Source of the DNA: a bacterium
GTDB taxonomy: Bacteria; Patescibacteriota; Minisyncoccia; Phycocordibacterales; UBA1006
DNA length: 64,000 nt
Assembly (NCBI GenBank): GCA_037144045.1
Contig: JBAWXN010000001.1
Span: forward strand, 203,752-267,751
Direction: 5' to 3'
In this document: positions 1-64,000 of the stretch, one piece after another
Numbering within the stretch: position 1 is the first letter of the stretch
Layout: each line of letters starts with the position of its first letter
The notes under the pieces: model-generated
Databases searched by the model: none
What the model saw: the letters and a program-made list of their open reading frames with translations, nothing else
What the model was told of the DNA's origin: nothing
Position numbers and translations under genes: made by a program

Positions 1-165
1 GATCCAGAACCTACAATTATTCCTCAACAACCAGAAGAAGTCCCAATGATTCAAGAACCCGAACCGGCTCCTATTCCGCAAATACCTAAGCGTTCACCAG
101 TTACATCATCGAATACGGTTCGTGAAGTACCCGAAGACATTTTAAGGAAGGTACTTGAGGAATAG
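1..165 (+). CDS. 3' end of a proline-rich protein; the CDS continues upstream of the window
   Basis: Frame 1 is open from base 1 to TAG at 163-165. Translation is DPEPTIIPQQPEEVPMIQEPEPAPIPQIPKRSPVTSSNTVREVPEDILRKVLEE. No domain recognised. Confidence 0.4.
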   Translation, partial: DPEPTIIPQQPEEVPMIQEPEPAPIPQIPKRSPVTSSNTVREVPEDILRKVLEE

Positions 166-216
166 TTGAATAATAATTAGTGAATTATTTATAGCTTATA
201 TGAAAAAATACTTATT

Positions 217-1368
217 ATGAAACGAATAAGTATTTTTTTATTGTTATTTTTTATTATTGGAATTAAAACTGCGTTCGCGCAAATTATTATTAACGAAGTT
301 GCATGGATGGGAACTACAACATCTGCTAATGCAGAATGGATCGAGTTGTATAATACAGGCACTGAATCAGTGGTACTGGATGGGTGGACATTAAAAGCCA
401 TTGATGGTTCGCCAAGTGTTTTACTTACAGGTAGTATTGGCGCTCAAGGGTATTTTCTTCTTGAACGTACATCTGACGAGACAATTCCTCAAATTTCTGC
501 AAACCAGATATATTCAGGATCACTAGGAAATAATGGGGAATACTTAGTACTTAAAGATAAAGATGGAAATAGTATTAATGAAGTCGAACAGGTCTCCGGA
601 TGGCTTGCCGGTGATAATACCACTAAACAAACAATGCAATTTGCGGGTAGTAATTGGATTACAGGAATAGGAACTCCTGGGACCCAGAATAACAGCAGTG
701 GAACTCAAGATTCGGAAACAACTACTGCGATAAGTAGTACTACTACTGCAACGAGTAGTGATCCAGTACCAGATGAAACAAAAAAAGATTCAGATGTCGA
801 AATAATCCCTGTGAATCCAGATCCTCGTTTTTCTGCAAAAGTGGCCAGTCCCACTTTTAGTATGGCAGGGGTACCGGTACCGTTTTCAGTGCAAGTAAAG
901 CAGGGAACAAAGAAAGATTTAGTTACGGGAAGGTTTGAATGGTACCTTGGTGATGGGACAGCGCGGCGCTACTTTAAAAACACATCATTTGAACATGTTT
1001 TTTACTACCCTGGTAATTATACTGTTGTTATGGAATATTATTCGGATGCATTTCGCGATGAGCCAGATTCTATCCATAAAAAAACTATTGCTATTGTTCC
1101 TGATGCGGTAGCTATTCAAGAATTGACCGATGATGGTGGTATTGTTATTTCGAGTGAGGCGTCTCGTGAAATAGATCTTTATAATTGGACGATTCATTCC
1201 AATGCAATAACTTTTACATTTCCTAAATATACTCTCATTCCGAAAAAGGGGACACTAGCTATTTCCGGTAATGTATTAGGTTCTGATCTAAGGAATAGTT
1301 CAGAGGTGGTTTTAAAAAACCCGAATAATAAGGCAATAAGTTTATTCAACCTTCAAAAGGTTGAATAA
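217..1368 (+). CDS. Secreted lamin-tail-domain (LTD) protein with a central PKD-like domain and a second C-terminal LTD-like segment
   Basis: N-terminal signal peptide MKRISIFLLLFFIIGIKTAFA. LTD signature IINEVAWMGTT...AEWIELYNTG...GWTL. PKD-like motif FEWYLGDGT...HVFYYPGNYTVVMEY. The C-terminal ~100 aa are again LTD-like. Confidence 0.7.
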   Translation: MKRISIFLLLFFIIGIKTAFAQIIINEVAWMGTTTSANAEWIELYNTGTESVVLDGWTLKAIDGSPSVLLTGSIGAQGYFLLERTSDETIPQISANQIYSGSLGNNGEYLVLKDKDGNSINEVEQVSGWLAGDNTTKQTMQFAGSNWITGIGTPGTQNNSSGTQDSETTTAISSTTTATSSDPVPDETKKDSDVEIIPVNPDPRFSAKVASPTFSMAGVPVPFSVQVKQGTKKDLVTGRFEWYLGDGTARRYFKNTSFEHVFYYPGNYTVVMEYYSDAFRDEPDSIHKKTIAIVPDAVAIQELTDDGGIVISSEASREIDLYNWTIHSNAITFTFPKYTLIPKKGTLAISGNVLGSDLRNSSEVVLKNPNNKAISLFNLQKVE

Positions 1369-1385
1369 TATGGTATGCTGGTGGC

Positions 1386-1967
1386 ATGAATTATTTAGTT
1401 GTTGGTCTTGGAAATCCAGGAAAAGAGTATCAAAAAACACGTCATAATGCCGGCTGGGTAGTTATAGACTCCGCATATCCTGATTTGTTTTGGGAGCGTG
1501 ATAATTATGCGGTCGCAGACATTGCAAAGCAAGATGCAATTATTTTTGCCAAACCTGCTACGTTTATGAACCTTTCGGGTGAATCTGTAGGATATCTTAC
1601 TAATAAAAAAGACATTGATCCTGATCAGTGTATTGTTATTTATGATGATATTGATTTACCTCTTGGTAAGCTAAAAATTTCTTATGATCGTGGATCAGGT
1701 GGTCATAACGGCATTAAATCAATTCAGGACCATTTGGGTACTGCAGAATTTATTCGTATTCGAATTGGTATTTCAAAACTTATGGAAAACGGGGAATTAG
1801 TGAAACCAAACGTTCTTGGAAAATTCGAACCCGAAGAACTTGAAATACTTGAATCGGTTGCACAAAGAGTTAAACTTGCAATACATACTATTATTAAAGA
1901 TGGAAAAGAATTCACCATGACTGAATTTAATTCACTAGATCCTCATATAAAACTTTTGAAGCAATAA
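1386..1967 (+). CDS. pth: Peptidyl-tRNA hydrolase
   Basis: N-terminus MNYLVVGLGNPGKEYQKTRHNAGW and conserved FAKPATFMNLSGESV. 193 aa, typical Pth length. Confidence 0.9.
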   Translation: MNYLVVGLGNPGKEYQKTRHNAGWVVIDSAYPDLFWERDNYAVADIAKQDAIIFAKPATFMNLSGESVGYLTNKKDIDPDQCIVIYDDIDLPLGKLKISYDRGSGGHNGIKSIQDHLGTAEFIRIRIGISKLMENGELVKPNVLGKFEPEELEILESVAQRVKLAIHTIIKDGKEFTMTEFNSLDPHIKLLKQ

Positions 1968-1970
1968 AAA

Positions 1971-1992
1971 ATCCCCAAAAGGGGATTTTTTA
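1971..1992. terminator. Rho-independent terminator between convergent pth and the S1-domain gene
   Basis: Hairpin atcccc-aaaa-ggggat followed by a T-run. Confidence 0.6.
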
Positions 1993-1999
1993 TTGAGAA

Positions 2000-3112
2000 C
2001 TATTTTACAAATGACAAGGTCATTTTGTGTTCTTTTGGATCGAAGAGAGTAATTTTGAATGAGTATGACTTTCCAAGTGAAAGCGCTTCCTTCAATTTCT
2101 TATCGTCTCCGAATTCTGAAACATGAACCAATCCTGCAACACCTTCCTCGATTGATACCAAAGCCCCGTGTTTGTTGAATTTAATCACCACACCGGTTAC
2201 TTCGTCATCTTTCTTGTACTTGTTTGCAACACGATCCCAAGGATTTTCTTTCAAAGCCTTGATTGAAAGAGAGATTTTTCCATCCTTGATTTCAATAATT
2301 TTAGCTTTTACTTTGTCTCCTAATTTGTAGAGAACGCGAGGATCGTCAACGAGTGACCAGTCAATTTCAGAAATGTGTACTAACCCTTCAAGGCCGTCTT
2401 CAACTTTGAGGAAGATTCCGAAGTCTACAACCCCAGTTACTTCACCGTTGATTTCATCACCCACCGAGTATTTAGTAACCATTTCTTTCTTGTCTTCTTT
2501 AGTGTTTCCTTTTTCGCTGAAGATTAATTTACCTTCTTTAGGATTTACACCAATAATGGTAAGAGCGAGTTTCTTTGAAACCAATTTCTTGAGTTCTTTA
2601 AGAATTTCGTCTTTGTTACCATCGTCAACACGAGGATAGTTTTCTGCTCGGAGTTGTGAAGCAGGTAGGAATCCTGCGATTCCTTGCCATTCCACAATAA
2701 GTCCTCCTTTGTTGGCTTCTTTAATAGGAAGTTCAAGAACTTGTTCAGACTTCATTGCTTTTTCAGCATCTGACCAAACCAATGCTTGGCGAGCTTCTTT
2801 GAGTGAGAGTTCAATGTATCCATTGTTGTTTTCTCGTTCAACGATTTTCGCTTTAACAGAATCTCCAACATTAATGTTTTTGATCATGTCTCGAGCATTG
2901 ATGTATTCTTGCCCGTAGATAATACCGGTTCCATAGAGTGGAATTTCGATATACATTTCCATACTATCAATTGTTAGTACGGTTCCTTCTACGAGTTCTC
3001 CGATTTCAAGAGGTTTGATTACTTCGTTAAGAACTAATCCCTTCATTGAATCTGAGAGTTCTGCTCCCTCAAAAGGGGTAACAGAATTTTTTGTCATTTC
3101 TTTTTTAGACAT
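2000..3112 (-). CDS. rpsA: Ribosomal protein S1-like protein with multiple S1 RNA-binding domains
   Basis: Four tandem S1-like repeats (e.g. GTVLTIDSMEMYIEIPLYGTGIIY, VEWQGIAGFLPASQL, GEVTGVVDFGIFLKVEDGLEGLVHISE, VTGVVIKFNKHGALVSIEEGVAGLVHVSE). At 370 aa it is shorter than E. coli S1. Confidence 0.8.
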   Translation of the reverse strand: MSKKEMTKNSVTPFEGAELSDSMKGLVLNEVIKPLEIGELVEGTVLTIDSMEMYIEIPLYGTGIIYGQEYINARDMIKNINVGDSVKAKIVERENNNGYIELSLKEARQALVWSDAEKAMKSEQVLELPIKEANKGGLIVEWQGIAGFLPASQLRAENYPRVDDGNKDEILKELKKLVSKKLALTIIGVNPKEGKLIFSEKGNTKEDKKEMVTKYSVGDEINGEVTGVVDFGIFLKVEDGLEGLVHISEIDWSLVDDPRVLYKLGDKVKAKIIEIKDGKISLSIKALKENPWDRVANKYKKDDEVTGVVIKFNKHGALVSIEEGVAGLVHVSEFGDDKKLKEALSLGKSYSFKITLFDPKEHKMTLSFVK

Positions 3113-3218
3113 AGTGTTGAGTAGTCCAAACGCTTGCTTTCCGCCGTGACTGAATGATCAAGGAAAGGGGTTAGGCGAGGGGACTGGGCTAATAAAACAA
3201 CTTGACTAAAATAACATA

Positions 3219-3248
3219 AAAACCCTGCTTTCGCAAGGTTTTTTATTC
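3219..3248 (-). terminator. Putative terminator downstream of rmuC
   Basis: Imperfect hairpin aaccctgc-tttc-gcaaggtt flanked by T-runs on the minus strand. Confidence 0.4.
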
Positions 3249-4322
3249 TTCGTCTCGTTCCGGTTTTGAAACTTCAATTAGTTCAACATTAATAGCGGTC
3301 TCAGTGATACGCATAATATCTTTATCGATTTTTTTGAATTCTTTTCCTGATGCAGTGTAATGATTTACTACTGTATCAAGTGAAGTACCAAGTTTATTAT
3401 GATAGGTCTGGTACGCACTCAAGTGCTTACCAAGTTCGTCTACACGTTTGATAATGTCTTTCGCAGTTTCTTCGATCTGCATTGCCTTGAGTCCTTGAAG
3501 TACGGTCTGTAAATATGCTAGGAACGAAGTTGGGGAAACGATGATTACTTTATACTTTGAAGCAGCACGTTGAATAAGGTTTTCGGATTCTTCTTGGAGT
3601 GCGCCAACTTTGTTTGTGAGTAGGTCATAGTAGATCGCCTCGTGAGGAATAAACATAAAGGCAAAGTCCATAGTATTTTCCGTTGGGCGAATGTACTTTG
3701 ATGTTTCTGAGATACGGTTCTTTAAATCATTTACAAATGTTGTTTCAAGGCGTTTCTTCTCAATGGGATCTTGCATTTCAACCATCTTGTTATAATTTTC
3801 CAAACTAAATTTTGAGTCTACGGGAATAATCTTGTCTTTAATAAACACTACAGCGTCTACTATTTCGCCGTTACTAAATCCGTACTGCATCTGAAACGAA
3901 TTAGGAGGGAGCACATTCTTCAAAAGAGTTTCCAGATAATATTCACCAAGTACTCCTCGTTGCTTGGGATTTTTTAGAATATCTTGTAATGACTGCAATT
4001 GATCTGCAAACGACATTACTTGTTTTCCGGTTTCTTTTACTTCGGTAAGCTCACGAGTAATTTCTCGGATGAGTTTTTGAGATTCAGAAAATTGAGTCTC
4101 CAAGGATTTTTGCACAACATCAGACGATCGATTCATTTTAATATCAACCGTTTCAGACATCTTATGCATGCGGTCATCTACGGTTCGCGACACCTCGTTG
4201 AGTTGTTGCAAAATAAGCTTAAGTCCGGTATCGTCTTGTTTTACTTCATTTTTTTTAAAGAAGCTTACATACACCAAAAGCATAGCTACTACTATTAAGA
4301 GAAAAATAATTGCGAATTCCAT
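3243..4322 (-). CDS. rmuC: DNA recombination protein RmuC
   Basis: N-terminal transmembrane helix MEFAIIFLLIVVAMLLVYV, then a long coiled-coil, then a conserved RmuC C-terminal region (FAFMFIPHEAIYYDLL...KYKVIIVSPTSFLAYLQTV). Start chosen at the internal ATG (cat at 4320-4322) to avoid overlap with the downstream yqeY-like gene. Confidence 0.8.
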   Translation of the reverse strand: MEFAIIFLLIVVAMLLVYVSFFKKNEVKQDDTGLKLILQQLNEVSRTVDDRMHKMSETVDIKMNRSSDVVQKSLETQFSESQKLIREITRELTEVKETGKQVMSFADQLQSLQDILKNPKQRGVLGEYYLETLLKNVLPPNSFQMQYGFSNGEIVDAVVFIKDKIIPVDSKFSLENYNKMVEMQDPIEKKRLETTFVNDLKNRISETSKYIRPTENTMDFAFMFIPHEAIYYDLLTNKVGALQEESENLIQRAASKYKVIIVSPTSFLAYLQTVLQGLKAMQIEETAKDIIKRVDELGKHLSAYQTYHNKLGTSLDTVVNHYTASGKEFKKIDKDIMRITETAINVELIEVSKPERDEE

Positions 4323-4347
4323 AGGCTTTATGATACCATGACAACAT

Positions 4348-4803
4348 ATGTCACTACAAACAACCATTAAAGACGGCGTGAAAGACGCTATGAAAAATAA
4401 AGACATGGCGCGATTGACGGTTCTACGAGGACTTTCAAGTGCGTTTATGAATGAGGCAGTTAATCTTACTCGAGGACCGCAAGGTGAACTTTCAGACGAA
4501 GAAGTAATTGCGGTTATTACCCGAGAAGCAAAACGACGTAAAGATTCAATTAATCAATACACCGAAGGAGGTCGTGAAGACTTAGCTGCTGACGAAAAAG
4601 CTGAGCTTGCTATCCTTGAAGAATTCTTGCCAACTATGATGTCTATTGATGAAATTCGACCTCTTGCAGAAGCTAAAAAGGCTGAACTGGGCGCTGACGA
4701 CAAAACAAAACTTGGACAATTAGTGGGTGCGCTTATGAAAGATTTGAAAGGGAAGGCAAATGGGGATGATGTAAAAACAGTTGTTGAATCATTATTTAAC
4801 TAA
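4348..4803 (+). CDS. GatB/YqeY domain protein
   Basis: MSLQTTIKDGVKDAMKNKDMARLTVLRGLSSAF... and ...SIDEIRPLAEAKKAELGADDKTKLGQLVGALMKDLKGKANGDDVKTVV match the YqeY family. Confidence 0.8.
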   Translation: MSLQTTIKDGVKDAMKNKDMARLTVLRGLSSAFMNEAVNLTRGPQGELSDEEVIAVITREAKRRKDSINQYTEGGREDLAADEKAELAILEEFLPTMMSIDEIRPLAEAKKAELGADDKTKLGQLVGALMKDLKGKANGDDVKTVVESLFN

Positions 4804-4815
4804 TCTATAAAATTC

Positions 4816-5160
4816 ATGTTTATTATTAAATGGATCATTAAATGGATCATACTATCAGCTGCTGTAGTATTAGCTGCTAATATTATTCCAGGAATTGCGG
4901 TAACCACGTGGACAGTAGCTCTCGTTGTGGGACTTGTACTTGGTTTCATAAACACATTTATAAAACCAATTCTTAGTATTCTCGCTATTCCAATTAATAT
5001 TTTAACACTGGGATTGTTTGGACTCGTACTTAACGCATTATTGTTCTGGGCTGCAGCATACTTCGTAACTGGATTTTCAGTTGCAACATTCGTAGCTGCG
5101 CTACTCGGATCAATTTTGGTTTCAATAGTTATGTGGTTCGCACATTTCTTCATAGACTAA
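4816..5160 (+). CDS. Small 3-4 TM membrane protein (DUF360 / phage-holin-4-like family)
   Basis: Hydrophobic 114-aa protein AANIIPGIAVTTWTVALVVGLVLGFINTFIKPILSILAIPINILTLGLFGLVLNALLFW. Follows the yqeY-like gene on the same strand. The antisense ORF 4800-5153 was rejected. Confidence 0.55.
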   Translation: MFIIKWIIKWIILSAAVVLAANIIPGIAVTTWTVALVVGLVLGFINTFIKPILSILAIPINILTLGLFGLVLNALLFWAAAYFVTGFSVATFVAALLGSILVSIVMWFAHFFID

Positions 5161-5169
5161 TCAATATAA

Positions 5170-5198
5170 AAAATCCCTCACGGGATTTTTTATTTTTT
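5170..5198. terminator. Bidirectional rho-independent terminator
   Basis: aatccc-tcac-gggatt hairpin with A-run upstream and T-run downstream. Sits between convergent genes. Confidence 0.6.
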
Positions 5199-6287
5199 AA
5201 GCAAATTATTTATTACTGATCGAGTTGCAGGACCAACACGACCATCAGAATTTAGCCCATAAGCTTGTTGAAACTCTTTAACCGCTGAATGTGTCATGTT
5301 TCCAAATTTCCCGTCTGCTGTACCACCTAGGAAGCCCATATCAATTAAAAATGATTGTAGGACTTTGACTTGATTCGACTGAACTCCTTTATAAAGTTTT
5401 TGAGTTAACGGCCCAGAGTATGTAGTATCTGCTCCTGGTGTGGTAAACATCCAAGAAGTGTTGCTATACACAGGTTCATAGGGACCTGGTGATAGTGTAC
5501 AGTAACCACTACAAGGTTGTGGTGCTGGCCAGTATCCAATCCATACTCGATATTGTGTATTTGGTTGCAAATTACTTAGATACAAGGGAAGCGGACTGAA
5601 GACATCATCTGAATAAGTAAAGTTTTGTGTCATGTAGTTCGGACTCTGCGCATAAGCATTATAAGAATAATTTACAGAATCTGTTATGTAACGAACGGCG
5701 AGTTTTAATCGTTGTTGTACGTAGTTTTGGTATTCATCGTTTCCAATAGATGCGGTTACAGTCGCATTAGTAGCTCGAATATTTGAAAACTGGAGCTTTG
5801 TTTGATTCAATTGTTGTCCATCACCTTGGGTTGTTACAAGAATTCGATTATTAAATTCGTCAGCGGTTGAAGGACAGGGAGTAGTAATACATACAATTCC
5901 TGTGTCATAAGATAACCAGAGTGTGTATCCTGTATTTGGAGTAAGATTGGTTAAGTAGATAGGAATCAAGGTAGGAGTAGGGCTTGGAGAATAACCAAAT
6001 GTTACAATTGTTGGCATTTGATAGATAGCAGGACAATTAACAATGGCTGCAGTAGATGGATCATCACCACACATAGTTGGTCGATAATTCAAGAAAACTC
6101 GTCGATGATTATTAATGGCTTCTGATAGTCCTTGAGAGAATGGATAGGCATTAACAGTCATACTTGTTTGAGTCATCGACGTGACTGATAAATTATAAGG
6201 CACAGGAGTAAGAGCTTCCGCGCTAGGACTAGAAGCTAGACTACCCACGAGTAAGGCTAAACTAAGTGTCAGGGTTAATTTTTTCAT
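5190..6287 (-). CDS. Secreted protein with fibronectin-III-like repeats and a C-terminal peptidoglycan-binding (PG_binding_1) domain
   Basis: Signal peptide MKKLTLTLSLALLVGSLASSPSAEA. FN3-like motifs YLTNLTPNTGYTLWLSY and YLSNLQPNTQYRVWIGY. C-terminus LYKGVQSNQVKVLQSFLIDMGFLGGTADGKFGNMTHSAVKEFQQAYGLNSDGRVGPATR matches the PG-binding domain 1 consensus. Confidence 0.7.
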   Translation of the reverse strand: MKKLTLTLSLALLVGSLASSPSAEALTPVPYNLSVTSMTQTSMTVNAYPFSQGLSEAINNHRRVFLNYRPTMCGDDPSTAAIVNCPAIYQMPTIVTFGYSPSPTPTLIPIYLTNLTPNTGYTLWLSYDTGIVCITTPCPSTADEFNNRILVTTQGDGQQLNQTKLQFSNIRATNATVTASIGNDEYQNYVQQRLKLAVRYITDSVNYSYNAYAQSPNYMTQNFTYSDDVFSPLPLYLSNLQPNTQYRVWIGYWPAPQPCSGYCTLSPGPYEPVYSNTSWMFTTPGADTTYSGPLTQKLYKGVQSNQVKVLQSFLIDMGFLGGTADGKFGNMTHSAVKEFQQAYGLNSDGRVGPATRSVINNLLKK

Positions 6288-6361
6288 GTTTTAAGCATAC
6301 CATGGTATACTGCAGGTCTCAACTCGGCTGAGAAATTACTCAATTAGACTATTTATTTTTT

Positions 6362-7258
6362 ATGAAGACTATCGTGGTTCATAACGGCATATTTCATCCT
6401 GATGATGTTTGTGCTGCAGCTACACTCCAATTATTATTGGAATCTCAAGGTGGAACGGGGACATTTATTAGAACTCGTGATGAAGCAGTCATCGAAACTG
6501 CTGATTTTGTATGTGACGTAGGCGGTATTTTTGACCCTGCAAAAAATAGATTCGACCATCATCAATTAGGTGGTGCAGGGGCTCGCGCTAATGGTATTCA
6601 GTACGCATCTTTTGGATTAGTTTGGAAAACGTATGGATTAAGTCTTTGTGGTAATAATCAAGGAGTTGCAGATTTCATTGAACTGAAATTAGTAGCAGGA
6701 ATTGACGCTACAGACAACGGTCAGGCGGTAACTGAAAATAAATATGAAGACGTAAAATCATACGGTTTCGTAGATATTATTTTTTCTTTGCTTCCCACAT
6801 GGCAGGAAGAATCAGCAGAGGAAGTATTGCTACAGAAGTTTAACGAGGCAGTACTACTTGCGCGGAATGTTATTACGAGAGAAATTAAAAAAGCTACCGA
6901 TATTGTAAACGGGGAACTTGAGGTTGAAAAAATTTACAACAAAACAGAAGATAAGCGCTTGATTGTGTTGAATAAATACTTGCCATGGAAAAAGAAAATC
7001 GAATCGTTTCCAGAGCCTCTTATTACCGTGTTTCCAAATACAACAGGTGGGTGGGTGGTTTATTGTGTTCCAGAAGACATAAGTGCTTTTACAAGTCGAA
7101 TCAAGCTACCAGAAACTTGGGCGGGTAAAAATGACGATGAATTAGCGAGTATTACAGGAGTCGCTGATGCGGTATTCTGCCACAGAGCTCGTTTCATGGC
7201 CGCTGCAAAGAGTCAGAAAGGTGCTGTAGCACTTGCTAAACAAGCACTTTTAATGTAG
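6362..7258 (+). CDS. MYG1/UPF0160 family metal-dependent phosphoesterase
   Basis: N-terminus MKTIVVHNGIFHPDDVCAAATL (HxGxFHxDD signature of MYG1/GAMM1). About 300 aa. Confidence 0.8.
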   Translation: MKTIVVHNGIFHPDDVCAAATLQLLLESQGGTGTFIRTRDEAVIETADFVCDVGGIFDPAKNRFDHHQLGGAGARANGIQYASFGLVWKTYGLSLCGNNQGVADFIELKLVAGIDATDNGQAVTENKYEDVKSYGFVDIIFSLLPTWQEESAEEVLLQKFNEAVLLARNVITREIKKATDIVNGELEVEKIYNKTEDKRLIVLNKYLPWKKKIESFPEPLITVFPNTTGGWVVYCVPEDISAFTSRIKLPETWAGKNDDELASITGVADAVFCHRARFMAAAKSQKGAVALAKQALLM

Positions 7259-7277
7259 AGTTTTCAAAAATATTCTT

Positions 7278-8297
7278 ATGACATCATCATTAATTATTAC
7301 AGAACAACACAGGAGTGTGTTTCAACAAATACTCAATGCAGGTAAATCATATCTTCTTTCATTTCATTTAAGTCCTGATCCGGACAGTATTGGAAGTAAT
7401 TTAGCCTTGGCGCAGTTTTTGCGAAATCAAGGTAAACAAGTGACAGTCCTTTGGGGTGCTACTGGTGTAGTTCCAGAGTATGATTATTTAGTTCGTGGAC
7501 ATGAAGTACTTGATACGCCAATTTCAAAATTAGATGCAAATGTTTATGATGCGTTAGTAGTCCTTGATACCGGTTCGCCTTCACGGTCACCAATCGTGTC
7601 AGATGAAGAGCAAGCACGCTGGAAAAATATTATTATCCTTGATCATCATATTGGAAACAATTGGGAACAAGTACAAGGTAAATTAGTAGATTCCAATGCA
7701 ACATCAACCTGCGAACTTTTAGCTGATTTGATTATTGACCATGACGCATCGCTTATTACACCAGGCATTGCTGATATGCTCAAAATTGGTATGTGGAGTG
7801 ATACGCGAGGATTTACTCGTAGGGCAACTGCTGCAGTGTTTACGCTGTATGCGCAATTGCTTACTATTAATCCAAGTTTGGAATTAATACAGCGATTTGA
7901 GCAATCACTTAAGATTGCAGATATTCCTGTATTTCAAGGAATGCTCGAAACAGTGCACATGGTCAAGCATAATGGTCTAAAATATGCGCTGGTATTTTTA
8001 CCGCAGCTCGCTGGTCGTATTGCTAGTACCCATTTAGCTACAGATTTCTTTGGACGATTTTCTGAGGTTGATGTTACTTGTGTAGTAGTGGCTCAGCCTG
8101 ATGAAGCAATTTCAAAAGAGCTCATGAGGTTCCGTATTTCAGTACGGTCAAACACAGCACGCGCTGCAGGACTTGCTCGAAAAATTGCTGAACAACTAGG
8201 GGGCTCAGGTCACGACAACGCATCAGGAGCCCGAATGGATGCTCACAATAAAGAATCTGTGATGGAGCAAATCCAGCAGGCAATAAATGCATTATAG
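7278..8297 (+). CDS. nrnA: DHH-family phosphoesterase (NrnA-like oligoribonuclease/pAp phosphatase)
   Basis: DHH motif IIILDHHIGNN. DHHA1-type C-terminus GGSGHDNASGA. N-terminal HLSPDPDSIGSNLALAQFL. Confidence 0.8.
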   Translation: MTSSLIITEQHRSVFQQILNAGKSYLLSFHLSPDPDSIGSNLALAQFLRNQGKQVTVLWGATGVVPEYDYLVRGHEVLDTPISKLDANVYDALVVLDTGSPSRSPIVSDEEQARWKNIIILDHHIGNNWEQVQGKLVDSNATSTCELLADLIIDHDASLITPGIADMLKIGMWSDTRGFTRRATAAVFTLYAQLLTINPSLELIQRFEQSLKIADIPVFQGMLETVHMVKHNGLKYALVFLPQLAGRIASTHLATDFFGRFSEVDVTCVVVAQPDEAISKELMRFRISVRSNTARAAGLARKIAEQLGGSGHDNASGARMDAHNKESVMEQIQQAINAL

Positions 8298-8308
8298 ATT
8301 ATTACTAG

Positions 8309-8347
8309 GCAGTTCCTCGCAAGAGGAGCTGCTATTTGATTTTTCCT
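8309..8347 (+). terminator. Possible terminator after the nrnA-like gene
   Basis: Imperfect hairpin cagttcctc-gcaa-gaggagctg followed by tatttgatttttcc. Confidence 0.35.
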
Positions 8348-8372
8348 GAAAATATGTTATTGTAATATCCTT

Positions 8373-9347
8373 ATGGCATTACTCGATGAAGTACAATTAT
8401 ATATTAAAGCAGGTCGTGGGGGTGACGGAGTAGTACGTTGGCGTCAAGAAAAAGGGAAACCATTATCAGGTCCAGGAGGTGGAAATGGAGGAACTGGAGG
8501 TGACGTATTCGCTTATGCAGTACCAGATATTGGATATTTGGACTTTTACCGTACCAAGAAAAACTTTGCAGCAGAAAATGGATTTCCTGGCGCAAACTGG
8601 GGACGAAAAGGTGCAAATGGTACCGACTTAGTATTGAGTTTTCCAGTAGGGTCTCGACTCATTAACAAGGAAACCGGAGAAATTTTTGAACTTGAAGAAG
8701 TGGGACAAAAAACACTAGTACTCAAAGGAGGACGTGGAGGATTGGGAAATGAATACTTCAAGTCATCACGAAATACAACTCCTAAGGAATGTACTCCAGG
8801 TAAAATCGGAGAAGATGCAACATTTGATATTGAATTGCGACTCGTTGCGAACCTAGGACTCGTTGGGCTTCCTTCAGCGGGAAAATCAAGTCTCTTGAAT
8901 GCGCTCACTAATGCAAAATCAAAAGTTGCAAGTTATCACTTTACAACACTCGATCCACACTTGGGAGCATTTTACGAATTTATCATTGCTGACATTCCAG
9001 GAATTATTGAAGGGGCGTCAGAAGGGAAAGGGCTTGGAGTTAAATTCTTGAAACATGTTTCTAAAACAAAAGCACTTGCGCATGTGGTAGCACTTGATTC
9101 GGACGACCTCGTTCGTGATTATCAAACCATTCGAACTGAAATTGAAAACTATGGTCAAGGATTGCAACATAAAGACGAGGTAATCATTTTCTCGAAGTCA
9201 GATATTATTGAAGATGATGAACTCAAGGCGAAGTTAAAATCAATGGCAAAAATTACACAAGGTAAACTATTCTTTGTGGTTTCTATTGAAAATCCAGAAC
9301 AAATGAAAGAACTTTCAGATGGTTTAGTGAAATATTTACGCCAATAA
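8373..9347 (+). CDS. obg: GTPase Obg
   Basis: Glycine-rich Obg fold [35 protein letters not shown]1 motif [27 protein letters not shown]. Confidence 0.9.
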
Positions 9348-9349
9348 AA

Positions 9350-9374
9350 ATCCCCGAACGAATCGGGGTTTTTG
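9350..9374 (+). terminator. Rho-independent terminator after obg
   Basis: ccccga-acgaa-tcgggg hairpin plus T-run. Confidence 0.6.
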
Positions 9375-9431
9375 TATGAAATTAACACTAAAAATTAAAG
9401 TGTCAAGTTATAAAAAACCTTATATTTTGCT

Positions 9432-10871
9432 ATGATAGGGCACATGATTGAATCTAACGGAAAAAAATATTATCCAACCATTGGTCTTGAAATTCATGCA
9501 GAACTTGCTACAGAAACCAAGATGTTTTGTGCATGTAAAAATAACCCCGACGAAGAACAACCTAATGTAAATACGTGTCCGGTATGCATGGCGCATCCTG
9601 GAACACTTCCCGTACCCAATAAAAAAGCTATCGAAAGTGTTATTAAAGTTGGGCTTGCAATTGGTGCCAACATTGCAAACTTTTCAGAATTTGATCGTAA
9701 AAATTATTTCTACCCCGATATTCCAAAAGGATATCAGATTTCACAGTATAAATATCCTATTGTTTCCAATGGTAACCTTGCTGGTGTAGACATTACTCGC
9801 ATTCACCTCGAAGAAGACACGGCAAACAGTAAACACGACCGAGGAAATTTCTCGCTCGTGGATTTTAATCGTGCTGGAGTACCACTTATGGAATTAGTTA
9901 CCGAACCCATTATTCATGATGCTGACACAGCCATGAAATTCGCTAAGGAATTGCAGTTATTGTTACGCACATTAGGTGTGGCCCATGCGAATATGGAAAA
10001 AGGTGAAATGCGTGTAGAGGCAAACATTTCAGTATCAGATGTTTTCGAAAACTTTGGAACTAAGGTTGAAGTAAAAAACCTCAATAGTTTTTCTGTAGTT
10101 GGTAAGGCAATTGATTATGAAATTAACCGCATGATTGGATTGTATGAAGCAGGACGTAAAGACGAAATTGTCCAGGAAACTCGTGGTTGGGATGAACAAA
10201 AACAAGCAACCTATTCACAACGCCGTAAAGAAAACAGCAATGATTATCGTTATTTCCCCGATCCTGATATTCCTAAGTTTCACCTCCATGAATTGTTTGA
10301 CTTAGAATCCTTGAAAAAAAACCTGCCCGAATTACCAGACCATAAACGAAACCGTTTTGCATCAAAATACGGCATTAAGGCTGAAGACATTGAGGCGTAT
10401 GTTACTGACCCAGATTTAGGAAATTATTTTGAATCAGTTGCAGAAATACTTGGATCAGGTGATGTACTAAAAACAGCTTCTAACTACATTACCTCAGACT
10501 TACTCGGACTCCTTGCTAAAAATACAGAAGCTAAGCGGCCAAGTATTACTCATTTTGCAAAACTCATCGAGATGAATGCTGATAGTAAGCTTAACTCTCG
10601 AGGAGTAAAAGACATTCTTGCAATGATTGTTATTGCTGACAAAGACCCAGAAGCTATTGCTCAAGAAAAAGGATTGATTCAGCAAAATGATGAAGGCGCG
10701 CTTAAGGCTCTTGCTCAGAAATACGTCGATGCACATCCAAACGTTGTTGCAGAGTACAAAGCTGGTAAAGAAGCGTCACTTATGTTTTTTGTTGGACAGA
10801 TCATGAAAGAAACAAAAGGTTCAGCTAATCCTGCCATGGTTCAGAAAATACTCAAAGACATATTGTTGTAA
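9432..10871 (+). CDS. gatB: Asp/Glu-tRNA amidotransferase subunit B
   Basis: YYPTIGLEIHAELATETKMFCAC, NTCPVCMAHPGTLP and RIHLEEDTANS, with a C-terminal YqeY-like tail. 479 aa. Confidence 0.9.
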   Translation: MIGHMIESNGKKYYPTIGLEIHAELATETKMFCACKNNPDEEQPNVNTCPVCMAHPGTLPVPNKKAIESVIKVGLAIGANIANFSEFDRKNYFYPDIPKGYQISQYKYPIVSNGNLAGVDITRIHLEEDTANSKHDRGNFSLVDFNRAGVPLMELVTEPIIHDADTAMKFAKELQLLLRTLGVAHANMEKGEMRVEANISVSDVFENFGTKVEVKNLNSFSVVGKAIDYEINRMIGLYEAGRKDEIVQETRGWDEQKQATYSQRRKENSNDYRYFPDPDIPKFHLHELFDLESLKKNLPELPDHKRNRFASKYGIKAEDIEAYVTDPDLGNYFESVAEILGSGDVLKTASNYITSDLLGLLAKNTEAKRPSITHFAKLIEMNADSKLNSRGVKDILAMIVIADKDPEAIAQEKGLIQQNDEGALKALAQKYVDAHPNVVAEYKAGKEASLMFFVGQIMKETKGSANPAMVQKILKDILL

Positions 10872-10873
10872 TA

Positions 10874-10902
10874 AAAAAGCCGAACACATGTTCGGTTTTT
10901 TG
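10874..10902 (+). terminator. Rho-independent terminator after gatB
   Basis: gccgaaca/tgttcggt inverted repeat followed by ttttttgg. Confidence 0.6.
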
Positions 10903-10911
10903 GTAGTTCTA

Positions 10912-11193
10912 TTATCTTTTATTTCCATAATATCCAATAATGAGCGATAAAAAAACTCCAAAGAATGCACCATAGAATATTCCGATAGCTAAGCCGATAC
11001 TTAAGAAGGCAATTAATGCAACTAATGCACTCAAGATACCAAATGATACTAAAAAGGATTTAATGAAGGTGGTATATTTTGCGTGAGTGATTGAACCTAT
11101 GATGAACCCAACGACAAGACTTCCCATGATAGTGAAAGCAAGTTGCTGATCACCAGACATTGAGGTGGCACCACGAAGGAGTATTAACAGCAT
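10912..11193 (-). CDS. Small two-TM membrane protein
   Basis: 93-aa hydrophobic ORF between two terminators. No family recognised. Confidence 0.4.
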   Translation of the reverse strand: MLLILLRGATSMSGDQQLAFTIMGSLVVGFIIGSITHAKYTTFIKSFLVSFGILSALVALIAFLSIGLAIGIFYGAFFGVFLSLIIGYYGNKR

Positions 11194-11276
11194 GGGTTAC
11201 GTTTCAAAGTATTTTACACGTAAAAATAAATTAGTCAAGTCCCTGAAAATAAAAAAATGATGTATTCTAAGGGTCT

Positions 11277-11975
11277 ATGGAAACACCTCAAGGAACATTA
11301 CACCCGTTAACACTCGTCATGAACGATATGGTGCGTATTTTTGAAGGTCTTGGGTTTAGTGTGGCAACCGGACCAGAAATGGAAGATGAATGGCATAATT
11401 TCGATGCGCTCAATGTGCCTGCAGGGCATCCTGCGCGTGATATGCAGGACACATTTTGGATCCGTGGCGAACAAGGAAAGTTATTGCGCACCCATACCTC
11501 ACCAGTTCAAATTCGCTATATGGAAAACCATGATATTACTCAGAGACCGGTAGCTATTATTTGTCCTGGGAAAGTATTTCGTAACGAAGCAACTGATGCG
11601 ACCCATGAAATGCAATTTCATCAAATGGAAGGGTTATTAGTTGGTGAAAATATTTCCATTGCTCATTTGAAAGGAGTACTCCTTGAATTCTTTAAGCAGT
11701 TCGTGGGGCCTGATACTGATATTCGACTGCGTCCGAGTTTCTTCCCATTCGTAGAACCTGGACTCGAAGTGGATGTGAAGATGGGTGATAAATGGGTTGA
11801 AGTCCTCGGTGCGGGACTCGTTAATCCAGTAGTACTCAAGAATGTCGGATTTGATCCTCAAAAAGTGTCTGGATTCGCATTCGGGATGGGGATTGATCGT
11901 CTGGCGACTCTTAAATTTGGGGTGCCTGATGTTCGTTTATATTATCAAGGTGATGTGCGACTTAATCAGTTTTAG
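11277..11975 (+). CDS. pheS: Phenylalanine-tRNA ligase alpha subunit; minimal form, catalytic core only
   Basis: Class II motifs FDALNVPAGHPARDMQDTFWI, HTSPVQIRYM, FRNEATDATHEMQFHQMEGL, FFPFVEPGLEVDV and GFAFGMGIDRLA. Only 232 aa, so it lacks the usual N-terminal coiled-coil tRNA-binding arm. Confidence 0.85.
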   Translation: METPQGTLHPLTLVMNDMVRIFEGLGFSVATGPEMEDEWHNFDALNVPAGHPARDMQDTFWIRGEQGKLLRTHTSPVQIRYMENHDITQRPVAIICPGKVFRNEATDATHEMQFHQMEGLLVGENISIAHLKGVLLEFFKQFVGPDTDIRLRPSFFPFVEPGLEVDVKMGDKWVEVLGAGLVNPVVLKNVGFDPQKVSGFAFGMGIDRLATLKFGVPDVRLYYQGDVRLNQF

Positions 11976-11978
11976 AGT

Positions 11979-13166
11979 ATGAAATTTAATTATAAAAAAC
12001 TCCAAAACCACATCGTAGAACCATTGCCAGCAGTGGACGTTTTGAAGGAGAAAATTATTTTTCATGCGTTCGAAGTTGAGTCAGTAGAAGATTTAGGTAA
12101 TGGTGATTATGAACTCGAAATTAAAGTACTGCCCGATCGTGCATTTGATGCCAAGGATGACCGTGGTATGGCGCGGGAAATTGCAGCACTATTTGATTTA
12201 ACATTGGTTGACCCTGATAGTTACGATGCAGCAGCATCAACTGAGTTGGTATTTTCACTAAATCAAGTTTCAACTCTTCTTGGACGCGTTATTACTACTA
12301 TTAATATTGAAAAGATGTTTAATGCATACCATTATGTATTCAGTATTTCAGGTGACCAGGTATCACTGGCTATACCACCGTGGCGTAGTGATATTGTGCA
12401 CATTTACGATATTGCTGATGAAATTGGTCGTTATTTAGGATACGAAAGTGTTACTCCAGTGCTTCCTCAGTTATCAGCTTCTGTGTCACACGACAAAGAA
12501 TTTCAATCGATTGTTACAAAAAAACAAGAACTTATTTCAAAAGGGTACCACGAGGTAATGACCTACTCATTAACCAAGAAAGGGGATTACCAAGTCGCAA
12601 AAGGTCCTAAAGGAAAAGATTTCTTGCGAACAAATCTCCTTGATGGGATGCGAATCGCATACGCCGTGAACAAGCAAAACGAAGAATTACTTCCTAATGC
12701 TTCAGCAAAGATTTTTGAAATTGGAAAAGTGTTTCTTACAACAGGTGAAGAACTCCATGTTGCATGGATTGATGCGAAAGACGAACATGAAGAAGTGCTC
12801 ACTATAGATGAGACCCTTTCCACGATAGTGGAAAGGGTGGTCACCGAAGGTGACCGGGTGAGGACCAGTACAGAATCGAGATTCCATATGTGGTCTGAGT
12901 ACCCATTCATGACTCGAGACATTGCAGTATGGCTCCCTGAATCAGTTTCAAATAATGAATTAGTTTCAATTATTAAGAAAAATGGAACCGAACTACTCCA
13001 AGGTGAACCGAGACTTTTTGATCAGTTTACTAAAGACGGACGTACTTCATACGCATATCGAATAGTGTTTCAGGCATTCGACCGAACGTTAACCGATAAT
13101 GAAGTTAATCCCATTATGGATATGATTTATTCTGAATGTAAGAGTAATAGTTGGGAAATTAGATAA
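11979..13166 (+). CDS. pheT: Phenylalanine-tRNA ligase beta subunit, strongly reduced (395 aa versus about 800 aa in typical bacteria)
   Basis: Starts 4 nt after pheS. Contains a B5-like region and a C-terminal FDX-ACB-like anticodon-binding segment (AYRIVFQAFDRTLTDNEVNPIMDMIYSECKSNSWEIR). Lacks the N-terminal tRNA-binding and editing-domain length. Confidence 0.7.
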   Translation: MKFNYKKLQNHIVEPLPAVDVLKEKIIFHAFEVESVEDLGNGDYELEIKVLPDRAFDAKDDRGMAREIAALFDLTLVDPDSYDAAASTELVFSLNQVSTLLGRVITTINIEKMFNAYHYVFSISGDQVSLAIPPWRSDIVHIYDIADEIGRYLGYESVTPVLPQLSASVSHDKEFQSIVTKKQELISKGYHEVMTYSLTKKGDYQVAKGPKGKDFLRTNLLDGMRIAYAVNKQNEELLPNASAKIFEIGKVFLTTGEELHVAWIDAKDEHEEVLTIDETLSTIVERVVTEGDRVRTSTESRFHMWSEYPFMTRDIAVWLPESVSNNELVSIIKKNGTELLQGEPRLFDQFTKDGRTSYAYRIVFQAFDRTLTDNEVNPIMDMIYSECKSNSWEIR

Positions 13167-13171
13167 ATAAA

Positions 13172-13195
13172 AAACCTCATTGAGGTTTTTTATTT
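13172..13195. terminator. Bidirectional terminator between pheT and the convergent epimerase gene
   Basis: aacctca/tgaggtt inverted repeat with flanking A- and T-runs. Confidence 0.55.
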
Positions 13196-14253
13196 TGCAC
13201 GGTGTCTGCAATACAATTCGCAATGAACATGGTCATTTTTATATCGCCATAAGGAAATTTCCAAGTACGTTTATTTTTATTTGTTCGATAGATCGCTTTT
13301 TCAAGTTCTTCACGAAATTTCTTCTTATCGGTATTTGGATTTACGAGAATGTTTGCTCCAATATCAATGGTTTCTTTACGATTAGTGTGACTCGCGATAG
13401 TAATGCAAGGAATACCCAGAAAACATGCTTCTTCTGCAAGAGTACTTGAATCAGTGATTACATAATGCGCCTGTGCTAGTTTTTTAATAAATAATGCATA
13501 CGAAACAGGATTGGTGTGCATAGTGATATATTTCGATCGTGGAGATTTCACTTGAGTGAGTTCATGGTGAATGATACAAGTAGCGGTAATTTTTTTCTGG
13601 GCAAGGGTATGAAAAATGGCCTCCATGGTTTGTTTACTATCAAGGTTTGATTTTCTGTGTAGTGATACGAGCACGGTTCCTTTTTCGTCACGTCTAAAAA
13701 ATTGACTCCGGAGGGTTTCGTGAATATGCCAGATAAGCGTACTTCCCGAAAGGATTATTTTCTTTTCAGGAACTCCTTCGGCAATGAGGTTTTTTCGTGC
13801 GTCTTCGGAAAAGCAAAACAGATTAGTTGCAAGGTGGTCAGTAAGGATGTCATTTTTTTCTTCGGGTGCGTTAAAATCGCCAAGGCGAAATCCTGCACCA
13901 ATTTTAGAAATAGGAATCATGCGCTGTTGAGCTGCAAGGCAAGCCGCTACTGCAACGGTAGTATCCCCAGAAACAAGAATGGTTTGCGCTCCAATGATAT
14001 CCAATTTTTTCTGAATCGTTTGAATCAGAGTGTCGATTGATCCTGCCTTACGCTTATTAAAAAGTTGTGAAAAAGTAAACGAGGTAATTCCTGACTGACT
14101 GAGCATTTCCTGAGCGTCTGGGTCTCTTTTTTGTGGAATATAAAGTATGACCGGCTGCTGACTACGCCGTTTTAGCTCATGAAGCACAGGAATAACGCGC
14201 TGTAATTCAGGTCGCGTTCCGATAATACTTACAATAGCGTGGTGTTGAGACAT
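13177..14253 (-). CDS. UDP-N-acetylglucosamine 2-epimerase family protein (WecB-like)
   Basis: N-terminus HHAIVSIIGTRPELQRVIPVL (GTRPE signature). ILVSGDTTVAVAACLAAQQ. 358 aa. Confidence 0.75.
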   Translation of the reverse strand: MSQHHAIVSIIGTRPELQRVIPVLHELKRRSQQPVILYIPQKRDPDAQEMLSQSGITSFTFSQLFNKRKAGSIDTLIQTIQKKLDIIGAQTILVSGDTTVAVAACLAAQQRMIPISKIGAGFRLGDFNAPEEKNDILTDHLATNLFCFSEDARKNLIAEGVPEKKIILSGSTLIWHIHETLRSQFFRRDEKGTVLVSLHRKSNLDSKQTMEAIFHTLAQKKITATCIIHHELTQVKSPRSKYITMHTNPVSYALFIKKLAQAHYVITDSSTLAEEACFLGIPCITIASHTNRKETIDIGANILVNPNTDKKKFREELEKAIYRTNKNKRTWKFPYGDIKMTMFIANCIADTVQNKKPQ

Positions 14254-14368
14254 ACTTGACTTATACCATGATAATGATTTAGAGGGGAACGAGTATTATT
14301 TTAAGCAATAAATATTTTGGAGTGTCTATGTATCTGTAAATACGGCCATTGCTATAGTAAAAGAAAAA

Positions 14369-14731
14369 ATGAAAAAAGAATTAATTGCGCGCCTTGTTAC
14401 ACTTACTCAAACGGCTCGGGAAAATACCGAAAATAAAAGTAGGTTGAAACGGATGCAGAGAGATGAAGTAGAACAAGAAAGGCAACGTGCTGAGGCAGTC
14501 GCGTTTATTCAAAATATTGATGAAAAACTGATTACTGCAGCAAGTGAAGGTAAAAATAGCTTTGAAGTATGTGATGCTATGCATTACGATTACGAAAAGT
14601 TAAGCATGTTTCAAAAGACAGTGCTTGACGAACTTAAAACAGGTGGATACCCCGTTAAGGTTTGCACTTTGTATGGGTATGACGGTTCTAGTCAGGAATT
14701 TCCCTATTACAAAATAATAATAACTTGGTAG
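14369..14731 (+). CDS. Hypothetical charged/coiled-coil protein
   Basis: 120-aa ORF with a downstream terminator. No family recognised. Confidence 0.4.
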   Translation: MKKELIARLVTLTQTARENTENKSRLKRMQRDEVEQERQRAEAVAFIQNIDEKLITAASEGKNSFEVCDAMHYDYEKLSMFQKTVLDELKTGGYPVKVCTLYGYDGSSQEFPYYKIIITW

Positions 14732-14741
14732 ACAACGTACA

Positions 14742-14762
14742 AGACCTTAGGGTCTTTTTTTT
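14742..14762 (+). terminator. Rho-independent terminator
   Basis: agacc-tta-gggtct followed by a T8 run. Confidence 0.55.
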
Positions 14763-14801
14763 ACTTGCAAAATTTATAAAAATCTGTATAGTAGTACAAC
14801 T

Positions 14802-15443
14802 ATGACACAACTACAAGTATCACTACGAACAGCGGAAGAAAGTGCAGAAGCGCTGCGTTCAGCTGGGAAAATTCCAGCAGTAATCTACGGAGCAGGGGTT
14901 AAAGAAACTATTTCTGTTTCAGTAAACCGAGAAGACTTTAAAAAAGCTTGGGGAGCAGCAGGATCATCAACTTCAGTTACCCTTTCCGGAGCAAACGGTG
15001 ACCACGACTGTATTATCCACGATTTCCAAATTGATCCTCGAACCGACCAAGTAATTCACGCTGACTTCCTTGCGCTCGATAAGAACACCAAGGTAACCGT
15101 ATCAGTAGAACTTGAGTTCATCGGAGAATCACAAGCGGTTAAAGACGGATTTGGTATTCTTGAAAAGGCACTTCATGAAATTGAAGTTGAAGCACTCCCA
15201 GCTAACCTTCCAAAATCAATTCCGGTAAGTGTTCACCTTCTTGAAACAGCGGATTCACAGATTCACATCAAGGATCTTCAATTACCAGCAGGAGTAACTA
15301 TTAAGGGTCATGACCCAGAAGACGTAGTTGCACTCGTTGCGGAAATTAAAGAAGAATCTGAAGAACCAGCAGGGCCAATCGACTTTGCTTCAATCGAAGT
15401 AGAAAAGAAAGGTAAAAAGGAAGAAGAAGAATCTGCAGAATAA
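14802..15443 (+). CDS. rplY: Ribosomal protein L25 / general stress protein Ctc
   Basis: MTQLQVSLRTAEESAEALRSAGKIPAVIYGAGVKETISVSVNREDFKK. Two-domain Ctc form with an acidic tail. Confidence 0.85.
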   Translation: MTQLQVSLRTAEESAEALRSAGKIPAVIYGAGVKETISVSVNREDFKKAWGAAGSSTSVTLSGANGDHDCIIHDFQIDPRTDQVIHADFLALDKNTKVTVSVELEFIGESQAVKDGFGILEKALHEIEVEALPANLPKSIPVSVHLLETADSQIHIKDLQLPAGVTIKGHDPEDVVALVAEIKEESEEPAGPIDFASIEVEKKGKKEEEESAE

Positions 15444-15452
15444 TATTCAAGA

Positions 15453-15478
15453 AAGCTCGACTTCGGTCGGCTTTTTTT
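15453..15478 (+). terminator. Rho-independent terminator after rplY
   Basis: agctcgac-ttcg-gtcggct hairpin plus T7. Confidence 0.5.
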
Positions 15479-15494
15479 GATATAATATAAGTTC

Positions 15495-16874
15495 ATGATA
15501 AGAAAATTAACTTCAATGATTATTGTTGTCGCAATAATACTCAACATGGTTGCTTTGTTCCCGTATCCCGTTTTTGCAGCAAACGAATGTCTCACTTTTA
15601 ATCTTTCAGGACAATCTGACGACATGCTTCGTCAGATGCTGGCTATTTGTGATGCTGAAAGTAAAGAAACCCAAACCCAGCTTGAGGCTCAAAAAAACAA
15701 GTCGTCGACTATTGCAGGTGATGTAGCACTTCTTGATTCATTAATTAAGAAGGCGGCTCAACAAATTGAAATCAAAAATCAAATCATTGCGCAGCTTGGA
15801 AAACAGATCGTTCAGAAAAATGATAAAATTCAAACATTGTCTGGAAAACTTGAACGTGAATATGACTCATTAGGTCAAATTCTCCGCAAGAAAAATGAAA
15901 TAGACAACACGACCCTCACAGAAATGTTATTGTCGCAGTATCGTATTTCAGACTTTTTTCTTGATATTGATAATTTTCATACGGTAAATCAGGCACTTCA
16001 AGACTCGGTTGATACCGTTAAAGGTGTTCGCACCGAAACAGCCGGCGAAAAAGCAGCTTTGGAGCAGAAAAAACTCGAACAGGCTCAGCTTAAGTTACAG
16101 ATCGAACAAGAAAAAAAGAAGACTCTGGCCCAACAAGCTGATAAAAAAGAGCTCCTTGCCTCAAGTAAGGCTCAAGAAAAATCATACACGGACCTCCTTG
16201 AGCAAAAAAAAGCTCAAGCCGGTAAAATATCAGCAGCACTTTTTAAATTTAAAGGAGGACAAGGAATTCCCTTTGGTGATGCATACCGCTTCGCAAAAGA
16301 GGCAAGTGATGCGACCGGGGTAAGTCCTGCATTTATTCTTGCAATTCTTAAGCAGGAGTCAAACTATGGAAAATATGATGGAGGTTGCGTACTTATCGAT
16401 AAGCAGGGAACCGGTAAACGATTGCGTAACGGAGAAATTATTCCAAACGTTATGAAGCCGACTCGTGACCTTCAGCCGTTTATTCAAATCGTTGAGGACC
16501 TTGGGTTTGATGTTTCTAGTCAGCAGTTCTCGTGTCCTATTACTGCAAAAGTAAACGGTAAGTATTCAGACTATGGAGGTGCAATGGGGCCGTCCCAATT
16601 TATTCCTTCAACATGGAATATGTTCAAGGCAAAAATTGAAGCGGTACTTAACATTCCTCATGCAAACCCTTGGAACCCTGAACACGCAATTATGGCAACA
16701 GCGCTCTACATGAAAGAGTTAGGTGCTCAGGATAGCAGCCAAGAACGCGACGCTGCATGTAAGTACTACTCTGGGCGTTCCTGCCGGGCAAATAGTAATT
16801 TCTACGGCAATTCAGTAGTAAAATTAAAGGCTCAAATTCAAAAAGATATCGATATTATTGAGTCAGCCCGGTAA
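15495..16874 (+). CDS. Secreted coiled-coil protein with a C-terminal lytic transglycosylase (SLT / lysozyme-like) domain
   Basis: Signal peptide MIRKLTSMIIVVAIILNMVALFPYPVFA. Long coiled-coil. C-terminal GVSPAFILAILKQESNYGKY (catalytic E-S motif of SLT) and ...GPSQFIPSTW. Confidence 0.65.
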   Translation: MIRKLTSMIIVVAIILNMVALFPYPVFAANECLTFNLSGQSDDMLRQMLAICDAESKETQTQLEAQKNKSSTIAGDVALLDSLIKKAAQQIEIKNQIIAQLGKQIVQKNDKIQTLSGKLEREYDSLGQILRKKNEIDNTTLTEMLLSQYRISDFFLDIDNFHTVNQALQDSVDTVKGVRTETAGEKAALEQKKLEQAQLKLQIEQEKKKTLAQQADKKELLASSKAQEKSYTDLLEQKKAQAGKISAALFKFKGGQGIPFGDAYRFAKEASDATGVSPAFILAILKQESNYGKYDGGCVLIDKQGTGKRLRNGEIIPNVMKPTRDLQPFIQIVEDLGFDVSSQQFSCPITAKVNGKYSDYGGAMGPSQFIPSTWNMFKAKIEAVLNIPHANPWNPEHAIMATALYMKELGAQDSSQERDAACKYYSGRSCRANSNFYGNSVVKLKAQIQKDIDIIESAR

Positions 16875-16915
16875 CTTGATATTTTCGGCAGCTTATGCTA
16901 TAGTTCAAAAACATT

Positions 16916-17179
16916 ATGAAAACAGATATTCACCCAAAAAATTATCGAATGGTGATCTTCAAAGATGCTTCAAGTGATGCGCAATTTTTGATTGGATCTA
17001 CTGTAGAAACAAAGGAAACTGCAACATGGACAGATGGTAAAGAATACCCACTGTTTTCAGTAGAAATTTCAAGTAAATCTCACCCGTTCTATACTGGTCA
17101 AGACAAGGCCCTTGATACTGCTGGACGAGCTGAAAAGTTCAAAGCTCGCGTTGCTAAAAAAACCACTTCAAAGAAATAA
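16916..17179 (+). CDS. rpmE: Ribosomal protein L31
   Basis: [21 protein letters not shown]...HPFYTG. Confidence 0.85.
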
Positions 17180-17236
17180 CTTTGAACTAGAAAAAGTCAT
17201 GACCGAAACCGGCGTGGCTTTTTCTATTAAACTATT

Positions 17237-18199
17237 ATGAACATTGATGAACTTAAAAAAAATCCTCGTACGCATTATCTAGCTTTAGAGCTGGAGCGTT
17301 TACAGGTGCAAGAATTCGAAACTCAGGCCCTTGCAAATGATCCTGAAATGGCAGCACTCGCTACAGATGATCTAAAAAATATCGCGGAACAAATTAAAAA
17401 CCTCAGTGAACAAATTCAAGAAATTCTTGATAAAGAAAAAGAGGAAGAAGAGTTTCCTAACGAACTCATTCTTGAAGTACGAGCAGGTGCTGGGGGTGAT
17501 GAAGGATCATTATTTGCAGCAAACCTTGCAGAAATGTACCAACGCTTTGCAGAGAAAAAAGGATGGATATGGAAAAAAGTTGATGCCTCAGAAAACGATA
17601 TCGGTGGGTACAAAGAAGCCACATTCGAAATTAAAGGACAAGATTGTTACAAATTATTGCAATGGGAAACCGGAGTACATCGGGTGCAACGTATTCCTGC
17701 AACTGAAAAACAAGGTCGCATTCATACCTCGACCGCGTCAGTTGCTATTATGCCGGTACGACAAAAGTTTACGGTAGAGCTCAACCTGTCAGAATGTGAA
17801 TTCGAAACGTCGCGATCAGGAGGCGCAGGAGGACAAAACGTAAACAAGGTAGAAACGGCCGTGCGTATTATTCATAAACCTACCGGATTATCATTTCGCT
17901 CAACGGTAGAACGTTCACAGATTGCAAACAAAGAACGAGTTATTGCATTACTTAAATCTAAACTCCAACAGATGCATGACGAGGAGGAAGCAAAAAAACA
18001 TGCTGATACTCGCAAGAATCAAATTGGTTCTGGAGATCGTTCAGAAAAGATTCGAACCTATAACTATCCTCAAGACCGTATTACTGACCACCGTATTAAA
18101 CAATCATGGTCAAATATTCCCGGATTTATGCTTGGGAACATTGATAAGATGATCGATGCGCTTGCAGCAGGTGAAGTAGGGGAATCTGATGATGAGTAA
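17237..18199 (+). CDS. prfA: Peptide chain release factor 1
   Basis: GGQ motif [24 protein letters not shown]. The tripeptide discriminator region reads [14 protein letters not shown] (PxT type, i.e. RF1). Confidence 0.85.
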
Positions 18200-18200
18200 T

Positions 18201-18234
18201 ACATTAAAACCCTCAGCGCTGAGGGTTTTAATGT
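18201..18234. terminator. Perfect 17+17 nt palindrome serving as a bidirectional terminator
   Basis: acattaaaaccctcagc/gctgagggttttaatgt. Lies exactly between convergent prfA (stop 18199) and the IMPase-family gene (stop 18236). Confidence 0.6.
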
Positions 18235-18235
18235 A

Positions 18236-19180
18236 TTAGTTCAGTTGTTGCTGCCAGGTCATTAATTTTTCAACTAATGATTCATTAATTATCAATGTTT
18301 CTTTTTGGGGAATATAGTCACGTGTCGAAATTACCTTAAACTCTCCTTGTTCATAGCGCCCAGTTGTCTCATTAAGCTCCATAGGAACAAAACCGAGCTT
18401 TTTACAGATACCTACTATTGGTGCAGTGTCCCAAACGGTAGTCTTTCCTGGTTTGAGTAACAACCCTCCATATTGTCCCTTCCAAAGTTTTGCAAAGGAA
18501 ATACCAATGGATCCTCCTTGTAGTTCATAGTCCTTAAAGAAGCTTTCTGGAGAACTTCCATTACACATTTTACGACCAATACCTGAAAAATTATCTGGAT
18601 TATCACGTATATGTACGTATATTGATTTTGGATCAGTGGTTATATCAAATGACAGTATTTCGCGTTCTCGTGAATACTGATCAAGCTGATGTACTCGGAG
18701 CGATCCCGGACGAGTATAAAACAATTCATTGGTCATTGGATCACCAATACATGCTCCAATTACTTCACAAATTTCAAGCTTGGGACAATAATGAATGAGC
18801 CCTAGCATACTACTAAACCCATCTGATTGTTTGCGTTTAAATGCTTTTGTTCCATCAAGTGGATCGATAGTGAAAAAATAAAAGTGGTCAATATCGGTAT
18901 TTGGTTCGCGATAAGGAGCCGCATCGGTAAATAGGTCATCTTCTTCAGCAATAATACCAAATCCAGGAAAATTATTCTTAAGAAATTCAAGATATATTTC
19001 TTGAGCTTTTCTATCTGCACTGGTTACATAATCAATATCAGATTTGTATTCTACGGTTTTTTCCTCGGAGGTAAATGAAAACCGTTGTGCGCGTATTACC
19101 GCACAAGCGCGTAATACCGCATCACGCATAAGGCTTCCAATGTTATGAGCATTAAGTGGTCCAAAGTGTTCTGTGTTCAT
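18236..19180 (-). CDS. Inositol monophosphatase / CysQ / FBPase family phosphatase
   Basis: FFTIDPLDGTKAF (DPxDGT metal-binding motif) and WDTAPIVG (WD motif). Start placed at the internal ATG giving MNTEHFGP. Confidence 0.75.
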   Translation of the reverse strand: MNTEHFGPLNAHNIGSLMRDAVLRACAVIRAQRFSFTSEEKTVEYKSDIDYVTSADRKAQEIYLEFLKNNFPGFGIIAEEDDLFTDAAPYREPNTDIDHFYFFTIDPLDGTKAFKRKQSDGFSSMLGLIHYCPKLEICEVIGACIGDPMTNELFYTRPGSLRVHQLDQYSREREILSFDITTDPKSIYVHIRDNPDNFSGIGRKMCNGSSPESFFKDYELQGGSIGISFAKLWKGQYGGLLLKPGKTTVWDTAPIVGICKKLGFVPMELNETTGRYEQGEFKVISTRDYIPQKETLIINESLVEKLMTWQQQLN

Positions 19181-19244
19181 AGTTAAGAATGGGTTATAGC
19201 TACTAATACACAAAGTATACCATACCCAAATAGCACGTTTTCAT

Positions 19245-19273
19245 TTGCCATTTTTGCCATTATTTGCTATAGT
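19245..19273 (+). promoter_or_regulatory. Sigma70-like promoter for the tRNA-Ile gene
   Basis: TTGCCA (19245-19250), 17-nt spacer, TATAGT (19268-19273). About 25 nt upstream of the tRNA 5' end. Confidence 0.4.
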
Positions 19274-19297
19274 TTCAGAGCCAAAAACAGCAATCAT

Positions 19298-19371
19298 GCG
19301 CGTGTAGCTCAGATGGCTAGAGCATTCGACTGATACTCGGAGGGTCCCTGGTTCGAATCCAGGCACGCGCA
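19298..19371 (+). tRNA. tRNA-Ile (anticodon GAT)
   Basis: Cloverleaf read by eye: acceptor GCGCGTG/CACGCGC, D-arm GCTCAGATGGCTAGAGC, anticodon arm TTCGA-CTGATAC-TCGGA (anticodon GAT), T-arm CCTGGTTCGAATCCAGG, discriminator A. CCA is not encoded. Confidence 0.8.
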
Positions 19372-19382
19372 CCGAATCCAAA

Positions 19383-19407
19383 AAATCCCTGTACGGGGAT
19401 TTTTTGT
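19383..19407 (+). terminator. Rho-independent terminator after the tRNA
   Basis: aatccc-tgtacg-gggatt followed by tttttg. Confidence 0.6.
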
Positions 19408-19464
19408 GATATACTTACTTACGTAATTATTAATAATAATCTTCCTCATTATGAGGGAATCATC

Positions 19465-20175
19465 ATGAAATTTTCATTTAAATCAGTACTTCTCACAGGG
19501 TGGCACACCTTTAAGAACAACTGGAAATTTATTATTCTCTTGGGTCTTGCGACAGTATTTGCACAAATAATTGTTCGAGGCGCAGAACAAGCTGCTATTG
19601 ATCGCAGCGCTATTCTCAGTCTTGCACTCTGGCTCGTAAGTACTATCCTTGCGGTTATTATTAGTCTTGGCTGGTCTAAAGTTTTCCTAAACCTATTGCG
19701 CCATAATCACGCTGATTGGAACACATTTAAAACTGAACCTAAGCAATGGCTCTTGTACATAAAGTCATCACTCTGGCTTGTGGCATACAGTTTTGGATAT
19801 ATGATTATTGCAGCACTGCCATTTATTATCTTAGGAATTATTGGTTCATACGCAGATGTCTACTGGTTACAAATCGCTTCCGTTATTGCTGGAATTGTTT
19901 CAGTCACTGTAGTTGCAGTGTATATGGCTATTCGCTATCAATTCCTTGCATTCAGTGTCATTGATGCGACCTCTTCTGGTTCTCGGGAACTTTATAATAA
20001 GTCAGGATCATTAACTAAGAATGCTTGGTTTCAATTGTTTGGATTTGCGTTAGTAAGTATACTTCTTGCAATTATTGGAGTACTCTGTTTAGTAGTAGGA
20101 CTTATTATTGTGATTCCAGTAGTATCTATTGCACAAGCAAAGATCTACGACATGTTGAAATCACATCACGCATAA
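19465..20175 (+). CDS. Polytopic membrane protein (possibly DUF975-like)
   Basis: 236 aa, about 5-6 TM segments. No catalytic motif seen. Confidence 0.45.
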   Translation: MKFSFKSVLLTGWHTFKNNWKFIILLGLATVFAQIIVRGAEQAAIDRSAILSLALWLVSTILAVIISLGWSKVFLNLLRHNHADWNTFKTEPKQWLLYIKSSLWLVAYSFGYMIIAALPFIILGIIGSYADVYWLQIASVIAGIVSVTVVAVYMAIRYQFLAFSVIDATSSGSRELYNKSGSLTKNAWFQLFGFALVSILLAIIGVLCLVVGLIIVIPVVSIAQAKIYDMLKSHHA

Positions 20176-20201
20176 ACCGCTTTGCAAAAATGCGGTTTTT
20201 T
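20175..20201 (+). terminator. Rho-independent terminator
   Basis: aaccgc-tttgcaaaaat-gcggtt followed by a T-run. Confidence 0.5.
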
Positions 20202-20215
20202 GCTACCTTGGCATT

Positions 20216-20941
20216 ATGCGGCTTGATACGTATCTCGTACAACGCCATAATTATTCACGGAGCAGAGCCCAGCTGCTTATTGATGATGGATCAGTTTTAA
20301 TTAACGGTGTTGTTGCTACAAAAGCAAATAAAACCGTGCAACTGAATGATCACGTAGCAGTTACTGATACTATTAAATTTGTTTCGCGAGCGGGACTTAA
20401 GTTAGCGTATGCGCTCGAGGCGTTTACTATTAATGCAAGTAATAAAATCTGCTTAGATATTGGATCATCAACAGGGGGATTTACTGACTGTTTACTGCAG
20501 CAAAGTGCACTACATGTTGATGCGGTTGATGTGGGAACTGATCAATTGGTTGATGTGCTCAGACTGAATCCCCGGGTTAGCGTGTATGAACAAACTGACA
20601 TTCGAGTTTTCAATAACTCGCAACGCTATGACCTTATTGTCTGTGATGCTTCATTTATTTCACTCCTTAAAATAATTCCCGAATTGCCACGATTTTCTAA
20701 AGAATTTACTGAAGTACTCTTACTCATTAAACCTCAATTTGAAGTAGGCAAGGAGTACCTCGGTAAAGGAGGGATTGTGAATGATGAGATGCGTGTTGTG
20801 GAAGTAATTACTGATATTGTTACTGCGGCGCAGACTCTTGGATATCGCATTAATAATGAAGTAAAACTTTGCCCAATCAAGGGTGGTGACGGAAATCAGG
20901 AGTACATCGCGTGTTTTACATATGTGAAAAAATCAGTATAA
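20216..20941 (+). CDS. tlyA: TlyA-family rRNA 2'-O-methyltransferase (S4 domain plus FtsJ-like methyltransferase)
   Basis: S4-like N-terminus MRLDTYLVQRHNYSRSRAQLLIDDGSVLINGV. SAM-binding motif LDIGSSTGGFTDCLL. Confidence 0.85.
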   Translation: MRLDTYLVQRHNYSRSRAQLLIDDGSVLINGVVATKANKTVQLNDHVAVTDTIKFVSRAGLKLAYALEAFTINASNKICLDIGSSTGGFTDCLLQQSALHVDAVDVGTDQLVDVLRLNPRVSVYEQTDIRVFNNSQRYDLIVCDASFISLLKIIPELPRFSKEFTEVLLLIKPQFEVGKEYLGKGGIVNDEMRVVEVITDIVTAAQTLGYRINNEVKLCPIKGGDGNQEYIACFTYVKKSV

Positions 20942-20954
20942 TTCACGTTATTCT

Positions 20955-21908
20955 ATGCAAATACCTTTTGAAACAAAACCTATCATTAAGGACTGGAAGT
21001 ACGTTATCGTGCTGTTTTATAAATATGTAGCCATTGCTGACCCTGAATTATTCAAGGCGGAACATCACGCCTTGTGTGAGCGACTTGGTATCAAGGGGCG
21101 GTTTATTGTCGCCCATGAAGGACTTAATGGAACCTGCGAAGGAACACCAGAAGCTATTAATGAATACATTAAAGAACTCACTTCTGATCCAAGGTTTGCA
21201 GAAACTCATATTAAATACAGCGAAGGAACCGGAGCTTCATTTCCAAAAATTAAAATCAAAGTTCGCCCAGAAATTGTAAACCTCGGCCTCGGCGATGAGG
21301 ATTTCAATCCGAATGAATTTACCGCACCCCATTTAAAACCCGCAGAGCTTGATGCATGGTTTGAACAAAACAAGGACTTTGTCGTTGTAGATATGCGAAA
21401 TGATTACGAACATCAAGTAGGACACTTTCCGAATTCAGTACTTCCAAATATGCGCTATTTCCGTGAACTCCCTAAAATCCTTCCTGAGCTTGAGCACCTT
21501 AAAGACAAGACGGTGCTTACGGTATGTACCGGTGGTGTACGTTGTGAAAAGGCGAGTGGCTACCTCCTTAAAAAGGGATTTAAAGATGTACATCAATTAG
21601 ACGGAGGAATAGTTTCGTATATGGAACAGTACCCTGGAAAAAATTTCCTCGGGGCTATGTACACATTCGATGGGCGTGTAGTTATGGATTACGATCACGG
21701 TAATCATCCAGTAATTGGAATATGTAAAAATTGTGGTGTGGCCACTGAACAGATTATTGATTGTAAAAATGAATCCTGTCACGGACAAATGTTGCTCTGT
21801 GAATCATGCTTTGCCGAACATGGAAAAATGTATTGTCGCGACCGATGCACGATGCACCTGAGTCCATTTCAGCGTTTTATAACAAGTATTAAAAAAGCGT
21901 TCAAGTAA
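20955..21908 (+). CDS. trhO: Rhodanese-domain tRNA uridine(34) hydroxylase (TrhO/YceA, UPF0176)
   Basis: UPF0176 N-terminal domain, rhodanese active-site loop CTGGVRCEKASGYL and a C-terminal Cys-rich tail. Confidence 0.8.
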   Translation: MQIPFETKPIIKDWKYVIVLFYKYVAIADPELFKAEHHALCERLGIKGRFIVAHEGLNGTCEGTPEAINEYIKELTSDPRFAETHIKYSEGTGASFPKIKIKVRPEIVNLGLGDEDFNPNEFTAPHLKPAELDAWFEQNKDFVVVDMRNDYEHQVGHFPNSVLPNMRYFRELPKILPELEHLKDKTVLTVCTGGVRCEKASGYLLKKGFKDVHQLDGGIVSYMEQYPGKNFLGAMYTFDGRVVMDYDHGNHPVIGICKNCGVATEQIIDCKNESCHGQMLLCESCFAEHGKMYCRDRCTMHLSPFQRFITSIKKAFK

Positions 21909-21931
21909 AAAACCCTCTGAAGGGTTTTTTA
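21908..21931. terminator. Bidirectional terminator
   Basis: aaccct-ctga-agggtt followed by a T-run. Between convergent genes. Confidence 0.6.
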
Positions 21932-23173
21932 CTTGGTAATATGTATTGAATTTCCAGCAACGAATCCAGTAGTCCAACAGAGTTGTAAACTATAACCACC
22001 GGAAGGGCGGTCAATATCAATCAGGTCTCCGATAATATATACACCAGGCACTATTTTTGACTCCATGGCCTTAGTAGTTATTTCAGATAATGGAATACCA
22101 CCACTGGTTATAATAGCCTTATCAGTTCCCATGAGCCCTGATACACGCATTACTAGTGATTTAACTACAGTAATAAGAGTAATACGCTGGTCACGAGTAA
22201 TACTATGACAGGGTGTCTCAGGTTTGATTGCTGCGACTTCAAGGATATGGTCAACGAGTTTTACCGGAATACTATTTCCTAAAATATTTTTAATGTGTTT
22301 GTTTGAATTACTGTGAAAAAGTTCAGTAAACCGTTTATTTATTGATCCGAGGTCTACACCAGGAAACAAATCGAGTGTAATATCTACGGGGCCATATTTC
22401 AAGTATTCGCCAATATCTCGACTCATATTAAGAATGGTGGGCCCACTTAATCCAAAATGAGTGAAGAGTAATTTACCTATTTTTGCTCCTTGCTTTTGAT
22501 TGTTCTGCACGATAGTAATGCGAACTTTTTCTAAGGTTAATCCTGAGAGTTCGTGCACCCACGCGTCGTTAACAATAATAGGTACTAATGACGCTTCTGG
22601 TTCACGGACAGCATGACCTAATGATTCAAGGATTTTAAAACCGTCTCCGGTTGATCCTGTTTCTGGGCGTGATTTTCCGCCAGTTGCAAGTATTATCGAT
22701 TTAGAATGATATGTCTGTTTTTGAGTTGTTACTAAAAATAAATCATCATGTATAGTAACTGTTTTAACCGCTGATTCATAATGAATAACTACGCGAGTAT
22801 CTTTTAAATAATCATTAAGCACATTCCATACTGACTGAGCCGAATCTGAAACAGGAAACACACGCCCCTCGTTTTCGATTTTCGTAGGCATACCGTGACT
22901 GTTAAAAAAAGAAATCGTGTCAGTATTATTCCACTGTGAAAAAGGCGAGTGCAAAAATGGCGCTGCTGCTTTAAATTTATCAAGTAATGTCCTCAGATCA
23001 GATTCAGCGCTAGTAACATTGCACCGACCACCTCCAGTAATGAGGAGTTTTTTTCCAAGATTTTCATTTTTTTCAAGAATAAGTACCCGTGCGCCACGTT
23101 CTGCAGCACGCCCAGCAGCCATCATTCCTGCAGGTCCACCACCAATAATAATTACGTCAAAAAAGTCCTGCAT
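21929..23173 (-). CDS. HI0933-like FAD-dependent flavoprotein (YhiN/aminoacetone oxidase family)
   Basis: FDVIIIGGGPAGMMAAGRAAERGARVLILEKNENLGKKLLITGGGRCNVT. Confidence 0.8.
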   Translation of the reverse strand: MQDFFDVIIIGGGPAGMMAAGRAAERGARVLILEKNENLGKKLLITGGGRCNVTSAESDLRTLLDKFKAAAPFLHSPFSQWNNTDTISFFNSHGMPTKIENEGRVFPVSDSAQSVWNVLNDYLKDTRVVIHYESAVKTVTIHDDLFLVTTQKQTYHSKSIILATGGKSRPETGSTGDGFKILESLGHAVREPEASLVPIIVNDAWVHELSGLTLEKVRITIVQNNQKQGAKIGKLLFTHFGLSGPTILNMSRDIGEYLKYGPVDITLDLFPGVDLGSINKRFTELFHSNSNKHIKNILGNSIPVKLVDHILEVAAIKPETPCHSITRDQRITLITVVKSLVMRVSGLMGTDKAIITSGGIPLSEITTKAMESKIVPGVYIIGDLIDIDRPSGGYSLQLCWTTGFVAGNSIHITK

Positions 23174-23181
23174 AAGCGGTA

Positions 23182-23994
23182 CTACATTGATTTAAGCTTT
23201 TCGACATCTTTAGGACTTACTGATTTCACATTTCCAGCAATCATTGATGCTGCTTTAAGGTGTCCAATACGAATTCGAGTAAGAGTAGTAATGGTAAGGT
23301 GACAGGCGTCACACATACGACGAATTTGGTGTTTGCGTCCTTCTTGAAGCACTATAGAAAACACACTACGTCCGCGACGTTCAGTAATGGCTGGTTTTGT
23401 AATAATACCATCAAGCATAATTCCTTGAGCCATACGGCGAAGGTGTTCATCTGAAACTTGTTCACGAACGGTAACCAAGTATTCTTTTTCAACGGTTGAG
23501 TCTTCTTTAGTGAGCGCACGTGCGAGTGATCCATCATTTGAAAGTAAAATGATTCCTGTAGAATCTTTATCGAGTCGTCCAATAGGTGATAGATGTGCAA
23601 CACGAGGATACCGACTTTTAATATCAGTATTTGCAGAATTTGTCGCACTGGTTTCAATACCACGAGGCTTGAAGAGGAGCACGGTTTCTTTTTTGGGAAG
23701 GGAAGCACCGTCTACGGTTACTACATCTTTATCAGGATTAATACCGTATCCCGGTTCAAGTACTCTTTTTTTATTTACAAAAACAAGACCTTGGGTAATC
23801 AAACTCTTTGCTTCACGTCGAGAAGCGAGTCCACTACGTGCCATATGACGCTCCAAACGCTCCATTCCAGGCTTTAAAGTACTTACTGGTGCAACACGAG
23901 GTTTGGGAGCTTGCGGAGCAGGAATAAAGGTTTTTGAGAGTTTTTTAGCACGGTTAGGTGACTTACGGGGTCGCCGAGGTGAAGAAATTTTCAT
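23182..23994 (-). CDS. Pseudouridine synthase, RsuA/RluB family, with a basic N-terminal tail
   Basis: S4 domain LERHMARSGLASRREAKSLI. Catalytic motif IGRLDKDSTGIILLSNDG. Start chosen at the ATG giving MKISSPRRPRK. Confidence 0.8.
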   Translation of the reverse strand: MKISSPRRPRKSPNRAKKLSKTFIPAPQAPKPRVAPVSTLKPGMERLERHMARSGLASRREAKSLITQGLVFVNKKRVLEPGYGINPDKDVVTVDGASLPKKETVLLFKPRGIETSATNSANTDIKSRYPRVAHLSPIGRLDKDSTGIILLSNDGSLARALTKEDSTVEKEYLVTVREQVSDEHLRRMAQGIMLDGIITKPAITERRGRSVFSIVLQEGRKHQIRRMCDACHLTITTLTRIRIGHLKAASMIAGNVKSVSPKDVEKLKSM

Positions 23995-24128
23995 AAAAAT
24001 ACTATAACATAGAAATTTAAATAAGTAAAATAAAGAAACAATAAACATTCTGTAGCGTCCTCGTTGCGGAAATATCCTGGAGCATTATAATCTGATCATT
24101 ATTTATTAATCTAATCTACATCATTCCT

Positions 24129-24458
24129 ATGAAAGAAGTTACTTTTAAAATAGACATGACCGAATTTGCAACCAAGAAAGACCTTGAACAATTCGCTACT
24201 AAAAAAGATCTTGAATCATTTGCAACTAAGAAAGACCTTGAGCGTTTTGCAACAAAAGAAGATCTTGCAAAACTTGATGATACGCTCCATTATTTCATGG
24301 ACAAAGTAATGACTACACTGGATAGGATTGAATCAACCATGGCCACCAAAGAAGACCTTAACAAACTACGCCACGATCATGGTACCCGCATAGAACTTCT
24401 TGAGGATGAAGTAAGGAATATTAATAAGAAACTCGAGCACGTACATCTAGGAGTGTAA
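24129..24458 (+). CDS. Small coiled-coil protein with four tandem 9-aa FATKKDLEx repeats (DUF1640-like?)
   Basis: MTEFATKKDLEQFATKKDLESFATKKDLERFATKEDLAKLDD..., then a C-terminal coiled-coil. The family assignment is tentative. Confidence 0.5.
   Translation: MKEVTFKIDMTEFATKKDLEQFATKKDLESFATKKDLERFATKEDLAKLDDTLHYFMDKVMTTLDRIESTMATKEDLNKLRHDHGTRIELLEDEVRNINKKLEHVHLGV
24165..24272 (+). repeat. Intragenic 27-bp tandem repeat, 4 copies
   Basis: Units tttgcaaccaagaaagaccttgaacaa / ttcgctactaaaaaagatcttgaatca / tttgcaactaagaaagaccttgagcgt / tttgcaacaaaagaagatcttgcaaaa. Confidence 0.7.
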
Positions 24459-24476
24459 TATGCTAGAATACTCGAT

Positions 24477-26162
24477 ATGACACAGCGAGACGCGCTCACA
24501 ATCATGAAAATGGGGAATAATGTCTTCCTTACTGGAGGTGCAGGATCTGGAAAAACCTACGTACTTAATGCATACATTAAGTACCTTAAAGAACATGATG
24601 TTGAAGTAGCTATTACTGCATCAACAGGAATCGCGGCGACTCACATGGGAGGAATGACAATTCATGCATGGTCAGGAATGGGAATTCGTGATTTTATTTC
24701 TGATTACGATATTGATCAAATGGAAGAAAAAAAGTACCTCTGGGATCGCTACGACAAAGTGAAAGTACTTATCATTGATGAAATTTCAATGCTTTCAGGA
24801 GGATTCCTTGATAACCTCGATAGAATATGTAGGTCGTTTAAAAGAAATCCTGAAGTAGCTTTTGGCGGTATTCAGGTTATTTTGTGTGGAGACTTATTTC
24901 AGCTACCACCTATTTCAAGAAATGAAGCATCATCGGGACTTGTCATTGATTCATTGGCTTGGAAGAATTCAAACTTTGTAGTGTGTTACATTACTGAACA
25001 ACACCGTCAAGACGATTCTCGATTCACAGAAATACTCAACGCGGTGCGTACTAACAGTCTCTCTAATGATCACTTCGAAATACTTGAATCACGCATGCGT
25101 GAATTTGACGACGATTTTTTTGCCTCCATGACAAAGCTGTTTACTCATAATTCAGACGTCGATGTAATTAATAATCGTGCACTCATTCAAATTGACGAAG
25201 AAGAACATGAATACCTCATGACTGCAAAAGGTAAATCAAACCTCATTGAAACCCTAAAGAAAAGTTGTTTAGCACCCGAGAAACTTATTTTGAAAATTGG
25301 AACAGAGGTAATGTTTGTTAAAAATAACTACGATAAGGGATACGTAAACGGAACGCGAGGTATCGTTATTGATTTTGATGAACTCGATCAGCCTATTATT
25401 GAACTACGCAATGGTGATAAGGTAACCGTTGGCACAGAAACATGGGGAATTGATGATGAAGGCAAAGTACTTGCATCGATTACTCAGATGCCTTTGCGTC
25501 ATGCGTGGGCTATTACGGTGCACAAAAGCCAGGGAATGAGTCTTGATGAGGCAGTTATTGATCTGTCACGTTCGTTCACGTATGGAATGGGCTACGTTGC
25601 GCTATCGCGAGTACGGAGGCTCGAGGGGTTGCATCTTATTGGTTTTTCGCGAGAATCATTAGACCTTGATCCGCGCATGTATATAGTTGACCAAGACCTT
25701 CAAAAAAGGTCAGAGCGTGCTGCGGAACGACTCAAGGAAATTGATCTCGACACGCTTGAAAAGCGACACGCTGACTTTATAACAAAATCAGGAGGTTCTC
25801 TTGAGATTAAAGTTCAGTCAGTAAAAAACAAACTTTCAACCCAAAAAACACACGAACAAACCTATGACCTTATTAAATCAGGAAAAACTATCGATAGTGT
25901 AGCAAAAGAACGCGATCTGGTAGTAGGTACCGTCATTGATCACCTCGACAAAGCACGACAACTCGGTTGGGATATTTCATTCAAGCATATCAAACCAAGT
26001 AAAACAGAAATGTCTGCAATCAAGGCAGCATTTCAAGAAACAAAGGAGCGGGGTACCGACATTCACGAGGCAAAGCTTACTCCTGTAAAACGATACCTTG
26101 ATAAAGCCGGTGCAGACTATAGTTTTGACACTATTAAATTAGTAAGGTTGTTTTTGAAATAA
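24477..26162 (+). CDS. Pif1-family SF1B DNA helicase with a C-terminal HTH domain
   Basis: Walker A GGAGSGKTY. Motif II LIIDEISML. Pif1 signature motif LDRICRSFKRNPEVAFGGIQVILCGDLFQLPPIS. Motif VI VHKSQGMSLD. C-terminal HTH segment TYDLIKSGKTIDSVAKERDLVVGTVIDHL. Confidence 0.85.
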   Translation: MTQRDALTIMKMGNNVFLTGGAGSGKTYVLNAYIKYLKEHDVEVAITASTGIAATHMGGMTIHAWSGMGIRDFISDYDIDQMEEKKYLWDRYDKVKVLIIDEISMLSGGFLDNLDRICRSFKRNPEVAFGGIQVILCGDLFQLPPISRNEASSGLVIDSLAWKNSNFVVCYITEQHRQDDSRFTEILNAVRTNSLSNDHFEILESRMREFDDDFFASMTKLFTHNSDVDVINNRALIQIDEEEHEYLMTAKGKSNLIETLKKSCLAPEKLILKIGTEVMFVKNNYDKGYVNGTRGIVIDFDELDQPIIELRNGDKVTVGTETWGIDDEGKVLASITQMPLRHAWAITVHKSQGMSLDEAVIDLSRSFTYGMGYVALSRVRRLEGLHLIGFSRESLDLDPRMYIVDQDLQKRSERAAERLKEIDLDTLEKRHADFITKSGGSLEIKVQSVKNKLSTQKTHEQTYDLIKSGKTIDSVAKERDLVVGTVIDHLDKARQLGWDISFKHIKPSKTEMSAIKAAFQETKERGTDIHEAKLTPVKRYLDKAGADYSFDTIKLVRLFLK

Positions 26163-26190
26163 CTTATTAAAATGTGTATACTTAACTCAT

Positions 26191-26880
26191 ATGAAAAAAC
26201 TCTATTTTGATATTGAAACCATTCCTGCTGATGAATCATCCCACGAAGCATTACGGTATTTATATAATCGTAAGATCGAGAAAAAGATGAAAGAAAAGGG
26301 AATTGATCACACTGAGGCCGTTGCAGAATTTGGAACGTTTGAAAAATTTGTTGATGGAACCGGTTTTGATGGATCATTCGGACGAGTACTATGTATTGCA
26401 TATGCCGTAAATAATGAAGAAACGCGCGTTATTTGTAACGATGGTAACGAAAAAAAGACCCTCGAGGATTTCTGGTTTGTTGCAAAACAAATTGATCTGT
26501 TTGTCGGGCATAACATTATGGAATTTGATCTTAAATTCCTCCTGCAGCGATCAATCATGCTTGGAGTAAAACCAACTTGGACACGATTCATGGAACCCGG
26601 TAAAAAACCATGGGACATGATTAAACATCTCGATTTTGCTCGGTATAAGAGTCTTCCTATATTCGATACGATGCATGAATGGTCAAACTGGGGGAATCCC
26701 AAGGTTGGGCTTGAACATCTCGCACTTGCTATGGGTATTCCAACACCTAAAGAAGGCATTGATGGATCTGAAGTTTGGAATTTCTACAAAGCTGGAAAAG
26801 TGAAAGAAATTTGTGAGTATTGTATGCGCGACGTAGAAACTACTCGAGCAGTATATAAACGCATTGCATTTGAAGACTAG
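26191..26880 (+). CDS. RNase H-fold 3'-5' exonuclease (YprB/MrfB-like, PolB-exonuclease-related)
   Basis: Exo I-like motif LYFDIETIP. Later acidic motifs (FVGHNIMEFDLKFL, YCMRDVETT) are consistent with a DEDD-type fold. Starts 29 nt after the helicase. Confidence 0.6.
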   Translation: MKKLYFDIETIPADESSHEALRYLYNRKIEKKMKEKGIDHTEAVAEFGTFEKFVDGTGFDGSFGRVLCIAYAVNNEETRVICNDGNEKKTLEDFWFVAKQIDLFVGHNIMEFDLKFLLQRSIMLGVKPTWTRFMEPGKKPWDMIKHLDFARYKSLPIFDTMHEWSNWGNPKVGLEHLALAMGIPTPKEGIDGSEVWNFYKAGKVKEICEYCMRDVETTRAVYKRIAFED

Positions 26881-26897
26881 TAAGTAGTCTTTTTTTG
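26873..26897 (+). terminator. Rho-independent terminator after the exonuclease gene
   Basis: aagact-agtaagt-agtctt followed by a T7 run. Confidence 0.5.
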
Positions 26898-26918
26898 TAT
26901 CCGTGATATTATTACGCT

Positions 26919-27335
26919 ATGGATAAAATGTTTGATATATTTCAAGTAAAAAACTGGCATCAATCAGACCAGGCGAACCGTAGCTACGCTGATCGCCTTG
27001 CTGATGTTATTGCAGAGTTCGTAGGTTCATGGATGTTTGTAATTATTCACATTATTTGGTTTAGTGTTTGGATTATTACCCCCATAGAACCGTTTCCTTT
27101 TGGATTACTCACCATGGTAGTGAGTCTCGAAGCGATTATGTTGTCAACATTCATTATGATGTCTCAAAATCGGCAATCAGATCGCGATCGAGCCCAAGCA
27201 CAAGCTGATTACGAAACGAACGTTACTGCAAAACAGGAAATTGAAGAACTTCAGGCGCGTTTAGCTCGCATTGAAATTGACAAACTAGACAAAATTCTTA
27301 AACTACTTGAAGACCAAAAATCTAAACGATCGTAG
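26919..27335 (+). CDS. DUF1003-family membrane protein
   Basis: DRLADVIAEFVGSWMFVIIHIIWFSVWII...LSTFIMMSQNRQSDRDRAQAQADYETNV. Confidence 0.7.
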   Translation: MDKMFDIFQVKNWHQSDQANRSYADRLADVIAEFVGSWMFVIIHIIWFSVWIITPIEPFPFGLLTMVVSLEAIMLSTFIMMSQNRQSDRDRAQAQADYETNVTAKQEIEELQARLARIEIDKLDKILKLLEDQKSKRS

Positions 27336-27350
27336 ATTTAGTCTCACCTT

Positions 27351-28406
27351 ATGAAGCACCCTCTTTCACAGTATCATTATTCAATTTCTGAAAAAAATAT
27401 TGGGAGAACACCGAAAGAACCTCGCCATGATGCGAGGCTTTTCGTGTACAACACTACGACAGACACGATTACTTTCGATACATTCTTAAATATTGATACC
27501 TACCTACCAAAGAGTAGTCTTGTGGTACTTAACAATACTGGCGTGATTCCGGCTCGTGTAGTATTTACCAAGGATACCGGAGGTAAAATAGATGGACTCG
27601 TACTTATCAATGAAGGATTTGATACTGAGGGAGCCTTGCCTGTAATTGTAGATAAAAATATGTTTCCAGGACGAAGGATTGCCTTGGGTGATTATTGGTT
27701 CACGATTACTCGACAACGTGACCAGCGATTTTACATAAAACCAGATAGCAACCCCGAACGAATTTCAGAGATTCTCGAACAGTTGGGAACTACTCCGACA
27801 CCTTACTACTTAGGTGATTTAAATATGACCGAATCACAATTGCGAGATCGATATCAAACAACTTTTGCACAAAATAAAAAATCTGTAGCAGCTCCTACAG
27901 CGTCGCTCCACATCACCCCAGAAGTACTTAACCGATTACAGAACCAGGGGATTATTATCACGGAAATTACCCTCGACGTGGGACTAGGAACATTTGCAGA
28001 TATTGAACAAAAAAATGTCGACGAAAAATTCTTGCACAGCGAACTCCTCTTTATTTCATCTGAATCACGTAAAAAAATTTACGATACGAAACAAGCAATG
28101 GGTCCTGTCGTTGCAGTAGGAACTACCGTAGTGAGGACTCTTGAATCACAAAGCAGTCAATTACTCACGGAAGGTGAAGACGCTCTTGCAACGGAAACTA
28201 ATATTTTTATTTTGCCTGGGTATGATTTTAAAATAGTAGATCACTTAGTGACTAATTTCCATGTACCGGAATCAAGCCTTATGGCACTGGTTGATGCGTT
28301 CTTAATTCATAAGAAATCACGGCGAAATTTGGTTGAGTTGTATCAAGTAGCGATAGATAATGGGTTTATGTTCTATTCATTCGGGGATAGTATGCTTATT
28401 ATTTAA
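27351..28406 (+). CDS. queA: S-adenosylmethionine:tRNA ribosyltransferase-isomerase
   Basis: LSQYHYSISEKNIGRTPKEPRHDARL..., VTNFHVPESSLMALVDAF. Confidence 0.85.
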   Translation: MKHPLSQYHYSISEKNIGRTPKEPRHDARLFVYNTTTDTITFDTFLNIDTYLPKSSLVVLNNTGVIPARVVFTKDTGGKIDGLVLINEGFDTEGALPVIVDKNMFPGRRIALGDYWFTITRQRDQRFYIKPDSNPERISEILEQLGTTPTPYYLGDLNMTESQLRDRYQTTFAQNKKSVAAPTASLHITPEVLNRLQNQGIIITEITLDVGLGTFADIEQKNVDEKFLHSELLFISSESRKKIYDTKQAMGPVVAVGTTVVRTLESQSSQLLTEGEDALATETNIFILPGYDFKIVDHLVTNFHVPESSLMALVDAFLIHKKSRRNLVELYQVAIDNGFMFYSFGDSMLII

Positions 28407-28464
28407 TTAGGAAGGTGTTGTTTTTCCATGAGCTATGCTATATTTTGCGTATTAAATTCCACGT

Positions 28465-29181
28465 ATGTCAACAATTCTCGGAAAACTCTATATCGTCGCG
28501 ACCCCTATTGGAAACCTTGCCGATATGACGTTTCGTGCGGTTGAAACACTGAAATCCGTTGATACTATTTTGTGCGAAGACACACGCACCACTGGAAGTC
28601 TCCTTAAACACTACGAGATTACGAATAAAAACGAGGCAGGTCACAGTAAACTTATGAGTTTCCATAGTCATTCTAAACTCACTAAGGTTTCGCAAATTAT
28701 CGATATGATTCAAGTAGGGAAGAATCTTGCACTTGTTTCCGATGCGGGAACCCCATGCATTTCAGATCCCGGCGTTATCCTGGTTCAAGAACTCCGTAAA
28801 AATTTTGCAAATGATATTGAAATTATTGCCGTGCCTGGCGCGAGTGCTATGATCTCAGCTATTTCTATTTCAGGACTTCCAGCGCATGAATTCACTTGGC
28901 TTGGATTCGTACCCCATAAAAAGGGTCGAGAGACATTCTTTACTACCATAGCAGAAACTGACCACACGGTAGTATTTTACGAATCAGTGCATCGGTTTTT
29001 GAAAACTATTGAATCACTCAACGAAAAAATACCTGGACGACCTATAGTGATAGCTCGAGAACTTACTAAATTATTTGAGCAGGTCGTATCGGGAAACTCT
29101 TCTGAAATCCTTGACTATTTTACGAATCATCCTGATAAAGTACGCGGGGAATTTGTAATCATTGTAGGCCCAAAGAAATAA
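28465..29181 (+). CDS. rsmI: 16S rRNA (cytidine1402-2'-O)-methyltransferase
   Basis: LYIVATPIGNLADMTFRAVETLKSVDTILCEDTRTTGSLLKHYEI. Confidence 0.85.
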   Translation: MSTILGKLYIVATPIGNLADMTFRAVETLKSVDTILCEDTRTTGSLLKHYEITNKNEAGHSKLMSFHSHSKLTKVSQIIDMIQVGKNLALVSDAGTPCISDPGVILVQELRKNFANDIEIIAVPGASAMISAISISGLPAHEFTWLGFVPHKKGRETFFTTIAETDHTVVFYESVHRFLKTIESLNEKIPGRPIVIARELTKLFEQVVSGNSSEILDYFTNHPDKVRGEFVIIVGPKK

Positions 29182-29198
29182 TGTATAATTAAGCGCAT

Positions 29199-30431
29199 AT
29201 GAAACGCTTTTTTATTTTTATCGCAATTTTATTAGTAGTTATCATTGGTGGCACCGTTGTGTATGCTGCACTTAAACCTACTACCAGCAAACCCTTATCT
29301 ACACAACCCACTCCTCCTGCATCAAGTACTTCCGAAGTAGTTGTACCAGAAAAACCGCTCGTAACTCATATCGAGACCCCGAAACCCCTCAAGGCTCTTT
29401 ACATCTCGAGCTGGGTTGCTGCAAGTCCGAAACCGCTTGCGCACGTAATGGACATTATTGAATCTACAGAAATTAATGCTGTAGTAATTGATATTAAAGA
29501 CTCAACAGGAAAAATCTCGTTCCTTGTAGATGATCCAATTATTACTGCAACTAAATCTCCTGAGAACCGCATCAAAAATATTCGAGAATTCATTAATACA
29601 CTTCATGAAAAAAATATTTACGTAATTGGACGTGTTTCAACGTTTCAAGACGACTTTGTTGCAAAGTCAAAACCCGAATGGGCCCTTAAGAAAAAAAGTG
29701 ACGGATCAGTATGGAAAGATCGAAAAGGACTCCCGTTCCTCGATCCAGCAAACCCTGATGTTGTTAACTACCTTATCGCTATTGGACGTGCCTCGTACAA
29801 CGTAGGTTTCGATGAAATTAACTACGACTATATTCGGTACCCATCTGACGGAAATATTAAGGATATCGACTACAAATTAGCGCCAGGTAAAACTCGCGCT
29901 GATAATATCACAGCATTTGCAGAAAAATTGCATGATGAACTAAAAAAAGAAGCTGGAATTAAAATTTCAGCAGATGTATTCGGTCTCACAACAACAGAAA
30001 CTACTGACATGGGTATCGGGCAGGTATTCGAACGAATGCTTCCATACTTTGACTATATAGCACCTATGATCTACCCGTCACACTATGCAAATGGCGAATA
30101 CGGTATCAAAATACCTGCAGAAAAACCTTACGAAACGATCATGAAGGCGCTTGCTGGTGCTAAAAAGAAAACTCGCGAACTTGCTACAACTCGTAATTCT
30201 GAAGTTTCGGGAACGAGTACAGTTCAAACCAATGTGGTAGACGAAGCGAAAGCTGATGAACTATACGCAAAAGTACGTCCTTGGCTTCAAGATTTCTCAA
30301 TTGGTAAAACAAAGTATGATGTTACTAAAGTAGTAGCACAGATTAAGGCTACTAACGACTCGGGACTTGATTCATGGATGATGTGGGATCCAAGTAATCG
30401 TTATACAACAGGTGCTTATCAAAAGAACTAA
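29199..30431 (+). CDS. Secreted or membrane-anchored putative glycoside hydrolase (DUF4015-like TIM barrel)
   Basis: N-terminal TM/signal segment. KALYISSWVAASPKPLAHVMDIIESTEINAVVIDIK...LDPANPDVVNYLIAIGRASYNVGFDEINYDYIRYP. Confidence 0.55.
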   Translation: MKRFFIFIAILLVVIIGGTVVYAALKPTTSKPLSTQPTPPASSTSEVVVPEKPLVTHIETPKPLKALYISSWVAASPKPLAHVMDIIESTEINAVVIDIKDSTGKISFLVDDPIITATKSPENRIKNIREFINTLHEKNIYVIGRVSTFQDDFVAKSKPEWALKKKSDGSVWKDRKGLPFLDPANPDVVNYLIAIGRASYNVGFDEINYDYIRYPSDGNIKDIDYKLAPGKTRADNITAFAEKLHDELKKEAGIKISADVFGLTTTETTDMGIGQVFERMLPYFDYIAPMIYPSHYANGEYGIKIPAEKPYETIMKALAGAKKKTRELATTRNSEVSGTSTVQTNVVDEAKADELYAKVRPWLQDFSIGKTKYDVTKVVAQIKATNDSGLDSWMMWDPSNRYTTGAYQKN

Positions 30432-30452
30432 TATATGGTATAGTAATTACCT

Positions 30453-30779
30453 ATGAAATACAGCACATGGATTATCGTATTAAGTATTGTTAACATCATT
30501 ACAATATTTTCAGGATTCCCGACTGGTACTAAAAGGGGTATTATTGTCGCAACTACGCTGATCTTTATCTTTATAGGACTCATTTTACGAGCTATCGAGA
30601 AAAAGCAAGCAGCACGCATTAAACAAAAAAAGCAGGTCATTGAACAGACTTACGACCATTCACTTGATCAAGTAGCCAAGGCTATTGCCGAAGACATTCA
30701 TGAGCAAGTAGAAGAAGAAATTAAAGAGATTACTCATCAAGAAGCTATTACACATCATGATAAAGAAACTATCTCATAA
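30453..30779 (+). CDS. Small membrane protein with a charged C-terminal tail
   Basis: Two TM helices, then KQKKQVIEQTYDHSLDQVAKAIAEDIHEQVEEEIKEI. Confidence 0.4.
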   Translation: MKYSTWIIVLSIVNIITIFSGFPTGTKRGIIVATTLIFIFIGLILRAIEKKQAARIKQKKQVIEQTYDHSLDQVAKAIAEDIHEQVEEEIKEITHQEAITHHDKETIS

Positions 30780-32001
30780 TCGATATTACTATCATGTACT
30801 CAAGGGAACAGGAATCACCGTTCTTGTTTTTTTGGTTTTTACCCTCGGAGTAATTGCAGGAACGAAGCCAGGAATTGCTAAGATAGTAGGTGCAAACAGT
30901 ATCGTAAATACAGAACCTCTTACCGCACAAAATAAGGATTTGTCTGAATTTTGGTATGTATGGAATTTAATGCAAGAAAAATATCCTTTCAAGGAAAAAA
31001 CTCCTGACAATACTGCTAAAATTTATGGAGCCATTTCAGGAATGGTAAGTTCGTACAAAGATCCTTATACGGTATTTTTCCCACCTCAAGAAGCAAAACT
31101 GTTTGGTGATCAAGTAAAAGGATCGTTTGGTGGTGTAGGTATGGAAGTGGGTATTAAAAAAGGATTTATTACCGTAGTAGCACCTATGAAAGGTTCTCCC
31201 GCAGAAAAGGCTGGGATCAAAGCTGGTGATATTGTTACAGAAATCAACGGTAAAAAAACGGACGATATGGATATTGATTCAGCAATATCGCTTATTCGCG
31301 GGGAGGTGGGAACCATGGTTGACTTGAGTGTGGCTCGTAGCGGGTCACTAGAATTCCTTCATTTTAAAATTATTCGAGATATTGTAAAAGTCCCTGTTAT
31401 CGAAACCAAAGAACAAGGTGATGTATTTATTATTAGTTTCTATAGTTTCTCTGAGGACTCGGCTGAACTCTTTACTCAAGCTTTAGAAAAATTCGTTGCG
31501 TCTGGCAAAACAAAACTAGTAATAGACCTACGTAACAACCCAGGTGGATACCTTGATGCTGCTGTAGACATCGCAAGTTATTTCCTTCCTCGTGGTGCAA
31601 CCGTAGTAAAGGAAAATGCAGGTACTCAGGCTTCCGAAGTACTTCATGAAAGTAAAGGATACAGCCTCCTGAGTCGCATGCCAAAAATAGTTGTGCTCAT
31701 TAACAACGGATCTGCATCGGCTTCTGAAATTCTTGCCGGCGCTCTTTCGGAAGCTCAAGTAGCAACCCTCGTTGGGACCACTTCATTCGGAAAGGGTTCA
31801 GTACAGCAGGTAATCAACCTTGATGGGGGATCAGCTATTAAAATTACCGTAGCTAAATGGTTTACCCCTAAAGGAGTTTCTATTTCAGAAAAGGGAATTA
31901 TGCCAGGAGTAATCATAGAAGACAAACCAATACTTAATAAAAAGACGCAAAAATATTCAGATCCTCAACTTGAAAAAGCGATTGAAATTCTTGATAAGTA
32001 A
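30757..32001 (+). CDS. Carboxyl-terminal processing protease (S41 family, PDZ domain)
   Basis: PDZ region GGVGMEVGIKKGFITVVAPMKGSPAEKAGIKAGD. Catalytic region LRNNPGGYLDAAVDIAS and NNGSASASEILAGAL. N-terminal TM anchor. The 5' end overlaps the previous ORF, so the start is uncertain. Confidence 0.8.
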   Translation: MIKKLSHNRYYYHVLKGTGITVLVFLVFTLGVIAGTKPGIAKIVGANSIVNTEPLTAQNKDLSEFWYVWNLMQEKYPFKEKTPDNTAKIYGAISGMVSSYKDPYTVFFPPQEAKLFGDQVKGSFGGVGMEVGIKKGFITVVAPMKGSPAEKAGIKAGDIVTEINGKKTDDMDIDSAISLIRGEVGTMVDLSVARSGSLEFLHFKIIRDIVKVPVIETKEQGDVFIISFYSFSEDSAELFTQALEKFVASGKTKLVIDLRNNPGGYLDAAVDIASYFLPRGATVVKENAGTQASEVLHESKGYSLLSRMPKIVVLINNGSASASEILAGALSEAQVATLVGTTSFGKGSVQQVINLDGGSAIKITVAKWFTPKGVSISEKGIMPGVIIEDKPILNKKTQKYSDPQLEKAIEILDK

Positions 32002-32009
32002 CAACACGT

Positions 32010-32453
32010 ATGAAAGTAGTATTTAGAAAAAATGTAAAAGGTATAGGAAAGATTGATGAAATTAAAGAAGTAGCTGATGGATACGCTTTGAACTTTTTAA
32101 TCCCGAGCGGCTCTGCGGTACGTGCTACCGACGAAGTAATAGCTGCTATCGCCGCTAAAAAAGCAGACCAACAAAAATATGAGGTTATCAAAGACACTCA
32201 ATTAAAAGAGTTATTGAATACCTTAACTCGTGCTGGCGGTGTGACTATCCATGGACATCCTCATAGTAAAAATAATCTCTATCAATCAATCACCGTACAA
32301 GAAATCGTGCACGCTATTAATGAACAGCACCATATCTTTGTACCGAAGGATTTAATTATCGATTATAAACCCATCAAGGAAACAGGCGATCACCTACTGA
32401 CTATTGGTACCAAAAAGCACTCAATACCTTACACAATAAAAATTCCCTCATAA
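32010..32453 (+). CDS. rplI: Ribosomal protein L9
   Basis: MKVVFRKNVKGIGKIDEIKEVADGYALNFLIPSGSAVRATDE. Confidence 0.85.
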   Translation: MKVVFRKNVKGIGKIDEIKEVADGYALNFLIPSGSAVRATDEVIAAIAAKKADQQKYEVIKDTQLKELLNTLTRAGGVTIHGHPHSKNNLYQSITVQEIVHAINEQHHIFVPKDLIIDYKPIKETGDHLLTIGTKKHSIPYTIKIPS

Positions 32454-32467
32454 GAGGGAATTTTTAT
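32443..32467. terminator. Terminator between convergent rplI and rpmA
   Basis: tccctc-ataa-gaggga followed by atttttat. Confidence 0.55.
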
Positions 32468-32477
32468 ATGCTTCGTA

Positions 32478-32750
32478 TTAGATAACGTTAGCAACTTTTT
32501 TGTTTGAAGTAGTACCATCAAACTTCATTTTTCGTTTTGTAGTAAATTTTACTACACCTGTCTTGTCAGCATAGAGCGTGTGATCTTTCCCGACACGAAC
32601 GTTTTTACCAGCCAAGATACGAGTACCTCGTTGGCGAATGATCACAGAACCAGGTTGAGCGGCTTGCCCGTCATACAATTTGGTTCCCAAGTATTTAGGA
32701 TTTGAATCTCGAAGGTTTCGTGCGGTTCCTCCAGCTTTTCTATGTGCCAT
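32478..32750 (-). CDS. rpmA: Ribosomal protein L27
   Basis: [29 protein letters not shown]...[15 protein letters not shown]. Confidence 0.9.
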
Positions 32751-32843
32751 AGTGTTAATCGTTGAGCACAGAAGGCTTTGAGTTATTCCTTATAAATAAC
32801 TGAACCCCTGTTGCTATACTTTTTTTATTAATAATTAAGTTCT

Positions 32844-33275
32844 ATGAGTATACAAGAAATCGTTTTAAAAATCAAGGGCTTAGCAGGGAAGCGGGACCTC
32901 GATAAGCTCTATACCGTCGTCCAAGCCGTACTATTAGGTCTTTTAGGGCTTTGTTTTGGCCTTATAGGCTTCTTTATCGGGTCAGTGCATCAATTTAAGC
33001 TCCAAAAACAACCGAGCCCCATATCGGTGATTTATCCACCACTACCGACTACTCCTTACACTGAATCCAAAGGACAGGGGACCGTGAAATCACCACAAAC
33101 CCTATCACCAACACCTGATGGGAACTATATTGGATCTAAAACAGGGAAAACGTATTACACCAAAGATTGTAAAGGAATCAATCGCATAAAACCGGAAAAT
33201 CGAGTATACTTTATTACACAACAGGAAGCACAATCCCAAGGACGCTCCTTATCCAAGACCTGTACTTCTTCTTGA
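32844..33275 (+). CDS. Membrane-anchored small protein with a C-terminal Ada-like Zn-binding motif
   Basis: TM helix LLGLLGLCFGLIGFFIG. C-terminus YYTKDCKGINRIKPENRVYFITQQEAQSQGRSLSKTC resembles the Ada metal-binding pattern (C...I...N...F...A...G...C). Confidence 0.45.
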   Translation: MSIQEIVLKIKGLAGKRDLDKLYTVVQAVLLGLLGLCFGLIGFFIGSVHQFKLQKQPSPISVIYPPLPTTPYTESKGQGTVKSPQTLSPTPDGNYIGSKTGKTYYTKDCKGINRIKPENRVYFITQQEAQSQGRSLSKTCTSS

Positions 33276-33281
33276 TTATTT

Positions 33282-34187
33282 ATGAACGAATCAAAATCAG
33301 CACTTTTCTTTGTATTTCTCGTGACTGCACTTATTGTTGCAGGGTACATTTTGTATACCAAACAAACAGCAACTCCCTCAAGTATTGTTTCTGATCCAAT
33401 CGTTAACACAGGACAAGAAGTAAAAGGTGAGAGTGTTAATAGTACTAATACTGCAGCAATAACCAAAACAGTAACCGGCTCCGAGTTCACAAAAAAGAAT
33501 GCTTCGCTGCGTACAAAAATCAACCGTGAGAACATTATTTGGTTTACCAACTATGAACGTGCAAAAGTGAACCTACCACCACTCACAGCTTCAGCCCAAC
33601 TCAATACTTCAAGTTCTCGTAAAAACGATGACATGTTCGTACATCAATATTTTAACCATACCCGAGCAGCAAATCCACCAATCGGTTTTGATAGATTCAT
33701 TGACGATCAAAACTACACATTCATTAAGATAGGCGAGAACCTTGCTATGGGTGACTTTAGCAGCAGCGCTGAAATCGTGAATGCATGGATGAAAAGCCCT
33801 GCACATAAGAAAAACATACTTGATCCGATCTATCGCGATATTGGAGTAACGGCAACCCTTGGCACCATGAATGGCAAGGAAGTGTATCTTATTACTCAAC
33901 ACTTTGGCGATCCTCGCAGTAGTTGTCCAAGTATCAATGCAACTACTAAAGAGGCGATTGATGCTCTTAAAAATCATATTACTGAACTTCAGACAACCAT
34001 CAACGAGAAGCAGCAAGAGGTGACTCGAAGCAATCATACACTTGATCCACATTACGATTCATTAATCGAAGAATATAATTCATTTGTAACTTTGTACAAC
34101 AATGCTATAAAACAAATGGCATCACTTGTGAGTACGTATAACAAGCAAGTGCAATCATTCGATCGCTGTGTTCAAGGGAAGGGGTAG
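33282..34187 (+). CDS. CAP/SCP/PR-1 family secreted protein with an N-terminal TM anchor and a C-terminal coiled-coil
   Basis: NYERAKVNLPPL...GENLAMGDFSSSAEIVNAWMKSPAHKKNILDPIYRDIGV...YLITQHFG (CAP signatures). Confidence 0.75.
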   Translation: MNESKSALFFVFLVTALIVAGYILYTKQTATPSSIVSDPIVNTGQEVKGESVNSTNTAAITKTVTGSEFTKKNASLRTKINRENIIWFTNYERAKVNLPPLTASAQLNTSSSRKNDDMFVHQYFNHTRAANPPIGFDRFIDDQNYTFIKIGENLAMGDFSSSAEIVNAWMKSPAHKKNILDPIYRDIGVTATLGTMNGKEVYLITQHFGDPRSSCPSINATTKEAIDALKNHITELQTTINEKQQEVTRSNHTLDPHYDSLIEEYNSFVTLYNNAIKQMASLVSTYNKQVQSFDRCVQGKG

Positions 34188-34307
34188 TAATCAAGTACTG
34201 AGGCGCCCCATATATAGATATAGAAGGTTTAATTATGATAATGTCGCACAATATATCTTTTACGACATAGTCTATTATATAAACCATAGAATATATACTC
34301 CCAACAC

Positions 34308-34332
34308 AAAAGCCCGTCTCTAGGGCTTTTGT
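34308..34332. terminator. Terminator between the convergent CAP and ABC-F genes
   Basis: agccc-gtctct-agggct followed by ttttg. Confidence 0.5.
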
Positions 34333-34346
34333 TATAGATAGATAAC

Positions 34347-35846
34347 CTATTTACCTAAGTCGAGTACTTCATCAATGCGGATCTTCTCTACGAAGTCTGG
34401 TACGTGTGATACGACAATCATCGCTCCGGTAAATTTATTTAATGCTTCTGCAATTACAGGTAAATGTCTAAAGTTAATATGGTTGGTTGGTTCATCTAAA
34501 ATGAGCAAACCTGGTTTTTGTAGCACTAATCGTGCAAATGCTACCAACCCCTTTTGACCTTCTGATAAGACTCCAATTTTAGTGTACATCAGGTCTCCGG
34601 TGATCAAAAAGCTCGCGGCCGTTGCTCGCATGCGTTCTTCATCTAATTTCCCTTCGACTTCTTTAACCATGGCTGAAAGCGACTCATAAACGGTTTGATT
34701 GAAATCAAGCGTCGAGAAATCTTGACGGTAGTAACCAATACGGATACCTGATTGAATTGAAACTCCTTCGGCATTGTTTGATGCAAGGCGTTCGAGGAGT
34801 GTTGATTTCCCAATTCCATTAGGTCCTGCAAGTTGCAAATGTTGGTTTTTACGCAACTTCACTTTTACTTCTTTTTTCTTAGGTTTATGCGTTTTAAAAT
34901 CAAGTACCGACAGTGATTCAATAGTTACAATATCACCGTTAATATTTTCTTGAGCTGGAATAATGAATGCGCGAATGGTTTTGTCTTCTTTACGCACATC
35001 TACTTTTTCTTCTTCCATTTCGGCAGCGTCATCACGCATCCGTTTTGCAACGGCACGTAAATTCCCTCCTTTCATGGCGAATTTATTTGCCTGATCTTTC
35101 TTAGCTTGAATTTCTTTTGCGAGCAATGCGTTCTTACGATTTTCACGTTCAATACGCGCAGAAATGTCTTTAACTACATCGTAGTAGTTCCCTGTGTACT
35201 GTTCAATTTTTTTTGTATACACATCGAGGTACAACACACCTTCCGTAAATGAATTAAGGAACTCAGCATCATGGGAAATTACGACTACTGTTTTTTTGTA
35301 GTTCACCAAAAATTCAGTAAGGTGTTCAATTCCTGCATGATCAAGATTGTTGGTTGGTTCATCTAACAATAAAATATCAGGATTTTGAATCAAGGCTGAT
35401 GCAAGCAATAGTCGTGCCTGCTGACCCCCTGAAAACGATTTAATAATGCGATCATGAGGTGCATGGAGTCCAACCACTTCGAGGATGGCATCTATTTTAG
35501 GATCAATATCATATACTTTTTGAGTAAATGATTTTTCAAAAAACTCACGTACCGTAAGGTCAAGCTGGTCTCGTGGAATTACTTGTCGCGAAATAGCAAC
35601 AGTAGCACCTTTTTGAATATGGATTTCCCCCTCGGTTGGCTCATGGAGACCAGTAATCAATCCAAAGAGTGTCGACTTCCCTGCTCCGTTTTGACCCATG
35701 ATGGTAATTTTAGAGCCTTTGCGAATATTAAAAGACACCTCCGTAAGGATGGGTTTAATGTGACTGTATTCGTAACTCACTTCATCGAATCGTACAATAA
35801 CTTCATTCTTTGACATTAGGAATAGAGTGTACTCTATTTTAGACAA
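34347..35846 (-). CDS. ABC-F family ATPase (two tandem ABC cassettes, no TM domain)
   Basis: Two Walker A boxes (GQNGAGKST, GPNGIGKST). Two signature/Walker B boxes (SGGQQARLLLASAL...LLLDEPTN, SEGQKGLVAFARL...LILDEPTNH). Inter-domain linker. Confidence 0.8.
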   Translation of the reverse strand: MSKIEYTLFLMSKNEVIVRFDEVSYEYSHIKPILTEVSFNIRKGSKITIMGQNGAGKSTLFGLITGLHEPTEGEIHIQKGATVAISRQVIPRDQLDLTVREFFEKSFTQKVYDIDPKIDAILEVVGLHAPHDRIIKSFSGGQQARLLLASALIQNPDILLLDEPTNNLDHAGIEHLTEFLVNYKKTVVVISHDAEFLNSFTEGVLYLDVYTKKIEQYTGNYYDVVKDISARIERENRKNALLAKEIQAKKDQANKFAMKGGNLRAVAKRMRDDAAEMEEEKVDVRKEDKTIRAFIIPAQENINGDIVTIESLSVLDFKTHKPKKKEVKVKLRKNQHLQLAGPNGIGKSTLLERLASNNAEGVSIQSGIRIGYYRQDFSTLDFNQTVYESLSAMVKEVEGKLDEERMRATAASFLITGDLMYTKIGVLSEGQKGLVAFARLVLQKPGLLILDEPTNHINFRHLPVIAEALNKFTGAMIVVSHVPDFVEKIRIDEVLDLGK

Positions 35847-35955
35847 AAAGAAAAGGCTACTTCTTAGCCTTCTTTGGTTTCTTCGCGTCTTTCTTTTGAC
35901 TATTGTTTCCTTTCGCCATAGAGTTATTGGATTAGTTTGTAATACCTAAATTGTA

Positions 35956-36609
35956 TCACAGCTTATTCATGTATGCATTCCATAACGGATCATTATCAGC
36001 ACGATAGCCCCGCGCGCGACCTTCCTTACGACCATATTCTTTAATGGCATATCCTGCCGCGTTCCAATATTTTTGTGGAATTATTTCAAGGAGGTCTTGT
36101 TCAATTTTCGACGCATCAGTGTGTCGCGATAATTTAAAACGCTTTGCAAAACGAATCACATGCGTATCAACTGGAATTCCTACAAATATATTAAATCCAT
36201 TTGCAAGAACTGCAACAGCTGTTTTGCGCCCAACCCCTGGCAAGGTTATCAATTCATCAACGGTATGAGGAACCACACCATTAAATTCATTAATAACAAT
36301 GTGAGCCGTGCGTTTAATGTACGACGCCTTGGCACGAAAATAATTTACCCCAGAAACCATTTTTTGAATTGATGTAATATCGGCTTTTGCGAGCGCCTTG
36401 GGCGTTGGATATTTTTTAAATAATGCAGGCGTAATTTTATTAACCCCTTCATCAGTCATTTGCGCTGATAAAATAACTGCGACCAATAATTCCCAAGTAT
36501 TTGTATAATTCAAAAACGTAGCACTACGTTTATAGCGCTTCAAAAGAATAGGACCTATCGTTTTCCAGGTATTTTTTCGAGTTTCGAGTACCGACATATC
36601 CCCTATCAT
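35956..36609 (-). CDS. nth: HhH-GPD DNA glycosylase (endonuclease III-like) lacking the C-terminal 4Fe-4S Cys cluster
   Basis: LVAVILSAQMTDEGVNKITPALFKKYPTP, and HhH LITLPGVGRKTAVAVLANGF with catalytic K and D (VDTHV). The C-terminus ...YGRKEGRARGYRADNDPLWNAYMNKL has no CxxxxxxCxxCxxxxxC motif. Confidence 0.75.
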   Translation of the reverse strand: MIGDMSVLETRKNTWKTIGPILLKRYKRSATFLNYTNTWELLVAVILSAQMTDEGVNKITPALFKKYPTPKALAKADITSIQKMVSGVNYFRAKASYIKRTAHIVINEFNGVVPHTVDELITLPGVGRKTAVAVLANGFNIFVGIPVDTHVIRFAKRFKLSRHTDASKIEQDLLEIIPQKYWNAAGYAIKEYGRKEGRARGYRADNDPLWNAYMNKL

Positions 36610-36694
36610 AGCAGAATGCTAAGGTGTTGACATAATTTTAATTATAGGCTATTATTGTATTTGTTCATTTTTATAACACAAAATATTCTAAGAA

Positions 36695-37234
36695 ATGGGA
36701 ACACCAAAAGCCCTAAATCCGGACCTGTTAAAAGGCACCGAAGGTACGCTCTTACACGAGGTACTATCTACTACTAACGAAGAAACAGCTGCGTTCTTGC
36801 AGGAGGTTGGCAATGCGCCTACCGATACCGACAAGAAAGTAACCGACATTCTGCCGTTGGAAGCAGCCCTATTCCTGCATGCCAAAACTAATGGTGTTGC
36901 TGCCGAAAAACTTATTGATGATTTCAACACTGAAGTTGAAGCAAAGAAACAGGAAAACGGCAAAGAAATACCTGAGGGCGAGCGCGAGGCATTCTTCGAA
37001 AAACGTAAGCAGGTGAAAGCCGCAGCGCGTAAATTGAAGAAGAAAGCTGAGCTGTTTGCAGAAGTAGCCTGGGGCTCTATCCGCAGCCGCATAGAAGACA
37101 TTGAATCGCTGGAAATTCGTAATGGCGGAGCCATAATTGATGTTACAGCTGCAGAAGGTGAAAAATGCCCGAATTGTGGTAAGGTACACGGGAAAGGTGG
37201 CCTGGTAGAACTACTCGAGTTAGTACTCAGTTAA
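36695..37234 (+). CDS. Orphan acidic protein with a C-terminal CPNCGK zinc-ribbon-like motif and atypical composition
   Basis: 179-aa ORF. Local GC about 47% against about 38-40% in flanking genes. Codon choice enriched in ctg/gcc/ggc/cgc/ccg. Followed by its own strong terminator. The antisense ORF is low-complexity. Confidence 0.45.
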   Translation: MGTPKALNPDLLKGTEGTLLHEVLSTTNEETAAFLQEVGNAPTDTDKKVTDILPLEAALFLHAKTNGVAAEKLIDDFNTEVEAKKQENGKEIPEGEREAFFEKRKQVKAAARKLKKKAELFAEVAWGSIRSRIEDIESLEIRNGGAIIDVTAAEGEKCPNCGKVHGKGGLVELLELVLS

Positions 37235-37262
37235 TAACCAAAAAAACATTTCTTAATTCATT

Positions 37263-37293
37263 GAGTCTTGCTACCTGCAAGGCTCTTTTTTTG
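37263..37293 (+). terminator. Rho-independent terminator of the atypical orphan gene
   Basis: gagtcttgc-tacc-tgcaaggctc (one mismatch) followed by a T7 run. Confidence 0.6.
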
Positions 37294-37310
37294 GACAATT
37301 TACCAATATA

Positions 37311-37337
37311 AAAAACACCTTTTTGAGGTGTTTTTTA
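37311..37337 (-). terminator. Terminator downstream of the giant GLUG-repeat gene
   Basis: aaaaaacacctttttgaggtgtttttt (palindromic stem cacct/aggtg with A/T runs). Immediately 3' of the stop at 37340 on the minus strand. Confidence 0.6.
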
Positions 37338-37339
37338 TA

Positions 37340-40300
37340 TTACTTACTGATAAGCGCCCACGTTTTAGGACCTACTACCCCATCAGTTTTCAATTTATTT
37401 TGTTTTTGGAATCGTACTACAGCAAGTTTGGTTTTTACCCCAAACAGAGTTGATTCTTTTCCTGGCGAACCAGCACCTGTTTTAGCAATAATAAACCCTT
37501 TCTTGTTTAATGCCTGTTGTAATAATTTTACATCAGCACCCTTCAAACCTTGCTTAAGGGTTCGTTGTACTGTTGTAGTTGGTTGAGTATTTTTTACAGG
37601 GTCATTCACGGGTTGTGAAGACCATGCTTGCCCAACACCTCGATACGAACCTGATGATGAGCCACCGCCTGTAGATGTATCAATCACAGTAAACGGCCCA
37701 ACCATTACTGTATTTGAATCATTATTATTTGCGTCACGACATCCGAAACTAAATGAATACGTACCACCAACCTTGAGCCCTGATACATATGCCGTCTGTT
37801 CAGTATTACTATCAGTTATATCGCTAATATGTAGTTCTGCACTATCACTTACCGACGACTGAATTGGATATGCAAATGGTGTACACACTTCTGAAACAGT
37901 GAACTTGTATGTCGCATTAGCAATCGTTGTCTGCGCTGCAATTGATTTTACCTCGGTAATAATAGGAGCCGTCACGTCAGTTATTTCAAATGTTGTACGC
38001 AAGACAGGATAACTATCTGTCACCGTGCTCCAAATATCTGTGAAATTCCAACTACCTTCACCAGAAGCAAATACTGGCTTCGTTGCGTTGTTGAAGAAAT
38101 AAGCCGTGTCTGGATCTGCGATCGTATTTACCGCAGTACAATCTGAAGCACTTTGATCGTCAACACATCCAAGCGAATTCTTTTCTTCGTCATAATATAC
38201 CTCTCCAAAAACGAGTGTTGCACCCATGTTATTACTTCCCACAACTGAACCCTTGGCATGATCTGCAACCATGGTATTAGCTACAAAAGAATTGTAGATG
38301 TACAGCGACCCTTCATCATTGCGACCAACAAGTCCTCCTGCGTCTCCACCATTTGCGTATGCCGCAACACTTCCTGCTGCATATACCTCAGCGATAAACA
38401 CCGTACCACTGTTACCAGCACCTGACACACCAATGATTCCTCCGACACCACCAGTTGAACCAAGGGTTCCGTTAAAATATGAGTTAGTGATATTCAACGT
38501 ATGATTTCCAATATACGTTGATCCAATTAAACCTCCAACATATCCACCGTTTGCGCCAACGCTTCCTGTCGCATAGTTTTCTGACATTGTATTAATAAAC
38601 TCACCGCTACCATCGCGATAGTTACCAATATACCCGACGAGGCCTCCTGAATAACTTCCTGAACCTACTGATGCAAGTGACCGGTTTGCGGTAATGGTAA
38701 TATATGCGGTTGAATCGTCCCCATAAGTACTGATGTTCTGATACCCAATAAGCCCACCTGCATAGTAACCCCCTGAAGCAATTACACCCTCAACACTATT
38801 GCCATTGACTGTAAAATGGAAACTCTCATCATCATCGTCCATACTATGATACATATAACCAATAAGTCCTCCAGCTGCTGAATCTGTTGCTTCAACTTCA
38901 GCACTTACCCTATTGTTTGCAATAGTAATATTGTTTACATCGTTATTGTAGTAGGTGTATGAATCAATATACCCAATAAGTCCTCCAACATTTTCTGTTC
39001 CGTAAATATTACCACTAGTAACAGTATTACCTGAAACAGTTAAGTTTATAGTTGTGTCATCATCCTGGTCTCCGTCTAACTCAACCTCGCCAATAATTCC
39101 TCCAACATCAGAACCGCCATGAGCGCTGTCACCAGCGACTGTTCCTGTAAATGAGTTATTGGTTAATGAAGTTAAAACACTATATCCTTCCTCGTCTGGG
39201 TATGAATAGAGGTAGCCGACAATACCTCCAACCTTGCTATTTCCAGAAACAACACCACTTGACGAACTATTTGAAATACTTGAACTATGAATCGTTGCAC
39301 CATCAGAGTCCATATAACCAACCAATCCTCCAACATCATTACCTCCCCATCCATAGTTAGGATTGTATAGCCCGTTTACCGCAAGATCACTACGTACATT
39401 TGAAATTGTTGTGTGATATGCATATCCAACAAGTGCCCCTACTTCATAGAATCCTGTAACAGAACCGGTATGCAATGTAACGTTTTTAATAGTGGCTCGA
39501 TCGGTCATCTTGAAAAGACCAACATCACCTTCTTCTGGCAGGTTAATAGTTAAATTACTAATAGTATATCCACGTCCATCAAACACTCCTCGGAAAGTAT
39601 TGTTCCATCCTCCGTTTCCAAGCGCTCGGAAGTTTGGAATTCCCGAACAGTCAATATTTTGAGTTAAATTAAATGTATGTGTATAGGTGTCTGCTTCGGT
39701 ATCCATTGCTTGTAGTTGTGCACAACTACTGATCTCATGTACGGTAGAATTACCAACTGTAAATTGAACTGGGTTAGAGTACTCTCCGTAACCAAGCCAA
39801 TTTTCTGCAGAGATTCTGACATCGTATGTCTGGTCATAATCAAGCTTATTATCGTTATCATCGTATGACAAACTTGTCGTTGTAGCCTCAAGAGCCAGAG
39901 GATTATCCCAATTTGCTGTTGAAAGTTTTACTTGAATGCGATAGCTACTAATTGGAAGTCCGCCATCTGAGAGTGGCACTTCCCACGTAAAGTCAGGATT
40001 TAGGCCATTTACTTGTGCAGTAACATTTTGAGGTTCTGCTGGAGTTGAGATTGCATCTATTGGAATCAGTGTTGGATAATCACCGTCTTCCTGATGCCAA
40101 ACATTTGTAAAATTCCACTGCGTCATCGGAGCTGAAGTTGGTAACAGGAAATAGAATCCTGCGCTCGATGCTCCAGTACATCCATCACCCACTTCGGCAC
40201 CCGAAGCAATACATGAATCGCTTCCATTCGCGGTTGAATCGTAATAATTATTAGTAATCGTTACAGTACTTTGCCTTCGCCCCATAAATGCTCCGTGATT

Positions 40301-42424
40301 ACTTCCACCTGAAACAGTAGTTGCAGCAAAATTGTTGGCAAAAACTACATCGGATCCTCCTTCAGCATATCCTACAAATCCACCAACATCGCCACCCTGG
40401 CCCGTGACATCACCCACTGCATAGTTACGAAGTAAATAAGTACAACAATTTCCTGTTTCTCCAACAAAACCACCGACAGCATAGCTACCCCCATTTACCG
40501 TAGCTCGCGCATAACTATCAGAAATAGTTGTATTTACTGCGTACCCAGTGAATCCTCCAGAAGAAGAAACTCCTCCTGTTACTGTTCCTACGAAACTACT
40601 TTTTGAAACTCCATTCGACGATTGGATAAGTCCAGCAAATCCTCCGACTCGTCCAGCACTTGCGTTTATTGTTCCTGATACGTGAACACCAACAACCGTT
40701 CCATAGATAGTTCCGGCAAGTCCTCCAACATGATCATCACCGCCGGTGACCGTCATATTAGTAAGATTAAAACCATACACAAGAGCACTACCATCAATCT
40801 GAGTAAAAAGTCCTCCCTTACCTGTTGGACCAAGATTGATAGTAATCCCTGAGATAGTATGCCCTCCTCCAACAAATATTCCATCAATACCTTCAATCGG
40901 TATAAATCCAAAATACTGTCCTGGATTTTGAGGATCTTCGTTCCATGTTGCAGTTGCCGAACAATCAATATCATTCCCAAGCGTTACATGTACCCCTTGC
41001 CCAACATTTCCTTGAAGCGACTGAAGCTCTTCACAGGTAGTAACCAAGTAAGGAGTGTTCTCTGACCCATCACCTGCACCCAAGAAACTGTGATCTACAG
41101 TAAATGACGGAATGTTAATTGTATTTGAAAGATTTCCTCCGGCATCACGAACACGAACGGTACAATCTGAATAGGTACCAGTATCGAATCCAAAACTAAT
41201 AGTATTTGAACCAACCGTTGCTGGTACTTCTTCACCACTACATGCACCACCAGTGACGATAGTTCCCGCCTCATCTGTGGTAAATATATAATTTTGAGTA
41301 TATGCACGGGTTGGTGTTGTGATTGCCGTTATTTCTGAAATAACAGGAGCCGTAACATCTGGATCATCATTTACCACACCACCATCAGCGGTGATTGCGC
41401 GCAACGACGGATACTCATCAGTATTTGTTTCCCAGATTGTAGTAAAATCCCATGACGTAAGTGGTGCATTTGCTGCATCGTCTTTAAAATAGTGGATATT
41501 TGTGTTTCCGGCATTTACCCCTTCACACTGACCTATAACAGGTATAATCACCGCTCCATTGTTGTTGTATCCACACATAGTTCGTGTCGATCGGGAAATA
41601 TCAAAAAAGTTATTAGTAAGTCCTGCCGATGGTGTACTTGTTCCGTCTTGGTCATTTCCCCACAGACCTCCAAAGAAGAACGTATTTTGACCAGACAAAA
41701 CTGCTCCCGCATTAAAACTATTAGTGATAATACTTCCTGTTAAGCGCCAACCTGTCAGACCTCCCAGGTGATAAATAGCATCCGTATTTCTTCCGACCTG
41801 CCCGCGATTATATGAATTTATAATACTTGCATAACTCGTCATAAAGCCGGTAATACCTCCAATTTGAGATCCACTAGCAGAGGAAACCTCTCCTGTGTTG
41901 TATGAATTCGTAATAGTAGCATCAGCAAGAAATCCTACAAGACCACCAACATACGAACGCCCCCGAACACTTGCCTCGTTTACGACACGCTCAATTACAG
42001 TAGCTCCGTCAGCAGAAGCCACAACACCTGCAACATAATCACCGGTTGCAGAAACAGATCCAGTAACTCGTACGTCATGAATATGTGCACCGGTAACCTT
42101 ACCAAAAACTCCAACATACTGTGCACCAACATTGGAAATATTTACATCAATCGTATACCCTTGACCATCAAAATCACCTGTGAACGGATCGTTTACAGCG
42201 CCCATAGATAGGAAACTTGTTCCTGAACAATCAATATTATTTGCCAGTTTATATGAAGCCCCTGTATTGAAAGAAATTTCAGTAAGCTGAACACAGTCAG
42301 TAATCATATAAGGATCCCCAATAGTTCCGGCACCTGAACCAGTAAACGCGAACGCATGGCTTGCAGTAACCAAGCTCATTATGAGCAGTGCAATAATTGA
42401 TGCAGTTTTTTTAAAGTAATTCAT
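37340..42424 (-). CDS. Giant (1694 aa) secreted surface protein with many GLUG-motif Gly-rich repeats, an FN3 domain and a C-terminal peptidoglycan-binding domain
   Basis: Signal peptide MNYFKKTASIIALLIMSLVTASHAFA. Tens of GLUG-like repeats (VGGLVGY..., GGLIGY..., VGGFVGY...NSYA.G.V). FN3-like PQNVTAQVNGLNPDFTWEVPLSDGGLPISSYRIQV...YDVRISAENWLGYGEYS. C-terminal LKQGLKGADVKLLQQALNKKGFIIAKTGAGSPGKESTLFGVKTKLAVVRFQKQNKLKTDGVVGPKTWALI (PG_binding_1). Confidence 0.75.
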   Translation of the reverse strand: MNYFKKTASIIALLIMSLVTASHAFAFTGSGAGTIGDPYMITDCVQLTEISFNTGASYKLANNIDCSGTSFLSMGAVNDPFTGDFDGQGYTIDVNISNVGAQYVGVFGKVTGAHIHDVRVTGSVSATGDYVAGVVASADGATVIERVVNEASVRGRSYVGGLVGFLADATITNSYNTGEVSSASGSQIGGITGFMTSYASIINSYNRGQVGRNTDAIYHLGGLTGWRLTGSIITNSFNAGAVLSGQNTFFFGGLWGNDQDGTSTPSAGLTNNFFDISRSTRTMCGYNNNGAVIIPVIGQCEGVNAGNTNIHYFKDDAANAPLTSWDFTTIWETNTDEYPSLRAITADGGVVNDDPDVTAPVISEITAITTPTRAYTQNYIFTTDEAGTIVTGGACSGEEVPATVGSNTISFGFDTGTYSDCTVRVRDAGGNLSNTINIPSFTVDHSFLGAGDGSENTPYLVTTCEELQSLQGNVGQGVHVTLGNDIDCSATATWNEDPQNPGQYFGFIPIEGIDGIFVGGGHTISGITINLGPTGKGGLFTQIDGSALVYGFNLTNMTVTGGDDHVGGLAGTIYGTVVGVHVSGTINASAGRVGGFAGLIQSSNGVSKSSFVGTVTGGVSSSGGFTGYAVNTTISDSYARATVNGGSYAVGGFVGETGNCCTYLLRNYAVGDVTGQGGDVGGFVGYAEGGSDVVFANNFAATTVSGGSNHGAFMGRRQSTVTITNNYYDSTANGSDSCIASGAEVGDGCTGASSAGFYFLLPTSAPMTQWNFTNVWHQEDGDYPTLIPIDAISTPAEPQNVTAQVNGLNPDFTWEVPLSDGGLPISSYRIQVKLSTANWDNPLALEATTTSLSYDDNDNKLDYDQTYDVRISAENWLGYGEYSNPVQFTVGNSTVHEISSCAQLQAMDTEADTYTHTFNLTQNIDCSGIPNFRALGNGGWNNTFRGVFDGRGYTISNLTINLPEEGDVGLFKMTDRATIKNVTLHTGSVTGFYEVGALVGYAYHTTISNVRSDLAVNGLYNPNYGWGGNDVGGLVGYMDSDGATIHSSSISNSSSSGVVSGNSKVGGIVGYLYSYPDEEGYSVLTSLTNNSFTGTVAGDSAHGGSDVGGIIGEVELDGDQDDDTTINLTVSGNTVTSGNIYGTENVGGLIGYIDSYTYYNNDVNNITIANNRVSAEVEATDSAAGGLIGYMYHSMDDDDESFHFTVNGNSVEGVIASGGYYAGGLIGYQNISTYGDDSTAYITITANRSLASVGSGSYSGGLVGYIGNYRDGSGEFINTMSENYATGSVGANGGYVGGLIGSTYIGNHTLNITNSYFNGTLGSTGGVGGIIGVSGAGNSGTVFIAEVYAAGSVAAYANGGDAGGLVGRNDEGSLYIYNSFVANTMVADHAKGSVVGSNNMGATLVFGEVYYDEEKNSLGCVDDQSASDCTAVNTIADPDTAYFFNNATKPVFASGEGSWNFTDIWSTVTDSYPVLRTTFEITDVTAPIITEVKSIAAQTTIANATYKFTVSEVCTPFAYPIQSSVSDSAELHISDITDSNTEQTAYVSGLKVGGTYSFSFGCRDANNNDSNTVMVGPFTVIDTSTGGGSSSGSYRGVGQAWSSQPVNDPVKNTQPTTTVQRTLKQGLKGADVKLLQQALNKKGFIIAKTGAGSPGKESTLFGVKTKLAVVRFQKQNKLKTDGVVGPKTWALISK

Positions 42425-42435
42425 AGATGTAATAA

Positions 42436-42876
42436 TTATTTTTTGACCGGATATACCGTGACACGGTCTGCAGTTACTGTTCCTGGTTCTTGTTCATTAC
42501 CAACAATAGTAATTCGCTGACCTACACGTACCTGAACTTTTTCCTTGCTTGCCTTAGAGGGCGCCCGGTTACTTTTTTGTTTTTGAGTAGATGCCAGTAA
42601 AGTTTTTTTAGCACCTTGGTTAGATGATACCCCGTTAGTAATTTTTGCACCTGTTAATGAAACAGAAATTTTTTGATTTCCATCATCAACTACTGCCGTT
42701 GTACCTGTGATACTCAGTACAATACCAGAAATAATTGTACGGGTTTCATCAGATGCAAAACTTGCACGAGGAGCTATTAAAAAAATGCCCACGATGAGTA
42801 AAAACGTAGACACGAAAAAAACATTGCGGGCCGATTGAATGGTAAATAGAATACTCATAAAAAACAGACAGTCCAC
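42436..42876 (-). CDS. Small membrane-anchored exported protein
   Basis: N-terminal TM helix, then a Ser/Thr-rich beta region. The gene immediately precedes the giant gene on the same strand. Possibly DUF5666-like. Confidence 0.4.
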   Translation of the reverse strand: MDCLFFMSILFTIQSARNVFFVSTFLLIVGIFLIAPRASFASDETRTIISGIVLSITGTTAVVDDGNQKISVSLTGAKITNGVSSNQGAKKTLLASTQKQKSNRAPSKASKEKVQVRVGQRITIVGNEQEPGTVTADRVTVYPVKK

Positions 42877-42946
42877 TTAAATAATAATACTTCTATTGTA
42901 TCAATGAATATTTTTAAATACAAGATAAAAACACCCGAAGGTGCTG

Positions 42947-43069
42947 TTATCGATGCGGATTTTTCTTCATTCGAGCTTGCTTTGCGGCAACCTTGATTGC
43001 AATGCGTTTCTTGGTCTTTTTAGAGTGAGACGCCTTGTTTTTGATTCCTTGATTTAATCGTTTTGCCAT
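42947..43069 (-). CDS. Possible 40-aa lysine-rich basic peptide
   Basis: MAKRLNQGIKNKASHSKKTKKRIAIKVAAKQARMKKNPHR. Too short for the ORF track. The composition is ribosomal-protein-like but no confident family match. Confidence 0.25.
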   Translation of the reverse strand: MAKRLNQGIKNKASHSKKTKKRIAIKVAAKQARMKKNPHR

Positions 43070-43109
43070 ATAGACCTAGTATAGACTAAATTGACAAATA
43101 AGGCAATGA

Positions 43110-44255
43110 TTACCGTTCAATGTATTTCATAGTTCCCCATCCAATGAATCCAAGTATTCCTGCAATAAGGAACGGCGCACCTGGATGTGACGCATAGGTA
43201 ACCGTTGCAATGAGTGGTCCTACAATCATTGATAGTGACATGATCGATGCCGAAATTCCTAAATATTCACCACGCTTGTGTTCGTTATGTCCCGCAATAA
43301 TACTTCCGAAAACGGTACGCAAGTTTCCTTGACCAAAAGTAGTAAGAATAAGTCCAATAAAAAATGATACCATCAGTGGTACTGATTGAAACACCATTCC
43401 AACCCCAAACATTACTAACATAATTAATGCAAGCGTTCGCTGTTGAAAATGCACTAGCCAAAACTTTTTAAGCAGTACGAGTTGGTTAATCACAATGAGT
43501 AATCCCACCCCTGCAAATAGTAATCCTGTCGTTTGTGCATTCATACCAAAGACATCCTGCACATATAACGAAAAGGTTCCCTGTTGTACTGATAATGCCG
43601 TTCCAAATAAAAACCAAACAAAGAATATCCATCGCATCTCGTGATTTTTGAATCCATCAATAATAGGCGTAAATGGATTGTACGATAGTTTCTTGTCTTG
43701 AATGCGTACATGATGTGTTTCCGGAAGGAAGAAATATGCAAGGACTGCATTAACGGCAGCAAGGATTCCTACGAAATAAAACGGCGCATGAGTACCCAAA
43801 AGCGCAATAAATCCACCTAGCGCTGGACCAATAATAAATCCAATTCCAAACAAAGCGCCGAATAATCCCATATTTACAGCGCGTTCTTTTGAATCTTTAG
43901 CAATATCTGCAAGCGCACTTTGTGCAGTCGTAATGTTCCCTGCGGCGAGCCCGTCGATAATGCGACCAATAAAAAGAAATGCGACACTCCATGCCTGAGC
44001 AAACACAAACCACCCTATTGCACTAGAAATAATACTTATAATAAGAACGGGTCTGCGACCAATACGATCTGAAAGCGCCCCTAGATAAGGCGCAGAAAAA
44101 AATGAAAATAGTGCATATACTGCAAACAAGAGCGTCACCACTGCCGGTGACACGCCAAATGATTGTACATACGTAGGCAAAATAGGAATAATGATTCCAA
44201 GACCTACAATATCAATAAATACCGTAAATAATACTAATGCTTTAACATTTTTCAT
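43110..44255 (-). CDS. MFS transporter
   Basis: VLFTVFIDIVGLGIIIPILPTYVQSFG, motif A-like LGALSDRIGRRPVLII. About 12 TM segments. Confidence 0.8.
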   Translation of the reverse strand: MKNVKALVLFTVFIDIVGLGIIIPILPTYVQSFGVSPAVVTLLFAVYALFSFFSAPYLGALSDRIGRRPVLIISIISSAIGWFVFAQAWSVAFLFIGRIIDGLAAGNITTAQSALADIAKDSKERAVNMGLFGALFGIGFIIGPALGGFIALLGTHAPFYFVGILAAVNAVLAYFFLPETHHVRIQDKKLSYNPFTPIIDGFKNHEMRWIFFVWFLFGTALSVQQGTFSLYVQDVFGMNAQTTGLLFAGVGLLIVINQLVLLKKFWLVHFQQRTLALIMLVMFGVGMVFQSVPLMVSFFIGLILTTFGQGNLRTVFGSIIAGHNEHKRGEYLGISASIMSLSMIVGPLIATVTYASHPGAPFLIAGILGFIGWGTMKYIER

Positions 44256-44275
44256 AGGTCGTTATAGTATCACAA

Positions 44276-44983
44276 TTAGTGAGTAATAGCTTCAGGTGTG
44301 TTCTGAACTAATATTGCTTGCAAGTACGGAATAATACGATCCGCCATTTTTACATATCCTGCATCATCAGGATGCAGGGGGTCAAACTTATTAGTAATCG
44401 TCCAAAAAACTCCTTGCATGAGTTGAGGTACGTAGACAATTCCATACTTATCAGCAAGTGCACGTAGCTGCTTATTTCGGTTCGCATACAACACATTGTC
44501 AGTCACTTCACCAAAGATAGTAACGATACCCCGCTCTGAAAGTTGTTTGAATAACGATTCCGTATTCGCCAAAAATTCAGATTCCGGAACGAGATGGATA
44601 GCATCATTGCCGCCAATAACTAAAATAACAACCTTAGGATGATAGGTGAATACATCAGCATCAATGCGTTTGAGTAAATCTGCCGTTTCATCGCCACGGT
44701 GACCCTGGTTTAAAATAGTAATTCCGAGACGTGATTCGATAATGCTGACGAATCCGTTCAACTGTGCAGCACCCAGGCCTTCAACAAGGCTATCACCAAA
44801 TGCGATCACATCGTATTGATCCTTATCAGGTGTTACTATCCGGGACACATACCGTTTATTATTCACCGCATCATAGGCCCAGAGTACCATCCATAATACT
44901 ATTGCAAGTAATATAATGCGCCCAATATAATAGAATATTTTTTTAAATCCTTGTGACTCCTTCATAATCATTAGTATACGCAA
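44276..44983 (-). CDS. SGNH/GDSL-family hydrolase, membrane-anchored
   Basis: VIAFGDSLVEGLGA (block I, catalytic Ser), VVILVIGGNDA (block III), DPLHPDDAGY (block V, DxxH). N-terminal TM helix. Confidence 0.7.
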   Translation of the reverse strand: MRILMIMKESQGFKKIFYYIGRIILLAIVLWMVLWAYDAVNNKRYVSRIVTPDKDQYDVIAFGDSLVEGLGAAQLNGFVSIIESRLGITILNQGHRGDETADLLKRIDADVFTYHPKVVILVIGGNDAIHLVPESEFLANTESLFKQLSERGIVTIFGEVTDNVLYANRNKQLRALADKYGIVYVPQLMQGVFWTITNKFDPLHPDDAGYVKMADRIIPYLQAILVQNTPEAITH

Positions 44984-45013
44984 AAATACCCCCTTGCGGA
45001 AGTAGTATGCTCG

Positions 45014-45547
45014 TTATTTTGTAAATACGATTTGTCCTCCGTTATCCTTGATTGAAATAATAAGACTTCCGGTTGTATCAATTTTCACCTGAGTTCCATC
45101 CATAAGGTATTTAGTGAAGTCTTGTTCCTGTGAACCTTCGCAATACATTTGAGTACTCATGAATGGGCCAAATGAGATAATTCCATCAGAACCGAATACG
45201 TATTCCCCACCAAATCCGTTACAATCCGTAGTTCCTTGTACCCGCCCATCAGCTCCTAATGTTACCGAAAAAGCATCCGATCTTTTAGGATTAATCACGG
45301 TTCCATCAGCAAGTACTGTTGTTTTCCAAATCCATTTTACGCGAGTAACCTCTGAAGCACGCGGTGGCGGCGTTGAACCTGGAGGTAATTTAGCACTGGG
45401 TACTAGTACTGATGAGGTTACCGAACCAGAAGAAACGTTTCCAGAGTCAATCGGTGTTGCACCATTATAGAGAGCCATTAATGTAATGAGCCCAACGAGC
45501 AATGCCAGACCAATAACGATACGGATGGTTTGTTGATGTTTATTCAT
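45014..45547 (-). CDS. META/HslJ-like (DUF306) domain lipoprotein or secreted protein
   Basis: TDCNGFGGEYVFGSDGIISFGPFMSTQMYCEG is the META-domain pattern. N-terminal TM/signal segment. Confidence 0.6.
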   Translation of the reverse strand: MNKHQQTIRIVIGLALLVGLITLMALYNGATPIDSGNVSSGSVTSSVLVPSAKLPPGSTPPPRASEVTRVKWIWKTTVLADGTVINPKRSDAFSVTLGADGRVQGTTDCNGFGGEYVFGSDGIISFGPFMSTQMYCEGSQEQDFTKYLMDGTQVKIDTTGSLIISIKDNGGQIVFTK

Positions 45548-45556
45548 AGGTAATTA

Positions 45557-45808
45557 TTATAGCATAGTCGTAGCTATTAATTGTTGTTTTTCATTACGCG
45601 TCATACGTTTTAACACTGCTTCACGGGATCGTACCGTTGCATAATCAGTACATTCCTCTGAATATACCAACTGCACGGGGCGACGAATTTTCGTGTAATG
45701 TGCTCCGGATTTTAAATGATTGTGTGCATGAAGCCTTTTTTCAAGGTCTAATGTAGAACCTACATAGAATGTTCCATCATTACATTTTAGGATATACGCA
45801 AAAAACAT
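45557..45808 (-). CDS. GIY-YIG nuclease-superfamily small protein (UPF0213-like)
   Basis: FFAYILKCNDGTFYVGSTLDLEKRLHAHN...RREAVLKRM. Confidence 0.7.
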   Translation of the reverse strand: MFFAYILKCNDGTFYVGSTLDLEKRLHAHNHLKSGAHYTKIRRPVQLVYSEECTDYATVRSREAVLKRMTRNEKQQLIATTML

Positions 45809-45844
45809 ACTCCTACTGTAGCATGTTTTTGTAAGTCCAATCTG

Positions 45845-46105
45845 TTACATTTTTTTGCGCAAGAATTCAGTACGGAGGATAATTCCTTTCATGTCCTCAT
45901 AACGACACTCGATTTCTTCTTCATCGCCGGTCAATCGAATATTTTTAATTACGGTTCCCTTTTTAATCGTGAGTTTAGTACCTCCTACTTTAAGGTCCTT
46001 AATGACCTGCACGGTGTCACCACTGGCAAGTTCTGCTCCTTGTGAATCAACCACTTTATATGCGTCTTCTTGTTCGTCATGTTCCATATACGGCGAGTGT
46101 AGCAT
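45845..46105 (-). CDS. PhnA C-terminal-domain-like small protein (YjdC-like)
   Basis: VVDSQGAELASGDTVQVIKDLKVGGTKLTIKKGTVIKNIRLTGDEEEIECR matches the PhnA C-terminal domain pattern. Confidence 0.6.
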   Translation of the reverse strand: MLHSPYMEHDEQEDAYKVVDSQGAELASGDTVQVIKDLKVGGTKLTIKKGTVIKNIRLTGDEEEIECRYEDMKGIILRTEFLRKKM

Positions 46106-46129
46106 ACTATCTTATAAAATAAAAAAACC

Positions 46130-46366
46130 TTATTCAGGCTTTTTACTCTGCATCATAGGCAAGCTATCGATATACAATCGTTCTACTTTGGTGCGTGCCC
46201 AAGGAGTTCTTCGTAGAAATACGAGACTTGATTTAATACTTGGGTCTACTTGAAAACAATTAATGCGCACATACTGCCCTAATGGTTCCCAACCATAATG
46301 AGCGACTAATTCGTTCAAAATCATTTCTAATGTTTTCCCTTGGAGCGGATTGTTACCATTATTCAT
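46130..46366 (-). CDS. Small conserved protein (VF530/DUF2132-like)
   Basis: [61 protein letters not shown]. Family assignment from memory only. Confidence 0.45.
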
Positions 46367-46398
46367 GACTCATATGTACCATAATTTGTAGTAAAAGA

Positions 46399-47316
46399 CT
46401 ACTTAATTTCTGCGCAGTCTTTTTGATTCATTTGAAATCCTGGAGTCAATTTTTCAGGATGCGCATAGACATAGCTCCCGTCTTCACTATCCTTCATTTC
46501 ACCAAAAAATGCGACTGCAGATCCTTCTCCAAACTGAATTTTCAATTGTTCTGTTGCCTGCATTCCTTCTGCCATTACATTCCACCATACATCAGCGGTA
46601 CGTGAAGAAATCTTTGGATTCATAGGTCCCACCACTCCTTCAAAAGTTCCTGTTTTAGAATCCTTTTCTGCGGGTAAATTTTTATACTCACCAGAAATTG
46701 TATTACCTAAGATAGTCATGTTCAATATGGCTCGATCAAAAAATCCAGCAGGCGTTTTCTTTTCATACGAATAACACATGGCAATAGGTTTTACACACTC
46801 TGTAGCAACATATGAACGTACCTTGTATTCTTTGGTAGTATCTGGAACGAGTCCGTCTTTGTAGTTATCAATTAATGAATACTGTAGTTTATCAATTCCT
46901 GTTTTTGTAAATTTGTAAATTTCTTGTTCGATGTTTTTTGAACCCTCAACAGTATAGGCGTAGTCTGCCGTAATCGTATCACCTGCAATGGTACCCGTGA
47001 GATTTCCAGAGTATCCATTCGTCATATCAGGACCTGACTGACTCCCTTTTTTATTACCCGTTACTTGGGTTCCGTTTATGGTAAAGGTAAGATATTCGTC
47101 GACGGCATACGGCGCATCTTGAGTAGCTACCTGATGATACGCATAGCAACGGGTTCCTGTGGTTTGATCAAGTATCGTCTCAACCGGTGATACGGTGAGT
47201 GCCTGTGGCTGTGTTACTACTAATATCGCAACAACCCCTCCAACTAACACGATTAATGTTCCGATAATGATAATTATTTTTTTCATGAACTCATTATACC
47301 ACAATAAAAGACCCAC
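46399..47316 (-). CDS. Hypothetical secreted or membrane-anchored protein
   Basis: N-terminal TM helix KKIIIIIGTLIVLVGGVVAILVV. No recognised domain. Confidence 0.45.
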   Translation of the reverse strand: MGLLLWYNEFMKKIIIIIGTLIVLVGGVVAILVVTQPQALTVSPVETILDQTTGTRCYAYHQVATQDAPYAVDEYLTFTINGTQVTGNKKGSQSGPDMTNGYSGNLTGTIAGDTITADYAYTVEGSKNIEQEIYKFTKTGIDKLQYSLIDNYKDGLVPDTTKEYKVRSYVATECVKPIAMCYSYEKKTPAGFFDRAILNMTILGNTISGEYKNLPAEKDSKTGTFEGVVGPMNPKISSRTADVWWNVMAEGMQATEQLKIQFGEGSAVAFFGEMKDSEDGSYVYAHPEKLTPGFQMNQKDCAEIK

Positions 47317-47339
47317 CTCCGTGAGTCTTTTATATTCGA

Positions 47340-50300
47340 TTACTGAGCTAAACCATTAGCTCCGCATGACTTATTAATGAGTCCTCTCGTTACAGGTCCT
47401 ACCATTCCGTCTTGGTCAGTTCCTAAATACTTCTGCATGCGCTTGATCGCACCATCAGTGATTTTTCCAAGGATTCCATCAACAGGTCCAGAATTAAATC
47501 CAAGTCGGTTCATATGTCCTTGAAGTATTTTTACTTCTTTAACCATCGCTTTGGTGTACGGATGATACTTACCATTGCGTGCACCTGCTTTTAGATTTTG
47601 AGTAAGGATTTGATCGGCAGGACAGGTATCTAGGGAAGGCGTATTTGGTATTGCCGTTGCAGATGCTGTGTTTTGTGCAACCGGTGTCCAAGGTCTTCCT
47701 TGACCCGACGAAATTGTTGGTTGAGTAGTAGCTACCCCTGGCACATATTCAGGTTCGGTTGGCGCAAATCTAAATACTGGATAATTTGCGGTTGCCTGCC
47801 AAATCGTATCAAAATCCCAATCAGTCATCGGGGCACTAGTATTATTTGCCTTGAAATAATTAACACCTGATACCTTGGTTGGTTGAGGATTTGCATAGCT
47901 ACCATCTACCCCAATACTTGCAGCACTATACCAATAGTTACCCGTTGCGGCATAATCTAACATATTACTTGAGCCGGCATATCCACCAATAACAGCACCG
48001 CCAGTTGTCGGTTCACTTACCGTAAACGAATCATAAGTTCCTTTAGGATCAGAACCCCAATCGGCACCCGTTATTCCTCCAGTATAGTTTCCTGTACTGT
48101 GAACAGTACCTGATGAATATACCCGTTCAATGGTTCCATAGTTAATCCCCGTAATACCACCCACATAACTATCTCCCTCGATGGTTGTTGCCGCGTAACT
48201 ATCGTGAATCCAACCATTGCCCTGGTTTGCACCAGCAATTCCACCAGCAATTCCACCACCCGCTATGGTACCTGTAAAATACGACCGTCTTATTTCTTTA
48301 TTATTGTTACCAACCAATCCTCCCACATGACTATTTCCTGTCACGTCTGCGGTTGAATAGGATTCAATGATCGTACTTCCTCCACTGCGAAGCGCATCAG
48401 GAAATGGTCCTGGTACTACTCGAGTATTCCAAGTGTTGATGTAAGAAGTATTTTCTGGAGTCATTGGATACGGTGCCATACCTGGACCATATTTAGTCAT
48501 GCCACGATACGGTAAATAATCTGCTGACTGACTATATTCGCCCATACCTTGATAGGTTGCGTGTTTATAGAGCGCATCGTTGTACAGTACAAAACTTCGT
48601 TCCATACCCTCTACAGGTGCAATGTATGGGAATTCAACAGACAACTGGTCTCCATAACGCATTACCACAAATTGATCATCCGAATCATTTAGGAGCGGCG
48701 TCACGTCACCATATTTGGTAAATTTTCCGTATTGGTTTTTAAATATTCCTCTTGGTAGCGGACTTGCTTTTGAATAATCGTGATCATAGAAATGACTGCG
48801 ATCAATCTCGCTGAATCCATAGTATCCCAAGTCAACCGATTCTGGTTGGTAGGTATTCGCCGTGAAAGGAACTTGGGCTGAAGTATCTACGGCAAAATAG
48901 TTTGCATTGAATGTATCAAAGGCAACTTTTACACGATAATCATTCGTCAAGAATTTCCCCGTCAAATCAACGGTTCGCAATCGCGCTGTTCCATCTGAAC
49001 CTAATTGATTTTTGTTATAAATTTCAACCCAGTTTCCGTTTGCATCTTTTACTTGGATTGATCGCGCTGAGTTTCCTGGATATTGTGCACTGGCTGCGTA
49101 ATCACGCGCACCACGGATCACTAATTGAATTGAATTAGCTTCTGACAAATCACCAAAATCTAGCACGAAACTTTTCTTGAGATTTGCCGGGTTATAATTA
49201 CCGCCTTGATTTGTAAAGCTCCACTGATCGTCATATGCCTTGAGTGCATCGGTACAATTGGTACCCTTTTCGTCAACACATGATACCAATTGATGGGTAG
49301 GTGTGTCACTTACCGTACGCAATCCATCAACACCCGCAGTACTTGTAAGCGGTTCTACTACTGAATATCCTGGTGCATGATCAAATGTCATCAATGCTAA
49401 TTTATCATAATACACGGTTTCGTTATATTCCTCGGTAATCTTCATGGAATATTTACCGTCTTTCGGTGCAAGATTATTCGCATCAATTGTCGCCAAGTCT
49501 ATTCCACTTAAGTCCTTAGGGAGTAATCCTCCTACGTCATTCGTATACACATATTTTGATCCGTTCCAGGTATAGACCAATGGACTTGAATTGGGAAAAT
49601 TATTTGCATCTACATGGGATCCAACCAATCCTCCAACATTTTCTTGTCCCTGTACGGTACCACTACTGCTTACATTAGTGAGTGTACCTGAAAGCCCTCC
49701 AGCGAATGCACCTATATTTTTTCCGGCAGCAGTTATATTCACATTTTCAAGCTCGAGGTTCTTTACCTCAGCACCTGCGGCAATCGTTCTGAAAAGCCCG
49801 ACATAGTATCCGTCCAACTCACTGTTATTTACTCCACGATTAATATACAGACCGCTGATTTTATGATTTTGCCCATCGAAAACACCCGTAAAACTCTGAT
49901 GATTAAATCCTGAACTAATATTATTCCCATTAACAGCAATTTCACCAAGTGGCCTGAACCCCTTGCCACTGTTCCAATTAATAGTATCCGAACAATCAAT
50001 ATCACTTGCTAATGCATAATACTTATCAAGGGTTGAAACATCATTTCCAACTGCCTGAAGTGCCACACAACTTGAAATCATATACGGATCAAGTTCTGTT
50101 CCTGTTCCAGTAAGAGTGATTTCGTTTGAAGCAGGTCCGTATTTCATAACCTTAGCCTTGTTTTGTAACCCTGTGAATCCAACATAGAGGGTGTCGTTCG
50201 GTGCAACAACAAGTGAGACAAAAGCGCCGGAACGCTCTGAAAAATCTGCGGCGCCTACAGAAATCCATCCATCACCGTTATAAGTCACGACATTTACCTT

Positions 50301-51251
50301 GTTATTGTTATTACTATTCGTATAGGCAAGATATAAATTATTTTCTGAATCAATAGCAAGTGACGTGAAATGTACATCAAATTCGGTAAATCCTGGTGTG
50401 CTGACACTTTCCCAGGCGGTACCATTAAAATGCATTACCGTTGCCTTGTGGCTGTTTCCACCGTCTTCATATGCCAGGTATAATTCTCCGTTTGGTGCAA
50501 ACGCAAGAGAGTTAAAATCCGCCGAACCCGCAGAAAAACCAGGGTCACCAACGTTCTCCCAGATCGTACCGTTGAATCTCATAACAGTTGCCTTGTAATC
50601 TCGGGTAACGTCCTTGATCGCAACATAAGGTACATTCGCGGAACTGATGGCAAGCGTAATCGTTTCGACTTCTCCATCAGAAAAACCTGCCGTTCCTACG
50701 AGTTCCCAGGCCGTACCATTAAATTTCATCACGGTTGCCTTGTTGCTATTTGAAGCGTCTCGGTAGGCAATATAAGGAGTCGCATCGGGAGCAATCTTAA
50801 GAGAAGTATACTCTGCAGCGCCACCAGAAAAACCTGCCGTTCCTACAGCTTCCCACGTGGTACCGTTAAATTTCATCACGGTTGCTTTTTCGCTGTTTGA
50901 AGCATCCGCAAAACCAATATACGGGGTACCGTTTGGAGCAATCGCAAGCGACGTATATGCAGTACCACCACCTGAGAAGCCAGCCGTGCCAACCGCCTCC
51001 CACGAAGTACCGTCGTATTTCATCACGGTTGCCTTGTTCCCCGCATTACCGTCATTGAACCCGATGTATTGAGTACCATCAGGAGCCACCGCCATAGATG
51101 TGAAATAACTGCTGTTTATCGATATACTTTGATCACCCAGCAATCCCCAGGCGTCAACTGCAAATACATGATTCGCACTAAAAATAATTCCGACCACGAG
51201 TAATGGTAATAAAAAAGCAATCCGCATCACACGGCGATTTAATAGGTTCAT
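47340..51251 (-). CDS. Giant (1303 aa) secreted surface protein with seven N-terminal propeller-like repeats (about 49 aa each), a GLUG-like Gly-rich region and a C-terminal peptidoglycan-binding domain
   Basis: Signal peptide MNLLNRRVMRIAFLLPLLVVGIIFSANHVFA. Repeats of W..VGTAGFSGG..Y.SLAIAPNGTPYIGF.D.SN..KATVMKFNGT. NVGGLVGSH and GGLVGNNN stretches. C-terminal ILTQNLKAGARNGKYHPYTKAMVKEVKILQGHMNRLGFNSGPVDGILGKITDGAIKRMQKYLG. Confidence 0.75.
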   Translation of the reverse strand: MNLLNRRVMRIAFLLPLLVVGIIFSANHVFAVDAWGLLGDQSISINSSYFTSMAVAPDGTQYIGFNDGNAGNKATVMKYDGTSWEAVGTAGFSGGGTAYTSLAIAPNGTPYIGFADASNSEKATVMKFNGTTWEAVGTAGFSGGAAEYTSLKIAPDATPYIAYRDASNSNKATVMKFNGTAWELVGTAGFSDGEVETITLAISSANVPYVAIKDVTRDYKATVMRFNGTIWENVGDPGFSAGSADFNSLAFAPNGELYLAYEDGGNSHKATVMHFNGTAWESVSTPGFTEFDVHFTSLAIDSENNLYLAYTNSNNNNKVNVVTYNGDGWISVGAADFSERSGAFVSLVVAPNDTLYVGFTGLQNKAKVMKYGPASNEITLTGTGTELDPYMISSCVALQAVGNDVSTLDKYYALASDIDCSDTINWNSGKGFRPLGEIAVNGNNISSGFNHQSFTGVFDGQNHKISGLYINRGVNNSELDGYYVGLFRTIAAGAEVKNLELENVNITAAGKNIGAFAGGLSGTLTNVSSSGTVQGQENVGGLVGSHVDANNFPNSSPLVYTWNGSKYVYTNDVGGLLPKDLSGIDLATIDANNLAPKDGKYSMKITEEYNETVYYDKLALMTFDHAPGYSVVEPLTSTAGVDGLRTVSDTPTHQLVSCVDEKGTNCTDALKAYDDQWSFTNQGGNYNPANLKKSFVLDFGDLSEANSIQLVIRGARDYAASAQYPGNSARSIQVKDANGNWVEIYNKNQLGSDGTARLRTVDLTGKFLTNDYRVKVAFDTFNANYFAVDTSAQVPFTANTYQPESVDLGYYGFSEIDRSHFYDHDYSKASPLPRGIFKNQYGKFTKYGDVTPLLNDSDDQFVVMRYGDQLSVEFPYIAPVEGMERSFVLYNDALYKHATYQGMGEYSQSADYLPYRGMTKYGPGMAPYPMTPENTSYINTWNTRVVPGPFPDALRSGGSTIIESYSTADVTGNSHVGGLVGNNNKEIRRSYFTGTIAGGGIAGGIAGANQGNGWIHDSYAATTIEGDSYVGGITGINYGTIERVYSSGTVHSTGNYTGGITGADWGSDPKGTYDSFTVSEPTTGGAVIGGYAGSSNMLDYAATGNYWYSAASIGVDGSYANPQPTKVSGVNYFKANNTSAPMTDWDFDTIWQATANYPVFRFAPTEPEYVPGVATTQPTISSGQGRPWTPVAQNTASATAIPNTPSLDTCPADQILTQNLKAGARNGKYHPYTKAMVKEVKILQGHMNRLGFNSGPVDGILGKITDGAIKRMQKYLGTDQDGMVGPVTRGLINKSCGANGLAQ
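50126..51155 (-). repeat. Intragenic tandem repeat of about 147 bp in roughly 7 copies, encoding the propeller-like blades
   Basis: Periodic protein repeat KATVM.FNGT.WE.VG..GFS. The antisense ORFs 50365-50598 and 50857-51072 show the same periodicity. Confidence 0.6.
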
Positions 51252-51303
51252 ATGCAGATAGTATATAAAATATAAAAAGTATTATCAATTACAACTCTCG
51301 TTT

Positions 51304-52212
51304 TTATTTACCTAAAAAAGTTTCCATCGCCTCATCAATGGTTTTGTATGTGAACTCAAACCCTGTTACTTGTAATTTCGCAGGTACGGCACGCGTGCTT
51401 GCAAGTACTGCTTTGGCAAATTCGCCCAGAATAATGCGCAATGCAAATGCTGGAATAATCAAGAACGCCGGACGATGGAGTGCCTTACCAAGTGATTTTG
51501 TAAACACCCGATTCGTCACGGGTTCTGGTGCGGTCGCATTCACAGGACCTGACAATTGCATATTCGTAATCGCCTCGTAGTAAATTGCAATGAGATCATC
51601 AATATGAATCCATGAAAACCATTGATTTCCATTTCCCAATCTTCCTCCTAATCCCCACTTGAATATCGGAAGTAGTTTTGACATCATGCCACCTCCGGGA
51701 CCCAGCACGATTGCCGTACGCACAGAAACCCGACGAATTCCGAGTTCCTCAATTTTTTGTGCAGCAGATTCCCACGCAACACAAACATCTGATAGAAAAT
51801 CCGTTCCCGTTGTTGGCGTAGATGCAGATTCGTCGAGTATCCGATCAGTTTGATCGCCATAATACCCAACTGCTGATGCACACACGAATACAGTCGGTTT
51901 GATTTCAGATGCACGGCACGCGTCCACAATGGACGCCGTGCTTTTCGTACGACTCTCCATGATCTGTTGTTTATATTCTGCCGTCCACCGTTCGTAAATA
52001 CTCACGCCTGCCAAATGCACAATAGCATTGTGATTTGCGATACTTGTCGGTGCAGCATCGGTTACCAAATTCGCAGAAACAAATTGCATACGTTCATGCG
52101 AAAACCGCGGCGCTACGCGATCGTAAATAGTTACCTGATGACCAGCATCTAATAATTTATGTGCAAGGGCCGTTCCGATAAATCCGGAACCGCCAGTAAT
52201 AGCAATGTTCAT
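51304..52212 (-). CDS. NAD-dependent epimerase/dehydratase family protein of the YfcH type (TIGR01777, C-terminal DUF1731)
   Basis: MNIAITGGSGFIGTALAHKLLDAGHQVTIYDR. C-terminal region consistent with DUF1731. Confidence 0.75.
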   Translation of the reverse strand: MNIAITGGSGFIGTALAHKLLDAGHQVTIYDRVAPRFSHERMQFVSANLVTDAAPTSIANHNAIVHLAGVSIYERWTAEYKQQIMESRTKSTASIVDACRASEIKPTVFVCASAVGYYGDQTDRILDESASTPTTGTDFLSDVCVAWESAAQKIEELGIRRVSVRTAIVLGPGGGMMSKLLPIFKWGLGGRLGNGNQWFSWIHIDDLIAIYYEAITNMQLSGPVNATAPEPVTNRVFTKSLGKALHRPAFLIIPAFALRIILGEFAKAVLASTRAVPAKLQVTGFEFTYKTIDEAMETFLGK

Positions 52213-52264
52213 GAAAATAGTATATCAGAAAATCGTTCCTTGTTTTGATATTTCAACAATGTGA

Positions 52265-52681
52265 TTAAAATGCTTTTCTATACTTTGCTGTCTTCTGTGC
52301 AATCTTGGCCGGCTGTTTTACCCACTGAGCCCCCTTTTTAGTTCCAAGGTTTTTTGCACGATCCGTTGCAATTTTTTCACCGACGGTTAGATGTTCGCGA
52401 GCTTGTTTCGGTAAATAGCGACTATGATTTGGTTCGGCAACATAGCCCCAGTCCTCCTTGGTCCATTTCACTAAACTATTCCGATCCGTTTTCTTGCCCA
52501 CATACCCACCACCGCGCTCTTTGTATAATTTCACAGCATACTGCATCGCGCGCGCAGAAAATTTTCCCATCTTCTCGACAGCTTCCTGTTTGCAATAGCC
52601 CCACAAGGGTTCGTTATCGCGCTCTGCTGTTTTACCAGAAGTTTTCTTTGCAGTAACTTTTTTTCCTGTGGGTTTGTTCAT
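52265..52681 (-). CDS. Hypothetical basic protein
   Basis: 138 aa. WGYCKQEAVEKMGKFSARAMQYAVKLYKERGGGYVGKKTDRNSLVKWTKEDWGY. Lys-rich termini. GC higher than the genome background. Confidence 0.45.
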   Translation of the reverse strand: MNKPTGKKVTAKKTSGKTAERDNEPLWGYCKQEAVEKMGKFSARAMQYAVKLYKERGGGYVGKKTDRNSLVKWTKEDWGYVAEPNHSRYLPKQAREHLTVGEKIATDRAKNLGTKKGAQWVKQPAKIAQKTAKYRKAF

Positions 52682-52723
52682 GCAAATAGTATATCAAAAA
52701 AACCGCACAACGTGCGGCTTTTC

Positions 52724-53815
52724 TTACTGATACTGAATATAAATCGGAATAGGTTGTAACTTCAAAATTTCTGCCGGTGTTATCAAACGCGTACTTGGTT
52801 TGAGCATGTCGTTTCCATAAAATATTTTAAGTCCTGCAAACTGTACTGGTTCAGGATAGATCACATGTTTGTACGTGGTTTTTTTATGATCAGGGCTTCC
52901 CCATCCATCCATATGAATAACAATTTGAACTTCAGGAAGGGGCTTTATCTGATCATAATTCATAACTCCATCCTGGGTAAATCGATGGATTACTAATATT
53001 TTCGGAGGCAAATTATTTTCGCGTACCAATTTTGCCAAATATTCCATTGCCCAATTAATCTCACTGGCATCCAGACTTCCTACTACGGTTCCAGGAACCT
53101 TGCCATTTTTCATGGCAAATTCTGGATCAATACCCAGATGCACCGTAGGTTGTTTCAAGTATTCCTCGAGTCTTGGAATTTCTTCTTGTACCGTACTGTG
53201 CCCTATTTGAATATCTAAAAAGGTAATTGCTTTCGCCTTGTCTGCTAAATCAAGCGCTTTTTGTATTTGCTCCTTAGGCATGCGAAAAGTGTATTTCTTA
53301 TCAGCTCCAGGGTCTTTTTGTGCAGTACTTGCAATGTAATGAATTGCAGGCATGGCGGGAATACTCGGATCAGCAGCGTTCCAATCCTTCACATTCTGCG
53401 CTAATTTTTCAAGCACCACATCTGCAGGATACTGCCCCAAGATTCCCATTTTTTTAGAATAGAAATTTCCATAGAATGCGATAATGCGATGGTATGGTAA
53501 TAACGCACCTTCGTACGGATACGGAAGTCCTTCTACTGGCCATCCTGTTTTTTCAATTACAGGCTCTGTGGTTGTAGTTGAGGTACTTGATGCTGGCACA
53601 GGAACCGGTTCTGGATTATTAGCCAAAGCTTCCATTTTTGCATCATATGCTGCCTTATCAACGAATTGTCGTGACTTGGGCTTTTCATCCACAACTGAAT
53701 CGGTAATTGTTAATGATGAGTCATTTTTGTGAATCACTGATCTATTGATAAAAAAAGCAGCAGCACCACCTATAACGACGATTCCCATTATTGCGGCAGT
53801 AATTGTTTTGTTCAT
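52724..53815 (-). CDS. Membrane-anchored or secreted hypothetical protein
   Basis: Start taken at the ATG giving MNKTITAAIMGIVVIGGAAAFFI. The large C-terminal domain has no recognised motif. Confidence 0.45.
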   Translation of the reverse strand: MNKTITAAIMGIVVIGGAAAFFINRSVIHKNDSSLTITDSVVDEKPKSRQFVDKAAYDAKMEALANNPEPVPVPASSTSTTTTEPVIEKTGWPVEGLPYPYEGALLPYHRIIAFYGNFYSKKMGILGQYPADVVLEKLAQNVKDWNAADPSIPAMPAIHYIASTAQKDPGADKKYTFRMPKEQIQKALDLADKAKAITFLDIQIGHSTVQEEIPRLEEYLKQPTVHLGIDPEFAMKNGKVPGTVVGSLDASEINWAMEYLAKLVRENNLPPKILVIHRFTQDGVMNYDQIKPLPEVQIVIHMDGWGSPDHKKTTYKHVIYPEPVQFAGLKIFYGNDMLKPSTRLITPAEILKLQPIPIYIQYQ

Positions 53816-53965
53816 GAGGATTATTATATCATCTGATTTTTTAATCTTGCAAGGTATGGGTGTTTTGTGTAACCAAGCATCATCCTTGCCCACTAAAATA
53901 GAGCCTGCTATACTAGAAGTACAAATGTCCTTCGGGATTTCTCCCTTTACCGAGAGGGAACAAAG

Positions 53966-54000
53966 CAAAAACTCACAGAATTGTTTCTGTGAGTTTTTGT
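53966..54000. terminator. Rho-independent terminator downstream of the DoxX-like gene
   Basis: aaaactcacagaa-ttgt-ttctgtgagtttt. 13-bp stem flanked by A- and T-runs. Confidence 0.6.
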
Positions 54001-54008
54001 TTAATGAG

Positions 54009-54392
54009 TTACATCGCGAGGTACGCTACCGCAACCGCCATCGCAAGCATTAACAATGCTGGCATCATGCGAATACATGCATCACGCACTTTGATGTGCA
54101 TAGACACCGCTCCTACCATGAGAACCGCAAGCACAGCTGCTGCAGGTAACACTACTACTGGAATCCAGAGTCCAATAACCAACAATACTGCAATAATCAT
54201 CTTTGCAGCACCAATTAAATACATGAACCATGTTGGTAATCCGTATGCACGAAATTCCTGTTCCATATTCGCAGCTCCCTTGCCTCGGTATTTTGTTGGT
54301 TTACGAAATCGCACAAGCCAAACATTGATGAGTCCGAGAGCAAGGATGATTTGTAATACATTTATAATGTACAGTTCTGTGATGAAATTCAT
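54009..54392 (-). CDS. DoxX-like small membrane protein
   Basis: 127 aa, 4 TM segments, GLPTWFMYLIGAAKMIIAVLLVIGLW. Confidence 0.5.
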   Translation of the reverse strand: MNFITELYIINVLQIILALGLINVWLVRFRKPTKYRGKGAANMEQEFRAYGLPTWFMYLIGAAKMIIAVLLVIGLWIPVVVLPAAAVLAVLMVGAVSMHIKVRDACIRMMPALLMLAMAVAVAYLAM

Positions 54393-54442
54393 AGATAAAA
54401 AATTAGATTACTATACTTATAGTGTATCACGACACCATCGTA

Positions 54443-54706
54443 TTACAGCGCACCTTCTGCGCGTAGTTTTCTCACCTTCTCCTCACGTCCCCTATTATAT
54501 TCCCCCGCTATTCCATCTGACCTAATCACGCGGTGACACGGAATTGCCGGAACATAGTTCTTTTTAAGTATCGAACCCACGGCCCGCGATGCACCAGGAC
54601 TCCCTGCTTGTGTTGCGACTTGTTGGTACGTCAAAACCGATCCTTTGGGGATTTTTCGGACGATGGAGAGGACTTTGAGAGTGAAGGGGGTCATGGAAGT
54701 GTGCAA
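54443..54706 (-). CDS. Minimal MGMT-fold protein (O6-alkylguanine-DNA alkyltransferase C-terminal domain only; active-site Cys retained)
   Basis: 87 aa. IVRKIPKGSVLTYQQVATQAGSPGASRAVGSILKKNYVPAIPCHRVIRSDG contains the PCHRV active-site motif. Confidence 0.65.
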   Translation of the reverse strand: MHTSMTPFTLKVLSIVRKIPKGSVLTYQQVATQAGSPGASRAVGSILKKNYVPAIPCHRVIRSDGIAGEYNRGREEKVRKLRAEGAL

Positions 54707-54759
54707 TGAATTCGTTGAGGATCAAGGGTTTTGTTTTGGAGTGGGTTGGGCATGATTAG

Positions 54760-56610
54760 TTAAATATGTAGTCTTTTATTAATTTCATCTACCAATTGAT
54801 CTAGCAGCTGATAATCATTAGATAAGGTAGTTCGTGTTGGCTTGAAATCATTTGAGATGTTCATTTTTAATTTTTCTAAAAACTCAATTGAAAATTTATT
54901 ATTTTGCTGTAAATATATTTTGATTTGATCAATCAATGGACTAGTTTCAATTAAGGAAAAGTTGAGTACGTCAGCTCCAAATTCTTTTTTATATAAAGTT
55001 TTAAACTTACTTTCAATAAAAGGTTTTCGAAGGAAGTCTTCAATTGTAGCCCCTGCTGAAATTTGTCCTATTAAATCCCGAATAGTGACGACATTATTTG
55101 TATTAAAAACTCCTCCAATACTGAGTATTTTGTCTCTATATCCAATTCCTTCCTTGTCATCGTCAGTAAGAACCATAACATCAATCTCGTCACTGTTTAA
55201 TTTTGTAGCAACTTGAACAATATTACTACCTGTTCCATTAGTAATTCCGAAATCAAAACTTTTTAAAGTAAAGATTTTTTGTAATATTATTTTATCGCTT
55301 GCCCCTTCAACTAAAATTCTGTATGGTGAAAACAGGTCACGATATACACTTAAACCAAACGCTATATCAAGTACCTCGTCACCAGTAATATCATCTGTCG
55401 GCCCGACCAGTATTTTTTCTGTTATAGCTGATTTATTTTTTTTAATTATAATATTTCGTTCTTTATTTTTTCTGTCAACGAGAAAAGGAGAATGTGTAGA
55501 TACAAACAAATAGTTAGTTTTACCAATTTCTAATAACTCATCTCGCAAGTCTCTAATTCCTGAAGGATGTAGATGTGTTTCTGGTTCGTCTATCAAGATA
55601 AGATTGTTCTTTTTTCCCATTTTTTTGGCTTCAATAGATAAGGATAGGATAAGAGAAATAAACTGCTTAAAACCTTCGCTGCGTGATGTCATTTTATGGT
55701 AATTGTGCTCATTGTTTTTACCGTCATCTTTTATAGACACTACAATTTTTTTAGTGTCTGAAATCTCTATGTCAAAATTAATATCATGATCCCAGACATT
55801 TTTTACATAATTTGTTGCATTGTCAGATAGTCTTCCCATCAGCTTTCTTCGCAAATTATCATTTGAAGTTTCATCGATTTTCTCCTTTATTTGCTTTGAT
55901 CCAATAAAGCCCGATAATGCAAATATGTTCCTCAGTGGAATATTAGAAGAAGGCTTTTCTCTGAATTCTGTTAAATCGACAGACCCTAGTAAGTATTTAT
56001 CGGAAGGTTTCCAAAAAGAAACTTGGGGCTCGAACTCTTTAATTGAATTAACAATTGCCTCATTAAAATTCTCTATAACAAAAGCCTCATCTACTGGACT
56101 ATATGTTTCATCAGCGTCCGGTTTCTTCTTAATATCAAAACTATCCACGGTCTTACTCTCCGTTCCCACTGTTATGGTTTTTTGTATTTTTTTAGCAACT
56201 AATCCCTTTTTAACATTATTAATATCATATTCGTAGGATTCAGAGAAAAACTTTGTATCTTTTTGAAGATATACATTTTTGCAAATATTCTTGATATTAA
56301 AATCAAGAATATTGTTATCGTCACCAATTTCCGCTCGCACAAAATCCAGCCACGACTCCTCTTTATCAAAATCAAGATAAAACCATAAATCAATAGGGTT
56401 GCCCTCCTCGTCTTTTTGGTTATGAAGAGAGTGGTAATCAAATTCTTCAGTAGGTGTATTAAGGTATGATATTGCATCAAGAATATTACTTTTTCCAGAC
56501 TCATTTACACCAAGAAATACTGTTGTGTAGCTTGGTCCATATTTTTTAATGTCGAGTTCAATTTTCTGAATTGATTTGTAATCCTCAATTATTATTTTTA
56601 TTAATTTCAT
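54760..56610 (-). CDS. OLD-family nuclease: N-terminal ABC-type ATPase (AAA_15/21-like) plus C-terminal TOPRIM domain
   Basis: Walker A GVNESGKSNILDAI. Signature-like TSRSEGFKQFISL. Walker B/H-loop LILIDEPETHLHP. TOPRIM Glu motif ILVEGASDKIIL and DxD motif VMVLTDDDKEG. The gene is extremely AT-rich, roughly 28-30% GC. Confidence 0.8.
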   Translation of the reverse strand: MKLIKIIIEDYKSIQKIELDIKKYGPSYTTVFLGVNESGKSNILDAISYLNTPTEEFDYHSLHNQKDEEGNPIDLWFYLDFDKEESWLDFVRAEIGDDNNILDFNIKNICKNVYLQKDTKFFSESYEYDINNVKKGLVAKKIQKTITVGTESKTVDSFDIKKKPDADETYSPVDEAFVIENFNEAIVNSIKEFEPQVSFWKPSDKYLLGSVDLTEFREKPSSNIPLRNIFALSGFIGSKQIKEKIDETSNDNLRRKLMGRLSDNATNYVKNVWDHDINFDIEISDTKKIVVSIKDDGKNNEHNYHKMTSRSEGFKQFISLILSLSIEAKKMGKKNNLILIDEPETHLHPSGIRDLRDELLEIGKTNYLFVSTHSPFLVDRKNKERNIIIKKNKSAITEKILVGPTDDITGDEVLDIAFGLSVYRDLFSPYRILVEGASDKIILQKIFTLKSFDFGITNGTGSNIVQVATKLNSDEIDVMVLTDDDKEGIGYRDKILSIGGVFNTNNVVTIRDLIGQISAGATIEDFLRKPFIESKFKTLYKKEFGADVLNFSLIETSPLIDQIKIYLQQNNKFSIEFLEKLKMNISNDFKPTRTTLSNDYQLLDQLVDEINKRLHI

Positions 56611-56640
56611 ATATATTTACTAAATATTACCCTATTGTGT

Positions 56641-57003
56641 TTAATTAATCTTTTCTAGAAAATTTCCAAGCGACCCTTTAATCAAATTCCTCAACGTCTC
56701 ATCACTAATATAAATATAAGCCCCCTTGATTCCTCTCGTAAGCAAGGTCTTATAAATATTGATAATATATCGTTTCAGCTCTTCAGGGTCACTTATTCCT
56801 CGACCACCATTGATATCCTTATATTTTTTCGGATCAATAACTAACTGTTTAGTTTCAAGATCGTAAGAAATCTCCGGACCAACGATTACGCCTACATAAT
56901 TCAAATCATATCCCTGAACTGTGTGAATACACCCAACCTCGTTTACTGAATTTGGTGAGTTTACCCAATCCTGAGCAACACTATTCCAAACCAGTTTCGT
57001 TTG
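56641..57003 (-). pseudogene. C-terminal fragment of a DUF2075-type (SF1 helicase-related) ATPase gene, N-terminally truncated
   Basis: The frame translates ...NEVGCIHTVQGYDLNYVGVIVGPEISYD..., which is the helicase motif VI-like T.QG plus the DUF2075 C-terminal signature. It continues upstream of the listed ORF and hits a stop at 57004-57006. There is no in-frame ATG at the listed start (codon 56902-56904 is TTG) and no N-terminal ATPase domain anywhere upstream. Confidence 0.55.
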
Positions 57004-57107
57004 TTACGGAAATTAACCACTCGTTTAGTGAGGTCTTTCATATCTGACATAAGTCCGTTATATCATGTTTTTCTTTATTTTTCCATGATATTTTATTTAT
57101 TGTATTT

Positions 57108-57407
57108 TTACGTTATCTTCACCCGTACCTTTACCTCATCCCCCGCCATCAACCCCTCCGCCTTGCGTACTTTGGCCTTGATACAAATCATGAGCGAGCG
57201 GTCTTTGACCAGCGGAAACAATGATGTATCCCATTGTGTCTTACCTATCTTAGCCGAAACCTTGATCATACCCTTGCCATATTTCGTGCGAATCGGTTCG
57301 AAATAGTCACGCGGAAGATGCACAAAATGCCACGTGCCCGCCGAAGAGGCGGGGCCCATGCCAGGCCATTTCCAGATGGTTGCCGTAAACGAAAACGTAG
57401 ATTTCAT
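57108..57407 (-). CDS. DUF1905-family small protein
   Basis: MKSTFSFTATIWKWPGMGPASSAGTWHFVHLPRDYFEPIRTKYGKGMIKVSAKIGKTQWDTSLFP...IKAKVRKAEGLMAGDEVKV. Higher GC than the neighbours. Start placed at the internal ATG. Confidence 0.55.
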   Translation of the reverse strand: MKSTFSFTATIWKWPGMGPASSAGTWHFVHLPRDYFEPIRTKYGKGMIKVSAKIGKTQWDTSLFPLVKDRSLMICIKAKVRKAEGLMAGDEVKVRVKIT

Positions 57408-57727
57408 ACTATTATTTATTATAACAAAAACCCCAATATGGGGTAATTGTTTTGAGTGATTGCTGTTGTTTTGAATTAAACCAGGTCGTATTACGTGAGC
57501 GGATTGCGTCCTTGAATAATACGAATCAAGAACATCACAATAGCAATAACAAGGAGGATGTGGATGAACCAACCAATAGAATAGATTCCAATGACTCCAA
57601 GGAGCCACAGGATGAGTAAGATAACACCAATAGTAACGAGCATAACAGTAATTGATTACGGTGGATAAGGCGACTTACTGAGTAAGTTCCTATCGGTACT
57701 ATTAAGCAATAGCAAAGGTACTATGTG

Positions 57728-58216
57728 TTATTTGAGGTAACTATCGAACCAAATCGCATGACACGTATATCCGTTGGGATTTTTCTGTAAATAATCCTGA
57801 TGGTATTCTTCAGCTTTCCAAAATTTGGTAAACGGCTCAAGCGTTGTCACCACAGGTCCCGGCCAACGTTTTGAATCATTTACGATCTTAATGAAGTCTT
57901 CTGCTTGTTTCTTTTCAGATTCGTCTTGGTAAAAAATAGCGGATCGATAGGAAGTTCCGATATCATTTCCCTGCTGATTAAGCGTTGTAGGATTATGAAT
58001 TTGGAAGAAGAAATCAAGGATCGCCTGGTACGAAGTTTTCGTATCATCATATTCAATATCTAATGCTTCTGCATGGCCTGGATGATTATTATAATCTGGA
58101 TTTTCATTCGTCCCGCCGGTATATCCTGCATCTACATTAATAACTCCAGGTTGGGTTCTCAGTAATTCTTCAAGTCCCCAGAAGCATCCCCCGGCTAAAT
58201 AAGCGTGTTGTATCAT
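57728..58216 (-). CDS. msrA: Peptide methionine sulfoxide reductase MsrA
   Basis: [15 protein letters not shown] (GCFWG active site)...[12 protein letters not shown]. Confidence 0.9.
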
Positions 58217-58231
58217 CGTATTTCTTAATTA

Positions 58232-58435
58232 TTATTCAATCGGACAAGTATTTTTCCCAATTAATTGATAGAACAAACACCAACTCATGAGTGCTTGGAA
58301 GAAGCAAAAGAGTGCCACAATCCCAAGAATTATTTTTGTCCACAGCGGCATAACAACGAATACCATTAAGGCAACTAATATCATTCCTGTAAGTGCACGC
58401 ATTACTCGATCAAATGTTCCAATATTTTTTTTCAT
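58232..58435 (-). CDS. DUF2892 (YgaP-like) small membrane protein
   Basis: MKKNIGTFDRVMRALTGMILVAL is the DUF2892 N-terminal pattern. Start taken at the internal ATG. Confidence 0.55.
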   Translation of the reverse strand: MKKNIGTFDRVMRALTGMILVALMVFVVMPLWTKIILGIVALFCFFQALMSWCLFYQLIGKNTCPIE

Positions 58436-58464
58436 AGTGTTATAGATTATGTATAAATTAATAA

Positions 58465-58863
58465 TTACCAATTCATAACAGTCACTGTAATTTGAAGCAC
58501 TGTTGCAAAACATACCCAAGCCAAGTACGGAATATTTACATACGTTACCCACGGCACATATTTATAAATTGCCGCAAGTGCCCAGATCAGGGTTCCGAGC
58601 ACGAGCAGAATATCAATCATAGCAAGCAGATTATTCTGAAGTCCAAACTGAAGTGGAGTAAACAGTGCGTTAAAAATAATATTAAGGATAAACGGTAGTA
58701 CTACAATAAATGGAATTTTTTTAAGTACAAAGAGATATCCAACATACCCATACGAAGCTGCAATAATTGCATACAGTACCGTCCACACCGGACCAAAGAG
58801 CCAACCTGGCGGTGCCCATGACGGTTTGAGTAATGCGCTATACCAGGTGTAAGAAGTATTCAT
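58465..58863 (-). CDS. tspO: TspO/MBR tryptophan-rich sensory protein
   Basis: WYSALLKPSWAPPGWLFGPVWTVLYAIIAASYGY is the classic TspO N-terminal signature. 5 TM segments. Confidence 0.8.
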   Translation of the reverse strand: MNTSYTWYSALLKPSWAPPGWLFGPVWTVLYAIIAASYGYVGYLFVLKKIPFIVVLPFILNIIFNALFTPLQFGLQNNLLAMIDILLVLGTLIWALAAIYKYVPWVTYVNIPYLAWVCFATVLQITVTVMNW

Positions 58864-58905
58864 AAAAGAAGTATAGCACTATATCTTTTTTAAAGAAAAA
58901 CCAAC

Positions 58906-59130
58906 CTATTTAGGTCGGTTGATGGGTTTTTTACCGTTGGGTTTATGAGGTCGCCCGTTGGCTTCTTTGAATTTAGAAATCGTTGCAGAAAGCCTATCCG
59001 CAGAAAATATCGTTGATCGCCCCATAGTTTGTGCTTTAAGCAAGTCCCATGCTTTTCCCTTTTCGATACGCGCAGATTTACCTGGCATATTACGATGACG
59101 CCCCTTTTTATTAGACGTAGGGTTTTTCAT
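58906..59130 (-). CDS. Small basic hypothetical protein
   Basis: 74 aa, Lys/Arg-rich (KKGRHRNMPGKSARIEKGKAWDLLKAQ...). Its 5' end overlaps the PspC-domain gene stop by 4 nt. Confidence 0.35.
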   Translation of the reverse strand: MKNPTSNKKGRHRNMPGKSARIEKGKAWDLLKAQTMGRSTIFSADRLSATISKFKEANGRPHKPNGKKPINRPK

Positions 59131-59399
59131 AGTAATTCTGTTTCTGAACTCGTTGAATCAGGTTCAGGTTCTGATTCTTTCGCTTTATGTTCTGTGTGGT
59201 GCACGACATTTTTTGGATTTTCAGGAACAATGAAATATGCAATAAGGTATGCTAATACCCCAGGGAAAAATCCTGTTATAAGTACAAAAAATACAAACGC
59301 AAGGCGCATGAGTGTGGAATCTACTTGGAAATAGTCCCCGAGTCCACCAATAATTCCGAAAACATACTTGTCTGTGACTGATCGATATAGTTTTTTCAT
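59127..59399 (-). CDS. PspC-domain membrane protein
   Basis: KKLYRSVTDKYVFGIIGGLGDYFQVDSTLMRLAFVFFVLITGFFPGVLAYLIAYFIVPE. Confidence 0.7.
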   Translation of the reverse strand: MKKLYRSVTDKYVFGIIGGLGDYFQVDSTLMRLAFVFFVLITGFFPGVLAYLIAYFIVPENPKNVVHHTEHKAKESEPEPDSTSSETELL

Positions 59400-59474
59400 A
59401 TAATACAGTATATCACATTATTGACACAACACATAAATAGATGGATTACCCTCGGCAAGCAAGTTTCTCAATGT

Positions 59475-59503
59475 TTGACATATATAAAATTGAGTGCTAT
59501 TAT
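59475..59503 (+). promoter_or_regulatory. Near-consensus sigma70-type promoter
   Basis: TTGACA (59475-59480), 17-nt spacer, TATTAT (59498-59503). About 24 nt upstream of the ATG at 59527. Confidence 0.5.
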
Positions 59504-59526
59504 CACAAAAAACCACAACTAGATAT

Positions 59527-60864
59527 ATGACGATAGAACTTGGACTCTTGAAAGAAACATTACTCCTTTGGGAAGATCTAAACAAAGCTACTGAATTTGA
59601 CTACCGTATTGGTGCGATCAGTAAGGGATTAGGTATTACTCCTGAGGAACGTAAAACCCTCGATGATTTTGAAGTAATTCACGGATCGGAAGTTTCAAAA
59701 AACTTTCAACTGAGCAAACCAATTACGAACTACGAACAATTTGGAGAACTCCTTACTCATGGAACCGCTCAAGAACTCATACAAGCAAATGCTGATGATT
59801 TTTTAGTTTCTGTTCCCACATCAATGGTAACGGACTTTAGCTCGAAATTCGATTTCACTGCTAAAAAGGTACCCACCCTATTGCTTGCACCTCATTATTT
59901 ACTTAATTGGGCCATTTACAAGAAAGTGTGTATTGTAAAAAATCGCAAACTTCTTGAACAACAAGGGCGTACTACCGAACTATCGTTTGTGCGACAGCTT
60001 CCCTACGATTGTTTTTTATTGAAATGTGAAGAACCTTTCATATTTGATATTATGGACAGTGATACTGCCTACCATTTTGAACTTGCACATATCATTGTTT
60101 TGAAACAAGACGGAGAAGTTAACTTGTTTGGTATTCCCAACGAGGTTGCAGATCGTTCTTTTGATGAAGATGAAGTGAAGCTGGTTGATGGAATTATTGA
60201 TTCAGTAAAAAGAATTCCTCTCAAGGAAGTACTACACGAAGTTACCCGCAATCCAACGTCACGCAAGTCTCGTAAAGCAGCAGAACAAATGCGTAAGATT
60301 TTTAAAGAGCTCGATCGTGTTCCTAAGGGAATGTTTGAGCGCATTTACGATGCGCACCTTATGTTCTTTCATTACTCACTTGATGCGACTACTGGCGAGA
60401 ATACTCGCTGTAGCCCTAGTCATTTTGTTGCCGGATGGGAAGTAAACGAAAGTAAGTATGCTGCGTTTATTGAAAGCATACTCCTTACCTTAGATGGTAT
60501 GTGTGTTGCTCTTCAAGAAAGTCGCCCCACTGAATTAGTAACCATTATCGAAAACAACATGAATCCATTACACGATTCAGTTGCCACAGTAGTCATTCCT
60601 AATTCTGGAATTACTGCATTGGAATGGTACGAAGTACCTGAACAAGGAGTGGATTTCTTCACTTCGTACAAACACAAAGGTGCCGTTAAAGTACGTGTCA
60701 CTCGAGGATCTGAAAAGAGTCCCCACGTGAGACGTAGTCACACCCGTAACAGATACGACAAGGATGGTAATATTATTAAAAGCTTTCAGGTAAAATCTGC
60801 TGTAATACGAAAAGACCTCCTTGAAAAAGGGGTCGGTTCTCGCAGTGGTACCTTAATTGTCTAA
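59527..60864 (+). CDS. Orphan 445-aa soluble protein, no recognisable domain
   Basis: Long clean ORF with a promoter and a strong terminator. The ORF-track start at 59494 is GTG. The first ATG at 59527 gives MTIELGLLKE.... Basic C-terminus HVRRSHTRNRYDKDGNIIKSFQVK. Confidence 0.45.
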   Translation: MTIELGLLKETLLLWEDLNKATEFDYRIGAISKGLGITPEERKTLDDFEVIHGSEVSKNFQLSKPITNYEQFGELLTHGTAQELIQANADDFLVSVPTSMVTDFSSKFDFTAKKVPTLLLAPHYLLNWAIYKKVCIVKNRKLLEQQGRTTELSFVRQLPYDCFLLKCEEPFIFDIMDSDTAYHFELAHIIVLKQDGEVNLFGIPNEVADRSFDEDEVKLVDGIIDSVKRIPLKEVLHEVTRNPTSRKSRKAAEQMRKIFKELDRVPKGMFERIYDAHLMFFHYSLDATTGENTRCSPSHFVAGWEVNESKYAAFIESILLTLDGMCVALQESRPTELVTIIENNMNPLHDSVATVVIPNSGITALEWYEVPEQGVDFFTSYKHKGAVKVRVTRGSEKSPHVRRSHTRNRYDKDGNIIKSFQVKSAVIRKDLLEKGVGSRSGTLIV

Positions 60865-60873
60865 CACTTACAT

Positions 60874-60907
60874 CACCCTAAGCATTTCATGCTTAGGGAT
60901 TTTTTAT
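60874..60907. terminator. Bidirectional rho-independent terminator
   Basis: ccctaagcat-ttc-atgcttaggg (10-bp stem) followed by attttttat. Confidence 0.6.
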
Positions 60908-60911
60908 ACCA

Positions 60912-62273
60912 TTAATCTATACGCAACCCCCACGGACTTGCATCAGGAAGGCGTTCCTGCCGTGCGAGGAAAAATTGCCAGACACTAAATATCATAAGTC
61001 CAATAAGAACGATAAATTTATATGTCACCCACTGTTCCGGGGTAAAATAGACACGTGCCCATTCATTAGTTGCCGCAATTGCAATCATGATTACCATCCA
61101 ACGAATCGATACAATTTTCCATCCTCGATCAGTAATAGCAAATATAGTTCCAAATAATGATTTTAATATAAGTTTTCCAAACAGGAGCGGCACGAGAATA
61201 ATTAATCCGAATCCTCCAAAATAGAGCGTGTCCTTGAAAATAATATATTGAGGATTATGAAGCACAATCGTGAGCGCTCCAAAAATAATTACCGTAAGGC
61301 TTGCAAATAATGGAAACAGCGCAAGTTTTTTATAGAGGCGAATACTTGCAAATAATGTTATTACCATTGCGACTACTAAAATTGCAACCGACGTCATGAA
61401 ATTAAAAATTTCAAACGTGATGAAAAAAAGTACCAGTGGCCCAAATTCAATAAGTATCGCTGCGACGGTCTTTGGTGATGCATTCCGAGTAATCCATACT
61501 GGAATAGGAATAAGTGCACTCGTTCGTTTTTTATATTCAATAAATTCCGGATTGGCCACCATTGATGACTCTGCAAGTGGAATTCCTGATACAAACACAA
61601 TAAGTCCTGTGATAATCAAAGGACCAATAATCCCCAAAACACCATACGGAACCCCTAGCGCTATTACCCACAATCCCCACCATTGGGTAACTTCACCAAA
61701 ATAGTTCGGGTGTCGTGAATATTTCCATAATCCCGATTGCATAATATGACCCTTGTTTTCAGGAATGGAAATAAATGCCTTGAGTTGACGATCTGCTACT
61801 GATTCACTTATGAATCCAATCAACCAAATAATGACCCCTGCAATCATCCAGCCAAACGAACCATATACGGGCGATTGCATCAGAATAATTACAGGACTCA
61901 CAATGATTACTGCCAATAACGCTTGTAAGAGAAATACTTGAACAAACGATCGTACATAAAAATACCAACCGTTCCCCCATTGATTTCGCCATGCAACATA
62001 CCGACGGTCTTCGGGTGATTTTTGATGACGTTTAAAAATATGCCACGACAGACGCATTCCCCAAATAGCAACGAGGCCAAGAGGTATGAGGCGTACATCA
62101 AATCGAGGAACATGCATCAGGAATGTCACTAATGAAATTCCTATAAAATACGTTCCCCATCCAATATCAGCAACGTCGTTACGCGCACGAATAAGACTTA
62201 CCCCATACCAAAACACCGCAAGGACTGCGGCGGTTATGAGTGCATATACAAAAGAAGGGAGCAATAATTGCAT
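60912..62273 (-). CDS. Polytopic membrane fusion protein: N-terminal DUF1295 / ICMT / steroid-5alpha-reductase-like domain plus C-terminal YciB (intracellular septation protein A)-like domain
   Basis: N-terminal half contains YSRHPNYFGEVTQWWGLWVIALG (the RHPNY.GE signature). C-terminal half FGPLVLFFITFEIFNFMTSVAILVVAMVITLF...LHNPQYIIFK...AIAATNEWARV resembles YciB/IspZ. Confidence 0.55.
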   Translation of the reverse strand: MQLLLPSFVYALITAAVLAVFWYGVSLIRARNDVADIGWGTYFIGISLVTFLMHVPRFDVRLIPLGLVAIWGMRLSWHIFKRHQKSPEDRRYVAWRNQWGNGWYFYVRSFVQVFLLQALLAVIIVSPVIILMQSPVYGSFGWMIAGVIIWLIGFISESVADRQLKAFISIPENKGHIMQSGLWKYSRHPNYFGEVTQWWGLWVIALGVPYGVLGIIGPLIITGLIVFVSGIPLAESSMVANPEFIEYKKRTSALIPIPVWITRNASPKTVAAILIEFGPLVLFFITFEIFNFMTSVAILVVAMVITLFASIRLYKKLALFPLFASLTVIIFGALTIVLHNPQYIIFKDTLYFGGFGLIILVPLLFGKLILKSLFGTIFAITDRGWKIVSIRWMVIMIAIAATNEWARVYFTPEQWVTYKFIVLIGLMIFSVWQFFLARQERLPDASPWGLRID

Positions 62274-62275
62274 AA

Positions 62276-62707
62276 TTATTTAAGAATAAAGTAAGCAACA
62301 GTACTTGCAATAGACGTAAGTACGGTTCCCCAAATCATGTCTACTACGGTAACAATCATGGGCCAGTTCGTAACAGTTGCGTGATTGGTGAGGTCATACG
62401 TTGCGTATGCAACCAACCCAAATAATGCACCTCGTAACGCTACCTCGTACCACGGAATCGCTCCAGCAAGCGCAGGACTTACAATAAGCACCGCTACCCC
62501 AATAGCGTAAATAACATAAAAAATTCCAGCGGCAATCCAAACAGGATGCGCCGACATGATCGATGCAAGGTATTTAGCATAGAATGGCTTATTCATAGCT
62601 GTAAGCCAAATCGCATCAAGAACTAACATAGGAACGGCAACTGCAAAAAAAACTTTAAGGGTGTTGATCATAGTGTTATGCAATCCAGAAGCCAAGAATG
62701 GCTCCAA
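62276..62707 (-). CDS. DUF2177-like membrane protein
   Basis: 143 aa, 4 TM segments, FAVAVPMLVLDAIWLTAMNKPFYAKYL. Confidence 0.45.
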   Translation of the reverse strand: MEPFLASGLHNTMINTLKVFFAVAVPMLVLDAIWLTAMNKPFYAKYLASIMSAHPVWIAAGIFYVIYAIGVAVLIVSPALAGAIPWYEVALRGALFGLVAYATYDLTNHATVTNWPMIVTVVDMIWGTVLTSIASTVAYFILK

Positions 62708-63092
62708 AGATTATAAATAGTATTAATTGATATCCTGATTGAATAAGAAATCGAGTCCACGCGATTTTACGTGAATCATTATTCCACATTGCCGTTGCAG
62801 CAATCGTAGGCATAATAAATGCTGACCAAGTAATAAATGCGTTAAAAATTCCAGCTTTTCCAAATCCGGCCGTCATATCAGTAAGAACAAATACTTGATA
62901 TAACACCAGTACAAACTGCAATGCATACAATGGCAATGCGTCACGCTGCATTTTCTTACGCGCTTCTGCATCGTGATGATTTACACCAATTACCTGCATC
63001 CATTTTTTACCAAACAATGGACCGTACCAAATCGCTCCGATAACCATCGCAATTACTGCACACCACACCACAGCTAATAGATTTATTTCCAT
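62676..63092 (-). CDS. DUF1761-like membrane protein
   Basis: LLAVVWCAVIAMVIGAIWYGPLFGKKWMQVIG. 32-nt overlap with the downstream gene. Confidence 0.5.
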   Translation of the reverse strand: MEINLLAVVWCAVIAMVIGAIWYGPLFGKKWMQVIGVNHHDAEARKKMQRDALPLYALQFVLVLYQVFVLTDMTAGFGKAGIFNAFITWSAFIMPTIAATAMWNNDSRKIAWTRFLIQSGYQLILFIIFGAILGFWIA

Positions 63093-63204
63093 AGATTAAT
63101 GATACATTACTAAATTTAAGACACTTAAGTATACCAAATGGGGACATTAAGGTGGTACTTGACTTAAGTTTTAAGGTATGCTAATGTGTTTTCAAATCAA
63201 GTGA

Positions 63205-63525
63205 ATGAGACTAATTGTAGTTGGTTATGCCGCGGCAGGATTGATTGCAGCGTTAAGCTCAGTCACCCTACCCCAAGATATCATTATCGTAAGTAAACCA
63301 GAGGAAGACATAGCAACCCTCCACTCCTTTGAGCAAGTACTCCTTGCAAAAACAATTTCTGATATTAATCGACTTGAGGCAACCCTTGCTTCAAGTAACG
63401 AATACGTTCTTTATGACTTTTTACGAGCTACTGGATTCCCTGCGTGTTCCAACACAGGTACCAGGCTCATCAGCAACATTGTATGTTGCAAACATAACGT
63501 GCGGCAATCGCAGCACCCACCCTGA
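63205..63525 (+). CDS. Hypothetical protein, possibly a gene remnant
   Basis: 106-aa ORF, no motif recognised. Weak support. Confidence 0.3.
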   Translation: MRLIVVGYAAAGLIAALSSVTLPQDIIIVSKPEEDIATLHSFEQVLLAKTISDINRLEATLASSNEYVLYDFLRATGFPACSNTGTRLISNIVCCKHNVRQSQHPP

Positions 63526-63568
63526 GTGGATGATCCCTTCTCGTTAGAGGAGGGATTTTTTTATACAA

Positions 63569-63598
63569 AAAAAACCTGGACGAACCAGGTCTATTTAT
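63569..63598. terminator. Putative bidirectional terminator
   Basis: cctgg-acgaa-ccagg flanked by an A-run and tctatttattt. Confidence 0.45.
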
Positions 63599-63602
63599 TT
63601 AA

Positions 63603-64000
63603 TTAATCTAATCCTTCATACTGCAAATCATTAAAAGGAAATTCATCCGTTTTAGGATTTACCTGAGAAGCACCATCATGATCTGTGCGTTGCTTATGAG
63701 GTTTACCTACCCCTGCGCGTATAAACATCCGAGGAGTCCTCACGATTCCCTGTTCTGCATTGCGACTACGATAATTCGCATAATCACGAAATGCTTTTTC
63801 AAGAAATAATCGATGTTCATCGGACAAATTTTGATAGAGCCAAGTTTTGGGTAGTCGGTGTTTATTCGGACATGTGAAGGCGTACTGCAATAATTCATTA
63901 CCGGGAACATTCCGAATGGTCGGTTCCTGATTGCACGTAGCGCACGGATCAGGCCATGCAGTAACGAGTGCAATAAATGCGGCAATATACTTTTCAAATC
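63603..64000 (-). CDS. Cys-motif-containing hypothetical protein; 5' partial, continues beyond the window end
   Basis: The frame is open from the window edge to the stop at 63603: ...FEKYIAAFIALVTAWPDPCATCNQEPTIRNVPGNELLQYAFTCPNKHRLPKTWLYQNLSDEHRLFLEKAFRDYANYRSRNAEQG.... The ORF track lists only the part after its first Met. Confidence 0.45.
   Translation of the reverse strand, partial: FEKYIAAFIALVTAWPDPCATCNQEPTIRNVPGNELLQYAFTCPNKHRLPKTWLYQNLSDEHRLFLEKAFRDYANYRSRNAEQGIVRTPRMFIRAGVGKPHKQRTDHDGASQVNPKTDEFPFNDLQYEGLD

Follow-up and report, generated by a model that had tools for sequence, protein, structure and literature searches.

Side by side in the chromosome of a Patescibacteria bacterium lie a gene for a Pif1-family DNA helicase and a gene for a 3′–5′ exonuclease, and the question that this locus raises is whether the two form a dedicated helicase–nuclease machine, a variant of a known repair or defence system, or a pair of independent genes. 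A sequence-only reading of the window (the whole 64,000-nt stretch of DNA analysed here) had viewed them as one cassette analogous to Bacillus subtilis MrfAB, with the helicase drawn from a different family. What Pif1 helicases do in bacterial cells has yet to be established (PMC3113762). In the literature that we searched (PF10108/COG3298, Patescibacteria Pif1, and bacterial Pif1 together with an exonuclease), the pair is undescribed and no biochemically characterised member of the PF10108/COG3298 exonucleases was apparent.

Three co-directional genes on the core chromosome

The three open reading frames are present as claimed from the sequence alone, all on the same strand (Table 1); their spacing measures 18 nt between the repeat gene and the helicase and 28 nt between the helicase and the exonuclease, rather than the 19 and 29 nt given earlier. 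Because the frames are long and their profile matches strong, chance is no concern. The flanking genes encode an RluB-type pseudouridine synthase, an HI0933-like flavoprotein, a DUF1003 protein, QueA and an RsmI-like protein, and the GC content is flat, at 0.39–0.40 over 20–32 kb of the window. The locus is thus part of the ordinary core chromosome of a Patescibacteria (Parcubacteria/Paceibacteria-type) bacterium.

The tandem repeat reported for the gene 5′ of the helicase was found again. Its 109-aa product has no Pfam match above threshold (DUF2730 reaches 16.6 bits against a cut-off of 24.9), and its PHROG matches are weak and lead to families without known function. Among the syntenic relatives, a homologue (52% identity) precedes Pif1 in a single locus, L001, and the repeat protein probably stands outside any conserved unit.

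Table 1. Positions of genes, protein motifs and candidate expression signals, numbered along the window
Feature	Position	Strand	Details
Repeat/coiled-coil protein gene	24129..24458	+	109 aa ORF
Tandem repeat	24163..24267	+	27-nt (9-aa) unit, 3.9 copies, encodes FATK(K/E)DLEx; Tandem Repeats Finder, score 112–152
-10-like hexamer TAGAAT	24464..24469	+	TGc before it; ends 7 nt 5′ of helicase ATG; candidate leaderless promoter
Pif1-family SF1B DNA helicase gene (predicted)	24477..26162	+	561 aa ORF; core with 2B/SH3 domain, then HTH_40
Walker A GGAGSGKT	24534..24557	+	aa 20–27; G20, A22, G23, G25, K26, T27 invariant in 16-sequence alignment A2
Pif1 signature motif AFGGIQVILCGDLFQLPPIS	24858..24917	+	aa 128–147; aligns with human PIF1 signature
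Pif1 2B (SH3-like) domain	25242..25376	+	aa 256–300; Pfam PF21530 (Pif1_2B_dom) 3.7e-10, 39.8 bits vs 23.9
C-terminal HTH_40	25848..26147	+	aa 458–557; Pfam PF14493 1.8e-14
Promoter-like TTGAAA-17-TATACT	26154..26182	+	Ends 8 nt 5′ of exonuclease ATG; 10/12 positions in scan; candidate leaderless promoter
Stand-alone PolB-exonuclease-like DEDDy 3′–5′ exonuclease gene (predicted)	26191..26880	+	229 aa ORF; PF10108/COG3298
Exo I FDIET	26206..26220	+	Catalytic D7, E9; invariant in 71 homologues; matched by motif only
Exo II HNIMEFD	26509..26529	+	N108, D113; invariant in 71 homologues; aligns with Pfu PolB YNGDSFD
Exo III YCMRD	26818..26832	+	Y210, D214; invariant in 71 homologues; aligns with Pfu PolB YSMED; DEDDy type
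Intrinsic-terminator-like hairpin	26872..26896	+	8-bp stem, 5-nt loop, then U-run; overlaps exonuclease stop codon

A predicted Pif1 helicase with a C-terminal HTH_40 domain

Profile searches bear out the Pif1 assignment made from the letters alone: the 561-aa protein matches PIF1 (PF05970) at 3.5e-35, with 122 bits against a cut-off of 25.9, and AAA_30 is matched as well. Both the signature motif, which aligns with that of human PIF1, and the C-terminal HTH, identified as HTH_40, are where they had been placed. The DExx motif LIIDEISM occupies residues 98–105, with D101 and E102 invariant in alignment A2 (16 sequences), so that Walker A and DExx are intact and most of their residues invariant. 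Among solved structures it matches human PIF1 (6HPT, E 7.6e-67) as well as yeast and Bacteroides Pif1, and among PHROG families the protein matches a Dda-like helicase (4.3e-70).

Walker A, the signature motif and the 2B/SH3 domain are common to the window protein and the Pif1 family at large (human PIF1, yeast Pif1/Rrm3, Bacteroides BaPif1, Thermus ToPif1), and the similarity to solved Pif1 structures extends over the full-length core (E 1e-55 to 1e-67). What sets the window protein apart is its HTH_40 region of ~100 aa, which the crystallised Pif1 cores lack and which is also missing from some Patescibacteria Pif1 orthologues of 408–443 aa. On these features we assign the protein to the Pif1-family SF1B helicases, with a presumed 5′–3′ polarity.

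A predicted DEDDy exonuclease of the PolB proofreading type

The 229-aa protein, which carries LYFDIETIP at residues 4–12, had been described as an RNase H-fold exonuclease of the YprB/MrfB kind. Its placement among RNase H-fold, PolB-exonuclease-like 3′–5′ enzymes stands; the family does not, as the best Pfam match is PF10108 (DNA_pol_B_exo2; 1e-20, 74.8 bits vs a cut-off of 24), and PF13482 (RNase_H_2, 4.2e-9) is only secondary, together with PF03104 (1.6e-5). The DEDD residues, on whose presence the earlier description had been made to depend, are all there, D7, E9, D113 and D214 being invariant among the 71 homologues. The fold is that of a family-B proofreading domain, with a helical insertion (residues 15–59) between its first two strands. 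In contrast to the proofreading domain of PolB, the window protein stands alone, without a polymerase domain. Judged by motifs and fold, it is a predicted stand-alone DEDDy 3′–5′ exonuclease of the PolB proofreading type with its catalytic residues intact.

This exonuclease is widespread in Patescibacteria, with 287 species-level genomes matched in our scan, and behaves as a core, clade-wide, single-copy gene. Both helicase and exonuclease belong to large families spread over Patescibacteria.

The pair departs from MrfAB in both partners

At first sight the comparison with B. subtilis MrfA–MrfB (YprA–YprB) is a natural one. There, too, a helicase gene lies beside a gene for a DEDD-superfamily 3′–5′ exonuclease, within the RNase H fold MrfB and the window exonuclease share the PolB-like branch, and the secondary match PF13482 is YprB's own family; moreover, MrfB structurally resembles PolB-type exonucleases (PMC11194089). 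The locus could on these grounds be a mitomycin/crosslink repair module of the MrfAB type in which Pif1 has replaced the DEXH helicase MrfA. However, MrfB uses His258 and is thereby of the DEDDh type (PMC11194089), whereas the invariant Tyr210 stands at this position in the window exonuclease, which is hence not DEDDh. Only 15 residues follow Exo III, and Pfam finds no counterpart of the C-terminal TPR domain of MrfB; the long N-terminal insertion that precedes β1 in MrfB is missing as well, FDIET starting at residue 6. Neither sequence nor structure groups the protein with MrfB in preference to other DEDD nucleases, and in the classification of the RNase H-like superfamily its cluster is COG3298, not COG3359. 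The neighbouring helicase, an SF1B Pif1, belongs to the opposite polarity class and is unrelated to the DEXH/DUF1998 protein MrfA/YprA, and the adjacency of the two genes is not conserved (see below). Family membership contradicts the MrfAB analogy, and we consider a module of this type very improbable. As a separate observation, COG3359 proteins are frequently followed by TPR.

Signals for one transcript or two

On the view that helicase and exonuclease form a single operon, the sequence signals point both ways. The genes are co-directional and closely spaced, folding revealed no hairpin between them, and the terminator claimed after the pair was found as a terminator-like hairpin (positions 26866–26900 folded: ΔG −10.3 kcal/mol, z −3.84, with none of 200 shuffles as stable). 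The hairpin had been missed by a consensus terminator scan, its stem having fewer than three G–C pairs, and was recovered by direct folding. Against a single operon, each gene has a -10-like box of its own. Such hexamers occur in excess at −16 to −12 relative to ATGs in this DNA (21 of 63 ORFs vs ~2.2 expected), and both candidate boxes sit at the position typical of the genome's apparently leaderless genes. As each gene has its own box, a single operon is not required: the layout is compatible with co-transcription, and separate promoters for helicase and exonuclease are plausible from the sequence.

Adjacency is confined to a shallow clade

If the two genes were a fixed cassette, as had been proposed, they would be expected together in related genomes. 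We examined two sets of loci, one anchored on orthologues of the window exonuclease (80 genomes, 75 informative loci) and one anchored on Pif1 (80 metagenome loci, 69 informative). Pif1 lies directly upstream of the exonuclease in 6 of the 75 informative loci of the first set, and all six exonucleases are at least 69% identical to that of the window. Put differently, half of the 12 loci with an exonuclease at least 65% identical to the window's are Pif1-adjacent, and none of the 63 below that level. From the Pif1 side, a single locus in 69 has the exonuclease as neighbour, and clustering of the genes around the 80 Pif1 anchors gave no conserved neighbour, the commonest cluster being LexA-like and occurring three times.

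Even where the two genes meet, their arrangement is loose. The gaps in the Pif1-adjacent exonuclease-anchored loci range from 19 to 608 nt, and unrelated ORFs are inserted in two of the six (L001 and L015). In a neighbour-joining tree of the exonucleases, loci with adjacent Pif1 are interspersed with relatives whose upstream genes are GltX and an M23 peptidase instead. No helicase fusion was found among the best 150 representatives of the exonuclease family, all of which are stand-alone proteins of 77–290 aa, nor any helicase–exonuclease fusion among the best 120 hits of either exonuclease subfamily. The adjacency does not extend beyond a shallow clade, over 90% of related loci lacking it, and the pair is a loose, occasionally recurring association rather than the fixed cassette first envisaged.

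The pairing recurs with a second exonuclease subfamily

A reading of the adjacency as purely local synteny, carrying no signal, was dropped once one locus, L129, had drawn attention to a second subfamily of exonucleases likewise encoded after Pif1. These exonucleases, 27–30% identical to the window's, lie behind Pif1 with order and strand unchanged in two further contexts, Pif1–exonuclease–NrdR–NrdD (gaps of 5–120 nt) and ArgS–(YgjP)–Pif1–exonuclease–IleS–RecO (a 12-nt gap); on one contig (P0402), one or more unrelated ORFs lie between the two genes. The Pif1 proteins concerned have 408–415 aa and no HTH_40. Pairing is therefore seen in 3 of ~50 contexts, which by our rough estimate is far above chance, the expectation being ~0.1–0.3% per context for two random genes in a genome of ~800 genes. 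Such an excess leaves room for selection for linkage, that is, for a real functional partnership, and the recurrence elsewhere, with another exonuclease subfamily and two different sets of flanking genes, makes some functional link plausible.

The strongest form of this idea is a dedicated partnership, in which Pif1 and the DEDDy exonuclease would be co-transcribed and mutually bound and would act as one machine, a split analogue of the Gram-positive DinG exonuclease–helicase fusion or WRN; the exonuclease would digest the displaced strand from its 3′ end while Pif1 unwinds 5′–3′. Three contexts and two exonuclease subfamilies with constant order and strand and gaps of mostly 5–28 nt argue for it, as do the placement of hairpins in the window, the complementary polarities that the two enzymes would have, and the position of the exonuclease elsewhere directly beside another helicase-nuclease (AddA-like, UvrD + PD-(D/E)XK) or RarA. 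It has to be set against the 69 of 75 exonuclease-anchored and 68 of 69 Pif1-anchored loci from which the adjacency is missing, the intervening ORFs, the lack of fusions among the best 150 representative relatives and the separate -10-like boxes. In the window's own clade, half of the genomes have other genes upstream, and an ancestral adjacency kept in few lineages could be neutral. We regard a dedicated partnership as possible, if doubtful.

The precedents for such a machine also differ from what is seen here. Staphylococcus aureus-type DinG consists of an N-terminal DEDD 3′–5′ exonuclease fused to a 5′–3′ SF2 helicase. In DinG and WRN the combination is a single polypeptide and obligatory, whereas in the window it is split over two genes of different families that are linked in a minority of genomes.

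Other lineages place the exonuclease among replication and repair genes

Beyond the Pif1-adjacent loci, the exonuclease keeps changing company. It lies two genes from DnaE in one clade, with HU and RNase HII nearby (5 loci), and is followed by a family-4 uracil-DNA glycosylase (UDG) in another (6 loci). LexA-like genes also occur near it in other lineages, as do AddA-like helicase-nucleases (UvrD + PD-(D/E)XK), RarA, RecO, LigA and RNase_T. A replication and repair theme surrounds the exonuclease in these lineages.

The exonuclease could accordingly be mainly a trans-acting proofreader or 3′-end editor for DnaE or base-excision repair, its position beside Pif1 being incidental. Its wide distribution, its proofreading-domain fold and motifs, and the DnaE and UDG neighbourhoods all accord with such a role. 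Yet those two neighbourhoods are each specific to a single clade, and so weigh no more than the Pif1 neighbourhood; furthermore, in one locus of the second subfamily an RNase_T/DnaQ-like gene lies two genes from the exonuclease. We hold this reading to be unlikely.

A phage remnant or a defence module is improbable

Stand-alone "PolB-associated exonucleases" of the same family and size are also encoded by phages (Brucella phage Pr gp51; PHROG 403 and 25228), with 33–37% identity to the window's. The phage copies reside in recombination modules with SSB and Erf or Sak4, whereas the window copy lies among housekeeping genes. A phage origin was considered and rejected: relatives in IMG/VR are at most 29% identical and have no Pif1 within 5 kb, those in INPHARED (33–37%) sit in SSB/annealing-protein modules, and none of 46 viral loci has Pif1 near the exonuclease relative.

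A defence module was rejected likewise. PADLOC 2.0 returned generic matches only, the helicase being hit by RecD-like and by the candidates PDC-S68 and PDC-M16A and the exonuclease by a Cas-associated DEDDh model; no specific defence-system model matched, and neither flanks nor GC content point to an island. These generic matches, the phage homologues, and the L129 pair, which adjoins a methylase, a MazF-like toxin and a LexA-like gene, are what an anti-phage module, or a remnant of a mobile or phage replication–recombination module, would have in its favour. However, the exonuclease's core, clade-wide and single-copy character speaks against it, as do the distance of its phage relatives (at most 37% identity), the housekeeping flanks and a comparison of two loci of the second subfamily, L163 and L165: what lies upstream of the pair varies between them, whereas both keep NrdR–NrdD downstream, so that the pair belongs to the core side and not to an island. 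A defence or mobile module thus appears extremely improbable.

Discussion

We interpret the locus as two core genome-maintenance genes that have come to be adjacent in some lineages, with a facultative and possibly functional linkage, and hold this to be probably the correct reading. Helicase and exonuclease would each act independently in replication or repair, Pif1 clearing structured or protein-bound DNA and the exonuclease trimming back 3′ ends or mispaired primer termini. In genomes that have the two side by side, the genes may be expressed together and their products may cooperate, as a 5′–3′ helicase would peel off the opposite strand from its 3′ end and in this way offer a substrate to a 3′–5′ exonuclease. 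We envision the pairing as optional, amounting neither to an obligate two-component system nor to an MrfAB homologue or a defence module.

More speculatively, and with more doubt than we attach to the partnership itself, the exonuclease could be a general 3′-end editor in Patescibacteria, devoid of a motor or polymerase, that takes lineage-specific partners (Pif1, AddA-like proteins, RarA, DnaE), the Pif1 pair being a true two-protein helicase–nuclease machine, a split analogue of the DinG exonuclease or WRN built on an SF1B Pif1. If true, bacterial Pif1 would thereby gain a defined partner for the first time.

The practical outcome is a correction: the locus is neither an MrfAB-like nor a defence cassette, and PolB-type DEDDy, not YprB-like, is the fitting annotation for the exonuclease. 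A demonstrated partnership between Pif1 and the exonuclease would give both families a function and would add a new helicase–nuclease design; the evidence instead shows an optional pairing. The PF10108/COG3298 exonucleases are close to ubiquitous in Patescibacteria, a group with reduced genomes that retain few repair genes; the locus is best taken as a lead for a systematic neighbourhood study rather than a discovery.

Family assignment of the helicase and the exonuclease

The helicase and the exonuclease genes follow a small repeat gene on the same strand, with gaps of 18 nt (repeat gene to helicase) and 28 nt (helicase to exonuclease); the pair and its order, as described by the sequence-only reading, are real, and the gap lengths it gave are corrected to these values. 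The helicase matches the Pfam families PIF1 (3.5e-35), Pif1 2B domain (3.7e-10) and, at its C-terminus, HTH_40 (1.8e-14). Its similarity extends to Pif1 structures solved from human, yeast and Bacteroides (E 1e-55 to 1e-67), and the signature motif pairs position by position with that of human PIF1. The proposed Pif1-family helicase with a C-terminal HTH is thereby borne out, and the protein is a new member of that family with an HTH_40 tail. The upstream 109-aa protein carries four tandem 9-aa repeats, FATK(K/E)DLEx, followed by a predicted coiled coil; Pfam and PHROG profile searches gave it no family assignment, and its homologue precedes Pif1 only in L001, one of the relative loci anchored on orthologues of the window's exonuclease.

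The exonuclease was correctly read as an RNase H-fold, PolB-exonuclease-like protein, but its best-matching family is PF10108 rather than PF13482, which matches more weakly (4.2e-9), as does PF03104 (1.6e-5). The DEDD catalytic residues, whose absence would have refuted the sequence-only reading, are all present: two alignments, with 17 and 71 homologues, show no variation at D7 and E9 (FDIET), N108 and D113 (HNIMEFD), or Y210 and D214 (YCMRD). Exo II and Exo III of Pyrococcus PolB align with HNIMEFD and YCMRD respectively, and FDIET, which lies outside the stretch aligned to that polymerase, is assigned as Exo I by motif match. Since the fifth catalytic residue is Tyr, the exonuclease is of the DEDDy type. 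It is a new member of PF10108/COG3298, a family that appears uncharacterised in the searchable literature. Judged from their sequences, helicase and exonuclease are each an intact member of their own family.

The exonuclease had also been labelled YprB/MrfB-like, a label that does not hold, as every defining point of MrfB differs. MrfB is a DEDDh enzyme (His258) with a TPR domain at its C-terminus and a long insertion at its N-terminus (PMC11194089), whereas the window's exonuclease is DEDDy, begins Exo I at residue 6 and has 15 residues after Exo III. In a classification of the RNase H-like superfamily, PF10108/COG3298 forms its own cluster beside PolB; COG3359 (YprB) makes up another, in which TPR repeats often follow (PMC3985635). 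A PDB profile search with the exonuclease returned family-B polymerases only and did not match MrfB (8UN9) even to E 10. Taken together, the DEDDy type, the lack of TPR repeats and of an N-terminal insertion, the COG3298 cluster and the profile search rule out a YprB/MrfB-like identity, and we regard an MrfAB-type module as very improbable.

Features of the window and of related loci
Feature	Source	Position	Strand	Basis
Repeat/coiled-coil protein, 109 aa	window	24129-24458	+	ORF
Pif1-family SF1B helicase, 561 aa	window	24477-26162	+	ORF + Pfam
Stand-alone exonuclease, 229 aa	window	26191-26880	+	ORF + Pfam
Example ORF of at least 90 aa	window	29199-30431
Example ORF of at least 90 aa	window	46399-47286
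Example ORF of at least 90 aa	window	52265-52681
PG_binding_1 protein, 1694 aa	window	37340-42424	-
PG_binding_1 protein, 1303 aa	window	47340-51251	-
AAA_15/AAA_21 ATPase, 616 aa	window	54760-56610	-
Hydrophobic ORF, 144 aa, Pif1/exonuclease interval	L001	2293-2727
Inserted ORF, 115 aa, Pif1/exonuclease interval	L015	9523-9870
Exonuclease	L034, L037, L041, L050, L053	about 10001-10600 in most
Exonuclease, first of tandem pair	L057	10001-10660
Island-like ORF run	L129	1-5905
AddA-like helicase-nuclease	L169	4713-7700
AddA-like helicase-nuclease	L170	5203-8331

Transcription of the gene pair

The terminator claimed after the pair corresponds to a terminator-like hairpin (dG -10.3 kcal/mol, z -3.84): its 8-bp stem is accompanied by a U-run, and it overlaps the stop codon of the exonuclease gene. 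Folding gave no comparable hairpin between the helicase and exonuclease genes; because no terminator separates them, read-through from the helicase gene into the exonuclease is possible. Among window ORFs of at least 90 aa (examples in the table), almost none has a Shine-Dalgarno sequence before its start codon, and in 21 of 63 window ORFs, against about 2.2 expected, a -10-like hexamer sharing at least five of six positions with TATAAT starts 12-16 nt ahead of the ATG. This pattern suggests that leaderless mRNAs are widespread, and the norm, in this genome. Strong boxes in the window read TATAAT, TATACT or TATAGT. A -10-like box precedes each of the helicase (TGcTAGAAT), the exonuclease (TTGAAA-17-TATACT, 10/12) and the downstream DUF1003 gene, so the exonuclease may have a promoter of its own.

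Genomic setting

Both intact enzymes sit in the core chromosome. The flanks are housekeeping genes (RluB-type pseudouridine synthase, HI0933-like flavoprotein, DUF1003, QueA and an RsmI-like gene), GC across the region is flat at 0.39-0.40, and the named sources of homologues include Parcubacteria, Minisyncoccota, Nomurabacteria and Paceibacterota, which identifies the genome as one of Patescibacteria (CPR). PADLOC gave matches at the pair, generic ones only; in IMG/VR, exonuclease relatives were distant (at most 29% identity) and none had Pif1 within 5 kb. With no sign of an island, prophage or defence locus in flanks, GC, PADLOC or IMG/VR, a defence function for the pair is highly unlikely.

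Elsewhere in the window, the 616-aa ATPase is an OLD-family defence candidate, likely a single-gene system, with PADLOC matches to Old (1.1e-31), AriA (9.5e-28) and GajA models; it lies in a low-GC stretch (54000-58000, GC down to 0.36) and is the sole defence-like element seen. Two very large proteins each end in PG_binding_1, the longer also carrying GLUG and fn3 motifs, and are probably surface or cell-wall-associated.

Linkage of Pif1 and the exonuclease across relatives

One genome per GTDB species was scanned, yielding 287 exonuclease relatives, of which the best 80 (45-80% identical, all Patescibacteria) were searched for a nearby Pif1 by tblastn and helicase HMM. Among these 80, Pif1 lies directly upstream of the exonuclease in six loci only (L001, L003, L005, L008, L012 and L015); in all six the exonuclease shares 69% identity or more with that of the window, and the gaps are 19-608 nt. 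In two further loci Pif1 lies 4.1 and 7.8 kb away. An unrelated small ORF intervenes in L001 and another in L015, the one in L015 looking, by eye, like a DUF559-type endonuclease. By exonuclease identity, Pif1 is upstream in 6 of the 12 informative loci that reach 65% and in 0 of 63 below that. In a neighbour-joining tree of exonuclease sequences, loci with an adjacent Pif1 are mixed with close relatives that have glutamyl-tRNA synthetase and an M23 peptidase upstream instead.

A second test took the helicase as anchor. Of 80 metagenome loci whose Pif1 shares 37-52% identity with that of the window, 69 had a called downstream gene, and this was the exonuclease in only one (L129). Clustering of all neighbours in these loci revealed no conserved neighbour of Pif1. 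The best 150 representative exonuclease relatives are all stand-alone (77-290 aa), with no helicase fusion among them. On the co-occurrence criterion that the sequence-only reading itself set, the idea of a cassette conserved across related genomes is largely refuted by these counts.

Other clades place the exonuclease in different blocks: MgtC, exonuclease, family-4 uracil-DNA glycosylase, AlaS; HU, exonuclease, near DnaE and RNase HII; and YgjP-like peptidase, exonuclease, DUF5654, M50 protease. In one Parcubacteria clade (L034, L037, L041, L050, L053), the exonuclease and DnaE are two genes apart and on opposite strands, HU lies upstream and an RNase HII gene is near; a second clade (L014, L016, L017, L025, L029, L031) has the glycosylase directly after the exonuclease. 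The DnaE and glycosylase neighbourhoods hint that the enzyme may act in proofreading or in base-excision repair. L057 carries two exonuclease-cluster genes in tandem, apparently a local duplication.

Recurrence in a second exonuclease subfamily

The L129 exonuclease is 29% identical to the window's and belongs to a second, large PF10108 subfamily of Patescibacteria (3708 matches). Thirteen of its loci were inspected; four have Pif1 immediately upstream and a fifth has it at a distance of one gene, in two distinct contexts. In L129, L163 and L165, a Pif1 of 408-415 aa without HTH_40 precedes the exonuclease, NrdR and NrdD, with gaps of 5-120 nt; the L163 pair is a Pif1 of 408 aa and an exonuclease of 235 aa. 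In L167 and the P0402 contig the order is ArgS, (YgjP), Pif1 (542-554 aa), exonuclease, IleS, RecO; the gap is 12 nt in L167, and a DUF3750 gene is inserted between Pif1 and exonuclease in P0402. Upstream of the pair in L129 (metagenome Ga0172379_10010610) is an island-like run of ORFs whose translations, read by eye, look like an N6-adenine methylase-like protein, a LexA/S24-like repressor, a PemK/MazF-like toxin and a radical-SAM-like protein, besides a 373-aa protein. L163 and L165 have other genes on that side, the downstream NrdR-NrdD being conserved.

Pif1 is missing beside the exonuclease in the other eight loci, several with other DNA-transaction neighbours. An AddA-like UvrD plus PD-(D/E)XK helicase-nuclease of ~1000 aa lies directly or one gene downstream in L169 and L170, abutting the exonuclease in L169 (4711/4713); it is, after Pif1, the second type of helicase found near PF10108 exonucleases. 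Single loci have RarA/MgsA with a DHH phosphoesterase or a PD-(D/E)XK protein beside the exonuclease, LigA two genes upstream, an RNase_T-type exonuclease nearby, SIR2 with ArgS, or an HsdM_N fragment.

The same-strand order Pif1 then exonuclease therefore occurs in three flanking contexts and two exonuclease subfamilies, of roughly 50 distinct contexts sampled. Set against a chance adjacency of ~0.1-0.3% per independent context in an ~800-gene genome (our rough estimate, not a computed statistic), this recurrence exceeds chance. Selection for linkage could explain it, as could a very old adjacency surviving in a few lineages; the YgjP-like gene found upstream in both subfamilies is a hint of ancient shared synteny.

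We interpret the helicase and the exonuclease as probably two independent genome-maintenance genes whose linkage would be facultative. This is rated over a dedicated partnership, which we consider unlikely, because the genes are apart in most genomes and the exonuclease also neighbours several other replication and repair genes. A further, rather doubtful possibility is that Pif1 and other motors of Patescibacteria recruit the exonuclease as a common editor of 3' ends. Combining a helicase with a DEDD exonuclease is a known design (WRN, DinG, MrfAB), and the Pif1 plus PolB-type-exonuclease pair is without description in the searchable literature. Both proteins are new members of known families, and their pairing is optional.

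Follow-up and report, generated by a model that had tools for sequence, protein, structure and literature searches.

The window analysed here, a stretch of DNA of 64,000 nucleotides, carries a gene for a giant protein and a small gene directly upstream of it which we regard, with modest confidence, as a two-gene surface unit. The giant would be a non-enzymatic, wall-tethered fibre or adhesin and the small protein its co-evolving accessory partner. The giant is read as an adhesin or fibre because binding of an external ligand is its most likely function, and it may thereby serve adhesion and host attachment. It is a fairly ordinary representative of a surface-protein family that is widespread, already annotated and little understood, and GenBank names it "peptidoglycan-binding protein". 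The genome looks Patescibacteria-type (Paceibacteria/Nomurabacteria-like) by sequence, its GatB matching Ca. Nomurabacteria / Paceibacterota sequences at 67-68%. How ultrasmall Patescibacteria recognise and hold other cells is little understood apart from the type IV pili in Saccharibacteria, and type IV pili are the attachment devices shown by experiment in cultivated Patescibacteria (10.1101/2024.11.25.624915).

Domain layout of the giant protein

The sequence-only reading had placed a single gene of 1694 aa at 37340..42424 of the reverse strand, and this extent was confirmed, with an ATG start. Glug, fn3 and PG_binding_1 were each recovered above their Pfam cut-offs. From the N- to the C-terminus the layout is beta-helix, Ig-like, beta-helix, FN3, long beta-helix, Ig-like, linker and PG_binding_1 (Table 1). 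Without its basic C-terminal tail the giant is acidic (pI 4.3), and cysteines are paired in each GLUG module. The N-terminus, MNYFKKTASIIALLIMSLVTASHAFA followed by FTGSG, combines, when judged by eye, a basic n-region with a hydrophobic core and also has an AxA site. The junction, AFA before F[ST]G.G.GT, is kept in six orthologues and the N-terminal end is conserved in all of them, in agreement with the signal peptide proposed earlier. Sequence inspection found no HEXXH, LPXTG or transmembrane segment anywhere in the giant. Pfam gave no SLH or other S-layer signature, and Pfam and NCBIfam together gave no catalytic domain, protease included, and no TPS, RHS, toxin or immunity module.

Table 1. 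Features of the two-gene unit and its flanks, in window coordinates and in the direction of transcription
Feature	Position	Strand	Details
Terminator-like hairpin upstream of the unit	42930..42945	-	terminator scan; fold -13.5 kcal/mol, z -3.8
Promoter-like region preceding the partner gene (predicted)	42881..42904	-	extended -10 TGATACAAT at 42895-42903, read from sequence
Partner gene	42436..42858	-	140 aa; N-terminal hydrophobic helix, then predicted OB-fold
Signal peptide of the giant (predicted)	42347..42424	-	residues 1-26, cleavage after HAFA; sequence features
GLUG module 1 (predicted beta-helix)	41375..42346	-	residues 27-350; N-cap, C-cap, two Cys pairs
Ig-like beta-sandwich spacer 1 (predicted)	41039..41374	-	residues 351-462; AF2 strands pLDDT 60-76
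GLUG module 2 (predicted beta-helix)	40049..41038	-	residues 463-792
Fibronectin type III domain	39755..40048	-	residues 793-890; Pfam fn3
GLUG module 3 (putative beta-helix)	38030..39754	-	residues 891-1465; own-repeat HMM, BLASTP
Ig-like beta-sandwich spacer 2 (putative)	37691..38029	-	residues 1466-1578; homology to spacer 1
Gly/Ser/Pro/Thr-rich basic linker	37547..37690	-	residues 1579-1626; pI 9.7
C-terminal PG_binding_1 domain	37343..37546	-	residues 1627-1694; pI 10.5
Intrinsic-terminator-like hairpin after the giant	37304..37342	-	17-bp, flanking A and U runs; overlaps stop codon

The Glug family (PF07581) scored 44.8 bits against a cut-off of 20.5 (E 1.1e-11) in four stretches, of which the best, residues 155-181, lies in module 1, and an HMM made from the giant's own repeats counted 19. 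GLUG repeats are thus present as first described, but the "dozens" of the sequence-only reading were too many. They are grouped in three discrete modules, each with an N-terminal cap motif, G.G...PY.I..C..L, and a C-terminal one, W[DN]FT.[IV]W......YP.L. Structure prediction, suggested earlier as a check on the repeat region, returned a beta-helix for modules 1 and 2, which are modelled as capped right-handed beta-helices. The AF2 model of module 1 has a pLDDT of about 80-90 across residues 27-215, and the C-terminal part of the module (about residues 305-375) is poorly predicted (pLDDT <50). Module 3 has 11 coils that bear the motif, each about 31-42 aa in length, with acidic insertions; it is similar to modules 1 and 2 in BLASTP (E 3e-11 and 1e-8) and would likewise be a long beta-helix.

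The predicted beta-helix fold is superposable on solved members of the GLUG / Peptidase_M26_N group. A profile of the giant-family alignment retrieved 3N6Z (E 2.2e-18) and 6XJB, 7UVL and 7UVK (E 1-2e-16) from the PDB. Such beta-helix relatives surfaced only via profile search or fold comparison, a search of the PDB with the single sequence having returned FN3 and PG-binding relatives only. Similarly, BLAST of the whole giant against itself gave no off-diagonal matches, but comparison of module with module did reveal the similarity. Tandem Repeats Finder detected no repeats at the DNA level, and a recent duplication or an assembly artefact was rejected because the repeats are old and visible at the protein level only.

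The two Ig-like spacers of ~112 aa, absent from the sequence-only reading, share 34% identity and, scanned by themselves, gave no Pfam match even at E <= 10. Pfam fn3 at residues 797-888 scored 29.2 bits against a cut-off of 25, and this domain matches the FN3 domains of titin and NCAM both by sequence and by Foldseek. The linker is the least conserved segment of the giant (18-38% identity among orthologues). The C-terminal wall-binding domain claimed earlier is clearly present: PG_binding_1 (PF01471) scored 54.2 bits at residues 1629-1691 (cut-off 23; E 1.7e-14), and 59.6 bits when the C-terminus was scanned by itself. Its PDB sequence matches (3BKH, 9XPS, 5NM7, 7RUM) are domains with which phage endolysins and a lytic transglycosylase bind the cell wall. 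The last 68 residues match the three-helix domain of phiKZ gp144 (3BKH) and others, but where the endolysins and transglycosylases carry a hydrolase the giant carries a 1600-residue, apparently non-enzymatic rod. A cell wall is expected in this bacterium because the window also encodes peptidoglycan-related proteins.

The partner gene and the two-gene unit

The partner gene ends 11 nt upstream of the giant and most likely starts at the ATG at 42858 (140 aa, as in GenBank) rather than at the GTG at 42876. The small upstream gene of the sequence-only reading exists, but its start was most likely misplaced at 42876 and the description "membrane-anchored" is doubtful in view of an AxA-like site. 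The N-terminus contains a hydrophobic signal/anchor helix at residues 3-28 with the site ASFA before SD, and an AxA-type cleavage site is found in most partner orthologues. This may be a cleaved signal peptide rather than a membrane anchor, and the protein is probably secreted. In the predicted structure, residues 40-75 and 115-136, interrupted by a disordered basic loop (80-105), form a closed barrel of five beta-strands that superposes on OB-fold proteins.

DUF5666 (PF18914) matched the partner below threshold (13.8 bits against a cut-off of 27) and three of five partner orthologues weakly (best E 0.002), and the partner-family profile retrieved genuine DUF5666 proteins with several repeats (E 5e-7 to 4e-4). 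The partner is thus a distant relative of DUF5666, not a formal member. Its own family is tiny: of 1.84 billion cluster representatives, five matched at E < 1e-10. There is also a contrast in charge: six of the seven partners are basic and all giants are acidic (pI 4.0-4.5).

A homologous small gene lies directly upstream of the giant's orthologue, on the same strand and with gaps of -4 to 18 nt, in all seven orthologous loci (the window and L002, L003, L004, L005, L010 and L011). This agrees with the earlier suggestion of a two-gene unit. No homologue of the partner was found upstream of the paralogous GLUG/PG_binding_1 genes in the related loci examined. The two genes are bracketed by terminator-like hairpins and would be co-transcribed. 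The terminator ascribed to the giant was recovered as a U-run hairpin of -18.8 kcal/mol (z = -6.3; 0 of 200 shuffles equally stable), which could act in both directions, and the neighbouring gene beyond it is convergent. The upstream hairpin would insulate the unit from an MFS gene and a tiny basic ORF; NCBIfam gave no match for this ORF or for those of 179 and 305 aa. The promoter-like region has no good -35 and was not reported by the consensus scan; TGnTAYAAT is conserved ahead of the partner genes of L004, L005, L010 and L011. A phage or prophage origin of the unit was rejected, the flanks being housekeeping genes in conserved synteny.

Relatives and divergence

The GLUG architecture had been called typical of episymbionts, which does not hold: the 1065 homologues of the giant are spread over Bacteroidota, Firmicutes, archaea and others, and their anchors include T9SS, SLH and TPS. 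PG_binding_1 serves as the anchor in seven of the best 120 of these 1065. GLUG motif-containing proteins annotated in many bacteria and archaea, for instance Saccharicrinis, Caproicibacter, Methanolobus and Methanimicrococcus, have the repeat family, the multi-module giant format and an extracellular location in common with the giant, and adhesion is suspected for them. They differ in their anchors, namely the T9SS C-terminal domain PF18962, SLH, LPXTA sortase signals, TPS and Flg_new, and the DUF5666-like partner is confined to the giant's small orthologue group.

Close relatives include the Gram-positive M26 IgA1 metalloproteases (S. pneumoniae ZmpA/IgA1P, 6XJA/6XJB/7JGJ; G. haemolysans, 7UVK), in which the N-terminal Peptidase_M26_N/GLUG beta-helix resembles the giant's modules; the helix of the pneumococcal enzyme is the only relative that has been characterised. 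Module 1 has a weak ZmpA-like NCBIfam match at residues 53-290, and residues 861-1011 a sub-threshold Pfam match to Peptidase_M26_N. An identity as an M26 protease was nevertheless rejected, since the giant has no metalloprotease middle or C-terminal domain, no HEXXH, no Peptidase_M26_C or G5 by Pfam and no LPXTG, and NCBIfam ZmpA scored 19.1 bits where the cut-off is 3000. It carries three beta-helices in tandem rather than one and non-covalent PG_binding_1 anchoring in place of sortase. In the IgA1 protease the N-terminal beta-helix is non-catalytic, binding the IgA1 Fab and gating the active site (PMC7695701), and the GLUG motif has an established function only in IgA1 proteases (PMC9723798); no functional studies beyond the IgA1 protease were found in the literature on GLUG and DUF5666.

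The solved profile relative BACOVA_03286 of Bacteroides ovatus (3N6Z), a structural-genomics solenoid labelled "putative immunoglobulin A1 protease", is unlike the giant in having a single module and no Ig/FN3 spacers or PG_binding_1, and it stems from a diderm gut bacterium. The beta-helix adhesin PfbA of S. pneumoniae (4MR0/3ZPP) and the autotransporter passenger Vag8 (7AKV) show likeness at the level of fold only (9-14% identity), with another repeat family and other anchoring. The giant surface proteins of CPR bacteria, for instance Vampirococcus lugosii, belong to a similar type of organism and are very large and secreted with adhesion-type domains; these are WD40, PKD, integrin and DUF11, and no protein with GLUG and PG_binding_1 is described there (PMC8080830). 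They have been proposed as host-recognition devices (PMC8080830).

Sequence comparison shows that the unit is diversifying rapidly, through substitutions and through gain or loss of modules, and that the giant changes much faster than the genes around it. In the syntenic relative L004 the flanking genes are 75-94% identical, whereas the giant is 45% and the partner 33% identical; module 1 and Ig-like spacer 1 are missing from this giant, and module 1 is absent from the orthologues P0005 and P0006. The N-terminal half of the giant is 66-75% identical in a more distant genome, compared with the 45%-identical allele of the closest syntenic genome.

Function and alternative explanations

According to the favoured reading, the giant would be exported via Sec with removal of its signal peptide, and the basic PG_binding_1 domain and linker would tether it, without a covalent bond, to the peptidoglycan of the cell itself. 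An extracellular location is favoured by the signal peptide and by the paired cysteines of every module. The acidic remainder may project outward as a segmented rod of roughly 25-30 nm. By homology to the N-terminal beta-helix of the IgA1 protease, its modules would act as non-catalytic binding surfaces for an external ligand, e.g. another cell's surface or a polymer. The small basic partner with its predicted OB-fold would be secreted alongside as an accessory in assembly, anchoring or ligand binding, a role suggested by the linkage of the genes, and would co-evolve with the giant.

Alternatively, and rather unlikely in our view, paralogous wall-tethered GLUG proteins form a fibrous coat, S-layer-like or a spacer layer, which protects the cell or sets its surface properties without any specific ligand. 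The window does encode a second giant with GLUG and PG_binding_1 (47340-51251) and a third PG_binding_1 protein, related loci hold two to three such GLUG/PG_binding_1 paralogues each, the giant's rod is acidic throughout, and the Vampirococcus giants have been linked to a fibrous surface (PMC8080830). Against a coat stand the lack of any Pfam S-layer signature and the dedicated co-evolving partner, which accompanies this orthologue group and not the paralogues. Furthermore, conservation among three orthologues is highest in the N-terminal, distal modules (67-85%, compared with 33-56% in the proximal parts), which suggests a specific distal function.

If the giant is instead an adhesin or fibre, one may speculate, with low confidence, that partner and giant constitute a cassette by which Patescibacteria recognise their hosts, one that is swappable, diversifies fast and occupies a conserved chromosomal slot between the MFS gene and an HhH-GPD gene. 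The distal GLUG modules would set the recognised surface, the partner would be a co-evolving specificity or assembly factor, and whole alleles or modules would be exchanged between lineages. Should the unit be a recognition device, its modules, PG-binding tail and partner are concrete, expressible candidates for binding assays, the hypervariable slot could act as a marker of host specificity at the level of strains, and the widespread, uncharacterised GLUG motif gains a first functional handle.

In a more radical variant of the cassette the PG_binding_1 tail grips the wall of the host and not the cell's own. Such a reversed topology, with the tail on host or prey peptidoglycan and the giant held on the producer by an uncleaved partner anchor or by its N-terminal modules, is improbable. 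It would suit the giant's lack of another anchor (transmembrane segment or LPXTG), the single long helix in which AF2 places an 18-residue hydrophobic stretch of the partner, the pairing of a basic partner with an acidic giant, and the episymbiotic habit of cultivated Patescibacteria (10.1101/2024.11.25.624915). The AxA-type site of most partner orthologues speaks against it, nothing points to a host, and the occurrence of PG_binding_1 on three proteins in the window alone fits a generic anchor to the cell's own wall.

Very improbable is an enzyme, in which one or more beta-helix modules would bear a lyase, hydrolase or depolymerase site for host or environmental polysaccharide and PG_binding_1 would keep it at the wall. 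PG_binding_1 is indeed usually found with wall hydrolases. Yet Pfam and NCBIfam detected no enzymatic family, and the giant showed neither a family-level match to nor the conserved catalytic residues of the enzymatic beta-helix families (PL1/PL6/PL9, GH28, GH87, GH110, tailspike depolymerases). The homologous helix of the IgA1 protease is non-catalytic, as noted above, and three tandem modules with spacers resemble the layout of an adhesin rather than that of an enzyme.

A stalk for contact-dependent delivery of a polymorphic toxin, as in the homologues P0044, P0078, P0084 and P0117, which combine GLUG with TPS (PF05860, filamentous-haemagglutinin type) or RHS, is effectively ruled out by the giant's domain content, as it has none of these modules, ends in a wall-binding domain and is followed, past the terminator, by a convergent gene. 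A scan of genome contigs gave only four distant matches, of 30-34% identity.

Architecture and family of the giant protein

The giant is a single ATG-initiated reading frame of 1694 aa in the ORF list, and an identical protein is found in GenBank (MEI8223741.1, 'MAG: peptidoglycan-binding protein [bacterium]', on a 273,932-bp contig). The sequence-only reading had described a GLUG protein with an FN3 domain and a C-terminal wall anchor, and at the level of architecture this interpretation is sound. Pfam places all three domains above their cut-offs: Glug (44.8 bits, cut-off 20.5), fn3 (residues 797-888; 29.2 bits, cut-off 25) and, well above its threshold, the PG_binding_1 domain on whose presence that reading had been staked (residues 1629-1691; 54.2 bits, cut-off 23). 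Peptidase_M26_N gave a sub-threshold match (residues 861-1011), and NCBIfam yielded weak hints alone, to SleB-type PG-binding and ZmpA. At the N-terminus, MNYFKKTASIIALLIMSLVTASHAFA/FTGSG follows the n/h/c plan typical of Sec signal peptides, and the junction AFA/F[ST]G.G.GT is conserved in six orthologues. Glycine makes up 14% of the protein, with Thr, Ser, Val and Asn also abundant; the linker (pI 9.7) and PG_binding_1 (pI 10.5) are basic within an otherwise acidic mature form (pI 4.3). A motif search of the whole protein found neither HEXXH nor LPXTG, and no hydrophobic segment beyond the signal peptide.

The three-module organisation of the giant is new relative to the earlier reading; its boundaries were drawn by module-against-module BLAST and motif searches. 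Every GLUG module begins with an N-cap, G.G...PY.I..C..L...IDCS, ends with a C-cap, W[DN]FT.[IV]W......YP.L, and carries paired cysteines, and the modules are paralogous to one another (E 5e-14, 3e-11 and 1e-8). Pfam gave no match for either spacer; the two are 34% identical to each other. With an HMM trained on the giant's own repeats, 19 GLUG-type repeats are detected, spaced by 27-30 residues in modules 1-2 and by 31-42 in module 3, whose coils are longer owing to acidic insertions. No tandem repeats were found in the gene at the DNA level, which indicates ancient repeats rather than an artefact of assembly.

Positions of the giant, its parts and other features of the window
Feature	Window position	Strand	Giant residues
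Giant gene	37340-42424	-	
Signal peptide			1-26
GLUG module 1			27-350
Beta-sandwich spacer 1			351-462
GLUG module 2			463-792
FN3			793-890
GLUG module 3			891-1465
Beta-sandwich spacer 2			1466-1578
Gly/Ser/Pro/Thr linker			1579-1626
PG_binding_1			1627-1694
Hairpin downstream of unit	37304-37342		
Partner, ORF list (146 aa)	42436-42876	-	
Partner, GenBank start (P0125, 140 aa)	42436-42858	-	
Extended -10 element	42895-42903		
Hairpin upstream of unit	42930-42945		
Tiny basic ORF	42970-43066	-	
Second giant (1303 aa)	47340-51251	-	
365-aa ORF	5190-6287	-	
GatB	9432-10871		
PheT-like ORF (395 aa)	11979-13166	+	
179-aa ORF	36695-37234	+	
Hairpin of 179-aa ORF	37263-37285		
ORF antisense to 179-aa ORF	36688-37134		
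ATPase (616 aa)	54760-56610	-	

The structure prediction proposed for the repeat region was carried out with AlphaFold2 on residues 27-890, using an alignment of 11 sequences (mean pLDDT 75.7; module 2 mostly >90). Both modelled modules, 1 and 2, adopt a regular short-strand beta-helix pattern, and spacer 1 and FN3 are beta-sandwiches. The top Foldseek match in the PDB was 3N6Z (BACOVA_03286, 'putative IgA1 protease'), described as a solenoid related to GLUG repeats (PMC4021314), followed by the M26 IgA1 proteases 7UVL, 6XJB, 7UVK and 6XJA and then by FN3 domains. A profile made from the aligned orthologues, used without structure, recovered 3N6Z (E 2e-18) and IgA1 proteases (~1e-16). The agreement of both searches places the modules firmly within the GLUG/M26_N beta-helix family, and their demonstrated homology to the N-terminal helix of IgA1 proteases is a further gain of this analysis. 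The giant adds a new member to the GLUG family, which is known and widely annotated although its function is obscure; elsewhere the motif is described as 'of unknown function', with a suspected role in adhesion (PMC9723798).

Partner gene and divergence of the unit

The claim of a two-gene unit is borne out, since at every locus recovered the orthologous giant is immediately preceded by a homologous small gene (130-156 aa). The distance is 11 nt in the window, 9 nt in L002 and L003, and 18, 12, 6 and -4 nt in L004, L005, L010 and L011, respectively; in L011 the downstream ORF is truncated, with 61% identity to the giant's N-terminus. Homology of the partners was confirmed by alignment and hhalign (99% probability). 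The family is very small, with 6 clusters in a search of 5.8 billion proteins and 5 representatives at E < 1e-10 among 1.84 billion. Its distant profile matches are bona fide multi-repeat DUF5666 proteins, and the window's own partner scores 13.8 bits against DUF5666 in Pfam, below the cut-off of 27. Paralogous GLUG/PG_binding_1 genes have no such partner upstream. The partner had been regarded as membrane-anchored; an AxA-type site after the hydrophobic stretch in most orthologues (VSA/E, ASFA/S) makes a cleaved signal peptide more likely. All giants are acidic (pI 4.0-4.5), whereas basic values (pI 9.2-10.8) are found for six of the seven partners.

Terminator-like hairpins lie upstream (-13.5 kcal/mol, z -3.8) and downstream of the unit (-18.8 kcal/mol, z -6.3), the latter agreeing with the terminator previously assigned to the giant gene. 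An extended -10 element, TGATACAAT, precedes the partner, with similar elements in other loci. From the bracketing hairpins, this element and the tiny intergenic gap we infer co-transcription. A perfect TATAAT stands only 7-8 nt before the partner ATG in L002 (~495-513), L003 (~7583-7601) and L010 (~3224-3242), suggestive of leaderless transcripts; in the window, L004, L005 and L011 the extended -10 element is instead 30-50 nt upstream.

L004 is syntenic with the window: in both, one flank of the unit has MFS, GDSL, META, GIY-YIG, YjdM and VF530 genes, and the opposite flank has HhH-GPD and ABC genes. Identities are 94% for ABC, 92% for MFS, 84% for HhH-GPD, 83% for GDSL, 80% for the 179-aa ORF and 75% for META, against 45% for the giant and 33% for the partner. 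The L004 giant (1264 aa), like P0006, lacks module 1 and spacer 1. In L011, MFS is 96% identical, the partner 59% and the giant's N-terminus 61%. L010 has the opposite pattern, with META at 50% and the giant at 66% overall (module 1, 75%). Against the orthologues P0002-P0004, identity is 70-75% in module 1, 72-85% in spacer 1 and 67-69% in module 2 of the distal part, and 46-48% in FN3 and 49-61% in module 3 of the proximal part. PG_binding_1 is 33-35% identical to that of P0002 and P0003, 76% to that of P0005, and absent from P0004.

As the flanks are far more alike than the giant and its partner, the unit is a hypervariable cassette, possibly recombining, in a conserved slot. Exposed surface proteins typically diverge in this way under diversifying selection, which may be acting here. 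The discordance between L004 and L010 points to replacement or recombination of the cassette, or else to highly uneven rates of evolution. Partner and giant co-vary between loci; the earlier reading is extended by this OB-fold protein, strictly linked to the giant and diverging with it in a hypervariable slot. Two overlapping ORFs of 1156 aa and 564 aa, the latter with PG_binding_1, make up the orthologous giant of L010 (3642-8766); a frameshift, pseudogenisation or an error in sequencing could explain the split.

Proposed wall anchoring and function

Solved structures related to the giant's C-terminal domain (3BKH, 9XPS, 5NM7, 7RUM) come from phage endolysins and a lytic transglycosylase, in which they are the wall-binding domains. 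Two further ORFs in the window carry PG_binding_1. The 365-aa ORF has a C-terminal domain of this type and weak matches to peptidoglycan hydrolases and SleB. The second giant has GLUG, Peptidase_M26_N-like and C-terminal PG_binding_1 matches, ~30% identity to the 1694-aa giant in module caps and anchor, and no DUF5666-like partner upstream; its L004 orthologue (62% identity) lacks the first ~380 residues. With two or three GLUG and/or PG_binding_1 giants in each related locus, PG_binding_1 looks like a generic C-terminal wall anchor in this lineage. Only 7 of the giant's 120 best homologues use it; others bear T9SS C-terminal domains, SLH, TPS or other modules, and sortase signals anchor some GLUG homologues (PMC3617157). 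This variety indicates that the GLUG rod is portable cargo on whichever anchor suits the envelope.

Given its domain content, beta-helix family, conserved partner and rapid divergence, we lean towards the giant being an adhesin or fibre with an accessory partner. It would be exported by Sec with cleavage of the signal peptide, its basic C-terminus would be tethered non-covalently to the cell's own peptidoglycan, and the acidic segmented rod would project outward by roughly 25-30 nm (~30 helix rungs at ~0.48 nm plus three ~4-nm sandwich domains). The helix faces may bind a ligand, by analogy with IgA1 protease, and the secreted OB-fold partner may play an accessory role. Such a rod could alternatively form a non-specific structural coat, which we consider unlikely. 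Reversed topology, with the PG-binding tail gripping a host wall, is quite improbable; the lineage's repeated use of the domain fits an anchor in the cell's own wall. An enzymatic beta-helix is very doubtful. The giant shares its beta-helix family with M26 IgA1 proteases, but identity as an M26 protease was rejected as all defining features of these enzymes are lacking; recognisable catalytic domains are absent, and the beta-helix of the pneumococcal IgA1 protease NTD (residues 781-1070) is itself non-catalytic, binding substrate Fab and gating the active site (PMC7695701). Toxin delivery by a protein of this domain content is hardly credible.

Host attachment by an episymbiont is a reasonable inference for the giant. 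The architecture had been called typical of episymbionts, which does not hold, as GLUG proteins are not specific to them. One account (10.1101/2024.11.25.624915) describes all cultivated Patescibacteria as episymbionts, with type IV pili as the experimentally shown attachment devices, and giant surface proteins of Vampirococcus are at the stage of proposed host-recognition mediators (PMC8080830).

Organism and neighbouring genes

GatB of the window has metagenomic relatives of up to 96% identity and best named relatives in Candidatus Nomurabacteria and Paceibacterota (67-68%); the giant's best GTDB-genome match is a 'Patescibacteria group bacterium' at 30% identity only. Together with a short PheT, these matches make a Patescibacteria (Paceibacteria-like) origin likely. 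The PheT-like ORF matches just the central and C-terminal regions of bacterial PheT, consistent with a reduced-genome lineage.

Between the MFS and partner genes lies a tiny, very basic ORF, MAKRLNQGIKNKASHSKKTKKRIAIKVAAKQARMKKNPHR, followed by a terminator-like hairpin. It is identical (32/32 aa) in L004 and L011 though neighbouring genes differ, has no NCBIfam match and does not figure among the genes of L001 in its public annotation. The 179-aa ORF, convergent with the giant gene, has no family match and a terminator-like hairpin of its own; the long ORF antisense to it is probably spurious. The 616-aa protein is an AAA_15/AAA_21 ATPase that also carries an OLD-like TOPRIM nuclease domain; it resembles OLD- or Gabija-type defence nucleases, and its gene lies where the window has its lowest GC content (0.36 at 54-58 kb).

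Follow-up and report, generated by a model that had tools for sequence, protein, structure and literature searches.

The 1303-residue protein analysed here, encoded in a 64,000-nucleotide stretch of DNA (the window), is probably a Sec-exported, adhesin-like surface protein of a Patescibacteria/CPR bacterium of the Paceibacteria type, held on the cell wall by non-covalent binding and directed at glycans or at a host. Its architecture is of a familiar modular kind for adhesin-like surface proteins: a signal peptide is followed by a beta-propeller, the first half of a GLUG domain, an inserted module, the second half of the GLUG domain, a linker and a PG_binding_1 domain (Table 1).

Table 1. Position of the gene, of its parts and of the related genes in the window.
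Feature	Residues	Coordinates	Strand	Basis or remark
Promoter-like site TTGATA-17-TATACT (10/12)		51260..51288	minus	within the 52-nt gap 5' of the ATG
Open reading frame, 1303 aa		47340..51251	minus	confirmed exactly at these coordinates
Signal peptide (MNLLNRRVMRIAFLLPLLVVGIIFSANHVFA, then VDA after the cleavage site)	1-31	51159..51251	minus	sequence and Kyte-Doolittle; cleavage site by eye
Seven-bladed beta-propeller	32-384	50100..51158	minus	repeats, AlphaFold2 and Foldseek
GLUG domain, half 1, N-terminal cap with Cys395/Cys420	385-551	49599..50099	minus	Pfam, homolog alignment, profile
All-beta insert, CBM32-like jelly-roll subdomain, conserved Cys658/Cys666	~552-958	48378..49598	minus	
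GLUG domain, half 2, repeated ..VGGLVG.. rungs, C-terminal WDF..IW cap	959-1165	47757..48377	minus	Pfam, alignment, profile
Low-complexity Pro/Thr/Ser/Ala-rich linker	1166-1235	47547..47756	minus	sequence read; no domain match
PG_binding_1 domain, bracketed by Cys1210 and Cys1296	~1236-1303	47343..47546	minus	Pfam match 1238-1289
Second PG_binding_1-terminated surface protein, 1694 aa		37340..42424	minus	three unsplit GLUG domains, fn3, PG_binding_1
Third PG_binding_1-terminated secreted protein, 365 aa		5190..6287	minus	

No open reading frame of at least 80 aa overlaps the gene on the opposite strand, and the protein is already present in NCBI (MEI8223751.1), where it is named "peptidoglycan-binding protein". 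Matches to such a promoter are no more numerous in the region than chance predicts, scans for promoters and for terminators both having given chance-level counts, and reading the sequence upstream of the ATG revealed no Shine-Dalgarno motif. The producer appears, from sequence similarity, to be a member of the Patescibacteria/CPR of the Paceibacteria type: GatB and the homologs with the GLUG-insert-GLUG arrangement point to Nomurabacteria, Paceibacterota, Taylorbacteria and Moraniibacteriota.

The signal peptide is the sole hydrophobic stretch of the protein (Kyte-Doolittle above 1.6 at residues 6-35 only), which supports the description of the protein as secreted and of surface type in the initial annotation. 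The six cysteines lie in three local pairs, two of which are kept in homologs, as would fit an extracytoplasmic protein. The sequence contains neither a lipobox nor a transmembrane segment. The protein does not qualify as a sortase-anchored (LPXTG) Gram-positive surface protein, since the last 200 residues contain no LPXTG-like motif and there is no C-terminal hydrophobic segment.

The N-terminal repeats have a period of 147 nt, or 49 aa (TRF score 390; repeat families spaced 147 nt), and the consensus KATVMkFNGT.WE.VGtaGFS.G.....SLAiap....Y.a..D..N. The initial annotation counted seven units of this length; the period stands, but the full units are six (starting at residues 73, 122, 171, 220, 269 and 318), with a partial unit ahead of them on the N-terminal side and a closing strand after them on the C-terminal side. 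The proposal that they make up a seven-bladed propeller is borne out by structure prediction: the AlphaFold2 model (pLDDT 94.5, pTM 0.91) has 28 strands in seven four-stranded blades, grouped as 1 + 6x4 + 3, the last blade being completed by the N-terminal strand (velcro closure). The top Foldseek matches of this model in the PDB are all seven-bladed propellers. The best of them are the Photorhabdus PLL/PHL lectins (PDB 8q82, 6fhx, 5c9o; E 1e-13 to 1e-11, TM 0.63-0.70), followed by GH145 and LGI1-EPTP.

The predicted fold does not make the propeller a member of the PLL/PHL lectin family: the identity in the structural alignments is only 9-15%, and in searches of the PDB sequences neither the protein nor the propeller profile significantly matched any PLL/PHL lectin chain, the propeller profile having no match at all. 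The Pfam Rax2 C-terminal beta-propeller (PF12768) reaches 32.5 bits (cut-off 28.8), over two partial stretches that cover about 77 of the 254 profile positions; this is more likely a distant likeness at the level of the repeat than family membership. The 49-aa repeat is a distinct, abundant family that has no dedicated model in current libraries and is widespread in T9SS proteins of Bacteroidota. Proteins with a T9SS type A sorting domain from Rufibacter, Pontibacter and Flavobacterium, for instance, have the same repeat (KATVMKF.G..W..VG..GFS.G.A.Y.SLA....G.PYVAY.D, 35-53% identity). These Bacteroidota proteins, which often have at least 14 blades, end in the Por_Secre_tail of the T9SS, whereas the protein studied here ends in a PG_binding_1 tether, which suits a bacterium that has no outer membrane. 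It is not a T9SS cargo, considering its C-terminus and the absence of PF18962 and TIGR04183 matches in Pfam and NCBIfam.

Downstream of the propeller, the Pfam Glug model (PF07581) passes its cut-off marginally (20.8 against 20.5) over three stretches, the best being residues 972-996, and homologs of the protein carry strong matches to the same model. A profile of the region finds the N-terminal beta-helical domain of M26 IgA1 proteases in the PDB (3n6z at 9e-20, 6xja at 3e-17; 9e-20 to 9e-13 when 7uvk is included), with which it shares the VGGLVG rungs and the capping motifs. It was the alignment profile that succeeded here: the spliced single GLUG sequence gave only low-complexity matches to ribosomal P1 when compared with PDB sequences. 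Judged on these sequence matches, the region is a GLUG domain. It is not part of an M26 IgA1-specific metalloprotease, since the M26 catalytic domain is lacking and the motifs HExxH and HxxEH are absent from the whole protein; the non-catalytic tail of Peptidase_M26_N is matched below threshold in Pfam (19.1 against 27.7).

The "GLUG-like region" of the initial annotation was thus correct as far as it went, but it was incomplete, as a large module without annotation, which accounts for a third of the protein, interrupts the domain. Canonical GLUG proteins, like the 1694-aa protein of the window, have the counterparts of residues 385-549 and 958-1161 side by side; the approximately 400 residues that separate them here are therefore an insertion, which those proteins lack.

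This insert, missed in the initial annotation, folds confidently in the model (pLDDT 87.8). No Pfam or NCBIfam model covers it; weak NCBIfam matches to WecE/aminotransferase at residues 600-709 fall far short of their cut-offs (21 against 375 bits) and are treated as spurious. The family is nonetheless large, with about 4,500 protein clusters at 50% identity, and its members always stand beside extracytoplasmic domains (FG-GAP/ASPIC, beta-helix, GLUG, CARDB). The insert profile gave only chance-level matches among PDB sequences (E 0.78 and above), and Foldseek returned nothing in the PDB at E<=1e-3 and no whole-domain match to any enzyme. A subdomain of about a quarter of the insert has the jelly-roll fold of CBM32 / F5/8 type C galactose-binding-like domains (7d2a, 2jd9, 2v72), and the rest is without a solved counterpart. 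The resemblance does not extend to the sequence family, the Pfam model F5_F8_type_C_2 giving E 0.94 and 10.6 bits against a cut-off of 27.8. Many Asp, Glu, His, Arg and Lys residues of the insert are invariant across homologs of 25-35% identity, and these could equally mark a catalytic site.

Binding-type modules that interrupt a scaffold domain have already been described. The ligand-binding domains of RTX adhesins emerge from within "split" domains (PMC12077191); in AhLap of Aeromonas hydrophila, as in the present protein, the module buds from an interrupted scaffold domain and the chain returns to finish it. The scaffold here is a GLUG beta-helix, not an Ig-like/RTX domain, and the protein would be exported by Sec, contrary to AhLap, which is a T1SS substrate. 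The likeness is one of design, not of homology.

The C-terminal domain is a PG_binding_1 domain (PF01471; 47.3 bits against a cut-off of 23, 2.4e-12), as the initial annotation had it, and its sequence relatives in the PDB include an endolysin (7rum) and SleB (6tci). Such domains are known above all from wall hydrolases like these, not from adhesin anchors. In SleB and endolysins it targets the hydrolase; on the contrary, no enzyme domain was detected in the present protein, and several passenger proteins of its lineage, unrelated to one another, have the domain at their very C-terminal end. Scanning all six-frame open reading frames with HMMs confirmed that three proteins of the window, and only three, have such an end, and the loci of related genomes (L064 and L065) contain three to four further PG_binding_1 proteins per 23 kb, with LamG, beta-helix, Big_5 and GLUG passengers. 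Both observations back the suggestion of a shared display strategy. The role of wall anchor is what we infer from the family of the domain, tethering to the producer's own wall being assumed. Peptidoglycan metabolism is represented in the window by an SLT_2 transglycosylase. Members of the Patescibacteria, the same phylum-level group, express extracellular proteins with peptidoglycan-binding domains, which are likewise secreted and have been proposed to serve in host attachment (Kuroda et al., mBio 2024, PMC10936435). Literature searches on GLUG, on delta-60/Rax2/DUF6087 and on Patescibacteria with PG_binding_1 returned nothing directly relevant to these domains.

Comparison with a related genome shows that the N-terminal part varies. 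Locus L064 is collinear with positions 37985-53543 of the window but has no counterpart of 49949-51251, and in the syntenic ortholog the signal peptide is directly followed by GLUG, without a propeller; the propeller is thus a swapped-in, exchangeable passenger module. The ortholog is 75% identical, compared to 96% for the housekeeping protein GatB. Among 174 retrieved insert-bearing proteins, only the present one combines insert and propeller.

In the mechanism that we propose, the signal peptide would be cleaved after export, the three-helix PG_binding_1 module would bind the peptidoglycan of the cell itself, as its family suggests, and the Pro/Thr-rich linker of about 70 residues would cross the wall. 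The GLUG beta-helix, homologous to the non-catalytic N-terminal domain of M26 IgA1 proteases, would act as a rigid stalk. From a turn between two of its rungs, the beta-sandwich insert of 400 residues would project sideways and may bind a ligand, and the lectin-like propeller would sit at the distal N-terminus, where it may bind a glycan or a host. Two different binding modules would thus be presented to host cells or polymers by a protein that belongs to a larger set, spread through the lineage, for which PG_binding_1 serves as the shared C-terminal tether.

Since the gene, which has tandem repeats, was recovered in a metagenome-assembled genome built from short reads, it may be asked whether the repeat region is an artefact of assembly, with a collapsed or expanded copy number. 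The repeats had been described as near-identical, and as long, highly similar direct repeats of DNA prone to recombination and misassembly. This does not hold: pairwise identity among the units is 27-73% for amino acids and 46-71% for nucleotides, TRF detects no more than 2.5 copies (at 76%), and no exact repeat within 50100-51251 is longer than 22 nt. A separate Logan assembly (SRR12676975) is moreover 100% identical over 9,912 nt spanning the gene. These observations make misassembly or recombination between repeats unlikely, and as the seven encoded blades close into a complete, confidently predicted propeller, we regard an artefact as extremely improbable. That the protein is a structural component of the envelope, an S-layer-like or wall-spanning scaffold that has no specific ligand, is very unlikely. 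It is large, beta-rich and rich in Gly, Thr, Ser and Asn, and several paralogous GLUG/PG_binding_1 proteins are encoded nearby, but its fast evolution relative to housekeeping genes such as that of GatB and the propeller swap are typical of interaction proteins, and Pfam detects no SLH or S-layer domain.

A wall-associated carbohydrate-active enzyme has more to recommend it. The propeller or the insert would then be catalytic, and the CBM32-like part and PG_binding_1 would only target it to a polymer. Among the Foldseek matches of the propeller are two GH145 enzymes, BT3686 and BACINT_00347, as well as several sialidases, wall hydrolases are the typical partners of PG_binding_1, CBM32 modules are as a rule attached to glycoside hydrolases, and the invariant charged residues of the insert are compatible with such a role. 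We still consider an enzyme quite unlikely, because Pfam and NCBIfam searches of the whole protein find no catalytic family, HExxH is missing, the insert resembles no enzyme as a whole, and the best matches of the propeller are lectins, not enzymes, all of them at low identity. It is also unlikely that the PG_binding_1 tail is meant for the peptidoglycan of a host or prey, the protein being an effector released by an episymbiont or a factor bridging it to its host. Patescibacteria are episymbionts, for which host attachment through such proteins has been proposed, and the protein has no other anchor; however, self-anchored surface proteins usually have just this geometry, a C-terminal tail behind a long linker and binding modules at the far end, the recurrence of this tail on many unrelated passengers in the lineage is expected of a generic anchor, and the hosts considered in PMC10936435 are archaea, which have no murein.

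Returning to the tethered, adhesin-like protein that we favor, a bolder extension of it can be put forward tentatively, and we would not count on it. The insert may be an undescribed, widely distributed extracytoplasmic domain that binds a ligand (or is catalytic); together with the propeller, on a stalk tethered by PG_binding_1, it could form the host-recognition apparatus of a Paceibacteria-type episymbiont, whose host range would be set by swaps of the N-terminal module between close relatives.

Little is known of the way in which CPR/Patescibacteria recognise their hosts and stay attached to them, and large, fast-evolving, modular surface proteins are obvious candidates for this function. 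The present results do not overturn current views, and the protein is a well-characterised and useful example, not a surprising one. The syntenic comparison catches a propeller that is present in one genome and absent from another, and two abundant families that have no library model, the 49-aa propeller repeat and the 400-residue insert, are flagged. The locus is a concrete case, with clean domain boundaries, of how a rigid GLUG stalk may be combined with a peptidoglycan tether of a generic kind and with two binding-type modules that can be exchanged.

The ORF lies on the minus strand exactly where the initial annotation had placed it, the opposite strand has no overlapping ORF that reaches 80 aa, and its product is already public (MEI8223751.1, 'peptidoglycan-binding protein', contig of 273,932 bp). 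No Shine-Dalgarno sequence is visible 5' of its ATG in the upstream segment; a promoter-like -10 box (TATACT) in the same segment is so close to the start codon, with 8 nt between them, that the transcript, if this box is real, would be leaderless or near-leaderless.

Coordinates of the features discussed (window positions, unless the related loci L064 or L065 are named)
Feature	Position	Strand	Details
Probable secreted protein	217-1368	+	383 aa; Lamin-tail-domain, PKD
PG_binding_1-ending ORF	5190-6287		
PheS and PheT	11277-13166	+	232 and 395 aa
Probable secreted CAP/cysteine-rich secretory family protein	33282-34187	+	301 aa
Three-GLUG protein	37340-42424	-	1694 aa; three GLUG, fn3, PG_binding_1
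Segment collinear with L064	37985-53543		
Downstream ORF	46399-47316	-	305 aa
ORF under study	47340-51251	-	1303 aa; ATG start
Insert-coding segment	48378-49598	-	residues 552-958
Segment without L064 counterpart	49949-51251		
Propeller-coding segment	50100-51158	-	residues 32-384
Upstream segment	51252-51303	-	
ATPase-domain protein	54760-56610	-	616 aa; AAA_15/AAA_21
Two genes	L064 18441-23165		784 and at least 846 aa
Four PG_binding_1-ending proteins	L065 6898-18743		beta-helix, 1016 aa; split-GLUG, 970 aa; LamG, 682 aa; LamG+Big_5, 647 aa

The N-terminal region has a period of 147 nt, or 49 aa (TRF score 390; repeat families spaced 147 nt). It consists of a partial unit of 41 residues, six complete units (first residues 73, 122, 171, 220, 269 and 318) and a short C-terminal strand (KAKVMKY). 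The initial annotation, which was largely right otherwise, described these units as near-identical, recombinogenic and prone to misassembly. This is contradicted by the pairwise identities between units (27-73% for amino acids, 46-71% for nucleotides) and by the fact that TRF recognizes only 2.5 copies, at 76%. Within 50100-51251 no exact repeat is longer than 22 nt, and a Logan assembly (run SRR12676975) agrees with the window at 100% identity along 9,912 nt that include the whole ORF. The concern about misassembly or recombination is therefore unsupported, and the data do not favour the hypothesis that the repeats are an assembly artefact.

The idea that the repeats form a seven-bladed beta-propeller is borne out by the AlphaFold2 model, which was obtained from an alignment with 19 homologous segments (pLDDT 94.5, pTM 0.91). 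Its 28 strands are ordered as 1 + 6x4 + 3, so that the N-terminal strand is predicted to complete the last blade as its fourth strand. The top matches of a Foldseek search of the PDB are the seven-bladed Photorhabdus lectins PLL/PHL (E 1e-13 to 1e-11, TM 0.63-0.70), followed by GH145 enzymes and the EPTP domain of LGI1, all with 9-15% identity; by sequence, the propeller profile matches no PDB chain. Neither Pfam nor NCBIfam has a model dedicated to the 49-aa repeat, which collects only partial matches (Rax2 and DUF6087, and delta-60 repeat in relatives). The repeat is found in a great many proteins, chiefly T9SS cargo of Bacteroidota and often as 14 or more blades (homologs P0004-P0120); a few proteins with a C-terminal PG_binding_1 domain have it too (P0065, P0102, P0119).

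Regarding the region described as GLUG-like, the Pfam Glug model passes only marginally (20.8 vs 20.5 bits), and homologs of the protein have strong GLUG matches. The profile in which this region is aligned with canonical GLUG domains retrieves from the PDB, by sequence, 3n6z ('putative IgA1 protease', 9e-20) and 6xja, the N-terminal domain of the S. pneumoniae IgA1 protease (3e-17). The homology is to the N-terminal domain of IgA1 proteases; unlike these proteases, the protein has no M26 catalytic domain, and no HExxH motif was found in it either. In canonical GLUG proteins (P0175-P0178), the counterparts of residues 385-545 and 960-1160 adjoin, as they do in all three GLUG domains of the 1694-aa window protein, which establishes that residues ~552-958 are inserted in the turn between two VGGLVG rungs. 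The GLUG assignment was therefore correct and incomplete, as this insert had been missed.

The insert, modelled from a 25-sequence alignment, is predicted with confidence to be an all-beta module (pLDDT 87.8, pTM 0.88). Foldseek returns nothing at E<=1e-3, the query-normalised TM never exceeds 0.22 and there is no whole-domain PDB match; it has no PDB relative by sequence and is not covered by any model of Pfam or NCBIfam. When its profile was searched against 1.84 billion representative proteins, 4,541 members were retrieved at E<=1e-3 (1,195 at E<=1e-30). In this family (including homologs P0238-P0355) many charged residues are invariant and Cys 658/666 are nearly so; the invariant positions include E, D, DH, W, R, K and NTR. 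Among 43 diverse members, the neighbouring domains are FG-GAP/UnbV_ASPIC and TPR, right-handed beta-helix/NosD, GLUG, fn3-like, CARDB and multihaem domains, all of which are extracytoplasmic contexts; in some members the module is the C-terminal part of FG-GAP/UnbV_ASPIC+TPR proteins.

The C-terminal PG_binding_1 domain (residues 1238-1289) is confirmed (47.3 bits; cut-off 23) and is preceded by a Pro/Thr/Ser-rich linker of ~70 residues. The protein has neither an LPXTG motif nor any hydrophobic stretch other than its N-terminal signal peptide. Since, in addition, its six cysteines group into three local pairs (395/420, 658/666, and 1210/1296, which flank the PG-binding domain), it fits an exported, disulfide-bonded protein.

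As had been proposed, exactly three ORFs of the window end in PG_binding_1, and related contigs encode 3-4 more such proteins per 23 kb (passenger domains: LamG, beta-helix, Big_5 or GLUG), which supports a shared strategy of tethering and surface display. On L065 (GCA_964817425.1), four proteins ending in PG_binding_1 are packed into 12 kb around the homolog P0003, in what looks like a surface-protein island. The gene content of the window is otherwise that of an ordinary chromosome (Pth, S1, Obg, GatB, PheS/PheT, L25, L9, RF, QueA, an SLT_2 transglycosylase and others). The PheS and PheT ORFs are unusually short and keep their core Pfam domains, which fits a reduced CPR-type genome. The window also encodes two probable secreted proteins and an AbiEii/OLD-like ATPase-domain protein, possibly a defence-system component. 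The named relatives of the window GatB (67-68%) are from Candidatus Nomurabacteria and Paceibacterota, and relatives of the GLUG-insert-GLUG part are found in Taylorbacteria, Nomurabacteria, Moraniibacteriota, Gracilibacteria and 'Saccharibacteria' MAGs. Judged by these similarities, the window probably belongs to a member of the Patescibacteria/CPR.

The syntenic ortholog P0002 is encoded on an ENA contig (L064) whose GatB is 96% identical to that of the window. The two are collinear with 72-85% nucleotide identity, and share the order epimerase, the ORF under study, small ORF, VF530, YjdM, GIY-YIG, META, GDSL lipase, MFS transporter, two small ORFs and GLUG/PG_binding_1 proteins. P0002 is 75% identical to the protein over the GLUG-insert-GLUG part, and its signal peptide is directly followed by the GLUG start ('GTG...YMI..C'); the segment 49949-51251 has no counterpart on its contig. 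Only the window protein, 1 of the 174 insert-bearing proteins retrieved, combines insert and propeller. In about half of the split-GLUG family no module precedes the GLUG domain; the other members begin with modules of different kinds, 155-584 residues long. The parsimonious reading is that the propeller was gained in this lineage. Its GC3 (0.41, vs 0.27-0.33 in the other domain segments and 0.25-0.38 in neighbouring genes) is compatible with acquisition from elsewhere, although taken by itself this is weak evidence.

Two further differences were seen on L064. The 1694-aa protein corresponds there to two genes, either because a gene fused or split or because one of the assemblies has a frameshift. 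The 305-aa ORF, 23 nt downstream of the ORF under study, carries a hydrophobic segment at its N-terminus and has no match in Pfam; its positional counterpart has only 168 aa, and the DNA similarity spans 47629-46795.

We argue that an adhesin-like or glycan-binding surface protein is the best-supported role. The protein would be exported by Sec, and its C-terminus would tether it non-covalently to peptidoglycan. The GLUG helix would be a stalk, from which a CBM32-containing module projects sideways, with the lectin-like propeller at its tip. The analysis demonstrates the folds, homologies and insertion, a topology in which the signal peptide stands alone, and a tail that recurs in other proteins; self-anchoring, ligand binding and a role in host attachment are what we infer. 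By analogy, split domains of RTX adhesins bud off ligand-binding domains (PMC12077191), and a role in host attachment has been proposed for extracellular PG-binding-domain proteins that Patescibacteria express (PMC10936435). The GH145 enzymes among the structural matches of the propeller, and the sequence relatives of the tail, which include an endolysin and SleB, might evoke a carbohydrate-active enzyme; an effector aimed at host peptidoglycan and a structural envelope protein may also be considered. The top-ranking matches of the propeller are lectins, and taken together the data favour none of these three hypotheses over the adhesin-like or glycan-binding one.

The protein is a modular cell-surface protein assembled from known fold types. 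The most interesting by-product of its analysis is the recognition of two abundant domain families that have no models, the 49-aa propeller repeat and the ~400-residue insert.
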